Of a stretch of DNA of 39,439 nucleotides, positions 1 to 39,439 are shown piece by piece; position 1 is the stretch's first letter; the number at the start of each line of letters is the position of its first letter. The notes under the pieces are model-generated. The model made no database searches, was not told the origin of the DNA, and was given only the letters and a program-made list of their open reading frames with translations. The stretch comes from a candidate division WOR-3 bacterium (GTDB taxonomy: Bacteria > Hydrothermota > UBA3072 > B12-G15), in contig CBFGJG010000014.1 in assembly GCA_965649055.1 (NCBI GenBank), positions 1-39,439 on the forward strand. The letters are read 5' to 3'. A program made the position numbers and the translations under genes.

Positions 1-1
1 T

Positions 2-1159
2 GTATCCATTCTCAATAGGTGCCCTCAACCTTATCTCGTTCCCTGTTATGGATGTAGTATCCATATCCATCTCATAATATTTTGAAGTCCCATAAACAAT
101 AGCCTTTCCATTATCAAAATCACACCAGATTGATATCCTGTTCCATTTTTTCTGTTGATATTCATCAATCGTCTTATCAGGGTTATTCAAAGGTGCAAAG
201 AACTTATTAAACAAGACAATGTCAAGTTTCTTACCATTTTGAATTATTGTAATAACACCGGATAAATATTCTGCTTTTCCTGGTATTGAGTCAAGGTAAA
301 CATAAATCTCTATTATCTTCTTTGATAATGTATCAACCATCGGATATTTTACAAAATAGTCTCCACTATTATTATTCGCATATATTTTTAAAGAATAATA
401 AACTCCTACAGTATCATTACCTGTTAAAGGTGACCTCGCATGCTCCTGTGTCCTCGAGATGTAATTATTTACATCATCTACCCTTTCCCATGTAGGAGGA
501 ACATTTGGGTCTGTCCCCGCTTGTTCCATATCCTCATAATCATAAAGGATATCTGCAAATTTAGACCAGTTTGAAGTTGCAAGGAATGTCCTTCTATAAA
601 CAACACCATTATTCCACAGACCATACATCATAGCATTACCAAGTGTAGCACTTGTAAGATTAACAGGTGAAGCACAAACCTGCAGAACATATCCAGGAAG
701 CTGTGTAAGTTGCTGACCTGCCCAGCTTGAACCGGTATTTGTTGTCATATAAACACCATTTGAAGTAGAAAGTAATATCCTTGCAGTTGTTGTTGTCCAT
801 ACATTCTGTATACATGCATCAAGAAGTTCAAGGCCTACCATAGAAGCAAGAAAACCACCATTTGTATAAGAACCTGTCGGGATATCTTTTCTGAAAGAAA
901 GTGTTTCACTTTCTGAAAATTCAGCATCTATCTTATACCATAATCTTTTATTTACAAGGTCAGCTAACAAGAATTTTGGAAGTATTTCTATCTCTTCAAC
1001 CCAGATTATTCCTTTACCAGTTGTATTCTTTGCCATAGTTCCTATTGTCCTGTAGAGTTTGAAGAATCCCTGGTTCTGTGTTATAAAATACCTATTCTGG
1101 TTCAAATCATATGCAAAAAAGACAAGTGGTAGGATTAATAAAAATGATAATTTTCTCAT
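2..1159 (-). CDS. Secreted/surface protein, partial (3' end runs off window start); contains an Asp-box/BNR-like motif
   Basis: Not in the ORF track because the stop lies outside the window. ATG at 1159 with GGAGG RBS at 1166-1170; open frame to position 2. N-terminus MRKLSFLLILLPLVFFAY is a signal peptide; GVYMTTNTGSSW resembles an Asp-box. Directly follows the PorV-like gene. Confidence 0.8.
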   Translation of the reverse strand, partial: MRKLSFLLILPLVFFAYDLNQNRYFITQNQGFFKLYRTIGTMAKNTTGKGIIWVEEIEILPKFLLADLVNKRLWYKIDAEFSESETLSFRKDIPTGSYTNGGFLASMVGLELLDACIQNVWTTTTARILLSTSNGVYMTTNTGSSWAGQQLTQLPGYVLQVCASPVNLTSATLGNAMMYGLWNNGVVYRRTFLATSNWSKFADILYDYEDMEQAGTDPNVPPTWERVDDVNNYISRTQEHARSPLTGNDTVGVYYSLKIYANNNSGDYFVKYPMVDTLSKKIIEIYVYLDSIPGKAEYLSGVITIIQNGKKLDIVLFNKFFAPLNNPDKTIDEYQQKKWNRISIWCDFDNGKAIVYGTSKYYEMDMDTTSITGNEIRLRAPIENGY

Positions 1160-1171
1160 ATATGACCTCCT

Positions 1172-2143
1172 TTAAAATCCCATCTTTAATGAGACACGAT
1201 GAACAAATGGAAGATAACCACCATCAGAGAATGCATAATCAAATCCTATCTTCCCTACATTTATTCCTAAACCTGTATTCAAACCAAGGACACCATCATT
1301 CCTTCCCAATTCGTATCCTACCCTTAAAGCTATCATATTCTGGATAACACCTTCAAGACCTATACAATATCTCGTTGCATTATCACCGGGTGAAGCAATA
1401 TCAAAAGCACCTCTAATTTTAAGCCCTTCTATATCATATAAATTTAATGAAACTCCACCTTTAAACTGCATTGGTAGTGGATATTCTTTAAACTTCTTTG
1501 TAGAATCCACAATAACACCATCTTCCCAGTCATAATAAGAACCAGATGGCCTTGTATCAGGACCAAAATTAAGAAGTGCAATACCTACCTTTAAATCCCT
1601 GAAATTCGTAACATATAATCCACCTATGTCAAGCCCACCACCCCAGATTTCTATAGAACCAAGTTCACCGGGTGGATATTTCTCCCTTAATACCTTTAAC
1701 GAAAACCCGAATGAAAACCTGTCTGTAAGGAATCTGCTGTATGTTGCACCTAACTGATAGGCATAATACGAAATCATCTCACCTGTTTCTTCATTCCCAA
1801 CCATTGTCTTCTCAAAAGAACCTGAATAAAGACCTGTATAAAATATAGCAACATTACCATATAGTCCAAAATCATAACTTACTGAAAGACCCCCATGCAT
1901 AATACCTGTCCACCAGTTATTGTATGCAAAGAAAGTCCCGATACCCTTAGAAAGACTCAGTCCAGCAGGATTCCAGAATACAGCAGAAGGGCCTTCAGCA
2001 AGGGATGCATATGCTTCACCAAGACCAATCGCCCTTGCATCAAGACCAATGTCAAGGAACTTCATTCCATTAAGACCTATCTTCGCAAACTGAGCACTCA
2101 AAACTGAACATAAAAGCAATAGTAAAAGTATACTCTTTTTCAT
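1172..2143 (-). CDS. PorV/PorQ-family (UPF0164-like) outer-membrane beta-barrel protein
   Basis: Signal peptide; signature FLDIGLDARAIGLGEAY...AVFWNPAGL; alternating beta-strand pattern; C-terminal HRVSLKMGF with terminal Phe. Confidence 0.85.
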   Translation of the reverse strand: MKKSILLLLLLCSVLSAQFAKIGLNGMKFLDIGLDARAIGLGEAYASLAEGPSAVFWNPAGLSLSKGIGTFFAYNNWWTGIMHGGLSVSYDFGLYGNVAIFYTGLYSGSFEKTMVGNEETGEMISYYAYQLGATYSRFLTDRFSFGFSLKVLREKYPPGELGSIEIWGGGLDIGGLYVTNFRDLKVGIALLNFGPDTRPSGSYYDWEDGVIVDSTKKFKEYPLPMQFKGGVSLNLYDIEGLKIRGAFDIASPGDNATRYCIGLEGVIQNMIALRVGYELGRNDGVLGLNTGLGINVGKIGFDYAFSDGGYLPFVHRVSLKMGF

Positions 2144-2151
2144 CTTCCCTC

Positions 2152-4224
2152 CTACCTTAAAATAATGAATTTATCAACTTTATAGTCAACCAATTTTCCA
2201 GACTGGTCATATTGTTCCACCTTGTATATGTAAAGCCCACTTGCAACCTTAATATCAGCACTTGATACCATATTCCAGAATAACGTTCCTATAGGTGCCC
2301 TATTCTCCATCTCGTAAACTTTATCTCCACTAACTGTATAAATTATAACCCTTGCATTTGCAGGAAGGTTTGTGAATGCAATCTTGTCCTCATACTGTGG
2401 TTCCCAGGAAGCAGAACCATAATATGGATTGGGAACAACTTTTACATTATCAAGTGTAGATGAAGCAGGTGGTAACAGTATCAATGGAACAGGGGCACCT
2501 TTGGCATCTTTCTTATAATTTATCTGCCCTGTTTCAAGTGAAGGAATAACCTGTGGTGATGTTCTTCCAATATCATAAGCAGTAACTGCATAATAATACG
2601 GTATACCGGGTGTTAAGGTAGAATCTATGAAACTATGCTGAACATTGTTCTTATCAAATTCAGCAAGTAATTCCCAACCAACAGGTTTCCAGGTTGCCCT
2701 ATAGACCCTGTATCCAGCAAAATCAAGCAAACCATCTATTGGGTCAGGTGTTTTCTCTGCCTTATCATCCCATCTTAACTCCACCTTTCCTTCATCTATA
2801 TAATATGTAAGTTCAGGAACCTCTGGCGGTAATGGAATAAGCCAGTGGACATCCTCATCAGGTGCAGATGGATGAGCAGGGTCTGAATTCTGTGAACCCA
2901 TATAGTATGCCATCATTGCTGCATCTGCTACCTGCCTTGCACCAAGGACATATCCATTACCAAACTTAATGTCCTCACCACCATTTAGTCCATAACCAAC
3001 ACCTGCTGCAAATACGAGTTTTAGAGTTTCACCATCTGCAATCTGGAAAGGACCTGATGTTAACAAGAATCTATAGTCAAATGTTGCTGCATTCACATCA
3101 TATGGAATAGGCATAAAGTAATAACCCAAACTCATATCATGTGTTGCAGACATATATTGATATTTGTTCTCATCTGTTCCCGGGTCATTGTTCCAGTTCC
3201 ACCACTGGTGTGAATAAACAGTAGGAACCCTTGAACCAGCACCATAAACATCATACCAGTCAAATTTTGCAGGTGGTGCATATATAAGCCTGCCAAATAT
3301 ATAACCTGCACAACCACCACCCTCTGTTTTATCATTCTCAGGTGTGGTTGGGTCATCATCATCATATATATAACTCATATTCCTTGGTATGTAATACTTT
3401 GTACCTGGTGTTAATAAAGTTTCATCAGGGTCATCACCCCAAATCTGATACTGGTCAGGAACACCATCAGGTTCTTCAAGTGTTGTATCTGAAAGGATTG
3501 TATAATTATCAGTTGGGCTTGGACAATAAGCAAAATTCGTCCATTCACCCCTTGTATCACCATCAAATGAAACCATATCATCTATGTGTGGATTTGTCTC
3601 ATCATAATCGCAGTTGTCAGCATCAAAGCATATTGATACAAAAACATTTTTTAAGATTGTAGGTGCTGTAACACCTGTAATGTTGAATTTACTCTTATTA
3701 TAAACAATATATAATTCATAACCGATAAACTGGTCAAATGGTTTAACACTCCATTGGTATGCCTTTTGAATAACCTTAAGACCTAATTTATATGAATTGC
3801 TGTAATAACCTTCATAATCCTGATAAATTGACACGATGTCCTGCTGTGATTTTTTGTAAGGAAGTGTTATCCATCCACAGTTTTCAGCTGGATCTTCTGA
3901 TGGCGAAAACTCGTAAGAACCATAATCAGCATGGGAAACATAAATATTCTCACCAACCTTAGCACCTATCCAAAGACGACCTTCCCATTGATAATAATAC
4001 CCAAGACCACCCGGCCAGTCAAAGGATGGGTTTCCTGTCTGGTCCGCATTAGGGTCACCAAATACACCATAGTTTGATTCAACTGTCCAGACACTTCCAG
4101 TTGTATGTGCCTTAAAATCAGGTGTGCATGCCTTTGTATTTAGACCCTGATTATTGTAGGTATTTACATTCCTTGCATTTACAAGAATAAAAATAAGAAG
4201 TAAAGCGATTAAATATCTTTTCAT
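2152..4224 (-). CDS. Secreted protein with FN3-like domain and C-terminal T9SS type-A-like/FlgD-Ig sorting domain
   Basis: Signal peptide; FN3-like VELRWD...FAGYRVYR...YYYAVTAYD; C-terminal VKVVPNPY...IAFTNLP...IYTVSGDKV...WN...VASGLYIYKV...KFIILR. Confidence 0.8.
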   Translation of the reverse strand: MKRYLIALLLIFILVNARNVNTYNNQGLNTKACTPDFKAHTTGSVWTVESNYGVFGDPNADQTGNPSFDWPGGLGYYYQWEGRLWIGAKVGENIYVSHADYGSYEFSPSEDPAENCGWITLPYKKSQQDIVSIYQDYEGYYSNSYKLGLKVIQKAYQWSVKPFDQFIGYELYIVYNKSKFNITGVTAPTILKNVFVSICFDADNCDYDETNPHIDDMVSFDGDTRGEWTNFAYCPSPTDNYTILSDTTLEEPDGVPDQYQIWGDDPDETLLTPGTKYYIPRNMSYIYDDDDPTTPENDKTEGGGCAGYIFGRLIYAPPAKFDWYDVYGAGSRVPTVYSHQWWNWNNDPGTDENKYQYMSATHDMSLGYYFMPIPYDVNAATFDYRFLLTSGPFQIADGETLKLVFAAGVGYGLNGGEDIKFGNGYVLGARQVADAAMMAYYMGSQNSDPAHPSAPDEDVHWLIPLPPEVPELTYYIDEGKVELRWDDKAEKTPDPIDGLLDFAGYRVYRATWKPVGWELLAEFDKNNVQHSFIDSTLTPGIPYYYAVTAYDIGRTSPQVIPSLETGQINYKKDAKGAPVPLILLPPASSTLDNVKVVPNPYYGSASWEPQYEDKIAFTNLPANARVIIYTVSGDKVYEMENRAPIGTLFWNMVSSADIKVASGLYIYKVEQYDQSGKLVDYKVDKFIILR

Positions 4225-4233
4225 ATTTCCTCC

Positions 4234-7062
4234 TTAAAATCTGAATTCAAGACCTATCCTCATAAATCTTCTCGGATCAATCACCGTTGGATTTCTGTAT
4301 GAACCCATTGCAGCAAGGACAAGGTCATCATGGTCTTCTGAAAGTCCTTCATCATTAATTCCATCGTTATTTTCATCTTTCCCGACAAAACCGTCTTTAT
4401 CATTATCATATGCCTTCTTTGCATTATACCAGCTTTCATCTGAAAGGCCATTTATATTCAAAACATCAAAAAGATTATAAATATCAAAGAAAGCACCAAG
4501 GTTCACCTTGCCAATGCTGAAATAATAATAAGACCTCATATCAGTGCTTATTGTGTAAGGAAGTCTTTCCTCGTTTATCCTCTGAACCCTTGACCTTGAA
4601 GGTGGTGTCCAGGGTAATCCGGAACCATAGCTTGTAAGAAGGTTTACAGCGAATGCACCAAAATCAAGTCCGATTCCGAAATTCAATGTATGCCTCTGGT
4701 CCCAGTCAAGATAGTGTTCTTCCTGTGGGACAACATAACCTGCCCAGATATAGTCATAATTCTGTCTGTCTGAAGAAGACTTACCACGTGCGATACTGAA
4801 GGTGTATGATATGTTGAGTGTTAATGGTCCAAGAATTGTTCCACCTGCAACCTTATTTATTGCAACCTCAATCCCTTTCGCTGTTCCATAGTCTGCATTT
4901 GAGTATATTGTGTAATAATTTGCAGGTGTATAAAAATACCTCTTTGTATCTGTCAATCCAGTAATATCCTTCATATATGCATTTACATCCATTTTTATAT
5001 ATTCAGAGAATGCATGCTTCAAACCAACCTCATATGCAATGGTCTTTTCTGCATCTATATCAGGATTTCCAACCATCGGGAATGCACCTGAAAAGTCCCA
5101 GTTTTTGTTCGTATAAAGAATCCTCATTGGTGGAACCTGGAAGTAATGTCCGTATGTAAAATGTAAAACATCATATTCTGTTATCGGGAACGAGAAACCA
5201 AGCCTTGGTGATAATTTCCATTTCAAAGATGTCCTAACAGGGTCTTTTATCTCGCCACCTGAAGCAACGTCAGTAACAGGGTTGTATGGGTCTTTAGGAA
5301 CATAACCATTTGGATTGAATAAGTCAAACCTCATTCCCGCATTCACTACAAAATCCTTGAATTCCATCTTGTCCTGAACATACATTGCATACTGGGAAGG
5401 ATAACTTGTAACATATGTCATATAAACATTACCACCGGAAGCCATATCAGCACCATAGTTGAATATATCATAATATTTTGCTTCAAAACCTGTCTTGAAT
5501 TGATGTTCCCTTGTTACCTGTGAAACAAGGTCTGCCTTTACAGTCCAGTTTTTCTTTATGTCATAATGATAACAGAGTCTATAATAACCACGAACAACAA
5601 AACCATTCTGGTCGCCTGTCCTCCTGTATGGATAATTAGAAAGTTCTGGCCAGTACCAGTCTGTCTCGGTCCCATTTATCTCTACCTTTTTATCATTATC
5701 AATATCTGAAAAATCATCTATACCATCTTTATCTGTTGGAACACTTACATATATTGTATCACCTGTATATTGGTCAACTTTCATAACAACCTGTGTTGTA
5801 TCTGTGTTATTTATATATCCGTCTCTATTAAGGTCAAATGAACCATCCTCAAATATATCCCAGAATTGTTCTGTTGTATAATTATTAATCTTCAATTCCC
5901 AGAATGTGGTAGGTGTTATTGCGTGTGATAGATTGAATGCATAAGAGTATGTCATTTCTTCTGGGGCATAAAGATTTTTTAGATTAAACTTCCAGGAAGC
6001 ACCATAAAGTTTATAATTTCTTCTTGTGTAAAGTCCACTTATATTAAATTTCAATGTTGGTGTTGCATACAAAGTCAATTTACCATTATAAGAATAAATC
6101 TTATCATCTCCATTTGCATAATGTCCAAAAGTGTTTGTCAACTCACCTGAAAATAGGAAGAAAGCCCTTTTTGGAATTATTGGTGTTGAAAAAAGGAAGT
6201 CGAATCTCTTCATCTTTTCCTGTCTCACATCAAGAAGTGAATCTGCTATGAATGAATCCGTCTCGCCACTTGAGGTTTTGTATGTCTGCCACCTGTAATC
6301 CCATTTATAATTCTTATCGAAGAATTTCTGTAATCCTTCAACACCGAACATATCTGAAGTCCTGAATTTCACATTCATTGAAAGTTTAGGGATCTCTTTT
6401 GTCACGATGTTTATTACACCGGATTGTGCAGAACCATATTCTGCACCGAAACCACCTGTGAATACAGATGTCTCCTGAACAGATATCTGCGGAACATGTG
6501 AATCAAATCCACCTGTATAAGGGTCCCTCAATTCAACACCATCAACGATGTAAACAACCTCAGTTGCCCTACCACCTCTTACATGAATTGCTCCTGTATT
6601 TACAACACCGGGTGTCTGGATAACCGCACCCTGAACTGTGTTAATCGGAAGCTGTCTCATTGTCTTCTCGTCAACAATTGCAACTGATGTTGTCACATCC
6701 TTCCTTATAACAGGTTCTTTTGCGACAACTTCGATACCTGTTGTGAGTTCGATAACAGTCTGAGAAAGCGGAAATTCAAGTGTTACCGTGAGGTCTGCAA
6801 CAACAACAACATCTTTGATTGTGTAATCCTGATAACCTATCATGGAAGCCTTAATATTGTATTTTCCTGCAGGCACATTCAGGATTACAAAATATCCATC
6901 AACATCTGTTGCAGCACCCATAGTTGTTCCTTCAATCATCACGTTAACACCAGGAAGACCTGTTTTCGTCTCCTTATCATATACCTTTCCTACAATTTTT
7001 CCTGTTGTCCCGGCAAAAACTCCGAAGGCAACAAGAATTAGTAATAAAGTCCATTTACGCAT
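4234..7062 (-). CDS. TonB-dependent receptor with N-terminal carboxypeptidase-regulatory-like domain
   Basis: GTTGKIVGKVYD...LPGVNV...GAATDVDG; plug IHVRGGR...YIVDG...GGFGAEYGSAQSGVINIVTK; barrel SPRLGFSFPIT, GNPDIDAEKTIAYEVG; C-terminal PRRFMRIGLEFRF. Confidence 0.92.
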   Translation of the reverse strand: MRKWTLLLILVAFGVFAGTTGKIVGKVYDKETKTGLPGVNVMIEGTTMGAATDVDGYFVILNVPAGKYNIKASMIGYQDYTIKDVVVVADLTVTLEFPLSQTVIELTTGIEVVAKEPVIRKDVTTSVAIVDEKTMRQLPINTVQGAVIQTPGVVNTGAIHVRGGRATEVVYIVDGVELRDPYTGGFDSHVPQISVQETSVFTGGFGAEYGSAQSGVINIVTKEIPKLSMNVKFRTSDMFGVEGLQKFFDKNYKWDYRWQTYKTSSGETDSFIADSLLDVRQEKMKRFDFLFSTPIIPKRAFFLFSGELTNTFGHYANGDDKIYSYNGKLTLYATPTLKFNISGLYTRRNYKLYGASWKFNLKNLYAPEEMTYSYAFNLSHAITPTTFWELKINNYTTEQFWDIFEDGSFDLNRDGYINNTDTTQVVMKVDQYTGDTIYVSVPTDKDGIDDFSDIDNDKKVEINGTETDWYWPELSNYPYRRTGDQNGFVVRGYYRLCYHYDIKKNWTVKADLVSQVTREHQFKTGFEAKYYDIFNYGADMASGGNVYMTYVTSYPSQYAMYVQDKMEFKDFVVNAGMRFDLFNPNGYVPKDPYNPVTDVASGGEIKDPVRTSLKWKLSPRLGFSFPITEYDVLHFTYGHYFQVPPMRILYTNKNWDFSGAFPMVGNPDIDAEKTIAYEVGLKHAFSEYIKMDVNAYMKDITGLTDTKRYFYTPANYYTIYSNADYGTAKGIEVAINKVAGGTILGPLTLNISYTFSIARGKSSSDRQNYDYIWAGYVVPQEEHYLDWDQRHTLNFGIGLDFGAFAVNLLTSYGSGLPWTPPSRSRVQRINEERLPYTISTDMRSYYYFSIGKVNLGAFFDIYNLFDVLNINGLSDESWYNAKKAYDNDKDGFVGKDENNDGINDEGLSEDHDDLVLAAMGSYRNPTVIDPRRFMRIGLEFRF

Positions 7063-7090
7063 ATTACCCCCTTTGTTTTCTTGTAAATAA

Positions 7091-7118
7091 AAGTTAATGA
7101 TAAATGAATATTTGTCAA
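7091..7118 (-). promoter_or_regulatory. Putative sigma70 promoter for the TonB receptor cassette
   Basis: TTGACA (7113-7118), 16 nt, TAACTT (7091-7096); A-tract upstream. Confidence 0.5.
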
Positions 7119-7140
7119 GTTTTTTTTAAAAATTTTTTTA

Positions 7141-8229
7141 TTACTCTTTACCTTTATCAACCCTGTTCTCGGTTTTGCTAAACATCTCTTCAAGCTCTTC
7201 CGGGTCAGGTGAACCATTCAAAGCCTCTGCAAAAGTAATATTACCTTTCGAAACAAGTTCAAGTAAAGACATATTCATGGTCTTCATACCTTCTTTTGTC
7301 CGTGTTTGCATCACAGATGGAAGTTGATGGGTTTTCGCCTCTCTAATGAGTTTTCTAACTGCTGCAATCGAAATCATTATCTCAAAAGCAGGAACAAGAC
7401 CTGTTCCATCTTTTTTCTTTAATAGAATCTGTGATACAACACCAATAAGATTTGAACTCATCTGCAATCTTATCTGCCTTTGCTGGAATGGAGGGAACAC
7501 ATCTATTACCCTATCAATCGTTTCAACTGCATTGTTTGTATGAAGACTTGATAGAACAAGGTGTCCTGTTTCCGCAGCAGTTATTGCTAATGATATTGTT
7601 TCAAGGTCCCTCATCTCACCAACCACTATTACATCCGGATCCTGCCTCAATGAATATTTTAATGCATTTGCAAAGCTCCTTGTATCTCTACCAACCTCCC
7701 TTTGGTCTATAGATGCCTTGTCATTCTTGAAAACAAACTCAATAGGGTCTTCAATAGTAATGATATGACAGGGTTCTCTTTTGTTTCTGTATTCAACCAT
7801 TGAAGCGATAGTTGTTGATTTTCCGCAACCAGAAGGACCTGTTACAAGGACAAGACCTCTCGGTCTCATCGCAAAATCTTTAAGGATAGATGGGTAGTTA
7901 TCTTCTAATCTGGGAATTTCCTGCGGTATTCTTCTAAATATAATCCCTATGCTCCTCCTCTGTCTTAGGAAATTTATCCTGAATCTTGAAAGATTTGGGA
8001 CATTAACTGCGACATCAGATTCATTTGTTGCTATAAAGTTCTGGAATTGTTCTTCTGTTAAGATGTTCTTTGCAACATTCAGTGTATCTTCAGGCTCTAT
8101 GATTGAATGTTCTTCTAATTTATAAAGTTCACCAAATATTCTGAAAACAGGTTTCGAACCGACTTTCAAGATAAGGTCCGATGCATTCTTCGTTACCATC
8201 ATTTTTAAAAGCTCACCAATCTTTACCAT
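7141..8229 (-). CDS. pilT: Type IV pilus retraction ATPase, PilT/PilU family
   Basis: ASDLILKVG, Walker A GPSGCGKST, TIEDPIE, LRQDPDVIVVGEMRD, His box ETGHLVLSSLHT, AVRKLIRE. Confidence 0.9.
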   Translation of the reverse strand: MVKIGELLKMMVTKNASDLILKVGSKPVFRIFGELYKLEEHSIIEPEDTLNVAKNILTEEQFQNFIATNESDVAVNVPNLSRFRINFLRQRRSIGIIFRRIPQEIPRLEDNYPSILKDFAMRPRGLVLVTGPSGCGKSTTIASMVEYRNKREPCHIITIEDPIEFVFKNDKASIDQREVGRDTRSFANALKYSLRQDPDVIVVGEMRDLETISLAITAAETGHLVLSSLHTNNAVETIDRVIDVFPPFQQRQIRLQMSSNLIGVVSQILLKKKDGTGLVPAFEIMISIAAVRKLIREAKTHQLPSVMQTRTKEGMKTMNMSLLELVSKGNITFAEALNGSPDPEELEEMFSKTENRVDKGKE

Positions 8230-8230
8230 A

Positions 8231-9295
8231 TCACATCCTTGTTATTGAAGATTCAAATTCAACTGGATTCGAAGCCTTTGCAAGTGCATCTTCATAATTC
8301 ACAAGACCCCTCAAATAGAGCTCTTTTAAAGATTGATCCAGTAGTTTCATACCGTATTTTCCGCCAGATTGAATGAGATTATAAATCTGGTCAACCTTTC
8401 CTTCCCTTATTGAACTCTTCACAGCAGGCGTTACAATGAGTATCTCAAAAGCAGGAATCCTTCCTTTACCTGTTGCAAGTGGAAGTAATGTCTGAGAAAC
8501 AACCGCTTTCAATGTATTTGCAAGCTGTAATCTCACCTGATGCTGCTGTTCTGGCGGGAATATATCAACAATTCTATCAACTGTCTGTGCAGCGTCTGTT
8601 GTATGTAATGTTGCAAATACGAGTGAACCCATCTCTGCTGCTGTTAAAGCCCTTGATATTGTTTCAAGGTCCCTCATCTCACCAACCATTATCACATCTG
8701 GAGATTGTCTGACAACCCTTTTTAATGCTTCAGAGAATGAAAATGTATCAACACCTATCTCCCTTTGCTCAATCGTGCAAAGTTTGTCTTCAAATATGAA
8801 CTCAATAGGGTCTTCAATAGTAATAATATGTCTTTTATACTTTCTGTTCATATATTCTATCATTGCAGATAATGTTGTTGACTTGCCACTTCCAGTCGGG
8901 CCTGTGACAAGGACAAAACCTTTGTTATAATCTGCAATGGTCTCGAGTATTTCCGGAAGACCCCATTCCCTTATGGTTTTAACCTTTATTGGTATTGCCC
9001 TTATAGCTGCGCCAATAGTTCCTTTCTGCAAGAAAAGATTTATCCTGAACCTTGAAACCCCTTTTATCTCATATGATAGATCCAGTTCAAGTTCTTTCTT
9101 GAATCTGTTCTTCTGTATATCATTCATCATTGAAAAGAAAGTATCTTTGATGAATTGTGGTGTATTAACAGGATATTTTGTCATCCTGACAAGTCTACCG
9201 TCAATCCTGAAAAGTGGATATTCATCACATTTCAAGTGAAGGTCGGAACCACCAACCTTCACAAGCTCTTCAAGCATCTTTATCAATTCATCCAT
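8231..9295 (-). CDS. pilT: Type IV pilus retraction ATPase, PilT family paralog
   Basis: GSDLHL, Walker A GPTGSGKST, TIEDPIE, RQSPDVIMVGEMRD, ATLHT, AVKSSIRE. Confidence 0.9.
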   Translation of the reverse strand: MDELIKMLEELVKVGGSDLHLKCDEYPLFRIDGRLVRMTKYPVNTPQFIKDTFFSMMNDIQKNRFKKELELDLSYEIKGVSRFRINLFLQKGTIGAAIRAIPIKVKTIREWGLPEILETIADYNKGFVLVTGPTGSGKSTTLSAMIEYMNRKYKRHIITIEDPIEFIFEDKLCTIEQREIGVDTFSFSEALKRVVRQSPDVIMVGEMRDLETISRALTAAEMGSLVFATLHTTDAAQTVDRIVDIFPPEQQHQVRLQLANTLKAVVSQTLLPLATGKGRIPAFEILIVTPAVKSSIREGKVDQIYNLIQSGGKYGMKLLDQSLKELYLRGLVNYEDALAKASNPVEFESSITRM

Positions 9296-9313
9296 AATTC
9301 ACCCTTCTTTTCA

Positions 9314-9386
9314 CGCACCCGAAAGGAATTGAACCTTCAACCTTCCCGTCCGGAGCGGGACGCTCTATCCTTTGAGCTACGGGTGC
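9314..9386 (-). tRNA. tRNA-Arg(CCG), CCA not encoded
   Basis: Folds as GCACCCG acceptor / GCTC-AAAGGATA-GAGC D arm (A20 Arg determinant) / TCCCG-CTCCGGA-CGGGA anticodon arm / GAAGG-TTCAATT-CCTTT T arm / CGGGTGC-G. Confidence 0.95.
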
Positions 9387-9476
9387 CTATTTCTTTTTAT
9401 GCCTCATTTTTTTTCTTCTTTTCTTCAGTTTATGTGTCCTGATCTTCTGAAGTTTTCTTTTTCTGCCGCAGGGCAA
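9387..9476 (-). CDS. Small basic ribosomal protein bS22 / AURKAIP1-COX24 (mS38) family, 29 aa
   Basis: TTG start 6 nt after a GGAG RBS in the end of the HU gene; MPCGRKRKLQKIRTHKLKKRRKKMRHKKK-TAG matches the MPxGKKRKxxKxxTHKxKKRxxKxRHKKK pattern. Below the ORF-track size cutoff. Confidence 0.88.
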   Translation of the reverse strand: MPCGRKRKLQKIRTHKLKKRRKKMRHKKK

Positions 9477-9479
9477 TTT

Positions 9480-9776
9480 TTACTCCTTTTTTATTTTTTC
9501 TGCAATTTCTTTTTTAAAATCTCTTGATGCCTTAAAAACCGGCTGGAATCTGTCAGGGATTCTTACTTCTATCTTGTTCTTTGGATTCCTTCCTATCTTC
9601 CCCTTCTTCAATTTATTCATAAAAACACCGAATCCTCTAATTTCTATCCTATCATTATTTCTTAAAGATTCTTTTATCTCTGATAGAAAAATTTCTACTA
9701 TTCCCTTAACCTGCTGCCTTGGTATTCCCGTCTTTTCAGTTATCCTTTCAACAAAGTAAGCTTTTGTTCTTGTCAT
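9480..9776 (-). CDS. HU/IHF family nucleoid-associated DNA-binding protein
   Basis: RIEIRGFGVF...GRNPKNK...IPDRFQPVFKASRDFK; GGAGG RBS. Confidence 0.92.
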   Translation of the reverse strand: MTRTKAYFVERITEKTGIPRQQVKGIVEIFLSEIKESLRNNDRIEIRGFGVFMNKLKKGKIGRNPKNKIEVRIPDRFQPVFKASRDFKKEIAEKIKKE

Positions 9777-9794
9777 ATCTTCCTCCTGTTTGTC

Positions 9795-9825
9795 ATTTTA
9801 TAAAAGAGATTTAAAATCTTGTCAA
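9795..9825 (-). promoter_or_regulatory. Putative sigma70 promoter for HU-bS22-tRNA-pilT unit
   Basis: TTGACA at 9820-9825; TATAAA at 17 nt or TAAAAT at 19 nt. Confidence 0.5.
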
Positions 9826-9832
9826 GCATTTT

Positions 9833-10294
9833 TCACCATAATTCAAGGATACTTTTTATTATATCATCTTTTAATTTTGAACTTATCTTTTTAAGCCCTT
9901 CAATATCTTCACCGGAACTTGAAATTATTTCTTCAATTATGTTTTTTTCAATAAGTTTCAGTGTGTCAATATTCCTGTAAAAAGAGAAATTAGAATCCAT
10001 CGTAAATTTATAACCTTTTATTTCACCTGTTTCTCCATAATAAAATGGCTCTTTTTTTAAATTTTTAACCACTATCTTTAAAGTATATTCACCATTCTCG
10101 CTAATCTTGAATCTTCCATCATCCCTGAATGAGTTATAAATTTCAGAACCAAGGATACCTTCCACACCGTAATAGTTACTTTGATTCTCGACAGGAAGAA
10201 TCTTTATACTTCCTTTTATATTCCCACCTGTAAATGAGATTGTGCAGGAAATATTAAAGATTAAAAATATTCCTGTAATCCTGTATCTTTGCAT
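9833..10294 (-). CDS. lptE: LptE-like LPS-assembly lipoprotein
   Basis: Start at ATG 10294 gives MQRYRITGIFLIFNISC (lipobox-like); SIKILPVENQSNYYGVEGIL...F..DGRFKI...TLKIVV fits the LptE pattern. ORF-track start 10324 is likely too long. Confidence 0.6.
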   Translation of the reverse strand: MQRYRITGIFLIFNISCTISFTGGNIKGSIKILPVENQSNYYGVEGILGSEIYNSFRDDGRFKISENGEYTLKIVVKNLKKEPFYYGETGEIKGYKFTMDSNFSFYRNIDTLKLIEKNIIEEIISSSGEDIEGLKKISSKLKDDIIKSILELW

Positions 10295-11972
10295 CTTCTG
10301 TAATATTCCTATACCATTCCTCAACTATCATCTTTCTTTTTAAATCATAGTAATTCATATAATACTCTTCAAATTTTGCTTTCAGGGATTCAATATCAGG
10401 TTCTTTCCGGTCTATCACACGAACAATAAAAATACCATTTTCATCAACGATTGGAGAAGATATAATCCCTTTTGTTAGATTAAAAACAGCACCATACAGT
10501 ATTCCTTTTCTTATAAATGGTTCACATTCAGTATTAAGACTTATGTAGTCCGTTATTCCATAAATTCCATCATTTTTAAATTCATCAAGCTTCTCCTTTA
10601 TTTTCGAACGTATTTCTATTACTTTCTTCAAGTTTTCATTTATTATCTTTTCTTTCTTCAAATCTTCTCTAACAATCTCTTTTATGTCCTCGTATTTTAA
10701 TCCTTTCTTGAAATTCCTGTCAACCCTTACAAGATAATATCCATCTTCTTCAAGCTGCGTGAAAAATTCCCCTTCTTTTAAATTGTTAAGCAAGAAAACA
10801 TACTCGATATCAATAGGATTTTTTCCATATCTTCTATAATAAAAACTCTCAAATTTTACATTATATTCTTCCTTTGCCTTTAAAGAATCTTCTTTATAAT
10901 ATTTAACAAAATCATCAATCTTGTTCTTTAAAAGTGTCACACTCTCATAAGAAGGTTTAAATTTTAAGAATATCTTCTGGAGCCCATATTTATTTTTATC
11001 CTTTTCCTTTAAATAATATATGTAAATACCTTTATCTTTTTTTACAACCTTTGTCTCGTTTATCTTCATTGAACTTAAAATATCCCTTTCATCAGAATTA
11101 AAATCTTTTAATTCTTTCTTCTCATAGGTAAAAATTGAATCTGAATATACAATCATCAATGTATCAAAAGGGATTCCTGCGTTAAACTGGCTTATTATAT
11201 TATCGGCTATTTCTTTCACATTATTTTTATCTTCCTCATAAATGTTTACCGGAAAGAAGGAGTAGGAAAGAATAGCTTTTATATCATTGTATGAAGATAA
11301 ATTATTTTTGAAATAATCTTCTGCTTCTTCTTCTGATACGGAAACAGGTAATGAAAAATCAGGTTTGAAATAAATATATTCAAACTTTACTTTTATTTCG
11401 TCCTCGAGTATTTTCTGGACAACCTCAGAATTCGTTAATCTAACAAAATCAAGTAATTCAGTATTCATTATTTTTAAAGGCATTTCATTTATAAAGAAAT
11501 TTTTGTAGCTCTGGAAGAAAGTTGCAAACCTCGGGTCCTTCAATATGTTTACATATTTCTCCTGATTAAAAATACCGTTCTCATAAAATGTAGAATCATT
11601 AGCCACTTCATATGGCGGTATAGATAAAACGAGTTTTTCGGCAACTTTTTCGTCAATCTTTATATTCCTTTTATTTAAAAAATTACCAACCACATTATTT
11701 ATTATTATTCTGTTAATTATATCGTCAGAGATTTTTTTCTGTTCATACGGTCCAAGATTCTGTCTTTTCATATAACTTATTGTGTTCTGATAAATCTGAT
11801 TGTATTCATTCAATGTAATATATTTTTTACCAACTTTTGCAATATATCCTTTTTCTGCTATTCCTCTGTGAGTAAGTGTTGTCCCAAAATCAAAGAAAAC
11901 AAATAGAATAAAAACTGCTGCAAGAAACCAGAAAAATATTTTCATACTCTTTCTCACATTTTGCATAAACAT
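10254..11972 (-). CDS. SurA N-terminal domain / PpiD-like membrane-anchored periplasmic chaperone-PPIase
   Basis: MQNVRKSMKIFFWFLAAVFILFVFFDFG anchor; IAKVGKKYIT; FYENGIFNQEKY; rotamase-like ISSPIVDENGIFIVRV; end AKIQDYR. Confidence 0.8.
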   Translation of the reverse strand: MFMQNVRKSMKIFFWFLAAVFILFVFFDFGTTLTHRGIAEKGYIAKVGKKYITLNEYNQIYQNTISYMKRQNLGPYEQKKISDDIINRIIINNVVGNFLNKRNIKIDEKVAEKLVLSIPPYEVANDSTFYENGIFNQEKYVNILKDPRFATFFQSYKNFFINEMPLKIMNTELLDFVRLTNSEVVQKILEDEIKVKFEYIYFKPDFSLPVSVSEEEAEDYFKNNLSSYNDIKAILSYSFFPVNIYEEDKNNVKEIADNIISQFNAGIPFDTLMIVYSDSIFTYEKKELKDFNSDERDILSSMKINETKVVKKDKGIYIYYLKEKDKNKYGLQKIFLKFKPSYESVTLLKNKIDDFVKYYKEDSLKAKEEYNVKFESFYYRRYGKNPIDIEYVFLLNNLKEGEFFTQLEEDGYYLVRVDRNFKKGLKYEDIKEIVREDLKKEKIINENLKKVIEIRSKIKEKLDEFKNDGIYGITDYISLNTECEPFIRKGILYGAVFNLTKGIISSPIVDENGIFIVRVIDRKEPDIESLKAKFEEYYMNYYDLKRKMIVEEWYRNITEDAKIQDYRNIFNL

Positions 11973-11973
11973 A

Positions 11974-13416
11974 CTATCCTCCTTTTATTTTATTGTAATC
12001 TTTTTTCAGAAAATCAATGAATTTTTCAAGTCTTAATATTACCCTATTCTTTCCCAATAGTTCCAGCAATTCAAACAATCCAGGTCCAAATGTCATTCCT
12101 GTTGTGGCTATTCTTACAGGATGAATCATTTTTCTTGTGCTTATATTTTTCATATTACAGAAATCCCTTAGGTCTTTTTCAATTTCATCCTTATTCCATT
12201 CTCTCAGGAATTTTATCCTTTCCTTGTATTCACTAAGATTTTTATCAATACCTTCGTATAAAATTTTCTTTACTCCCTCTTCATTATAACTGAAATCATC
12301 CGTAAAGAAATAATAACCGATCTTTTCAATATCCCTTAATGTCTGTAATCTTTCTCTCATCATTATCAATACCTTTTTCATATATTCAGGGTCATAATTT
12401 TCATCGATAAGACCGGCTTTTTTCAGATAAGGGACTATCCTTTTTATAAGTTCTTCTATCTTCAGATTCCTTATGTATTCACCATTCATCCATAAAAGTT
12501 TCTTTATATCAAAAATTGCACCTCTTTTACCCACATTTGAAATATCAAATTCTTTTATAAGCTCGTCCATTGAAAAGAATTCCCTCTCATCTTTTGGAGA
12601 CCAGCCGAGTAGTGCAAGAAAGTTAACAAAGGCTTCTGGAAGAAATCCTTCATCTCTATATTGTGAAACAGCCACCACACCATGTCTTTTAGACAATTTG
12701 CTCCTATCTTCTCCAAGTATAAGCGGGAGATGGGCAAAACAGGGTTTTTCCCAACCAAGGGCATCATAAATGAGTATCTGTTTTGGTGTGTTTGGTATAT
12801 GGTCATCACCTCTTATAACATGTGTTATGCCCATATCATGGTCATCCACAACAACTGCAAGGTTATAGGAAGGGAATCCATCAGATTTCAGAATAACAAG
12901 ATCTTCAATCTCGCTATTATCAAGTTCAATCTTACCGTGAATAAGGTCTTCAAAATAAGTTTTTCCTTCAGGAATAAAAAATCTTATTGCTTTCTTCCTA
13001 CCTTCTTTTTCAAATCTATCTTTTTCCTCTTTAGTAAGATTCAAACACCTCCTATCATATTTCCATGCCTTACCTGTTTTTAAAGCTATTTTCCTTCTTT
13101 CATCAATTTCTTCCTGTGTACAGTAACACCAATATGCTTTACCATCTTGTAATAGTTTGTATGCTATCTCCGTATATCTTTTTATATTCTCAGACTGAAA
13201 GAAAGGTCCTTCATCCCATTTAAGACCAAGCCAGTTTAAAGAATCAATTATTATTTCAACCATTTCTTTTGTGGACCTTTTAACATCGGTATCTTCTATC
13301 CTTAAAACAAATTTTCCATTATTCTTCCTTGCAAAAAGGAAGTTGTAAAGTGCTGTCCTTGCTGTCCCAACATGTAAATAACCTGTAGGTGAAGGTGCTA
13401 TTCTAACTTTAACCAT
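11974..13416 (-). CDS. gltX: Glutamate--tRNA ligase
   Basis: RIAPSPTGYLHVGTAR (HIGH), LRIEDTD, CYC...YDRRC zinc motif, ITHVIRGDDH, KLSKRHG (KMSKS). Confidence 0.97.
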   Translation of the reverse strand: MVKVRIAPSPTGYLHVGTARTALYNFLFARKNNGKFVLRIEDTDVKRSTKEMVEIIIDSLNWLGLKWDEGPFFQSENIKRYTEIAYKLLQDGKAYWCYCTQEEIDERRKIALKTGKAWKYDRRCLNLTKEEKDRFEKEGRKKAIRFFIPEGKTYFEDLIHGKIELDNSEIEDLVILKSDGFPSYNLAVVVDDHDMGITHVIRGDDHIPNTPKQILIYDALGWEKPCFAHLPLILGEDRSKLSKRHGVVAVSQYRDEGFLPEAFVNFLALLGWSPKDEREFFSMDELIKEFDISNVGKRGAIFDIKKLLWMNGEYIRNLKIEELIKRIVPYLKKAGLIDENYDPEYMKKVLIMMRERLQTLRDIEKIGYYFFTDDFSYNEEGVKKILYEGIDKNLSEYKERIKFLREWNKDEIEKDLRDFCNMKNISTRKMIHPVRIATTGMTFGPGLFELLELLGKNRVILRLEKFIDFLKKDYNKIKGG

Positions 13417-13435
13417 ATCGCTCCTTTTTTACATC

Positions 13436-13463
13436 AATATAAGGGATTTTTTTTTAAAATCAA
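13436..13463 (-). promoter_or_regulatory. Putative sigma70 promoter for gltX-surA-lptE
   Basis: TTGATT (13458-13463), 16 nt, TATATT (13436-13441); AAGGAG RBS downstream. Confidence 0.5.
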
Positions 13464-13468
13464 GAAAT

Positions 13469-14614
13469 TTAAACATTTAAAATCTTCAATATATTTTGAG
13501 AAATTAACCTTACAGCTTCCCTGTTAATCTTCCCTAAATTTTTTGATTTTTCAGTCATTTTTTTCAACCTTTCATTGTCGTTTAAAAGGTTGAATATGGC
13601 ATCCCCTGCTTCTTTTGCATCTTTCAGGTGTATTCCAAAACCCTGTTTTTCAACAAGGTCGGCAAAAATAATCTCCTGTAGTGAACCAGCAACAGGGTCA
13701 ATCAATATCAACGGCTTTCCATTCGCAAGTGCATCAGCAATAACCATGCCACCTGGTTTGCTCACTATGATATCAGCGGCCCTCATTACATCATGTATAC
13801 AAGGAATATCAAGAAAAAGATGAACATTATCAAGATTCATTTTTTTCAATTCCTCATACATCTCTTTGTTTCTACCCAGAACAACTAAAACCTGTGTTCT
13901 TTCATTCTTCTCCTTTATCGATTTTATTATAGAAGGATAATCCACCATCTTACCAAGATAACCCGCCATTATAAGTATTGTCGGAAGGTCCTCTTTTAGT
14001 CCTAAAATCCTTCTCTGTTCTATAACAGGTCTTTTCAGCACTCTATCAATTCCTTTCTGTGCAGGTGCACCTGTTATCATAATTCTTTTATGGTCTACAC
14101 CGTAATATTTCAATTGTTCATAAACAATATCGTTCGAAACATAGTAAAAATCAACATCAGGATCAGCCCATCCTCTATGAGAAGAATAGTCCATTACCAT
14201 TGAATGGAATGGTGTATTAAACCATCTCTTAAAAAAATTGGAGACAGCATTAATTTCTGGCTGAAAAGAGATTATTAAATCTGTTTTTCCAATTTTATTT
14301 ATTATCCTTTTTCTTGAAAATCTATTTGTAAAAACAATTATCATAAATTTTTTATAAAGCCAATGAAATATCTTTTCTCCTCTTTTAAGACTTGAATAAC
14401 CTTTCCTCCACAACCATTTAAACTTAAGATCCCCAATTCTACCTATTTTATCAAGAAAATTTGCTATAGGGATAAAATCAAGAAGATTATAAATCCTTGT
14501 TTTAACTTTATCTTTGTAATTTTCTTCTAAATATGAAGCAAGTGCTTCAGAAGGGAATTTATGTCCACCTTTCCTTGATGCGATGAGTATGCTTATAGTT
14601 TTCTTTTCATTCAT
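13469..14614 (-). CDS. GT28 / MGDG-synthase (UgtP-like) glycosyltransferase
   Basis: N-terminal ASRKGGH, DYSSHRGW, ITGAP, VVLGRN, MRAADIIVSKPGG...GKPLILIDPVAGSLQE. Confidence 0.8.
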   Translation of the reverse strand: MNEKKTISILIASRKGGHKFPSEALASYLEENYKDKVKTRIYNLLDFIPIANFLDKIGRIGDLKFKWLWRKGYSSLKRGEKIFHWLYKKFMIIVFTNRFSRKRIINKIGKTDLIISFQPEINAVSNFFKRWFNTPFHSMVMDYSSHRGWADPDVDFYYVSNDIVYEQLKYYGVDHKRIMITGAPAQKGIDRVLKRPVIEQRRILGLKEDLPTILIMAGYLGKMVDYPSIIKSIKEKNERTQVLVVLGRNKEMYEELKKMNLDNVHLFLDIPCIHDVMRAADIIVSKPGGMVIADALANGKPLILIDPVAGSLQEIIFADLVEKQGFGIHLKDAKEAGDAIFNLLNDNERLKKMTEKSKNLGKINREAVRLISQNILKILNV

Positions 14615-14626
14615 TTTATACTCACT

Positions 14627-15604
14627 TTAAAAATTTACATTCGGTTCAACCCTTTTTTTAAAATATTCTTCTTTCATTTTATCATTAAAAAACAGGTATG
14701 CAAGAAATGCAACCATACAACCATTATCCGAAGTCAAACCTTTATCCGGGAAATAAAATACATCGAAGTTTTCCATAATTTTTTCCTTTAAATATCTATT
14801 TGCTGATACACCACCTGATACAGCTATCTTTTTTATACCTGTTTTCTTTGAGGCTTCTTTTAGTTTAAGAATAACAAAGTTAATAACTGTCTTCATAAAC
14901 GATGCAGAGATATCACTTATTCTCTCAATCCTTTCCCTTAAAGATAGCTTATTGTATGTATAAAGAACAGCAGTTTTAAGACCGCTGAAACTGAAATTAA
15001 AATCTTTTACATCAGGTATTGGAAATTTAAAATAATCAGGGTCCCCATCTTTACTCCATTTTTCAATCTCGACACCACCAGGATAACCAATCCCGAGCAT
15101 TTTCGCAACCTTATCGAAAACCTCACCACATGCATCATCCAGTGTATCACCTATCATTTCTATATTTTTATCATACACCTTAAACAATTTTGTATGACCA
15201 CCTGAAATAACAAGGCCTAAAAATTTTTTTTCAATACCTCCCTTGTTTATGAATGGTGAAAAAAGATGGGCAAGAATATGATTTGCCGGGAAAAAGGATT
15301 TATTTTTTTTCATTGCAAGTGATTTTGCAAAAGTATACCCTACTAAAAGAGAACCAATAAGACCGGGCCCATAGGTTGCTGAGACAATATCAATATCTTC
15401 AATATCACAATTGGAATCAGACAATGCCTTATCAACAACGGATTCTATTGTCTTGATGTGTTCCCTTGATGCAAGTTCAGGGACAACACCACCAAATTGT
15501 TTATGAATTACCTGTGTATGAACCACATTAGAAGTCATTTTACCATCAACTATGATTCCACAAGAACAGTCATCGCAGGATGTCTCAATACCCAATATCT
15601 TCAT
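14627..15604 (-). CDS. tsaD: tRNA N6-adenosine threonylcarbamoyltransferase
   Basis: ILGIETSCDD, GGVVPELASREH, GPGL, NHILAH, SGGHT, DDACGEVFDK, FSFSGLKT, GGVSAN, DNGCM. Confidence 0.96.
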   Translation of the reverse strand: MKILGIETSCDDCSCGIIVDGKMTSNVVHTQVIHKQFGGVVPELASREHIKTIESVVDKALSDSNCDIEDIDIVSATYGPGLIGSLLVGYTFAKSLAMKKNKSFFPANHILAHLFSPFINKGGIEKKFLGLVISGGHTKLFKVYDKNIEMIGDTLDDACGEVFDKVAKMLGIGYPGGVEIEKWSKDGDPDYFKFPIPDVKDFNFSFSGLKTAVLYTYNKLSLRERIERISDISASFMKTVINFVILKLKEASKKTGIKKIAVSGGVSANRYLKEKIMENFDVFYFPDKGLTSDNGCMVAFLAYLFFNDKMKEEYFKKRVEPNVNF

Positions 15605-16194
15605 GGTATAATCCTGATTGTGTTTGGTATAACCTTTATTATTTTTTCTCCAAGTGTAATTGTTGTTGTTTTACCAACATCCGGCACAGAATCTGGAAGA
15701 ACAGCAGTAACATTACCAATTAACTTTTTAGGTCCTATTAATCTTACAGAATCAGGTTCTGAACTTAATCCCTGTATCATAAGGACCTTGACCTTTTTTT
15801 CAATGAGTGAATCTATCTCAACATTCATTTCATTATCACCCATGACGAAAAAATTTACCTTTCCAATATATATTGGGAATTTTATATTACTTTCATCAAG
15901 TAATAAATTGTATTTCCCAACATCATAATTTATATCAATATATGATTTAGAAAGGGATAAAAGAATAATCTGCCTTTTTTTCGCTTCAACATTAATAGTA
16001 ATTTTTGTAGGTGTATAAGAAACAACACACAGTTTGTCTTTTACCCTTGGTATAATATCCATATTCAATGTTTTCTTTTCAATATTTCCAGTTACAACAT
16101 AAAACCAGAGTAAAAAAGAGAAAATAAGAGATATTAAGAAGAAAAAAAGATTAGAGAAAAATTTTCCAATATTCTTCTTAATTTTGAATCTCAT
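15601..16194 (-). CDS. YbbR/CdaR-like domain protein
   Basis: ISLIFSFLLWFYV membrane anchor; EKKVKV...EPDSVRLIGPK typical of YbbR repeats. ATG 16194 preferred over TTG 16197 by RBS spacing. Confidence 0.65.
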   Translation of the reverse strand: MRFKIKKNIGKFFSNLFFFLISLIFSFLLWFYVVTGNIEKKTLNMDIIPRVKDKLCVVSYTPTKITINVEAKKRQIILLSLSKSYIDINYDVGKYNLLLDESNIKFPIYIGKVNFFVMGDNEMNVEIDSLIEKKVKVLMIQGLSSEPDSVRLIGPKKLIGNVTAVLPDSVPDVGKTTTITLGEKIIKVIPNTIRIIP

Positions 16195-17164
16195 CAATCC
16201 CCTCTAAAAATACCTTTCCTTTCCCCTTCTTTATATATCCTATTCTCCTTCCCATTTTTATATCCTTACCAATTGCGACCATACCGATACCCATATTGAA
16301 TGTCTTGAACATTTCATTATCCGGAACATCTCCATACTTTTTAATCATTTTAAATATGCAGGGTATATCCCAATCTGGCTTTATTATACAATCAAGATTT
16401 TCGGGTAAAATCCTCTCTATATTCTCTTTAAAACCACCACCTGTTATATGTGCTAATCCATTTATTTTATCAATCTGTTTATAAATAAACTTTAAATACG
16501 ACCTGTGCGGCTTAAGTAAAGCCTCGCCAATAGAGGTCCCAAGTTCATCTATGTATTTTTCAGGTTTTAATTTCATTTTATCAAAAAATATCTTCCTTGC
16601 AAGTGTATAACCATTAGTATGAAGACCTGATGATTCAAATCCATATACATAATCACCATCTTTAATCATACTACCATCTATGATTCTTTTTTCAATAATC
16701 CCGACAATAAAACCGGCAATATCGAAGAGACCTTCCGGATAAATATCGGGCATTTCCGCTGTTTCACCACCAATCAGTGCCAAACCATTCTCAACGCATG
16801 CTTTTGTTAAACCTTTAATGATACAGGAAATGAGTCCTTCATCGATCTTATGAAAGGCAAGATAATCAAGAAAGAATAATGGTTTTGCACCAGTCGTGAG
16901 TATATCATTAACGCAATGATTTACTATATCTTCACCGAGCCAATCGTATTTTTCCATCATTTTTGCAACTATAATTTTAGTCCCGATTGAATCAGTTGAA
17001 CTTACAAGTATTGGATTTTTAGTTTTTTTTAATTGATATATTCCGCCAAAATGTCCTATATCACTTAAAACATTTTTATTAAATGTTTTTTTTACTAAAT
17101 TTTTAATTCTGTGCTTGGCCTTTTTTGCACTTTCTCTATTTACACCGGAATCTTTATAGAGCAT
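16178..17164 (-). CDS. purM: Phosphoribosylformylglycinamidine cyclo-ligase (AIR synthase)
   Basis: YKDSGVN, IGHFGG, STDSIGTK, VNDIL..GAKPLFFLDY, GGETAEMP, SSGLHTNGY, AHITGGG, FNMGIG. Confidence 0.96.
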   Translation of the reverse strand: MLYKDSGVNRESAKKAKHRIKNLVKKTFNKNVLSDIGHFGGIYQLKKTKNPILVSSTDSIGTKIIVAKMMEKYDWLGEDIVNHCVNDILTTGAKPLFFLDYLAFHKIDEGLISCIIKGLTKACVENGLALIGGETAEMPDIYPEGLFDIAGFIVGIIEKRIIDGSMIKDGDYVYGFESSGLHTNGYTLARKIFFDKMKLKPEKYIDELGTSIGEALLKPHRSYLKFIYKQIDKINGLAHITGGGFKENIERILPENLDCIIKPDWDIPCIFKMIKKYGDVPDNEMFKTFNMGIGMVAIGKDIKMGRRIGYIKKGKGKVFLEGIDEIQN

Positions 17165-18786
17165 TAAAGTTTTTCTTTCACCTTCTCAAGATATTTTTTT
17201 GCCTTTTCATTATTTGGATCATATTTTAATATCTTATCAAGCAATGCCTTCGATTCTTTATATTTGCCCTGTAAATAAAGATTTACAGCCTCTTTATACC
17301 AATTGTTAATTTCTTCCTGTGTTGGTTTTTGTGGCTGGGTTTTTGGCTTCTCTTCTGTCTTCGGTTTTTCCTGTGGTTTTGATTGAGGCTTATTTGTATC
17401 TTCTTTGGGTTTTGTCAATGAGGCAATCTTTATTTTTAATGAATCTATTTTTTCTTTCACTGTTTCATCATTAGGTGTTATCAGCAAAATTTCTTCAAGT
17501 AATTTTAATGATACCGAAGGATTGGAATTCTCATATTGAGTTGCAAGACTATTTAATGAATCAACCTTCACCTTGATTATATCTTTTAGCTCCTTCTGTA
17601 AAGATACTGTTTTTGCATAACCCGGTATTATTTTCATACATTCATTTATAAGATCGTTAGCTTCTTTTAGTTTACCAAGAGCGATTAAATCTTTTACTTC
17701 TTTAAGTTTATTCTCAACAAGCATTTCTTCAGGTGTAAGCAATCTTTTAAGCCCGATCTTTATATCTATTTTTTTATCCTTAACAACATTTACCTTCCCT
17801 GTTTTTAGTGTGTATTTTTCATTTTTGAAATTAATTTTATAATTTCCCTCATTAATTGTTATCTGTAAAGAACCCTCCTGATTTGTCTCAAATGTCTTAA
17901 TCTTATTTGTCTTTATGTCAATTACCTCAACTACGCATTGAATAGGAAATTTTGTTTCCTCATCATAAACGCGTATCAATATAATACCAACATTTTTTTG
18001 TGCTATCTCATAAACCTTTGCACCCAGAGAAAAATTCAATCTTACATTTCTATCAAGTATTTCACTTATCTGTTCAATCTTCGTAAAACAAAGATTGAAA
18101 AAATAGTCTTTTATATTCAAACCAATACCTGCATTCACATCTCTTCCGTCAAATTCGATTATACCTGTAAGGTATGGAAGTATTTTTATCCTGAAACCAC
18201 CGAACAAACCAAATACTATATCCTGATGATAACCGGATGTATCGTCTTTTACGAAGAAATAATCAAGGTTGAAATATCTTGAGCGTGGTCCATAACCTAC
18301 ATATCTACCTCTTCCAAGTCCAATTGTGAATTCTATTAAATCGTAAGGCTTGTATGTATTAACAAAAAATAATGAAAATCTCTCTTGTGGTCTTACTTTA
18401 TATTGTTCATCAAGATAACCAGATGTATTGATATCACCTCCACCAAGAGGTGTTATGTATTTTCTGTAAGTTATTCTGTCTATACCGATAGATGCGGAGT
18501 AAACATTATTAAAAAACAGCAGATATTTTATATCAAGTGTCCAGTCCTGAATTTTATAGTATGAGAGTGCACCTTCAAACCTTGGAAAAACGATATTGAA
18601 AGTTGCATTAATGTTGTATTTATTTACATCCTGTGAAACATTGCCTAATTCAAAACCACCTGAAAGATTCAGATAGAGACCTTTATTGGGAACAAATCCA
18701 GATGGTATATCAATATATCCATCAATTTTTTCCATTTCACCAAAAAGAACTAATGAAATGAATAAAAATATAATAAATTTTTTCAT
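17164..18786 (-). CDS. Putative outer-membrane protein: YjbH-like beta-barrel + carboxypeptidase-regulatory/PEGA-like domain + TPRs
   Basis: Signal peptide; YIDIPSG, TIGLGRGRY, GLFGGF, IIEFDGRDVNAGI (YjbH-like); IRVYDEETKFPI...ETNQEG; TPR helices; P/K/Q-rich linker; final TPR ILKYDPNNEKAKKYL. Confidence 0.6.
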   Translation of the reverse strand: MKKFIIFLFISLVLFGEMEKIDGYIDIPSGFVPNKGLYLNLSGGFELGNVSQDVNKYNINATFNIVFPRFEGALSYYKIQDWTLDIKYLLFFNNVYSASIGIDRITYRKYITPLGGGDINTSGYLDEQYKVRPQERFSLFFVNTYKPYDLIEFTIGLGRGRYVGYGPRSRYFNLDYFFVKDDTSGYHQDIVFGLFGGFRIKILPYLTGIIEFDGRDVNAGIGLNIKDYFFNLCFTKIEQISEILDRNVRLNFSLGAKVYEIAQKNVGIILIRVYDEETKFPIQCVVEVIDIKTNKIKTFETNQEGSLQITINEGNYKINFKNEKYTLKTGKVNVVKDKKIDIKIGLKRLLTPEEMLVENKLKEVKDLIALGKLKEANDLINECMKIIPGYAKTVSLQKELKDIIKVKVDSLNSLATQYENSNPSVSLKLLEEILLITPNDETVKEKIDSLKIKIASLTKPKEDTNKPQSKPQEKPKTEEKPKTQPQKPTQEEINNWYKEAVNLYLQGKYKESKALLDKILKYDPNNEKAKKYLEKVKEKL

Positions 18787-18803
18787 ATTTCACCTCCTTT
18801 TAA

Positions 18804-18831
18804 AATATAAAAATTTTTTTTCATTTGTCAA
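18804..18831 (-). promoter_or_regulatory. Putative sigma70 promoter for the barrel-TPR/purM/tsaD unit
   Basis: TTGACA (18826-18831), 16 nt, TATATT (18804-18809); AAGGAGGTG RBS. Confidence 0.55.
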
Positions 18832-18838
18832 GTTTTTT

Positions 18839-21800
18839 TTAATATCTTATGGTTAATTTGAGCATTAAAGAACGTGAATCCATTGTATCTTTATATTTTA
18901 CCGTTCCCCAATTAGAGAATCTGTATTCTGCATTATATTCTACCTTCGCAGTTGGATAGAATTCTGTTCCTAATTGAAAATAAAGGTTTTTTGTTATGTA
19001 TTTACCCAAGGTTAATTTATAACTCTCATATTTCTCAATCTTTGCAACATCCATACCAAGAAGTTTTGAAACCTCTGATTGTAATCTACTTCTTGCCCAG
19101 AAATCAAAAGCCCTGAAAGCAGTGTTTGTGAATGTGTTATTAACAGATGATATATTTAACAGGTCCTGCCATGATATATTTAATCCAAGGACTAATATTA
19201 TTTCAGAAAGGTCTTTCGGAGGTTTTGAATATATACTGAATTCTGGTTTTTTCATACTTCCTGAAACACTCAAAATAATAGTATCGTTAGATCCTGCAAG
19301 ATGTGTTGCGAATATCTTAATATCAGGGTCTATATCACCCCTTTTTGAAAAAGTAAATTTACCATCTTCAATCTTGAATTCGGTAAACAAATATTTAAAA
19401 CTTCCCTGTAAAACCTTAAATTCACCTATTGCGGATGGTATACCCCAGTCGTAAAATATTTTTGCATTACCTGAGAATTCAATATCTGCATTTTCATTTT
19501 TAAGCCAAACATTTCCTTCATCAGCATAAACATTCATATTGATATACAATTTATTTAACTTATTTCCACTTTCCTTAAAATAAAAAGGCAGTGTTACAGT
19601 TGCCTCTTTGACATTAACATCGCCGAGTATTTTAACACCTTTTATATCATCAGCTAAATTTATTTTACAATCAAAACCTGCAGAATAATAATCATATGCA
19701 ATATAACCATTCTTAATGTTAAAATCAAGAGAATAGTTTTTATCCTTTATCCTGTAAAAACCATCAAAATTAAGATCTCCATTACCCAATTTACCTTTAA
19801 AATCTCTGAAATTTACTATATTGTTCTCGCAAATTACCTTTCCGTTTAAATTATAAACTGTTATTCCGGAATTTTTTTCAACAATATTTAAATTATTTAT
19901 ACTCATGTTACCAAAAACTTCAGGAGAGGAAGGCGTGCCTGAAAATTTTACCACACCTGAAACATCAGTATTTTCTGCTCTTACAAATTCTTTAAAAAGA
20001 ATAAATACCCAGTCCGATGCAGAACGGAGTTCAATATTACCAATGAAAAATTTATCTTTAAAATTATACTCACCCGAAATCTGTGAGCTTTTATTTCTCT
20101 CAAATATTTTCATTGACAATTCTGCTTTTTCTTTCGTCCCTGAAAGAAAAACTGTAATTGAGTCACCAAAATAATATTCCTCACCCACTTCTTTACCTTT
20201 AAGTGTTATAGTGTAAAAAGGATTTTCGAGTCTACCTGATATTGACATAACAATATCAATAAACCCGGATACTTCTCTGTCTAAAATATTTTTAATATCT
20301 CTTAGGTTTAAGTTCAAAACTGAAAGCCCACCTTCAATTTCACCATTTCTTTTTAAATTAAGATTTAATCCTGTTTTAAATTCACCACCATTTGAAAGAG
20401 AAAAACCTGAAAGATTGAGATTTCTATTTTGAAAAACGATTCTTGTTGGTGAGATGGAGAATATTGTATCAAATGATGTTTTTATATTAATCTTCTTTAT
20501 CTCCAGAATATTATTATTTTTAGAAATTTCTGTTTTCATAGTAAAATATTTTGATTTTATCAATCCTTTTGTTTCAAAATCCAAACGTTTGAAGAAACCT
20601 GTGAAATAAACATTTTCTATGTTTTTATTATAAATTTCAGCATCTGAAAAAAATATATCAAAATTTCCATTTAATCTTTTTATATCTTCAATTTCAAAAT
20701 TAACACCAGTGGATTTAAATGAAAAATTTCTTCCATTTATTCTCTCAAACCATAAAGAACCAGATGAATTATTCCCTTCAAAGGATATCTGGAAAGAAAC
20801 AACACCATCCTTTAAGAATTTACTAAAAAATGCCAGGTTATAAAAAGTCAGGTTATTACAATTTATGAATCCAGAAATGGAAGTATCACCAACAGAAAAT
20901 CTAATTTTTCCGTCTATCTTACCATTACTTGAATATATTTTCTCAAAATTAATGATTTTATCTTCATAATAGCCATTCAAGACAAGGGTATCTGAATATA
21001 AACCATAAAAAGTTCCCTTTAATGAAGAATTGAATTTAACCTTATCTCTTAAAATTGATAAAGTGATTCCACCGGAAAAAACTGTTTCTTTTATATTTTC
21101 AATCAAATTAGAAAGGTCAAATTTTTCAAAGTGAATCTTTAATTCCCTATTATCTTTTAATATTCCTTTAATTTCACCGGAGAAATTACTACTTCTAAAA
21201 TATATATTTTCATCTTTTACTCTGAAAGAGACATCTTTAATTTTATAATTTTTATAACTAATCGTGTTTATAAAACCATCACCCAATATTTTTTTATCCT
21301 TATAAATTAACTTAAAATTTATTTCACCATCTAAAGGTATATTTTTCAAATCGCTTAAAAACATTTTACCTGATATGGACAATGAATCAAGATTACCTCC
21401 AATTTCAAATTCAGAATTTTTAGATTTTACAGAATACAAATTTAATAAAATCTTATCACTGATTAATATATCCCCAAAAGCATCTTTTAAATCTATATAA
21501 TCTGTTAAGCAGGAAAATCTTTTTATTCTTAAAAGCATTTTTTTTTCATCAGATAAGAGGGAAAGTGTAGAATTTATATCAATAAATTGTTCATTAAATT
21601 TTAATCTTAAAGACTTAATTTTTATCTCGTTTATTTTCAGTGATGGAAATCTTATATCTGATTTTTCTCCATTTTTTTCAATTTTTAGAAATATTTCTGC
21701 ATCCTCAACACTTAAAAATCTTACCCTCTTTAATAAAAGTTCAAGTGGATAATATTTAATAATAATCCTCTCTGCAGTTCCAAAATCCTTTATTTTTAAT

Positions 21801-21985
21801 TCCTCAACATAAGATTCAAAAAGATCGATACTGATCTTTGAATAACTTGAACCTTCAGGTAATATGTTAGAAATGTAGTTTTCTAATTTCTGCTTTAAAA
21901 TAGAGCTTATCTTATTAAAAAATATTATAAAAAAGAGGATAATAATTAGTAAAAACGAAAAAGAGTACAGGAAAAATCTCTTCAT
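18839..21985 (-). CDS. tamB: Translocation/assembly module TamB (AsmA-like) protein
   Basis: N-terminal membrane anchor; long beta-taco-like repeats (ISGRLENP, FSGTPSSPEVFG); C-terminal DUF490-like SGSMKKPEF..YSKPP...LTLGKYITKNLY. Confidence 0.8.
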   Translation of the reverse strand: MKRFFLYSFSFLLIIILFFIIFFNKISSILKQKLENYISNILPEGSSYSKISIDLFESYVEELKIKDFGTAERIIIKYYPLELLLKRVRFLSVEDAEIFLKIEKNGEKSDIRFPSLKINEIKIKSLRLKFNEQFIDINSTLSLLSDEKKMLLRIKRFSCLTDYIDLKDAFGDILISDKILLNLYSVKSKNSEFEIGGNLDSLSISGKMFLSDLKNIPLDGEINFKLIYKDKKILGDGFINTISYKNYKIKDVSFRVKDENIYFRSSNFSGEIKGILKDNRELKIHFEKFDLSNLIENIKETVFSGGITLSILRDKVKFNSSLKGTFYGLYSDTLVLNGYYEDKIINFEKIYSSNGKIDGKIRFSVGDTSISGFINCNNLTFYNLAFFSKFLKDGVVSFQISFEGNNSSGSLWFERINGRNFSFKSTGVNFEIEDIKRLNGNFDIFFSDAEIYNKNIENVYFTGFFKRLDFETKGLIKSKYFTMKTEISKNNNILEIKKINIKTSFDTIFSISPTRIVFQNRNLNLSGFSLSNGGEFKTGLNLNLKRNGEIEGGLSVLNLNLRDIKNILDREVSGFIDIVMSISGRLENPFYTITLKGKEVGEEYYFGDSITVFLSGTKEKAELSMKIFERNKSSQISGEYNFKDKFFIGNIELRSASDWVFILFKEFVRAENTDVSGVVKFSGTPSSPEVFGNMSINNLNIVEKNSGITVYNLNGKVICENNIVNFRDFKGKLGNGDLNFDGFYRIKDKNYSLDFNIKNGYIAYDYYSAGFDCKINLADDIKGVKILGDVNVKEATVTLPFYFKESGNKLNKLYINMNVYADEGNVWLKNENADIEFSGNAKIFYDWGIPSAIGEFKVLQGSFKYLFTEFKIEDGKFTFSKRGDIDPDIKIFATHLAGSNDTIILSVSGSMKKPEFSIYSKPPKDLSEIILVLGLNISWQDLLNISSVNNTFTNTAFRAFDFWARSRLQSEVSKLLGMDVAKIEKYESYKLTLGKYITKNLYFQLGTEFYPTAKVEYNAEYRFSNWGTVKYKDTMDSRSLMLKLTIRY

Positions 21986-22434
21986 AGATTATCTACAATT
22001 CTATTTATAATGTCATTTATTTCATCTTTTTTTAATTTATCTCTTGAAAGACTAAACAATTTACTTAATTCATCTGTTATCCTTATTGTTTCAACCTTTA
22101 TCATCCCTATTTTTATGCTTTTGAAAATACAGGAAAAAATATAATCATCCATAAATATCTTAAAAAAAACCTTGTAAGTTTTCCCTTCTATTAATATCTC
22201 ACAGATATTCTCTTTTAAAAGGTTACCCATTTTTTCTATGGATGCTGCAATACCTGAAAGTATTGCAGAAAGCGAAAGTATGTTCAAATCCTTAAAAAAA
22301 CCATACTCATCAATTAGCTGCCCACTCTTGGTAGTTATAAAAGCACCATTCACCTTTGTCTTATCAATAAAATCTTTTAAGAGCTCCTGGGTTTTTTCTG
22401 AAGATATGGTTGATATAAATAATTTTTCTTGCAC
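21982..22434 (-). CDS. mglB: MglB-like Roadblock/LC7 protein
   Basis: GTG start; AFITTKSGQLI...LSLSAILSGIAASIEKMGNLLKE...IGMIKVE...TDELSKLF plus a C-terminal helix (DEINDIINRIVDNL) parallels Myxococcus MglB as recalled. Confidence 0.7.
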   Translation of the reverse strand: MQEKLFISTISSEKTQELLKDFIDKTKVNGAFITTKSGQLIDEYGFFKDLNILSLSAILSGIAASIEKMGNLLKENICEILIEGKTYKVFFKIFMDDYIFSCIFKSIKIGMIKVETIRITDELSKLFSLSRDKLKKDEINDIINRIVDNL

Positions 22435-22766
22435 TACAGCTGTCCCTCAATATATTTTGCTCCATTCTCCATCTCTACTTTTAAACTACCAACATTTGTA
22501 TCTGCGTCAGTTAAAGCAGAAAGTATGAAATTTTTTTTGGTAACAATAAAAATGTATCCATTTTCTCCTTTTATCATAAGAAAAACATTCTTCTTTATCT
22601 GAATCTTATCTGCAATTTCTGAAGCGATTTTGGCAGAAAGAGCCGAAACAAGTTCAGTATCGATGCCTTTTTGTGCAACTGATTTTATTACAACACCGTC
22701 AGGAGCAACAACATTTACACATAAGACCCCTTTTTCTTTTATTATGTTTTCAAGAACCTCATTCAT
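22434..22766 (-). CDS. Roadblock/LC7 domain protein
   Basis: KGVLCVNVVAPDGVVI...DTELVSALSA...IKGENGYIFIV...NVGSLKVEM. Confidence 0.85.
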   Translation of the reverse strand: MNEVLENIIKEKGVLCVNVVAPDGVVIKSVAQKGIDTELVSALSAKIASEIADKIQIKKNVFLMIKGENGYIFIVTKKNFILSALTDADTNVGSLKVEMENGAKYIEGQL

Positions 22767-22767
22767 A

Positions 22768-23529
22768 TCACAACCCCAGATTGACTTTTAATTTTTCAAA
22801 TGTTTCTTTGCCTTCAAGCATTAACATCCCGAGTTCCGCATTTTTGCTTGCTAATATAACAAAAATTACCGGTTTACTATAAAGTGCAAGCAGTCTTCCT
22901 TTGGGAAAATCAAAGAACATATATTCAAATAAACCCAGTTTAATCTTTTTAATAACATAGTCAATATCTGAATATACTGATGCAATCATTGCAGCCGTCG
23001 ATTCAACATCAACATATATCTTTAACTCCTCAGCAATAAGAATACCTGTTTCGTCTATAAGAATCGTTCCCATTATATCATCATTTTTATCACACATTTG
23101 TTTAAGTATAGCTTTTAAAGGAAGAATTCCTTTTTCTTCTTCTTTTACTTCTAATTTTTCTTCAGGTATTGTTTCTTCTTTTTCTGTAACTTCTATTTTT
23201 TTATCAGCTATTTCAACACTTATATCCTTTTCAACCTCTGGAATTAAACTAATCTTTGATGTTAACTTATCTTCTAATTCCTTTATTTCTTGATTTTCAG
23301 GGTCAATCCTCTTCCCTTTTTCTAAGATTTTTTTTGCATTGTCTTCATCTCCTTTCATCAAATATGCCTCTATAAGCTTTATATAGACTTTAATATATTC
23401 CTTTGTTTCACCTAATATTGAATTTAAAACTTCTATTGCCTGATCTATAAGATTGTTCTGGATATAAAAATCAGCAAGCATTATAATCATATCAACAGAT
23501 TTAGGAGAGCTCTTCAGTTTTTCATCCAA
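22768..23529 (-). CDS. TPR + Roadblock/LC7 fusion protein
   Basis: TTG at 23529 follows a strong GGAGGGGG RBS (the ORF track's 23562 start is likely too long). N-terminal TPRs (IDPENQEI), acidic linker, C-terminal GTILIDETGILIAE...ESTAAMIAS...AELGMLMLE roadblock. Confidence 0.8.
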   Translation of the reverse strand: MDEKLKSSPKSVDMIIMLADFYIQNNLIDQAIEVLNSILGETKEYIKVYIKLIEAYLMKGDEDNAKKILEKGKRIDPENQEIKELEDKLTSKISLIPEVEKDISVEIADKKIEVTEKEETIPEEKLEVKEEEKGILPLKAILKQMCDKNDDIMGTILIDETGILIAEELKIYVDVESTAAMIASVYSDIDYVIKKIKLGLFEYMFFDFPKGRLLALYSKPVIFVILASKNAELGMLMLEGKETFEKLKVNLGL

Positions 23530-24496
23530 TTTCCCCCTCCAGTTTAACAATTTCTTCAACAAGATTTTTTAAACCTGAAACCATTTCTTCGACTTCCCTT
23601 GTTGCGAGTTTATTCCTCGAAATTTTCAGGAATTTATCGAAAAACTCTAAACATTTTTTAAAATCAAGAATTTTTAAATTAAAATATCCAAGATTATAGA
23701 ATAAAGTAGGTTCATCCGGATATTTTTGCAATAATTCTTCCATATATTTGATTCCTTCTTCAAATTTCTTCTCCTTCCATAAATTATCTATATTAATTAT
23801 TTCTTCTTCTTTCAGCCTTTCCTTTCTCCTCTCTTCCTCTGTTATTTTTAAAAGTCCACTCATATAAAGCCCGTACAATGCCTTAATAGTCTTAAATTCA
23901 TTCCCTTTAATTTTAACAATATCCTTAATGGATCTTTTCCCATCTATCATGGATAATATTTCCCATTCTTCGCTTGTAAGACTTATATAGTCTTTTTTTA
24001 CAATTTCATCAGATATTGAAAATATTGTGGACTCGGGTGGGAGTGCAGATAACAATCTTTCAGTCTCGTCAATTCTTCTTGCACCTTCCATTATGAGATT
24101 TTCAATCCTCATATTCAATTCGAGTTCCTTTAATGGTTTTTTTTCTGTTTCTTCAAAATTAAAAAAACCATCTTTTAACTTTAACAGCGAGAAAATTTCA
24201 TTTTCAACTATTGATTTTAATACAGAAGATACCTCTTTTATATCAACCATGTTCCCGGTTATTAACTCTTCTATATCTTCTCTGTCATTTATTGAGTTTA
24301 TTATTCCCCTTTTCTGTAATTCCTGAATCATCTTTTTCCCCATATCAAGATAAATAAGGAAGCCTTCTCTAAAATAAAGTATGTATTGTAAACCATCTGA
24401 AGTAATAATTCTAAGCTGTCCGGTCTTTTTTGAAAATGAGATTAGCTGAAAAAGCTCAAAAAGACTGAGTTCTTTTATTGGTCCTTCAATTGCCAT
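23522..24496 (-). CDS. DUF4388 (PatA-N-like) domain protein with C-terminal TPR
   Basis: MAIEGPIKELSLFELFQLISFSKKTGQL; GFFNFE; IENLIMEGARRIDE; LTSEEWEILSMIDGKRSI; C-terminal YPDEPTLFYNLG. Confidence 0.88.
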   Translation of the reverse strand: MAIEGPIKELSLFELFQLISFSKKTGQLRIITSDGLQYILYFREGFLIYLDMGKKMIQELQKRGIINSINDREDIEELITGNMVDIKEVSSVLKSIVENEIFSLLKLKDGFFNFEETEKKPLKELELNMRIENLIMEGARRIDETERLLSALPPESTIFSISDEIVKKDYISLTSEEWEILSMIDGKRSIKDIVKIKGNEFKTIKALYGLYMSGLLKITEEERRKERLKEEEIINIDNLWKEKKFEEGIKYMEELLQKYPDEPTLFYNLGYFNLKILDFKKCLEFFDKFLKISRNKLATREVEEMVSGLKNLVEEIVKLEGEIG

Positions 24497-27121
24497 TTAA
24501 ACCTCTTTCGACAAATCAAGCAATTTCTTTGCTGCGTTTATAGCATCCTGTGCTTCTTTACTTTCTTCTGTGTCAGGCCATTTTTTTATTATTTCCTGCC
24601 ATATATTTATGGCCCTTTCAAATTTCCCTAGTCTTGAAAGAACTGATGCAAGCAGTTTGTAAGCATTTACGTTTTTTTCATCAAGACTTATTGCATATTC
24701 GAGTGAGCTAATAGCTTTTGATTCCTGATTCATCTTATAATATATCATACCTTCAAGTAAGTAAATATCGCTATCACCGAAAGAAATTTTTTTCAAAAAT
24801 TCCAGTGTTTTCAATGCACTTTCAAACTCAAACAATTTAAATTGAACCTTAACCATCAATTTAAGATAATCAGGATTTTTCTCGTCCATCTTTATAATAC
24901 TTTCAAGAAGGTTTTTGCTATCAAAATAATTATTTTCTGAATAATAAATCTTTGAAAGAATAAACATCGCTTCCTTGTCTTCGACTCTCTGAACAACATC
25001 TTTAAGGATTTCTTTTGCTTTCTCAATTTTACCTGCATTTGCAAGCAGTTTACCATACCTTGTTAATATCTCATCCTTTTTAGAAATACCAACTATCTTC
25101 TCAAGTGTCTCAATTGCACCTTCAATCTCTCCCTGTCTTTCCTGCAGTTCTGAATACAGTATAAGCCCTTCAATATCTTCCGGGTTTCTTTCAAGAAGTA
25201 ATTCTATCCTCATTCTTGCAAAGAAGTAATCACCATTTTCCATAAAAACTTTTATAAGTTCTTTTAATGCCTCTTCATCATCCTGAATATTTTTTAATAG
25301 ATCAATTGCTTCTCCATATAATTTTTTCTTTCTGTAAATTTTTGCAAGTAATATTGTCGCCTTTTTGTTCTCAGGTTGATGTCTTATTACTTCCTGTAGT
25401 TTTTCAGTTGCTTTATCAAAATTCCCAATTTCGTAAAGATTTTCAGCCTGTCTTTGTATCTCGGCCAAATCTTCTTTTATTTCTTCTTTGGTGAATAAAT
25501 CTTCAAAAAGATTCTCTTCTTCAACGACCGGTTCTCCTGTCTTCTCTATTTCCATCTCATGGGTTAATTCTCTTGCGATAAGAACATCAAGTTTATCAGA
25601 ATAAACATCAATTCCGAGTTTAAATCTATTACTCGTGTAATAAGGATTTATTTCAAGTGCTTTTTTTGTAAACAGTAATGCTTCCTCAAACTTTCCTATT
25701 CTTGAGTAAGCGAAACCTAAATTGTAATATGCTTCTGAATATTGTGGATCATTTTTCAATGCAGATTTGAAACAATGTATTGCATCATCAAATCTTGAAG
25801 TGTTAAGATAAAGAAGTCCTAAATAATTGAATGCAATCGGATAGTTATCCTTAAGTTCAAGTGCCTTTTTGAAATATGATTCAGCTTTCTCATAATCTGC
25901 TTCCTGTAAAAAAATAAGCCCCATATTCAGATAGGCATCTGCATATTCGGGGTCAATTGAAATAGCTTTCAAAAAATATTCTTTACCTTTATCTTTTTCA
26001 CCTAAATGATAATGGACAATACCAAGATTATTGTATGCTACAACATATGTTGGGTCTATCTCTATTGCCTTCAAATACCATGACATTGCCTCTTTAAGTC
26101 TACCAAGCCTATGACATGCAACACCAATATCATTAGGAATTTTGGGAGAACTTTTATCTCTATTAAGTGCTTCGGAATATTCAATTATTGCCTTCTCATT
26201 ATCATTTTTTAAAAGATATATTTCACCTATATTTTTTTTCACTATTACGTTATCCGGTTCTGCTTCAAGTGCTGTGATAAATTCTTTTAAAGCCTCATTG
26301 AACAATCCTTTATTTCTGAAAACCATTCCCATTGTGTAATGGGAAAGGAATTTATTATCGGGTCTGGTAACATCCGTTTCAGCAAGAAATTCTTTATAAC
26401 CGTTGTGTCTATAAAAATCAAGTCCTAAACTTGGTTGCGTATTTGCAAGGGCTGGATTAAGTTTAACAGCTATCTTTGTTTCTTCTTTTGCCTTCTCATA
26501 ATCACCTTTTTCTCCATAAACAAATGCAAGAAGAAAATGTAATTCTGCATTATTAGGATTTATTGCTATTGCGGATTTAAATTCATTAATTGATTTATCA
26601 AGTAAACCAAGATTATAGTAAACCTCACCAAGATGTCTGTATATTTCAGGAGAATTCTCAATTTTTTTCAGTCTTTTGAATATCTCAGCTGCATCATCAT
26701 AGAAACCTATTGCCTTTAGTGTAATACCATAATTTTTCAATATTTCTACATCATCAGGTTTTATATTGAGATAGGATTTAAAATGTTTTAATGCCTTAAA
26801 AAACTGTCCGGTATTTTTATATGCAATAGCAAGCCTCTTAATAATTTCAGTATTCTGTGGTGAAAGTTCAAGTTCCTGTTCAAGGCTTCCAATATCCTTA
26901 TCTATGTATCCCAATTTCTGATAAATAAAATCAAGGTTATTTTTTGCAAGTGTAAAATGTGGATCTATCTCAAGCGCTTTTTTCAGTTCATCTATGGCTT
27001 CCTGATAAAGACCTTTATTGTAATAAACCACTGCAAGATTATTATGTGCTGAAGGGTCTTTCTGATCTATTTTACTCGCAAAAAGTTTGAGTATCTCCTT
27101 TTCCTTTTCGCTTATATTCAT
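24497..27121 (-). CDS. Large cytoplasmic tetratricopeptide-repeat protein (about 20 TPRs)
   Basis: Repeated AHNNLAVVYY/AYNNLGIV/AYYNLGFAY...ALEIDP motifs; no signal peptide; acidic linker near aa 520-555. Confidence 0.9.
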   Translation of the reverse strand: MNISEKEKEILKLFASKIDQKDPSAHNNLAVVYYNKGLYQEAIDELKKALEIDPHFTLAKNNLDFIYQKLGYIDKDIGSLEQELELSPQNTEIIKRLAIAYKNTGQFFKALKHFKSYLNIKPDDVEILKNYGITLKAIGFYDDAAEIFKRLKKIENSPEIYRHLGEVYYNLGLLDKSINEFKSAIAINPNNAELHFLLAFVYGEKGDYEKAKEETKIAVKLNPALANTQPSLGLDFYRHNGYKEFLAETDVTRPDNKFLSHYTMGMVFRNKGLFNEALKEFITALEAEPDNVIVKKNIGEIYLLKNDNEKAIIEYSEALNRDKSSPKIPNDIGVACHRLGRLKEAMSWYLKAIEIDPTYVVAYNNLGIVHYHLGEKDKGKEYFLKAISIDPEYADAYLNMGLIFLQEADYEKAESYFKKALELKDNYPIAFNYLGLLYLNTSRFDDAIHCFKSALKNDPQYSEAYYNLGFAYSRIGKFEEALLFTKKALEINPYYTSNRFKLGIDVYSDKLDVLIARELTHEMEIEKTGEPVVEEENLFEDLFTKEEIKEDLAEIQRQAENLYEIGNFDKATEKLQEVIRHQPENKKATILLAKIYRKKKLYGEAIDLLKNIQDDEEALKELIKVFMENGDYFFARMRIELLLERNPEDIEGLILYSELQERQGEIEGAIETLEKIVGISKKDEILTRYGKLLANAGKIEKAKEILKDVVQRVEDKEAMFILSKIYYSENNYFDSKNLLESIIKMDEKNPDYLKLMVKVQFKLFEFESALKTLEFLKKISFGDSDIYLLEGMIYYKMNQESKAISSLEYAISLDEKNVNAYKLLASVLSRLGKFERAINIWQEIIKKWPDTEESKEAQDAINAAKKLLDLSKEV

Positions 27122-27738
27122 TATATCAGCCCCATAGCTTTAAGAATCTTATCAAGTCCGATTGGGTCAGGGATCATAAGTAATATCCCTTCAAGTTCCA
27201 CATCCTGTTCAGCAAAATAAAAACTTGTTTCAACGCATATTGCAAGCTCTTTCTCAGCTGTAAAGTCGGTGTAAACAGTTGTTAGCACAGATGCAAGATT
27301 ATCAAGAACAAAAGCAGGAACAGAAGGAAGAACCATAATCCCGAGAAATTCAGATATAGCACTGAGGTAAGAACTTGAAACTATATTAGCAAGTTCCTTG
27401 ATTGAAGAAATTTCCATCTCCCCAAACTCAGTAGTAGTTCCAAAAGGCTTTCCAAAAAGAATATCAAGTAAAAGTTTTGATTTTTCCTCTGAAAAAACAA
27501 GAAGATTCCTTCCTGTAAAATCACCAAAGAAATTTGTAAGTATAGCCGAAACGATTGGTGGTTCCTCACCAAAAATATAGGGAACATCTTCAAGTTTCAT
27601 CACTTTAACTTCCGGGACTTTTACCATTATACTTTTTCCCATCATTTGAGAAAGTGCTGATGCAGCATGACCGCTTCCAATATTTGCAGCTTCTTTTATA
27701 CCATCAAGATGTAAATTGTTCAGTTCATCCAGTCTCAT
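27121..27738 (-). CDS. cheC: Chemotaxis phosphatase CheC
   Basis: Two ExxN sites: KEAANIGSGHAASALSQM and KELANIVSSSYLSAISEF; PSVP motif. Confidence 0.93.
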   Translation of the reverse strand: MRLDELNNLHLDGIKEAANIGSGHAASALSQMMGKSIMVKVPEVKVMKLEDVPYIFGEEPPIVSAILTNFFGDFTGRNLLVFSEEKSKLLLDILFGKPFGTTTEFGEMEISSIKELANIVSSSYLSAISEFLGIMVLPSVPAFVLDNLASVLTTVYTDFTAEKELAICVETSFYFAEQDVELEGILLMIPDPIGLDKILKAMGLI

Positions 27739-27746
27739 TTTTCCTC

Positions 27747-29480
27747 CTAACCTATTATGCTTGGTATATCAAGTATCAAACATGGGTTTCCATCACCTAT
27801 TATAGTAACACCGCTATATTCCCTCATAGTTCTTATAGCATAAGGAAGATGTTTTACAACTATCTCCATTGACTCTCCAAGTTCATCAACGGTCAAAATA
27901 TATTTTTCACCTTCAATATTTATAATTAATGCAGGCATACTTTCATCATACTCTTCTTCTTTTAATTTTAAAACAGAAGCCAGAGAATAAATAGGAATAA
28001 TCTCATCCCTTAACAAGGTAATTGGTTTTCCAAGTAGATAAGAAAATTGCTTCTTTGAAAGATTTATTGTCTCGAGAAGAAATGTCATAGGTATGGCAAA
28101 ACTATGTTCGAGAATATTAACAATATAAGATTTAATAATAGCCATTGTAAGAGGGACAAAAAGATTAACTGTTGTTCCCTCTCCAAACTTACTATGTATT
28201 TCAACATTACCACCTATTTTTCTCATAACATCACGAACTACATCAAGCCCAACACCTCTACCTGAGACAGTGCTGAGATTATCTTTCGTCGAGAAACCAG
28301 AAAGGAAAAGCAAAGAAACAAGGTCTTTCTCTGACATCTTATTTGCCTCTTCATCGTTAGCACAATAACCTAATTCTACCGCTTTTCTTCTAACCTTTGA
28401 AAAATCTATACCTCTGCCATCATCCGAGACTGTTATTTTTATTACTCCTTTTTCCCTCGAAGCATTGATAGTTATCTTTGCTGTTTCAGGTTTTCCTTTT
28501 CTGATTCTTTCTTCCACTGATTCAATACCATGATCAACAGAATTTCTTATTATATGAATAATAGGGTCGGAGATACTTTCGATTAAAGACCTGTCAAGTT
28601 CAATATCACTTCCTGTTATCTCAAGGTCAACAGATTTACCCATTTCTTTTGCTAAATCCCTAACATACCTTGGGAATCTGTCAAATATATGTGAAAGTGG
28701 GACCATCCTTATTTTCATCACCACATCCTGCAATGAAGAGATAAATCTGTTGTGTGTTTCTAAGACCTGTGAAAGCATTTCGTTCTTTGTTTCTTTTGCA
28801 ATATTTATAAGCCTTTCTTTAGAAATAACAAGTTCTGCTACAATATTCTGGAGATTATCAAGGTCTTCTATACCTATCCTTAATTCTTTTAATTTCTTTA
28901 TTTCCTTTTCTTCTTCAATTTTTTCTTCCTCTATCTCCTCTATACTTTCTATTTCTGAAAACTCGGATTTTACTTTCTTTATATTTGATACATCGGATAC
29001 ATTAATAATAAATTCAAAATAATCTTTCCCTTCTTTAATCTCTTTCATAGTGGGTGATACAGGATTCACTTCTGCAAGCATTTTCATCCTGTTTAATATC
29101 ATAAAGAATCTTGCTGTTGGAAGCATTGTGTCTTTTTTTAATACAACCTTCACATTTTTTTTATCCATTCCGATAAAAGATTCTATCTTATCAATTGACC
29201 TGATTATTTCACTTATAATATCATCTGTTATCTCTGTTTTTCCTTCTTTTACATCCTGTAAAATATTTTCAATCCTGTGTGAGATTGTAACAATATCTTC
29301 ATATCCCATTGTTGCAGCCATACCTTTTATTGTATGAAAAATTCTGAATATTTCTTCTATGGTCTTGCTATCATGTTTCTTTTCAAATTCGGGAATTATC
29401 AGATTTAGTTTATCTATATAAGAGTTAACTTCGCTAATAAATAGTTTCTTATATTTCTCAAATTGTCCGTTTTGATACAT
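27747..29480 (-). CDS. cheA: Chemotaxis histidine kinase CheA
   Basis: Hpt IFRIFHTIKGMAATMG; compact Firmicutes/Thermotoga-type P2; RMVPL, HIIRNSVDHGIE, DDGRG, GFST, SGRGVGLDVV; CheW-like P5. Confidence 0.96.
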   Translation of the reverse strand: MYQNGQFEKYKKLFISEVNSYIDKLNLIIPEFEKKHDSKTIEEIFRIFHTIKGMAATMGYEDIVTISHRIENILQDVKEGKTEITDDIISEIIRSIDKIESFIGMDKKNVKVVLKKDTMLPTARFFMILNRMKMLAEVNPVSPTMKEIKEGKDYFEFIINVSDVSNIKKVKSEFSEIESIEEIEEEKIEEEKEIKKLKELRIGIEDLDNLQNIVAELVISKERLINIAKETKNEMLSQVLETHNRFISSLQDVVMKIRMVPLSHIFDRFPRYVRDLAKEMGKSVDLEITGSDIELDRSLIESISDPIIHIIRNSVDHGIESVEERIRKGKPETAKITINASREKGVIKITVSDDGRGIDFSKVRRKAVELGYCANDEEANKMSEKDLVSLLFLSGFSTKDNLSTVSGRGVGLDVVRDVMRKIGGNVEIHSKFGEGTTVNLFVPLTMAIIKSYIVNILEHSFAIPMTFLLETINLSKKQFSYLLGKPITLLRDEIIPIYSLASVLKLKEEEYDESMPALIINIEGEKYILTVDELGESMEIVVKHLPYAIRTMREYSGVTIIGDGNPCLILDIPSIIG

Positions 29481-29485
29481 ATTGC

Positions 29486-29851
29486 TTACAGTTTCAAAAC
29501 TCTTTGAACGGCTTCAAGAACCCTTGAAGGTTGAAAGGGTTTCACAACATAATCCTTTGCTCCTGCCTGTATTGCCTCAATAACAAGTGTTTGATGCCCC
29601 ATAGCAGAAACCATTATTATTTTAGCAGAAGGGTCAATCTTTATAATACCTTTAACTGCATCTATACCACTCATATCAGGCATTATAATATCCATAGTAA
29701 CAAGGTCTGGTTTGAGCTGTGAATATTTATCAATAGCTTCCCTACCATTCTCAGCTTCTCCAACAATTTCGTATCCTTCTTTCTTCAGTATATCTCCAAG
29801 CATTTTCCTCATAAATATTGCATCATCGACTATTAAAACCCTGACAGCCAT
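29486..29851 (-). CDS. cheY: Chemotaxis response regulator CheY (Bacillus/Thermotoga type)
   Basis: VDDAIFMR, DLVTMDIIMP, SAMG, KPF; single receiver domain. Confidence 0.95.
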   Translation of the reverse strand: MAVRVLIVDDAIFMRKMLGDILKKEGYEIVGEAENGREAIDKYSQLKPDLVTMDIIMPDMSGIDAVKGIIKIDPSAKIIMVSAMGHQTLVIEAIQAGAKDYVVKPFQPSRVLEAVQRVLKL

Positions 29852-30271
29852 TTATCCTCCTTTTTCTTCTATTATTTTCTGAATATTTAGCAAAAGGAAC
29901 TTATCTTTGTCTACATTAAATACACCAGAAAGAAACTCTGGCGGGATTAGTTTTTTTAATGACTTTTGTGGAATATTAATTTCGCTTTCATCTATCTTCT
30001 TTATACCTTCAATTGTGTCAACAGTTAACCCGACCTTTTCATCACCATATTTTGTTATTACAACTATCGGGCTTTCATTTGTGCCTTCACCTTTGAATTT
30101 CTTTTTAAGATTTATCACCGCTATTATTTCACCCCTTAAATTAGCAATACCTTCAACAAATTTTGGTGCAAGTGGAACCTTTATTATTTTTAAACTTTCT
30201 ACTATCTCTACAACTTTTGAAAGTTCAATGCCGTAACCTTCATTGTTCAATTTAAAAGTTAGTATCTCCAT
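29852..30271 (-). CDS. cheW: Chemotaxis adaptor CheW
   Basis: FKLNNEGYGI..V.EI, VPLAPKFVEGIANLRGEIIAVINL, GLTVD. Confidence 0.95.
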   Translation of the reverse strand: MEILTFKLNNEGYGIELSKVVEIVESLKIIKVPLAPKFVEGIANLRGEIIAVINLKKKFKGEGTNESPIVVITKYGDEKVGLTVDTIEGIKKIDESEINIPQKSLKKLIPPEFLSGVFNVDKDKFLLLNIQKIIEEKGG

Positions 30272-30274
30272 TTT

Positions 30275-33200
30275 TCACTCCAGCCAGACGAGTTCAAATT
30301 TATTGTTTTCAAGTATATTTGGAACAAATCCTCTCACATTTTCCCTCACAAGATAAAGGTCTAATCCATGATATAAAAATATTACGGGAACATCCCTTAC
30401 AATCATCTCCTCTGCTTTTCTATAAATATCCCTCCTCACTTTTGGATTAAGTTCTCTCATTCCTTCTTCTATAAGTTTATCTACCTCTGGATTTGCATAG
30501 AAACTTGTATTACCAGGATCTCCCCTGTTCTTTGAATGGAATAATGGATAAAGGAAATTATCAGGATCACCATTATCGGATGACCATCCAAGCATATACA
30601 TTTGATGTTCTCCTTTATGGACAAGTTTTAGGAATTCCTTCCATGGATGTGTTCTAATATCTATATTAATACCAAATTTCTTAAACTGGTTTATCAGATA
30701 TTCAGCCCTTTTCATATTAGCAGCTGATGCGCTAACATCAAGAATATATGTATCTGGAAGACCATTTGGGTATCCTGCCTCTTTTAGTAATTCTTTTGCT
30801 TTATCAGGATTATAATCATATCCTTTTAAAGAGGGGTTATAACAATCAACACCAGGGGGAATAGGGCCTTTTGCAGGTGTTCCGTAACCATTATCAAGTT
30901 TCTTTAGCATATCTACCCTGTCTATCATATGGCTCATTGCCCTTCTTATCCTTACGTCAGCGAATGGCAGGTCTTCTTTTAACATATTAAAACCATAGTA
31001 TTGAAAATCCAAAGACATTTCCCTTACAAGGCATTTCTTCAAATTATCATCTTTCAGTATCCTGTCTATCTGCGTATATGATATACTTGCGATATCTACA
31101 AGATTTGCAATAAACATATCAAGTGATGTCTTCCTTCCCTCTTCATCTTTGCTTATAGTAAATTTTATTCTATCAACATAAGGTCTCCCAAATATATATT
31201 TATCAAATGCCTCAAGGATTATATGCTCACCCTTTTCCCATTCAACAAACCTGAAAGGACCTGTACCGATAGGATTATCATCGGGAGATTCTTTTAAGTC
31301 TTTTGGAATTATTGAACCACCAACAGTTGCAAGATTTGCAAACAAAGGAACATAGGTAAATTTCATATCCATTTCAAATGTATACCTGTCTATCACCCTA
31401 ACATCTTTTACAGAATCAAAGAAGAAGGCATTTGGTCCTGTCATGGTCCTCTTGTAAGAATAAACAACATCTTCCGATGTTATCTGTGAACCATTGTGTG
31501 AAAATATATTATTCTTCAGTCTGAAAGTTATTTTTTTACCATCATCAGAAATCTTCCAAAATTCGAGTAATGACGGGAAAACCCAGGTCTTGTATGCAAA
31601 TTCAAATATTCCCTTATATATCTGATGACCTATCCTACTTGATGTTGCATCTCCCATCTTAGAAGGGTCAAGGGTAACAGGGTCTGAAGCAAGATAAAGC
31701 CTCAGTGTATCTTTACCCTTTCCATTGATTATCTCTAAATTTGAAAACTGAGATTTTACATCATCAATTATCTCCTTCCCTTCATTTATCTTTCCCTGGA
31801 CATTTTTTATATCAAAAAGAGCAGTATCAAAAGAAGAAATTATGTTATCGAAATTTTTTGTTATATCTTCAATCAGGGTCTTCTGGGATATTACATTCTT
31901 TCTAAAATCATCAGAAATCTGCTCAATAAATTTCAAACTCATATTTGTCTCTGAAATAATAAGTGATGAAGATTCGAATTTTTCAATAAGATTTTTTAGC
32001 GAATTTGTAAGTTCATTAAAATTAATTGATAAAGAATTAACATCATTTTTTACTTCCCCAAGAAATTCATCAATATCAATTGATATTTTTCTGAATTGGT
32101 CTGATAGTTCTACCATCTGTTCAACGATCACATTTAGGTCTTCTCTACCAGCCCTTGCAGATTCAAGTTTTGCATAAAGGGAAAGATCCCTTAGATTCTC
32201 TGTTGCATTCTGAATAGACCTTCCTTTCTTCTTAAAGTTTGAAAACTCTTCCTGAAGATACTTATTTGTTAAAGATGCATTATCCACATATTTCAGTAGT
32301 TCCGTATCCTGCTCCTTTAACTTAATCAGAAGAGAGCTAAGTGTTTCACTTGTCCTTGTAATCTCTTTTGCACTTGAGATTATCTTATCAGATATATAAG
32401 TAAATCTACTCAATGAATCCTTTAAATTTTCAAGGACCGAGAGTTCTATCACATTTTTTATATTCTCAAAATTAATAGTCTTAAACTCATTCTCTATAAC
32501 ATTAAAAAGATAAAGAAAGTTCTGTATGTAATTTAAAAGAAATTCCTTGGAAATTCCCATATACATTTTCTTTTCGCTTGTCTCGATAAAATTGTTTATA
32601 ATATTCTTAAACACTTCATACAATGATTCTTTACTCCGGACAACCAGATTCACCCTGCTTGAGTTAAGGTAAAGATTTTCTGATAGATTTTTTATATTTA
32701 TTGTAGCATCTTCAAGAACTGACTTCGCTATGTTTTCCTTTTCACTTTCTGTTTTTAGAACATAGGCTACTTCATCGAAATTCCTGAATATATCTTTAAG
32801 ATTATCAATATCCTGTCTTAGGCTATCTGTAATTAAACCTATTTCACTTATAGGCTTTTTAAGTTCTGAAAAATTCTCTTTTAAGGCATTTGAAAAATTT
32901 CTTATTTCCTTTATTGAATTAACAATATTATTTACAATATCCATAGAACCCTGGGAGAAATTCCCGAGAAATCTCGCCACAACTTCAAAACCTTTTCCTT
33001 CTTCCCCTGAGTGATAGGCCTTTATTTCCGCATTTCTTGCAGTATTCATACTCCTTTCATTAAGTTCATACAACTTACCCATCAAACCAACTATGCCTTC
33101 ACACCTTATATTAAGTTCTTCAAGTAAATTTGTTGTATTGTTTGAAATTTCTATGAGACCGTTTATGATATCAAGTATATCCTGTAGATTTTCTATCACA

Positions 33201-33436
33201 ATATTTAACTTTTCTTTATTTTGTGTAAGATTGTTAGTTATTGATTCCTCAGTATCAAAAAATAACTTTATAGAATTGTATAGCATATTTAACTTATCTT
33301 TTATCTCTATAAGAATATTAGATATCATAGAATTATTTTCTGATATCGTATCTGAAAAATAAGTAACTGACTTTATAATATCATCTATCTTTTCTTTAAA
33401 TTTGTTAATACTTAATGTTATATCTAATTTTTCCAT
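30275..33436 (-). CDS. Soluble chemoreceptor: two tandem MCP signalling hairpins fused to a family-5 (DppA/OppA) solute-binding domain
   Basis: aa ~1-570 coiled-coil with two tip motifs (NTARNAEIKAYHSGEEGKGFEVVA; LSLYAKLESARAGREDLNVIV). aa ~575-1053 SBP_bac_5 (DPVTLDP, PIGTGPF, DVRIRRAM, YDYNPDKAKELLKEAGYPNG, GWSSDNGDPDNFL). No signal peptide or TM segment. Confidence 0.85.
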   Translation of the reverse strand: MEKLDITLSINKFKEKIDDIIKSVTYFSDTISENNSMISNILIEIKDKLNMLYNSIKLFFDTEESITNNLTQNKEKLNIVIENLQDILDIINGLIEISNNTTNLLEELNIRCEGIVGLMGKLYELNERSMNTARNAEIKAYHSGEEGKGFEVVARFLGNFSQGSMDIVNNIVNSIKEIRNFSNALKENFSELKKPISEIGLITDSLRQDIDNLKDIFRNFDEVAYVLKTESEKENIAKSVLEDATINIKNLSENLYLNSSRVNLVVRSKESLYEVFKNIINNFIETSEKKMYMGISKEFLLNYIQNFLYLFNVIENEFKTINFENIKNVIELSVLENLKDSLSRFTYISDKIISSAKEITRTSETLSSLLIKLKEQDTELLKYVDNASLTNKYLQEEFSNFKKKGRSIQNATENLRDLSLYAKLESARAGREDLNVIVEQMVELSDQFRKISIDIDEFLGEVKNDVNSLSINFNELTNSLKNLIEKFESSSLIISETNMSLKFIEQISDDFRKNVISQKTLIEDITKNFDNIISSFDTALFDIKNVQGKINEGKEIIDDVKSQFSNLEIINGKGKDTLRLYLASDPVTLDPSKMGDATSSRIGHQIYKGIFEFAYKTWVFPSLLEFWKISDDGKKITFRLKNNIFSHNGSQITSEDVVYSYKRTMTGPNAFFFDSVKDVRVIDRYTFEMDMKFTYVPLFANLATVGGSIIPKDLKESPDDNPIGTGPFRFVEWEKGEHIILEAFDKYIFGRPYVDRIKFTISKDEEGRKTSLDMFIANLVDIASISYTQIDRILKDDNLKKCLVREMSLDFQYYGFNMLKEDLPFADVRIRRAMSHMIDRVDMLKKLDNGYGTPAKGPIPPGVDCYNPSLKGYDYNPDKAKELLKEAGYPNGLPDTYILDVSASAANMKRAEYLINQFKKFGINIDIRTHPWKEFLKLVHKGEHQMYMLGWSSDNGDPDNFLYPLFHSKNRGDPGNTSFYANPEVDKLIEEGMRELNPKVRRDIYRKAEEMIVRDVPVIFLYHGLDLYLVRENVRGFVPNILENNKFELVWLE

Positions 33437-33445
33437 ATATATTTC

Positions 33446-33474
33446 AATTTACTTTACAAAAATAGTTATGTCAA
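33446..33474 (-). promoter_or_regulatory. Putative sigma70 promoter of the chemosensory operon
   Basis: TTGACA (33469-33474), 17 nt, TAAATT (33446-33451); 9 nt to the ATG, no SD. Confidence 0.55.
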
Positions 33475-33484
33475 GAAAAATTTT

Positions 33485-34108
33485 TTATTTGTTTGTTATG
33501 GTATAGTTTCTTTCAATCCTGTATACACCCGCAACGATAGAACCATTCGCTGCATTATTCAATTCCGAATAATTTAAACTTAATAGATAAAAAGTATAAT
33601 CACCGGCAAAGGTGAATATGTCAGGATATATTATTATTGAATTGGTATTCAAATATCTATCGTAAATTTTTTCAAAACCTTTATATATCAGAACCCTGTA
33701 AGCATCAGGTTCTTCACCTAAAAATGTCCAGGAGATTGTATCACCATTCTCATCTGATAAACTCAAAACACCATCAAATTGCTCAAGGTTTATACCTTTT
33801 GGTATCTTCACAGAGCAATAAACCGTTTTATATCCTTTTGCCTCAAAGGAAACATTGAACTGATTATCAGGGTAGACATAATCATTCAGGAACTTCCTTA
33901 ATGTATCAACATATATAAAAGAATAACCTGAGTCAATTGTAATAATAACATCCTTTATAAGCTTACCCTCTGAACTTTCAATATAACCTGAGAACCATCC
34001 ACCTTCTGAATTTGAATATTCAAATGAGACATATACCCAAATTTTCTTCTCGAAAATACATCCAGAAAAAGTTATAATCAAAAACAAAATTATAAATATT
34101 TTTCTCAT
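33485..34108 (-). CDS. Hypothetical lipoprotein
   Basis: MRKIFIILFLIITFSGC lipobox; beta-rich Ig/FN3-like mature part. Confidence 0.75.
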   Translation of the reverse strand: MRKIFIILFLIITFSGCIFEKKIWVYVSFEYSNSEGGWFSGYIESSEGKLIKDVIITIDSGYSFIYVDTLRKFLNDYVYPDNQFNVSFEAKGYKTVYCSVKIPKGINLEQFDGVLSLSDENGDTISWTFLGEEPDAYRVLIYKGFEKIYDRYLNTNSIIIYPDIFTFAGDYTFYLLSLNYSELNNAANGSIVAGVYRIERNYTITNK

Positions 34109-34115
34109 AAAAAAT

Positions 34116-34182
34116 ATTATAATAAATAATTTTAAAAAGTCAAATTTTTCCTTCTTGACAAATAAAAAAAATTTTATAATAT
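34116..34182. promoter_or_regulatory. Back-to-back divergent sigma70 promoters
   Basis: Minus strand: TTGACT (34138-34143), 16 nt, TATAAT (34116-34121). Plus strand: TTGACA (34155-34160), 16 nt, TAATAT (34177-34182). Confidence 0.6.
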
Positions 34183-34200
34183 ATAGATAGTTATCTATAT
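34181..34200. promoter_or_regulatory. 9-2-9 inverted repeat, probable ArsR operator
   Basis: ATATAGATA-GT-TATCTATAT lies between the -10 and the arsR start codon. Confidence 0.65.
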
Positions 34201-34483
34201 GAAAATAGAAAACATTTTTAAGGTTTTGTCATGTGAAATAAGATTAAGGATAATTGAACTACTTTCAAGTGGTTCAAAGAATGTTTCTGATATTGTAAAA
34301 ATGTTCAATCTAACTCAACCAACAGTATCACATCATCTAAGGGTTCTTGAAAAAGAAGGTATTGTAAAAAGGGAAAGACACAAGAAATGGGCTCTTTACA
34401 GTTTAAAAAATGAAATTATAGAGAAACTAAAGACATATCTTGACACAATCAATAAAGGTGTAAAAGATGAAAAAGGGAGGTAG
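34199..34483 (+). CDS. ArsR/SmtB family transcriptional regulator
   Basis: FKVLSCEIRLRIIELL...NVSDI...LTQPTVSHHLRVL...GIV...YSL. Confidence 0.93.
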   Translation: MKIENIFKVLSCEIRLRIIELLSSGSKNVSDIVKMFNLTQPTVSHHLRVLEKEGIVKRERHKKWALYSLKNEIIEKLKTYLDTINKGVKDEKGR

Positions 34484-35939
34484 TATGAGTATTGGAGGAT
34501 TGAAATCGATATTTGGAAGGACTATTCTGAATTCAACAACAAATATCATTTCTAATAACTTTTTAAGGAGAGAAATCTTAAAAGAGGTTGAACAGACAAT
34601 GTATAGGGATCTTATAAAGAAGAACCCTGACGGAAGGCCAATAAAAGTCCAGGAAGACAAATATTATGCCGGAAGGGCTCTTCTTAGGAGTATTGATAGG
34701 GCAATTGCAAAAGGTAATCTTTCAAAGAATGCAGTCCGTGGTCTTCTAAATGTCTTCTTGGGGAATGTTTTCTATAATGGTTTCTATTTCCGGAGAAAAT
34801 ATGCTGAAAAACATGGAAGAACTCCACCGCTATTTATCACAATAAGCCCTACAAAAATCTGTAATTTAAAATGTATAGGTTGTTATGCAGGAAGTGATGG
34901 CTTACATACCGAAAGGTTACCTTTTGATGTTTTCGACGAAGTTCTAAATCAGGCAAAGGAATTATGGGGTTCAAGGTTCTTTGTCATTTCAGGTGGTGAA
35001 CCACTGCTTTATAAAGATGATGGGAAGACTATATTTGACATATTCAAAAAACATAATGACTGTTATTTTCTTATGTACACAAATGGGACATTGATCGATA
35101 AAGATTGCGCAAAAAAACTTGCAGAACTGGGGAATGTAACCCCTGCAATATCCATTGAAGGTTTGAAGGAAGAAACAGATAAAAGAAGGGGTAACGGAGT
35201 ATTTGAGAAGATATTGGTTGCCTTTGAAAACCTTAGAAGTGAAGGTGTTCCATTTGGTGTATCTATAACAGCTACAAGGGATAATGTTAATACTATATTA
35301 AGTGATGAATTCTTTAATTTCTACTTCAAAGAACAGGGTGCAATATATGGATGGGTCTTCCAGTATATGCCTATTGGCAGGGGGTTTACAGTTGATCTTA
35401 TGATAACACCTGAAGAGAGGCTGAAGATGTTTAACTGGGCATGGAGGATGGTTAAAGAAGAAGAAATATTCATAATGGATTTCTGGAATTCTGCTAATGC
35501 ATCTGACGGTTGTATATCAGGTGCAAGGTCTGGTGGTTATTTTTATATAAACTGGAATGGTGATGTAATGCCCTGTGTATTTATACCTTATTCAGTTGAT
35601 AATGTTATCCAGAGATTCAAGGAAGGTAAGAATCTTAATGATATAATTGAATCTGATTTCTTTAAAGATATAAGGAAATGGCAGGATGAATATGGGTATA
35701 GAAGGAATCCGGAAGAACACGGTAACTGGCTTATCCCTTGTTTCATCAGGGACCATCATGATGTATTTATGGAAACTTTGAAGAAACATAAACCGAAACC
35801 TATAGATGAAGATGCTGACATAGCGATAAATGATGAAGATTATCATAGAAGATTAATTGAATATAACAGGAAAATGGAAGAATTGACCAAAAAAATCTGG
35901 GAGGAGAAGTATCTTGCCCCTGAAAGGAGAGATAAATGA
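34467..35939 (+). CDS. Radical SAM protein with SPASM/twitch-like C-terminal cysteines, function unknown
   Basis: CNLKCIGC (CxxxCxxC), SGGEPL, YTNGTLI, GCISG...YINWNGDVMPCVF, PCFIRDH. Alternative start 34485. Confidence 0.9.
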   Translation: MKKGGSMSIGGLKSIFGRTILNSTTNIISNNFLRREILKEVEQTMYRDLIKKNPDGRPIKVQEDKYYAGRALLRSIDRAIAKGNLSKNAVRGLLNVFLGNVFYNGFYFRRKYAEKHGRTPPLFITISPTKICNLKCIGCYAGSDGLHTERLPFDVFDEVLNQAKELWGSRFFVISGGEPLLYKDDGKTIFDIFKKHNDCYFLMYTNGTLIDKDCAKKLAELGNVTPAISIEGLKEETDKRRGNGVFEKILVAFENLRSEGVPFGVSITATRDNVNTILSDEFFNFYFKEQGAIYGWVFQYMPIGRGFTVDLMITPEERLKMFNWAWRMVKEEEIFIMDFWNSANASDGCISGARSGGYFYINWNGDVMPCVFIPYSVDNVIQRFKEGKNLNDIIESDFFKDIRKWQDEYGYRRNPEEHGNWLIPCFIRDHHDVFMETLKKHKPKPIDEDADIAINDEDYHRRLIEYNRKMEELTKKIWEEKYLAPERRDK

Positions 35940-36637
35940 TATTTTTCTTATTATCATTAAACCTCATACCTGTTTTGAATGAGATAGACTCAATCTATCA
36001 GGAAAGTTATCTTGACAGCTCATTATACAATAAGGCATCTTCTATGTTAGACTCCCTTTACAGGCTTTATCCTGAAAATATCGAGGTTTTATGGAGGAAA
36101 TCATATTTTTGTTACCTTAAAGGTGACGCTGCCAGGACAAAAGATGAGAAATTGAAATACTTCAAAGAAGGTCAGGAACTTGGAAAGAAAGGTATACAGA
36201 TTGATAGTATGCATCCGGAAGTCCACTATTGGTATGCGGTTAACAGGGCAAAGGAAGGAGAGGTTAAAGGTGTTCTAAATTCTTTATTTATGGTTGAAGA
36301 ACTGAAAAAAGAAGGTAATTTAGTCCTTGAACTTGACCCTAAACACGCAGGTGCTTATGTTTTGCTTGGTTCAATATACAATGCATTACCTTCTTTTGCA
36401 GGTGGTGATAAAAATAAGGCAATTGAATATCTGAAGAAGGCTATCCAGTATGATCCAACATACAATGCTGCTTATATGACACTTGCAGAGATCTATATAA
36501 ATAATAAAAAATACAGTGAAGCAAGGGAATTATTAAAGAATTTTGTGAATCTTAAAAATCCAAGGGATAAAAGGCTTTTCTATCTAAATGATAAAAAGAA
36601 AGCAGAGGAAATGTTAAAGAAGATAGAAGGGAAATAA
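35936..36637 (+). CDS. Exported TPR protein, RMDN/TatT-like
   Basis: EVLWRKS, HYWYAV, LELDP..AGAYVLLG.IY..LP.FAGGDKNKA.EYL.KA; short hydrophobic N-terminus. Confidence 0.7.
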   Translation: MIFFLLSLNLIPVLNEIDSIYQESYLDSSLYNKASSMLDSLYRLYPENIEVLWRKSYFCYLKGDAARTKDEKLKYFKEGQELGKKGIQIDSMHPEVHYWYAVNRAKEGEVKGVLNSLFMVEELKKEGNLVLELDPKHAGAYVLLGSIYNALPSFAGGDKNKAIEYLKKAIQYDPTYNAAYMTLAEIYINNKKYSEARELLKNFVNLKNPRDKRLFYLNDKKKAEEMLKKIEGK

Positions 36638-36638
36638 T

Positions 36639-37838
36639 ATGGATACAATTGATTTAATAAAAAATCTTGTTAAGGAAAAAGGTGGAAAGATAATATTAGT
36701 AGTCCTTGATGGACTGGGTGGATTGCCTATAAATGGAAAAACCGAACTTGCATCTGCACATAAACCGAATATAGACAATCTTCTAAAAGATAGTTCCTGT
36801 GGTCTTATTACACCAGTTTTACCAGGATTAACCCCAGGAAGTGGCCCGGGACATCTTGCATTGTTCGGATACAACCCTTTAAAGTTCGATATAGGGAGGG
36901 GAATACTTGAGGCACTTGGTGTTGATATGGAGGTCCTGCCGGGTGATATAACAGCAAGGGGTAATTTCTGCACTATCAAAGATGGAATAGTTGTTGATAG
37001 AAGGGCAGGAAGGATACCTGATGAAAAAAATAGAGAACTTATTGGACTTCTCTCATCAAGGATAAAGGAGATTGATGGGGTAAAGGTTATTTTAAAATCA
37101 GGAAAAGAACACAGATTTGTCCTGCTTTTTAGAGGGAACCTTAAAGGTTCTTGCACTGATACAGACCCGCACCTTGAAGGAAACCCTGTTCTTGAATCAA
37201 AACCATTGAATGATGGAGAAAGACTTGCCGGGATTGTAAACAAGTTTACCAGATCTGCTATTGAAGTCCTTAAAGATTCATACCCTGCAAATGGTGTATT
37301 AATCAGAGGGATTACAGGTGCACCTGATATTCCACAATTCCCTGAAATTTACAAGATGCGCTCAATTGCAATAGCAACTTATCCTATGTATAGGGGCATT
37401 GCTAAACTACTCGGAATGGATATAGCAAGTTTTGATGGACAGGATATAAAAGATGAGATAAATGAGTTAAAAAACAAATATGAAGATTATGATTTTTTCT
37501 TCGTTCATATAAAGAAAACGGATTCTTACGGAGAAGATGGAAATTTTGATGAAAAGGTAAAAGTTATTGAAAGATTTGATGAATTTATCCCTGAGATACT
37601 GTCATTAAAACCGGATGTCCTTGCAATTACAGGAGACCATTCAACACCTTCAAAATATCATGCACATTCTTGGCATCCTGTCCCGATTTTGATTCATTCA
37701 AAATGGACAAGAAGGCATAATGCTACATCTTTTAACGAAACTGAGTGCCTTAAAGGTGATTTAGGGATATTTGAAGCAAGGTATATAATGCCAATACTAT
37801 TATCAAATGCTGGCAGGCTTGACAAGTTTGGAGCATGA
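36639..37838 (+). CDS. apgM: 2,3-bisphosphoglycerate-independent phosphoglycerate mutase, archaeal (ApgM) type
   Basis: LDGLGG, TELASAHKPNID, PGSGPGHLALFGY, DRRAGRI, HIKKTDSYGEDG, TGDHSTP, HSWHPVP. Confidence 0.92.
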   Translation: MDTIDLIKNLVKEKGGKIILVVLDGLGGLPINGKTELASAHKPNIDNLLKDSSCGLITPVLPGLTPGSGPGHLALFGYNPLKFDIGRGILEALGVDMEVLPGDITARGNFCTIKDGIVVDRRAGRIPDEKNRELIGLLSSRIKEIDGVKVILKSGKEHRFVLLFRGNLKGSCTDTDPHLEGNPVLESKPLNDGERLAGIVNKFTRSAIEVLKDSYPANGVLIRGITGAPDIPQFPEIYKMRSIAIATYPMYRGIAKLLGMDIASFDGQDIKDEINELKNKYEDYDFFFVHIKKTDSYGEDGNFDEKVKVIERFDEFIPEILSLKPDVLAITGDHSTPSKYHAHSWHPVPILIHSKWTRRHNATSFNETECLKGDLGIFEARYIMPILLSNAGRLDKFGA

Positions 37839-39202
37839 TTTTTCTATTGCTATCATTAAAGATTTATTTCTTTTTTTCTCCTGATTGTCCGGACTGTAAA
37901 TTTGTAAAAGAGAATCTTATCAAAAAAATTGAAGACAGATATGATATTGAATATTTTGATATAAATATTCCTGAGAATATGAAAACACTGATGTCTATTG
38001 AAGATAGAAAGAAAGATTATGACAATAAAATCCCAGTTGTATATGTTGGTGATTCTATCTTTGGCTCAAAGGAAGAGATAATGGAAGGTTTATTGAATTA
38101 TCTTGAAACATTAAATGATACATCCTCAGTTGAATTAAAAAATCTTGAAAATATAAGACTCGAAAATCCTGTAAAGATTTTATATTTCTATTCAACCGGA
38201 TGCAAAAAGTGTGAAAGGATGGAGTATGAACTGAAATTATTAAAGGAAGAAATGAATGGGCTTATAATAGAATCTTACGAATTGACAAAATCAGCAAATT
38301 TCTTATATAATATAGAGAAAAATATAGGGGTCGAAAAGGGAAAAATCCTTGTTGTTCCGGTTGTTATCCTGAACGATAAAATATATTTCAAAGATGATAT
38401 TCATAATTTGAAAGATGAGATAATAAAGGTTTCGGTTTCAGGTAATTTAGATTATTATGAAAGGTATAAAGAAGAAAGCAGTTTAAACGAATTATTCAGT
38501 ATCCTGAGATTTGGTTCAATATTCACTTCAGGTCTTATTGATGGTATTAATCCTTGTGCCTTTGCAACCCTTATTTTTCTTATCAGTTTATTTTCTCTAA
38601 GTGGCAGAAGACAGGATGTATTCCTTTCAGGAATTGGTTTCATAATATCAGTTTATTTTACATATCTTCTAATAGGGTTTGGCATCTTCAGCTTTATAAG
38701 GTCTCTCTCCATTTTTTTAACAATTTCAAGGGTTATATATATAATAAGTGGAAGTATATCGGTAATCTTTGCTGTATTAAGCATAATAGATATAGTAAGG
38801 ATTAAAAAAAATAAAGAAATAATCCTTAAGATGCCTTCATTTTTAAAGAAACTATCAAGGAAGCTTTCAAGGAACATATACTCAAATTCCATCGTCTTTT
38901 TATCTTCTATAGTGATCGGCTTTCTTGTATCACTATTTGAGTTTACCTGCACGGGACAGATTTACCTTCCTTTTATAACATATCTCGCACAAAATCCATA
39001 TTTTAAAATTTCCGCACTAAAGCCTCTGCTAATCTACAATATAGGTTTTATTTTACCGATCATAGTAATCTTTTTAATTTATTTAACAGGTGTTAGAGAG
39101 TTTGAGTTATCAAAGACACTGAATAAGAGGATTATATTAATCAAGTTATTAACAGCTATACTATTATTTACACTTGCAGCCTTCATATTTTTATCGGTGT
39201 AA
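37835..39202 (+). CDS. Two thioredoxin-like domains fused to a CcdA/DsbD-type transmembrane electron transporter
   Basis: FFSPDCPDC...IPVV and FYSTGCKKC...VPVV; TM domain GLIDGINPCAF...FEFTCTGQIY with about 6 TM helices. Confidence 0.82.
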   Translation: MIFLLLSLKIYFFFSPDCPDCKFVKENLIKKIEDRYDIEYFDINIPENMKTLMSIEDRKKDYDNKIPVVYVGDSIFGSKEEIMEGLLNYLETLNDTSSVELKNLENIRLENPVKILYFYSTGCKKCERMEYELKLLKEEMNGLIIESYELTKSANFLYNIEKNIGVEKGKILVVPVVILNDKIYFKDDIHNLKDEIIKVSVSGNLDYYERYKEESSLNELFSILRFGSIFTSGLIDGINPCAFATLIFLISLFSLSGRRQDVFLSGIGFIISVYFTYLLIGFGIFSFIRSLSIFLTISRVIYIISGSISVIFAVLSIIDIVRIKKNKEIILKMPSFLKKLSRKLSRNIYSNSIVFLSSIVIGFLVSLFEFTCTGQIYLPFITYLAQNPYFKISALKPLLIYNIGFILPIIVIFLIYLTGVREFELSKTLNKRIILIKLLTAILLFTLAAFIFLSV

Positions 39203-39400
39203 AATAAATTTTGTGTAAAAATAAAAATTGTGTATAATTTAATACAGAAACTTGCTCCTGGCAGGTTAAATTCCAAAGATTCTGAATACGATAATGAAAG
39301 AAGAAAGAGAGATGTTTCTTGAAAACAGTGAAGTTCCGAAATATTCAAGGGTTCTACCTCAAAAATACTCTATCTATTGAAGTTCAAAGAAGACTTCATT
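39196..39400 (+). mobile_element. Probable degenerate IS256-family element left end with frameshifted transposase fragment
   Basis: GTGTAAAATAAATTTTGTGTAAAA resembles IS256-family terminal repeats as recalled (GTGTAAAATATTTTGTGTAAA). Broken frames read KILNTIMKEEREMFLEN and QGFYLKN, like IS256 transposase N-termini. In-frame stops are present. Confidence 0.45.
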
Positions 39401-39439
39401 CAGGTGTTACATAAAGGAAGATGTTAAAAATCAGATTCT

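Follow-up and report, generated by a model that had tools for sequence, protein, structure and literature searches.

Chemosensory pathways of the F1 class combine CheC and CheD with a P2-containing CheA and 44H receptors. The Frz pathway has FrzCD as its cytoplasmic receptor and a CheA-CheY hybrid kinase, and it is not known to include CheC or CheD. For the Dif pathway of Myxococcus xanthus, published accounts describe a 44H receptor, DifA, of ~415 aa with two transmembrane (TM) segments and a tiny periplasmic loop, a CheY homolog, DifD, that is a phosphate sink and not the output, and exopolysaccharide, via EpsW, as the output; the Dif-like versions of Geobacter also have CheR and CheD (PMC4671073, PMC2577667). 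According to accounts of polarity in M. xanthus, mglA is distant from the genes of its partners, the TPRs of SgmX bind a receiver domain and MglA (PMC11580455, PMC4316618), and the GAP activity of MglB is tuned by its partner RomY (PMC9481161). The Vibrio cholerae receptor DosM (VC1403, F9) is depicted as a rod with one tip per end that goes with a triple CheW, and 98% of its homologs are reported to be without sensory domains (PMC9321776, PMC7534058). In Synechocystis, PATAN domains are reported to bind PilB1/PilC (bioRxiv 10.1101/2021.06.11.447907).

The locus described here is an operon in the window, the 39,439-nt stretch of DNA that was analysed, and it is like several of these systems as their sources present them. 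With M. xanthus Dif and the Dif-like systems of Geobacter it shares the MCP-cheW-cheY-cheA-cheC order, CheC and a non-flagellar context (PMC4671073, PMC2577667). The likeness to Frz, which acts on MglA/MglB/MglC/RomRX/RomY with SgmX/FrzS, lies in a chemosensory input with a cytoplasmic receptor, the Ras-like MglA, a Roadblock GAP with partners, a TPR scaffold and type IV pili (PMC4316618, PMC11580455, PMC9481161). Soluble receptors with two tandem signalling domains link it to DosM (PMC9321776, PMC7534058), the occurrence of a PATAN domain together with a chemosensory kinase and type IV pili to the cyanobacterial PatA-type (PATAN-REC) proteins (10.1101/2021.06.11.447907), and SBP_bac_5 as a chemoreceptor ligand sensor to E. 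coli DppA-Tap (PMC8050422). The operon supplies the upstream half of an F1-like chemosensory and MglAB module that is split in two; no other signalling system of the chemotaxis type was found in the genome. Our literature searches returned no description of a matching module; PMC9321776 S6 Table, on the 2% of DosM homologs that have extra domains, and PMC4316618 Table S2, on MglA neighbourhoods, may bear on this point.

Organization of the operon

Eleven ORFs run along the minus strand from 33436 to 21982. The Pfam series comprises MCPsignal, CheW, receiver, CheA (Hpt, P2, dimer, HATPase and CheW domains) and CheC, followed by the non-che genes TPR, DUF4388 (with TPR), TPR plus Robl_LC7, Robl_LC7 and Robl_LC7, and the intergenic distances in operon order are 3, 0, 5, 8, -1, 0, -41, 1 and -1 nt. 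The gene order and tight spacing of the original prediction were thus confirmed by ORF calls, Pfam and gap measurement. Also as predicted, a Pfam scan of 30 window proteins found no CheR, CheB, CheD or flagellar protein, and the window contains two pilT genes, encoding PilT-family ATPases at 7141-9295. These had been offered as evidence of linkage to pili, a claim that failed: in five of five relatives checked, the best match to the pair is on another contig than the module, and we rejected it as a linked partner.

Close spacing was likewise discarded as proof of an operon. By crude ORF calls, 938 of the 1399 co-directional ORF pairs in this genome (67%) are ≤10 nt apart, so the tight spacing is weak evidence; by the same calls, runs reaching at least 10 genes number only 4 of 814. 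The gene order beats chance, whereas the spacing does not. The tight run in fact extends past 21982 into tamB (18839..21985, minus strand; PF04357), which overlaps the last operon gene by 4 nt. Adjacency of tamB to the array occurs in 18 of 50 informative loci, and the gene, whose conservation as a neighbour is confined to the class, probably lies outside the module. Ahead of the receptor gene, a gap of 48 nt contains a sigma70-like promoter consensus (10 of 12; 33446..33474, minus strand), which is weak evidence; the scan gave 117 sites, compared with 90 +/- 9 in shuffles.

A soluble receptor with two hairpins

The first gene (30275..33436, minus strand) encodes a soluble chemoreceptor of 1053 aa with two tandem MCP hairpins and a C-terminal SBP_bac_5 domain. 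By Pfam, SBP_bac_5 matches residues 621-972 (E 4.8e-89), within a DppA-like domain that spans about residues 575-1053; the protein matches MCP weakly (E 5.2e-9). The hairpin tips lie near residues 145 and 431, and the two halves match each other (hhalign probability 98.9, E 1.7e-16). The receptor has no transmembrane or hydrophobic segment (maximum 19-residue hydropathy 1.29), and a motif scan found no methylation motif in it. An MCP had been predicted here, and the MCPsignal domain is indeed present, but the protein is not a plain MCP in view of its SBP_bac_5 domain, its two hairpins and its lack of TM segments. The expected likeness to DifA was not borne out: unlike Dif, the operon is without a 44H, two-TM, small-periplasmic receptor.

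Based on AF2 single-chain models and fold matches, the hairpins are predicted to fold as a one-chain four-helix pseudo-dimer with the tips together and the DppA-like domain opposite. As both tips would be at one end and the SBP domain at the other, one chain would replace a receptor dimer; the single-chain models fold back, and a monomer prediction is compatible with a swapped, rod-like dimer too. The receptor differs from DosM in its SBP_bac_5 domain, its association with single-domain CheW and with CheC/CheD, its two divergent tips and its predicted fold-back. Unlike E. coli DppA, the ligand domain is fused in-chain at the C-terminus, is cytoplasmic and has no signal peptide or TM segment. 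Aligned to DppA, the receptor shares a W-x-x-D-N-G-D-P-D-N-F segment and Trp932; in DppA an arginine binds the carboxylate of the peptide, and the corresponding alignment position of the receptor lacks it.

A broad range of the receptor across phyla was considered and dropped, because the array of the TA06 locus is also that of a genome in the phylum sample. Only one Edwardsbacteria record, in which the receptor gene is on another contig than the che genes, is plausibly outside the phylum. Another genome (G072) has an MCP plus SBP gene with no adjoining che genes and no MglA match.

Chemotaxis proteins of the operon

The receptor gene is followed on the minus strand by cheW (29852..30271, 139 aa; PF01584, E 8e-31), a Thermotoga/F1-type cheY (29486..29851, 121 aa; 1TMY, E 4e-52), cheA (27747..29480, 577 aa; Hpt with His49, P2, dimer, HATPase and P5) and the phosphatase gene cheC (27121..27738, 205 aa; PF04509, both E-x-x-N motifs). 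This cheA is the only one that a genome search found. The phospho-site residues of CheY are invariant, with 74–91% identity in 15 relatives, and the protein resembles T. maritima CheY so closely that no new target can be read from its surface. Among genome ORFs, a scan for FliM-like CheY-binding motifs gave two matches, both outside the module.

The best NCBIfam models are CheA_Halo, CheY_Halo and CheC_Thtogales, all matched below cut-off (CheC to NF041093 at E 2.8e-45), and the nearest named outside matches are from Archaeoglobus. By the proxy of NCBIfam models, homologs and 1TMY, which stands in for CheA class HMMs, CheA, CheY and CheC are F1-like in appearance, as anticipated; so, too, is the lineage non-myxobacterial, with the closest named homologs in candidate division WOR-3. 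We placed CheA in a tree with five Dif-like loci from 81 genomes of a deltaproteobacterial phylum, which stood in for M. xanthus DifE. The WOR-3 CheAs form their own clade (support 95/99); the Dif-like clade is nearest to it, weakly (86/67 on the opposing branch) and with long branches flagged. The five Dif-like loci also have the order MCP-(x)-cheW-cheY-cheA-cheC.

TPR, PATAN and Roadblock proteins

The gene after cheC, here and in almost all relatives, encodes a TPR scaffold (24497..27121, minus strand, 874 aa) with its highest conservation in the N-terminal ~70 residues. It is like M. xanthus SgmX in repeat type only, and its look-alikes are commonest in Gemmatimonadota, which serves as a lead only. 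The next gene (23522..24496, minus strand, 324 aa; PF14332, E 1.4e-22) encodes a PATAN (DUF4388) plus TPR protein in which no MshEN motif was found. In contrast to the PatA-type proteins, the PATAN domain is fused to TPR and not to a receiver, and one sub-lineage dispenses with it, its operon having no such gene. The idea that SgmX carries DUF4388 was dropped, as the account of that protein gives 14 TPRs only.

Three Roadblock genes complete the operon on the minus strand. They encode a protein of TPR, acidic linker and Roadblock (22768..23562, 264 aa; Pfam TPR plus Robl_LC7), whose true start may be ~30 codons later (232 aa in the L164 relative), a stand-alone Roadblock (22434..22766, 110 aa; PF03259) and an MglB paralog with a C-terminal helix (21982..22434, 150 aa; assigned by profile against PDB MglB chains). 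The best profile matches of the 110-aa protein are other Roadblock/LC7 proteins (MglB, E 5e-4; MglC, E 0.25), and judged by profile it is a clear ortholog of neither MglB nor MglC. The MglB call on the last Roadblock held up, its family profile matching MglB chains with E 9e-28 (6izw_B, span 2-155). This paralog is predicted to be the GAP of an mglA on contig C4, and it marks the point where the array is split. Compared with Frz-MglAB, whose genes are scattered in M. xanthus, the module is one array, and its 110-aa Roadblock is no clear MglC.

The other half of the module

Contig C4 encodes cheR-cheD-cheB, a second mglA (MglA2), a PATAN-MshEN-TPR gene, two cheW and, by reading of the sequence, an ExeA-like ATPase; the CheWs of the genome are 139, 215 and 135 aa long. 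The original prediction of a single-operon circuit that lacks CheR/CheB like Dif is therefore not supported on either count: the window operon is half of a split module, and the cheR-cheD-cheB genes on C4 are joined to the array in relatives. The module thus differs from Dif in having CheR, CheB and CheD as well as embedded TPR, PATAN, Roadblock and MglAB genes. The P-loop contains Arg (GPGR) in 20 of 20 cluster-linked MglAs, versus Leu in the stand-alone MglA on C23, which points to the C4 mglA as the partner separated from the operon MglB.

Membrane receptors on C6 and C16 have methylation tracts, and the C6 receptor has 154 residues past its tip, about 22 heptads. This length, CheC/CheD and the P2-containing CheA agree with the F1 class, but the flagellar or archaellar output of that class (FliM/FliY) is not in evidence: as expected for a pathway directed to pili, the 93.8% complete genome gave no match to flagellin or to FliM/FliN (FliMN_C). 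It does contain type IV pilus genes and MglA/MglB, in line with the same expectation, and encodes five PilT-like and three PilB-like ATPases as well as four further PATAN proteins.

Conservation in relatives

The full eleven-gene order is found in 14 of 20 fetched receptor loci, and the che, TPR and Roadblock genes are joined in 16; in three of the other four genomes a che-TPR-PATAN-Roadblock block is intact elsewhere (L113, L115, L117). Among metagenome loci, a redundant and TPR-selected set, 73 of the 74 informative cases have the TPR gene immediately after cheC. The TPR-Roadblock and Roadblock genes are present in all 54 such loci, the PATAN gene is absent in 17 of 54 and the MglB paralog in 17 of 50. 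The MglB paralog directly precedes mglA in 6 of 50 metagenome loci, and the two are not adjacent in the present genome. Loci of six relatives have both halves as one array, with the MglB paralog and then mglA. G035 carries both halves on a single contig, where a gene for a PilT/PilB-family ATPase lies upstream in divergent orientation, and the joined array has no mglA inside.

Unsplit arrays have che genes on either side of the polarity genes. The cheC-TPR junction outlasts loss of the receptor, PATAN or MglB genes and relocation of the array, over a GC range of 30–62%. The predicted association therefore stood in the neighbourhood survey, the che and TPR/PATAN/Roadblock genes being a conserved unit. 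That these are co-transcribed neighbours with separate functions is accordingly very improbable, even though 67% of co-directional pairs in the genome are as tight and tamB shows that unrelated genes can hitch-hike.

Among genomes of the phylum, 74 have a strong receptor match; none of these has flagellin, all have MglA (at least two copies in 65) and 73 have PilM. None of the six flagellin-bearing phylum genomes has a strong receptor match. In genomes without the receptor, MglA is found in 78 of 168 and PilM in 105 of 168. As both are thus common without it, and as kin are not independent, the profile is necessary but not specific. In G166-G168, three genomes of one contig each, there are two MglAs and no CheC or receptor match; MglA2 therefore works without the pathway.

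Proposed mechanism and alternatives

On balance, we slightly favor a model in which CheY~P tunes the MglB/Roadblock GAP complex acting on MglA and thereby steers type IV pili, not a flagellum; the pilus output is what we infer for the module. Counting against it are the G072 and G166-G168 genomes, the loci that lack a PATAN or MglB gene, the G035 array with no mglA inside, the unlinked pilT pair and the role of DifD as a sink in M. xanthus. A cytoplasmic ligand, likely short peptides, would close the SBP domain, shift helix 4 and alter CheA activity without adaptation, and the C6 and C16 receptors would supply adapting input via CheR/CheB/CheD. CheA would phosphorylate CheY, CheC (with CheD) would dephosphorylate it, and CheY~P would likely dock on the 874-aa TPR scaffold; we rank a CheY-PATAN link lower because PATAN is missing in 17 of 54 loci and cheC-TPR stays. 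The scaffold, together with both accessory Roadblocks, would adjust how strongly the MglB paralog acts on MglA2 as a GAP, and MglA2-GTP with PATAN proteins would determine where PilB/PilT act, setting the piliated pole or the reversal frequency. More tentatively, and with the chances somewhat against it, WOR-3 and its neighbours could possess an undescribed class in which a flagellar-type CheY connects straight to a GTPase switch: the TPR scaffold would read CheY~P and govern the GAP activity of MglB and two Roadblocks on MglA. The receptor would then be a natural single-chain dimer that detects cytoplasmic peptides by way of an internalised DppA domain and whose hairpins share the work, the Asn and G-x-G-F tip being kept in one and the Glu/Arg pair from the canonical tip motif in its partner.

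The module could instead follow the logic of Dif, with CheY as a phosphate sink, CheA acting via another response regulator on surface polymer, adhesion or secretion, and MglAB/PATAN reporting pilus or contact state, so that pili are upstream. The MCP-W-Y-A-C order, which is that of M. xanthus dif and the deltaproteobacterial Dif-like clusters, agrees with this, as do the role of DifD as a sink, the absence of methylation motifs from the operon receptor (echoing CheR-independent Dif), the position of the Dif-like clade as the nearest CheA branch, though weakly (86/67 on the opposing branch), and the ExeA-like ATPase of the C4 half. We nevertheless consider it unlikely: CheR/B/D are present, a DifA-like receptor is missing from the operon, the arrays examined contain no conserved polysaccharide or orphan response-regulator gene, and MglAB is embedded in the array, as in none of the five Dif-like loci.

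It is also improbable, in our view, that MglA polarity is controlled but with an output other than twitching, the pili or another polar machine serving adhesion, DNA uptake, cell-cell contact or envelope assembly. Gradient-following needs a full adaptation set, and CheR/B/D and CheC are all present; the coupling of tamB to the operon in the class, which speaks for this reading, is lineage-limited (18/50). The PilT-like and PilB-like ATPases and additional PATAN proteins counted above do allow several outputs, and Bdellovibrio MglA is described as serving predation.

Implications of a possible chemosensory control of pili

Steering of pili through MglA would bear on a route from chemosensory kinase to MglA that is still open in Myxococcus, for which a 2014 review states that no direct FrzZ-RomR contact had been shown. 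Here a candidate chain has stayed together within a single array, and the resulting list of candidate partners is short: CheY, TPR, PATAN, two Roadblocks, MglB and MglA. If the more tentative reading is correct, the operon would hold the missing direct chemosensory kinase-MglA link. An asymmetric single-chain dimer that has a cytoplasmic peptide-binding domain and lacks methylation sites would be a new route for bringing an internal, non-adapting signal into an array and, if real, would offer a natural means of telling apart the trimer and kinase contacts of receptor arrays. The array also suggests that a large uncultivated lineage has diverted an F1-type pathway, usually flagellar, to pili.

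Operon Structure and Surroundings

The source genome (2.08 Mb in 85 contigs, 93.8% complete) carries the chemosensory array on contig C14 as eleven minus-strand ORFs running from 33436 to 21982. ORF calls and Pfam matches over the operon (MCP, CheW, receiver, CheA, CheC, TPR, DUF4388 [PATAN], TPR plus Roadblock, and two Roadblocks) agree with the gene order given in the original prediction. Intergenic gaps range from -41 to 8 nt, and tamB (18839–21985, minus strand) overlaps the last operon gene, an MglB paralog (21982–22434, minus strand), by 4 nt. The tamB gene directly follows the MglB paralog in 18 of 50 loci, all of them, where checked, of the same class as this one. By crude ORF calls, 938 of 1399 co-directional pairs in the genome are spaced equally tightly, so spacing alone carries little information; runs of at least 10 genes are rare (4/814). 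For both the receptor and CheA, the nearest named homolog (67% and 82% identity, respectively) carries the label candidate division WOR-3.

The ORF upstream of the receptor (33485–34108, minus strand; 207 aa) is lipoprotein-like and matches no family; it is found near the operon in only two genomes of the same family, with other genes between. Divergent from the operon is a 490-aa Radical SAM/SPASM protein (34467–35939, plus strand) that scores below every NCBIfam cut-off. The region 1172–7062 (minus strand) encodes a PorV/PorQ-family protein (NF033709, E = 8e-46), a 690-aa protein that matches no Pfam family, and a TonB-dependent receptor, and is by its sequence a putative T9SS-like or FCB-type outer-membrane cluster. 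A tandem pair of pilT-family genes (7141–9295, minus strand), tandem also in 5/5 relatives, was considered as a linked partner and rejected: in all five it lies on a different contig from the che module, so its nearness to the operon here does not speak for linkage.

The Remainder of the System

The genome has a single cheA and a single cheC. The original prediction's absence of cheR, cheB, and cheD does not extend beyond C14, as all three occur on contig C4, in a run of pilT, accC, mglA2, a DnaA-like gene, PATAN-MshEN-TPR, cheR, cheD, cheB, TPR, an ExeA-like ATPase, and two cheW (labelled by sequence reading and BLAST; DnaA-like, cheD, and ExeA by our reading of the sequence). A standard mglB-mglA pair is found on C23. 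Three membrane receptors are encoded on C6, C16, and C39, of which that on C16 matches a receptor inside the C4-type cluster of relatives (43% identity to the nearest). No flagellin or FliM/FliN domain was detected in this 93.8% complete genome (controls positive, 4/14). Pilus genes include PilM and both PilB-like (three) and PilT-like (five) ATPases; a prepilin motif occurs in three ORFs. Elsewhere, at G000:C53:5792-6773 (locus L010), a fifth Roadblock gene stands right behind a gene whose product resembles a DnaJ-domain/TPR protein, with no mglA nearby.

A Double-Hairpin Receptor Fused to a Binding Protein

The receptor (30275–33436, minus strand; 1053 aa) has no hydrophobic segment (hydropathy maximum 1.29; 1.12–2.01 in 20 relatives). 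Residues 1–570 are built from two repeats (profile-profile probability 98.9); each repeat is a hairpin with two arms of some 143 residues. Compared with the canonical tip motif of the C6 receptor from the same genome, the first tip keeps Asn (21/21) and the G-x-G-F turn, with Lys replacing Glu in 20/21, while the second keeps Glu and Arg (each 21/21) but varies in its loop and has Tyr/Phe in place of Asn. In the canonical motif such a Glu/Arg pair contributes to contacts within trimers.

The AlphaFold model (pLDDT 86 overall, 80 for residues 1–575) has helices at 2–142, 144–285, 290–319, 333–429, and 432–565. Residues 93–483 align with a 199-residue single-chain four-helix bundle (Z 17.8, 199 aligned, rmsd 2.3), and residues from about 120 to 453 with bundles of 100 residues; because their shape by itself gives helical bundles high scores, we used only these ranges. 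The hairpins are therefore predicted to fold back, bringing both tips together at one end; the monomer model is also compatible with a swapped DosM-like rod, which the receptor may form instead. The C-terminal domain matches SBP_bac_5 proteins over the complete fold (5U4O; TM-score to target 0.92), is nearest in sequence to DppA/HbpA-type proteins, and retains Trp951 (20/21), Asp954 (18/21), and Trp932 (19/21) across the family. In E. coli, DppA acts on the chemoreceptor Tap (PMC8050422). The receptor lacks a methylation motif, and its family conserves none (one strict match in 21, at a tip); strict motifs number five in the C6 membrane receptor and four in that of C16, and the C39 receptor has none. 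With about two dozen end-to-end matches to the N-terminal region among 1.84 billion representatives in a profile search, the double-hairpin design is rare.

Conservation of the Array

The joining of che to TPR/Roadblock genes holds in relatives. Among 20 fetched receptor loci, 14 have the full order and two more retain che, TPR, and Roadblock; the receptor lies apart in four, three of which have an intact che-TPR-PATAN-Roadblock block elsewhere. When metagenomes were scanned with an alignment of the TPR protein, 187 loci were obtained and the best 80 kept; these are redundant and selected by the TPR gene, and counts use only loci long enough to tell. Among them, cheC directly precedes TPR in 73/74, TPR-Roadblock and Roadblock follow in 54/54, PATAN is present in 37/54, the MglB paralog in 33/50, and the fused receptor in 40/51.

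One genome, G035, has both halves of the system in a single array (cheY-cheA-cheC-TPR-PATAN-TPR/Roadblock-Roadblock-MglB-DnaA-like-PATAN-cheR-cheD-cheB) containing no mglA. In six loci (L186, L190, L194, L197, L209, and L227) mglA is the next labelled gene past the MglB paralog, with one unlabelled ORF between them in L197, and is followed by cheR, then cheD-cheB where the locus extends far enough. A P-loop Arg is common to 20/20 cluster-linked MglAs, including that on C4, and absent from the C23 MglA. From this adjacency and shared residue we infer that a break between mglB and mglA most probably gave rise to the present array.

Several variants were observed. Four loci of one family (L026, L031, L045, and L049) have the receptor gene outside the che operon, divergent beside the pilT-accC-mglA half; in L233, cheY-cheC is doubled ahead of the TPR gene, with no cheA labelled. 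Several genomes of one family (G040:C13:5764-8811 [L028] and G153–G162) have a second double-hairpin receptor paralog, which has diverged further and is encoded apart from the operon.

Comparison with Known Systems

The solved structure nearest to CheY is that of Thermotoga maritima CheY; in NCBIfam the best models, none of which reaches its cut-off, are of the F1 type from archaea or Thermotogales. The order cheR-MCP(~419 aa)-W-Y-A-C-D is common to five deltaproteobacterial loci, in agreement with published Dif-like clusters (PMC4671073, PMC2577667); the stretch fetched for each shows no gene for Roadblock or MglA. In a CheA tree of 45 rows, WOR-3/Edwardsbacteria form a single clade (95/99) with Dif-like rows as the nearest branch, at weak support (86/67) and with long branches flagged. 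Thus, of the predicted Dif likeness, gene order and perhaps common ancestry stand, whereas receptor type and the presence of CheR/CheB differ; by these two traits the system falls outside Dif. With DosM (F9) it shares a double signalling domain but not the triple CheW of that class (PMC9321776, PMC7534058). Gemmatimonadota are the commonest phylum in 6/10 clusters of TPR protein look-alikes, among those listed, so a possible Gemmatimonadota version of the module is a lead only.

Distribution in the Phylum

Among 242 genomes, each at least 80% complete, the receptor N-terminal profile gave 78 matches at 1e-25, of which 74 were strong (E below 1e-40) and four weaker ones (G072, G109, G130, G131) were set aside. 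None of these 74 genomes has flagellin, all have MglA (65 of them in two or more copies), and 73 have PilM. The corresponding counts in the remaining 168 are 6 for flagellin, 78 for MglA, and 105 for PilM; no statistical test is given because kin are not independent. One genome has four tandem mglA copies (G118:C12:208594-211541), and two flagellin-bearing genomes (G038, G232) yielded no match to the CheA studied here at a threshold of 1e-40.

Proposed Mechanism and Alternatives

With the parts and their linkage established and no flagellar target detected, we somewhat favor a route to the pilus modeled on known systems. CheY~P, lacking FliM, would act on the 874-aa TPR protein (24497–27121, minus strand), the scaffold tied most tightly to cheC, by likeness to SgmX, whose TPRs are reported to bind a receiver domain and MglA (PMC11580455). 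Accessory Roadblocks would tune the MglB paralog, as RomY does MglB (PMC9481161), and PATAN proteins would reach PilB, as in Synechocystis (10.1101/2021.06.11.447907).

That CheY instead serves as a phosphate sink, by Dif-type logic, accords with the shared gene order and sits poorly with the differing receptor and the CheR/CheB pair; we regard it as unlikely. A polar output other than motility is likewise regarded as unlikely. Three genomes with two MglAs each but without CheC or receptor (G166–G168), and G072, with an MCP+SBP gene but without the module, count against tight coupling. Given the conserved linkage, it is highly improbable that the che and Roadblock/TPR genes are mere neighbors.

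PATAN-MglA/MglB neighborhoods have been published (PMC4316618, 10.1101/2021.06.11.447907), as have Dif-like clusters and double-domain receptors; the literature searched, which covered few subscription journals, gave us no description of either the joined module or the fusion in the receptor. The coupling of chemosensory and polarity genes in these bacteria is real and conserved.

Follow-up and report, generated by a model that had tools for sequence, protein, structure and literature searches.

Two unlike signalling hairpins and an SBP_bac_5 domain in one membrane-free chemoreceptor chain of a candidate division WOR-3 bacterium

To our knowledge, the identical subunits of a dimer take different places in the array in every chemoreceptor studied, and because the subunits are identical, the roles at the axis and at the periphery are genetically inseparable. 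As described in the sections of PMC4692393 drawn on here, the subunits of receptor trimers occupy either the trimer axis or the periphery facing CheA and CheW, and the engineered receptor Tsr~Tsr (Mowery et al. 2015, PMC4692393) was built to give these axial and peripheral subunits separate identities. Tsr~Tsr carries two receptor subunits in one polypeptide and is able to signal; the same sections present it as artificial, membrane-bound and prone to swapping, with identical halves and a designed linker. The DosM receptor of Vibrio cholerae (VC1403) and the other F9 double-signalling-domain receptors are soluble, carry two tandem MCP signalling domains and are encoded beside che genes. According to the excerpts of PMC9321776 and PMC7534058 used here, DosM has a triple-CheW partner and an F9 cluster, is usually sensorless and was observed as an extended rod that ends in a tip on either side; the triple-CheW protein (CheW3) in the cluster is the signature used for F9/DosM systems in the excerpt of PMC9321776. 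The soluble MCPs of Thermotoga maritima (TM1143, 2ch7/3ja6; Tm14, 3g67) are single-hairpin homodimers, and SBP_bac_5 proteins of the DppA/HbpA/GsiB type are exported and free, reaching their receptor or transporter by docking from the outer side. One of them, DppA, acts on a chemoreceptor, as the indirect ligand source for E. coli Tap (PMC8050422).

The gene analysed here lies in a window of 39,439 nucleotides (the whole stretch examined, contig CBFGJG010000014.1 of assembly GCA_965649055.1) and encodes P0001, in which a normally extracellular peptide-binding-type domain and two unlike signalling hairpins are joined in one membrane-free chain (Table 1). P0001 differs from DosM in its 477-aa SBP_bac_5 sensor, which is always present in the family, in two tips that are unlike each other, in a single-domain CheW and in tips that lie side by side by prediction only; from Tsr~Tsr its family differs in being natural and soluble, with halves diverged family-wide. 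Hairpin 1 resembles the T. maritima receptors, and a cheC-type phosphatase in the operon is a further likeness, but those proteins have neither a second hairpin nor a solute-binding domain. The preliminary description had ended the gene at 31715, whereas the reading frame runs on to 30275 and encodes the SBP_bac_5 domain that had been missed. Seven relatives of P0001 were 1051-1054 aa long with 39-84% identity.

Table 1. Positions in the window of the receptor gene, its parts and the downstream genes.
Feature	Position	Strand	Basis or remark
Whole ORF P0001, 1053 aa	30275..33436	-	hairpin 1, hairpin 2 and SBP_bac_5 domain
Signalling hairpin 1, aa 1-289 (N-arm, tip aa 143-146, C-arm)	32570..33436	-	MCPsignal, phmmer, Foldseek, AF2
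Tip 1, aa 132-154 (TARNAEIKAYHSGEEGKGFEVVA)	32975..33043	-	G-K/R-G-F turn kept; N-helix face altered
Junction/cap between hairpins, aa 287-331	32444..32578	-	AF2 secondary structure; family indels
Signalling hairpin 2, aa 290-565, turn aa 430-431	31742..32569	-	MCPsignal, hhalign, AF2
Tip 2, aa 418-441 (LSLYAKLESARAGREDLNVIVEQM)	32114..32185	-	canonical N-helix face kept; without G-R/K-G-F
Linker from last helix to sensor domain, aa 566-576	31709..31741	-	AF2 coil; indel-rich in family
C-terminal SBP_bac_5 (DppA/HbpA-like) domain, aa 577-1053 and stop codon	30275..31708	-	Pfam, phmmer, fold
cheW, 139 aa, single CheW domain, 4 nt downstream of receptor	29852..30271	-	Pfam CheW E 8e-31
cheY, 121 aa	29486..29851	-	Pfam Response_reg E 6.8e-32
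cheA, 577 aa, Hpt-P2-dimerisation-HATPase-CheW	27747..29480	-	only cheA found in genome
cheC/cheX-type phosphatase, 205 aa	27121..27738	-	Pfam CheC E 1.4e-18

Over the whole of P0001, the Pfam MCPsignal model gave two stretches and 36.6 bits, marginally above its cut-off of 34.6; 11 distant full-length relatives scored 51-110 bits. Scanned alone, hairpin 1 (aa 1-299) reached 34.8 bits (stretch aa 132-229) and hairpin 2 (aa 300-580) reached 18.3 bits (E 0.0022, stretch aa 418-530), under the Pfam cut-off, and on Pfam evidence alone the second hairpin of P0001 would be only a hint. The two MCPsignal hits anticipated by the preliminary description were thus found on the whole protein, but the second did not stand by itself. 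Hairpin 1 aligned from aa 10 to 256 with residues 20-266 of the T. maritima receptor 3ja6_H/2ch7, gapless up to about aa 245 (phmmer), matched 2ch7_B in the N-terminal model (Foldseek, prob 1.00, TMt 0.70), and was predicted by AF2 as helices 2-142 and 144-286. Hairpin 2 was confirmed as a genuine MCP signalling hairpin homologous to hairpin 1 by three results. The family profiles of aa 1-292 and aa 293-580 aligned over 256 columns (hhalign, probability 98.5%, E 2e-15), with the tips in register and a 2-residue gap; all 11 distant full-length relatives tested showed MCPsignal in two stretches, hairpin 2 being the better one in three of them (P0014, P0020, P0021) and also at 3 of 8 further loci; and AF2 gave a helix-turn-helix at hairpin 2 (helices 332-429 and 432-565). 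The claim of two signalling hairpins made from the sequence beforehand was therefore borne out, and so were the tip positions and their spacing of 286 aa, measured between glycines G144 and G430. Minor Pfam matches (DUF745, PhageMin_Tail, DivIVA, Baculo_PEP_C and others) were all under the cut-off and were read as coiled-coil noise.

In an alignment of 26 diverse members, tips 1 and 2 were the most conserved part of the N-terminal 575 aa. Tip 1 kept N135, G147 and G149 in 26/26 rows, R134, I138, F150 and A154 in 25/26, and K139 and H142 in 23/26, while tip 2 kept E425 in 26/26, Y421 and L434 in 25/26 and R428 in 21/26, with L444 just beyond it in 26/26. When the 26 rows were compared with the genome's own three MCPs, the hairpin 1 tip was found to keep G-x-G-K/R-G-F-E-V-V-A and to depart from the canonical N-helix at R134, K139, Y/F141 and H/Q142. 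The hairpin 2 tip kept L-S-L-Y-A-x-I/L-E-A-A-R-A-G, with L434 at the position of the turn phenylalanine, so that the MCP-type G-R/K-G-F turn is present in tip 1 and absent from tip 2. As read from the alignment, the divergence of the tips is complementary and runs through the entire family; in three unrelated double-tip MCPs in the match list (P0121, P0022, P0154) both tips were fully canonical. The shortened turn previously ascribed to tip 2 (2 aa shorter) holds for the clade P0001-P0008 only; in deeper relatives the turn is longer by 1 or 2 aa, which is its normal length or close to it. No canonical E/Q pair of the methylation-site kind was seen in the arms in the 26-row alignment, and a single conserved Q/E at aa 234 (Q in 16, E in 8 of 26) and Q518 (24/26) stood at mirrored places.

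No sensor domain was found between the hairpins, where P0001 has only a short, indel-rich helical cap (aa 287-331; AF2 loops 287-289, 320-323 and 330-331 with short helices between). A sensor at the midpoint, as once proposed, is therefore replaced by the C-terminal SBP_bac_5 domain. Most indels of the family fell into three places: this junction, the N-terminus and aa 555-571. The junction itself is rich in loops, and its indels are of non-heptad length. The linker to the sensor was coil in the full-length AF2 model (pLDDT about 73-74).

The SBP_bac_5 domain was complete and DppA-like (Pfam E 4.8e-89), with phmmer matches in the PDB to 5u4o (2e-67), HbpA and DppA. The AF2 model aligned with 7kz8_A over 465 residues (VIA-align, Z 34.6, rmsd 2.1 A), and the Pfam and fold matches together identified aa 577-1053 as the two-lobe family 5 fold. 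In common with DppA/HbpA/GsiB-type proteins, the domain keeps the W-x-x-D-N-G-D-P-D-N-F motif in the family alignment. D954, which aligned with D408 of E. coli DppA, a residue that we take to anchor the ligand, was kept in 26/26 rows; the equivalent of DppA R355 was lost (A903 in P0001, D in 16/26 rows). The domain is fused to the receptor, in contrast to the exported DppA/HbpA/GsiB proteins, and no export signal was found for it: it begins at aa 577 of a protein in which sequence and hydropathy checks showed neither a signal peptide nor a membrane segment. The N-terminus of P0001 is polar, with a maximum 19-residue hydropathy of 1.29. This maximum was at most 1.48 in 12 of the 13 family members checked, the exception being P0006 (2.03, in a stretch containing D and E). 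The SBP_bac_5 domain of P0001 must work in the cytoplasm. P0001 also gave a weak NCBIfam match to SgrR, a cytoplasmic protein carrying an SBP_bac_5-type domain. Among the 13 nearest free-standing SBP_bac_5 relatives inspected, a signal peptide or lipobox was clear in 5, and the remaining 8 could not be read because start codons had been chosen crudely. The 20 neighbouring ORFs scanned included no partner gene for an ABC permease or ATPase.

The receptor gene heads a cheW-cheY-cheA-cheC operon. A cheW gene lies downstream of the receptor in the window and at loci L008, L009, L013 and L015; the cheW-cheY-cheA-cheC order follows in L013 and L015 (with TPR in L013 only), cheA-cheC follows in L020, and the receptor gene lies away from che genes in L010, L012, L014 and L011. 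This gene order would fit a coupling of the receptor to CheW and CheA; a complex prediction of receptor aa 1-575 with CheW scored 0.01 and spoke neither for nor against it. Elsewhere in the genome cheR and cheB were present, and 10 T2SSE/PilT-like ATPase matches were found. No triple-CheW gene was found in the genome (93.8% complete), all four CheW-domain matches being single: CheW, CheA-P5 and two adjacent single-domain frames on contig C4.

Of the phylum's 201 genomes sampled, 44 had the architecture of two hairpins with SBP_bac_5, which also occurs in other candidate phyla and is single-copy and conserved. A homologous-protein search with a 19-row alignment returned nothing beyond the 8 family members already known, a protein-atlas search with aa 1-580 returned generic MCP clusters only (0.91-0.92), and a literature search found no published description of the family. 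A tree of tip-centred segments, a quick tree with 48 of 89 inner branches open that took in a random 40 of 128 canonical MCP rows, placed hairpin-1 and hairpin-2 segments in separate groups whose inner branching mirrored each other, which was taken as bearing on the age of the hairpin pairing. Hairpin 1 clustered with canonical MCPs, the short proteins P0013 and P0017 falling inside its group, and hairpin 2 stood apart except for the long-branch row h2_P0021. The tree is compatible with internal duplication and with fusion of two receptors alike.

Two AF2 monomer models, each from the 26-row alignment, were obtained for the full length (pLDDT 86.4, pTM 0.69) and for aa 1-580 (pLDDT 83.3, pTM 0.58). 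In both, the two tips are predicted next to each other within a single four-helix bundle. Geometry was read from aligned residue ranges only, and the four-helix-bundle matches served to measure it and imply no kinship: the 199-residue single-chain bundle 6z0c_A aligned 199/199 to both models (rmsd 2.1 A, Z 20.3 and 21.0) over the range 93..483/484, from 50 residues before tip 1 to about 50 after tip 2; the small bundle 9u78_B fitted 99..473 (118/118, 2.3 A); and 6n63_A fitted the far end, 7..566 (138/141, 3.3 A). The tip 1 region had a pLDDT of only 71-78 in the full-length model, and DSSP showed no break there in that model and a one-residue break (aa 143) in the N-terminal one. SMC, cohesin and Wadjet coiled coils made up the top Foldseek rows for the N-terminal model, with a meaningless rmsd of 20-120 A; only 2ch7_B superposed.

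On this evidence, P0001 is somewhat better explained than not as a cytoplasmic chemoreceptor with a receptor dimer in one chain, a single-chain pseudo-dimer. This reading is favoured over a DosM-like double-ended rod, the other option raised in the preliminary description, because the AF2 tips are adjacent, the tips have diverged in complementary ways and no triple-CheW gene was found. The preference is not a decisive one, since a dimeric rod, or any other intermolecular arrangement, is beyond the reach of monomer prediction, which also tends to bury helices within one chain; the side-by-side packing is predicted only. In the pseudo-dimer, two tandem hairpins of about 280 aa each would fold back into one intramolecular four-helix bundle, with the unlike tips adjacent at one end; the opposite end, which would hold the N-terminus, the junction between the hairpins and the point where the last helix stops, would be capped by the single DppA-like domain. 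Tsr~Tsr, which signals as a single chain, is an engineered precedent for such a receptor.

We infer the division of jobs between the hairpins, the ligand and the output. The hairpins may split the jobs of dimer subunits, one at the trimer axis and the other facing CheA/CheW, which would seem a more natural division than one half for CheA and one half for CheW. The solute-binding domain would close around a ligand in the cytoplasm that bears a free amino group and is peptide-like or glutathione-like; the closure signal would pass along the last helix, by way of the cap, into the bundle and set how active the single CheA of the genome is. As output, type IV pilus or polarity-based movement is probable, since no flagellin gene was found in the genome (93.8% complete). 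The fuller picture is more tentative, and we regard it as possible rather than probable: an obligately asymmetric single-chain receptor with one hairpin at the trimer axis and the other facing CheA/CheW, a monomeric cytoplasmic Venus-flytrap giving one ligand event per 'dimer', and pilus movement steered by an internal peptide-like metabolite.

Of the alternatives, the double-ended rod survives best, although we consider it unlikely. Two chains would lie side by side, the hairpin 1 pair and the hairpin 2 pair forming opposite tips, with the solute-binding domains in mid-rod; within a cytoplasmic array, the rod would bridge two CheA/CheW baseplates. A tandem pair of signalling domains in a soluble chain is the hallmark of DosM in the excerpts of PMC7534058 and PMC9321776, and the monomer models leave room for a rod. 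The arm lengths, as stated beforehand, and the indel positions fit fold-back and rod equally, the variable parts (N-terminus, junction and end of the C-arm) being co-located in both topologies. Against the rod stand the CheW-domain matches, all single and in separate frames, and the sensor, which is absent in 98% of DosM homologues surveyed in the excerpt of PMC9321776 but always present in the P0001 family. In the rod, a non-canonical tip would also be paired symmetrically with itself at each end and would have both to trimerise and to bind CheA/CheW, tip 2 being without the turn motif and tip 1 without several canonical N-helix residues; the loop-rich junction with its non-heptad indels and the fold-back in both AF2 models argue in the same direction.

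A swapped assembly, in which hairpin 1 pairs with hairpin 2 of another chain to give the same local bundle in dimers or in longer chains, appears more doubtful still. Subunit swapping occurs in the engineered single-chain Tsr, as reported in the sections of PMC4692393 used here, and the complementary tip divergence suits any pairing of hairpin 1 with hairpin 2, within or between chains; but the short junction loop (aa 287-289) and the high local concentration favour intrachain pairing, and the AF2 bundles are closed within one chain. Least probable of all is an ordinary homodimeric soluble MCP in which signalling is left to hairpin 1 alone, with hairpin 2 serving as a degenerate coiled-coil stalk for the sensor: the 18.3 bits in P0001 and the missing G-R/K-G-F turn would suit it, but tip 2 is with tip 1 the most conserved part, nearly invariant at E425, Y421 and L434, retains the canonical N-helix face, and belongs to the hairpin with the stronger MCPsignal match in distant relatives.

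If P0001 is a natural single-chain receptor, the two subunit roles would already be separated in sequence, and the role of each hairpin could be studied alone. It would also represent a new coupling of sensor and bundle, with one C-terminal solute-binding domain on one helix, and show a domain family usually taken to be extracytoplasmic at work in the cytoplasm. Its gene stands with that of the sole CheA in a flagellum-less, uncultured lineage, so the receptor probably has a central part in the movement or polarisation of these bacteria; the family may represent a natural form of the usual receptor dimer made as one chain.

The receptor gene was found to be a single ORF, P0001 (Table). The two-hairpin receptor proposed in the preliminary description was confirmed and extended, except for its end coordinate of 31715, which truncates the ORF at aa 574. 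In the whole protein Pfam matched MCPsignal over two stretches, its score of 36.6 bits lying above the cut-off of 34.6, and SBP_bac_5 at aa 621-972 (E 4.8e-89). Among NCBIfam models, those for DppA, GsiB and Opp-type binding proteins came closest to the C-terminal part, all at scores far under their equivalog cut-offs. No signal peptide or membrane segment was found in P0001, the N-terminus was polar, and the maximum 19-residue hydropathy was 1.29. This maximum was at most 1.48 in 12 of the 13 family members examined; the exception, P0006, reached 2.03, with acidic residues within that stretch.

Searched alone, aa 1-299 gave an MCPsignal score of 34.8 bits (aa 132-229) and aa 300-580 just 18.3 bits (E 0.0022, aa 418-530), so the second of the two expected matches would fail by Pfam alone; it was settled by relatives, profile comparison and structure prediction, from which hairpin 2 (aa 290-565) was considered real. 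Searching exhaustively by HMMER, with aa 1-580 as the query, revealed a wider family of proteins of 1048-1120 aa, aligned across about aa 10-560. All 11 of those tested contained SBP_bac_5 and a two-stretch MCPsignal match, with hairpin 2 as the better stretch in P0014, P0020 and P0021, and six of eight further full-length genes from species genomes showed two stretches, the second best-scoring in three. In the 26-row family alignment, hhalign of aa 1-292 against aa 293-580 gave a probability of 98.5% (E 2e-15, 256 columns), a score that coiled-coil profiles may inflate; the tips were nonetheless specifically in register, with a 2-residue gap. The hairpin expected near aa 431 was reproduced in the AlphaFold2 model (predicted helix 332-429, turn 430-431, helix 432-565). 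Hairpin 1 (aa 1-289) aligned over aa 10-256 with residues 20-266 of the Thermotoga maritima receptor 3ja6/2ch7, gapless until about aa 245, and superposed on 2ch7_B with a target-normalised TM of 0.70.

Coordinates and conserved positions of the receptor and of features in the window (x/26, rows of the family alignment in P0001 numbering)
Feature	Position (nt)	Strand	Residues or size	Remarks
Receptor ORF P0001	30275-33436	minus	1053 aa	single ORF
Hairpin 1, turn and following helix kept			G147, G149 26/26; F150 25/26; E151 21/26; A154 25/26	
Hairpin 1, preceding helix face changed			R134 25/26; K139 23/26; Y/F141 26/26; H/Q142 26/26	
Hairpin 2, preceding helix face kept			L420 22/26; I/L/V424 26/26; E425 26/26; R428 21/26	
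Hairpin 2, changes			Y421 25/26; L434 25/26	Y421 replaces canonical Asn; L434 at turn-Phe position; without G-R/K-G-F
C-arm site of hairpin 1	32735-32737		aa 234	P0001
C-arm site of hairpin 2	31883-31885		aa 518	P0001
TPR, DUF4388 and Roadblock/LC7 genes	21982-27121	minus		Pfam
Two adjacent ORFs	7141-9295	minus	362 and 354 aa	T2SSE/PilT ATPase family
ORF upstream of receptor	33485-34108	minus	207 aa	lipoprotein-like N-terminus, hydrophobic stretch ending G-C; no Pfam family

Within the first 575 aa, conservation in the alignment was highest at tip 1 and tip 2, and each tip departed differently (Table) from the canonical tip present in all three ordinary MCPs of the genome. In E. coli Tsr numbering the changed positions of hairpin 1 are L380, E385, A387 and R388, on the face that serves trimer contacts as well as CheA/CheW binding. 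The shortened turn reported for tip 2 held for the clade P0001-P0008, where it was 2 residues shorter, and not for deeper relatives, which have 1 or 2 more. Three unrelated double-tip MCPs from the same match list (P0121, P0022 and P0154) had both tips fully canonical, showing that the complementary decay is not general for tandem signalling domains. Their tip spacings were 448, 469 and 140 aa, respectively, with a HAMP_2 domain in one and a weak fn3 match in one, and they represent different kinds of double-tip receptor.

Conserved Gln/Glu occupied mirrored places of both C-arms, aa 234 (Q in 16 and E in 8 of 26), which adjoins the E-E-Q stretch of the T. maritima receptor in the alignment, and Q518 (24/26); each is a candidate for a single site of adaptation or deamidation. 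In a quick tree of segments centred on the tips, hairpins 1 and 2 formed separate groups with mirrored inner branching, which indicates that they have been paired since the origin of the family and is silent on duplication versus fusion as the origin of the pair. Two short proteins, P0013 (307 aa) and P0017 (276 aa), fell inside the hairpin-1 group beside full-length members; they could be receptors truncated by the end of a contig, or hairpins that exist singly as free proteins.

Geometry was read from the aligned ranges of structural alignments to AlphaFold2 monomer models (full length, pLDDT 86.4 and pTM 0.69; aa 1-580, pLDDT 83.3 and pTM 0.58). All 199 residues of the single-chain four-helix bundle 6z0c_A were aligned (rmsd 2.1 A), spanning 93..484 at Z 20.3 in the full-length model and 93..483 at Z 21.0 in the shorter one, where Z below about 13 is common among helical bundles and such matches serve as rulers, not relatives. 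The matched range started 50 residues ahead of tip 1 and ended about 50 past tip 2; only with both turns together at one end of a single bundle could it be filled by four segments, each of about 50 residues. Other four-helix bundles fitted 99..473 (9u78_B, 118/118 residues, 2.3 A), 114..455 (6q6b_B, 115/118, 2.5 A) and, at the far end, 7..566 (6n63_A, 138/141, 3.3 A). Several long binding proteins aligned to model ranges beginning at aa 263-295, which suggests that the sensor domain packs against the junction end.

The two hairpins are therefore predicted to fold back on each other, and a single-chain pseudo-dimer was favoured over its rivals by a modest lean. Monomer prediction cannot build a dimeric rod and buries helices inside its own chain, so the side-by-side tips are model-dependent. 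A double-ended rod like that of the Vibrio receptor DosM was judged unlikely: the triple CheW, used as a signature companion of the DosM class in PMC9321776, is absent here, and the sensor is always present in the P0001 family. DosM and its F9 class are described in PMC9321776 and PMC7534058. A swapped assembly, with hairpin 1 paired to hairpin 2 of another chain, was rated more doubtful still. An ordinary homodimer with hairpin 2 as a mere stalk was given very little credence.

The sensor (aa 577-1053) matched solved binding proteins end to end, including 5u4o (2e-67), HbpA and DppA (1.6e-56), and superposed on the solved fold at Z 34.6. The motif near D954 aligned with G-W-T-G-D408 of E. coli DppA, and W951, D954, P958 and F961 were all 26/26. 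DppA D408 anchors the ligand amino group; the position of R355, the carboxylate anchor, was A903 in P0001 and D in 16/26. Among 13 free-standing nearest relatives inspected, a signal peptide or lipobox was evident in five, immediately before the position at which the fused domain starts, the remaining eight being uninformative with crudely chosen start codons. The sensor thus derives from exported binding proteins, yet must function in the cytoplasm, where SgrR, a weak NCBIfam match to P0001, is a known SBP_bac_5 protein. An Asp/Glu/hydantoin racemase-like gene lay directly upstream of the receptor in three Edwardsbacteria/UBP2-like loci (L010:4916-5809, L012:4982-5812 and L014:1267-2097), a possible hint at ligand class.

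A single-domain cheW (139 aa) lay 4 bases downstream of the receptor, followed by cheY, cheA (Hpt-P2-dimerisation-ATPase-CheW) and a cheC/cheX-type gene. Beyond these were a TPR protein of 874 aa, one with DUF4388, one combining TPR with Roadblock/LC7 and two small Roadblock/LC7 proteins, a set that resembles MglB-type polarity modules and may serve as the output module through which pili or polarity are controlled. The genome (2.08 Mb, 93.8% complete) contained three other MCPs and one cheA, that beside the receptor. Contig C4 carried a second che cluster, without a kinase gene, at about 61-73 kb (L006, L088, L090, L092 and L098); it comprised cheR, cheB and, side by side, two single-domain cheW genes. 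A PilT-like ATPase was encoded about 5 kb upstream of this cluster. No flagellin was found in the 93.8% complete genome, and ten T2SSE/PilT-type ATPase matches were present.

Matches at E <= 1e-10 occurred in 44 of 201 sampled genomes of the phylum (source genome included), one each; 42 covered both tips, 40 lay in open frames of 1047-1136 codons and the other four in short frames of 232-577 codons. Counted by genus, presence was 23/90, with 3/3 in its own family and 19/20 in the sister family. A close relative, P0004 (74% identical), was labelled candidate division WOR-3, and full-length members also came from MAGs recorded as Candidatus Edwardsbacteria and UBP2. cheW followed the receptor gene in loci L008, L009, L013 and L015, the order cheW-cheY-cheA-cheC was found in L013 and L015, and cheA-cheC in L020. 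A TPR gene past cheC was seen in L013 only, the scan of L015 having ended at cheC. No che gene was adjacent to the receptor in L010, L012 and L014, and a coiled-coil protein lay downstream in L011. On a 4-kb contig, L008:255-3436 contained a family member in two overlapping frames (255-1340 and 1202-3436); the split is a frameshift or assembly error.

Engineered single-chain Tsr receptors are described in PMC4692393, which also mentions that Rhodospirillum centenum and some few further microbes have natural soluble 'single-chain' signalling-domain proteins of unknown function. As described in PMC8050422, solute-binding proteins in signalling are free proteins docking on receptors, whereas the P0001 sensor is fused to its receptor. 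No literature on a chemoreceptor-SBP_bac_5 or MCPsignal-SBP_bac_5 fusion was found, as judged largely from listings, nor was a paper describing the double-hairpin and SBP_bac_5 architecture in a search outside subscription journals and supplements.

In the favoured pseudo-dimer, hairpins 1 and 2 would pack into one bundle whose two faces are specialised, the lone sensor domain at the far end would control this bundle via the last helix and the cap (aa 287-331), and the tips would control the genome's only CheA via CheW. The family is a conserved, unstudied chemoreceptor variant, probably a naturally occurring single-chain pseudo-dimer whose DppA-like sensor is cytoplasmic.
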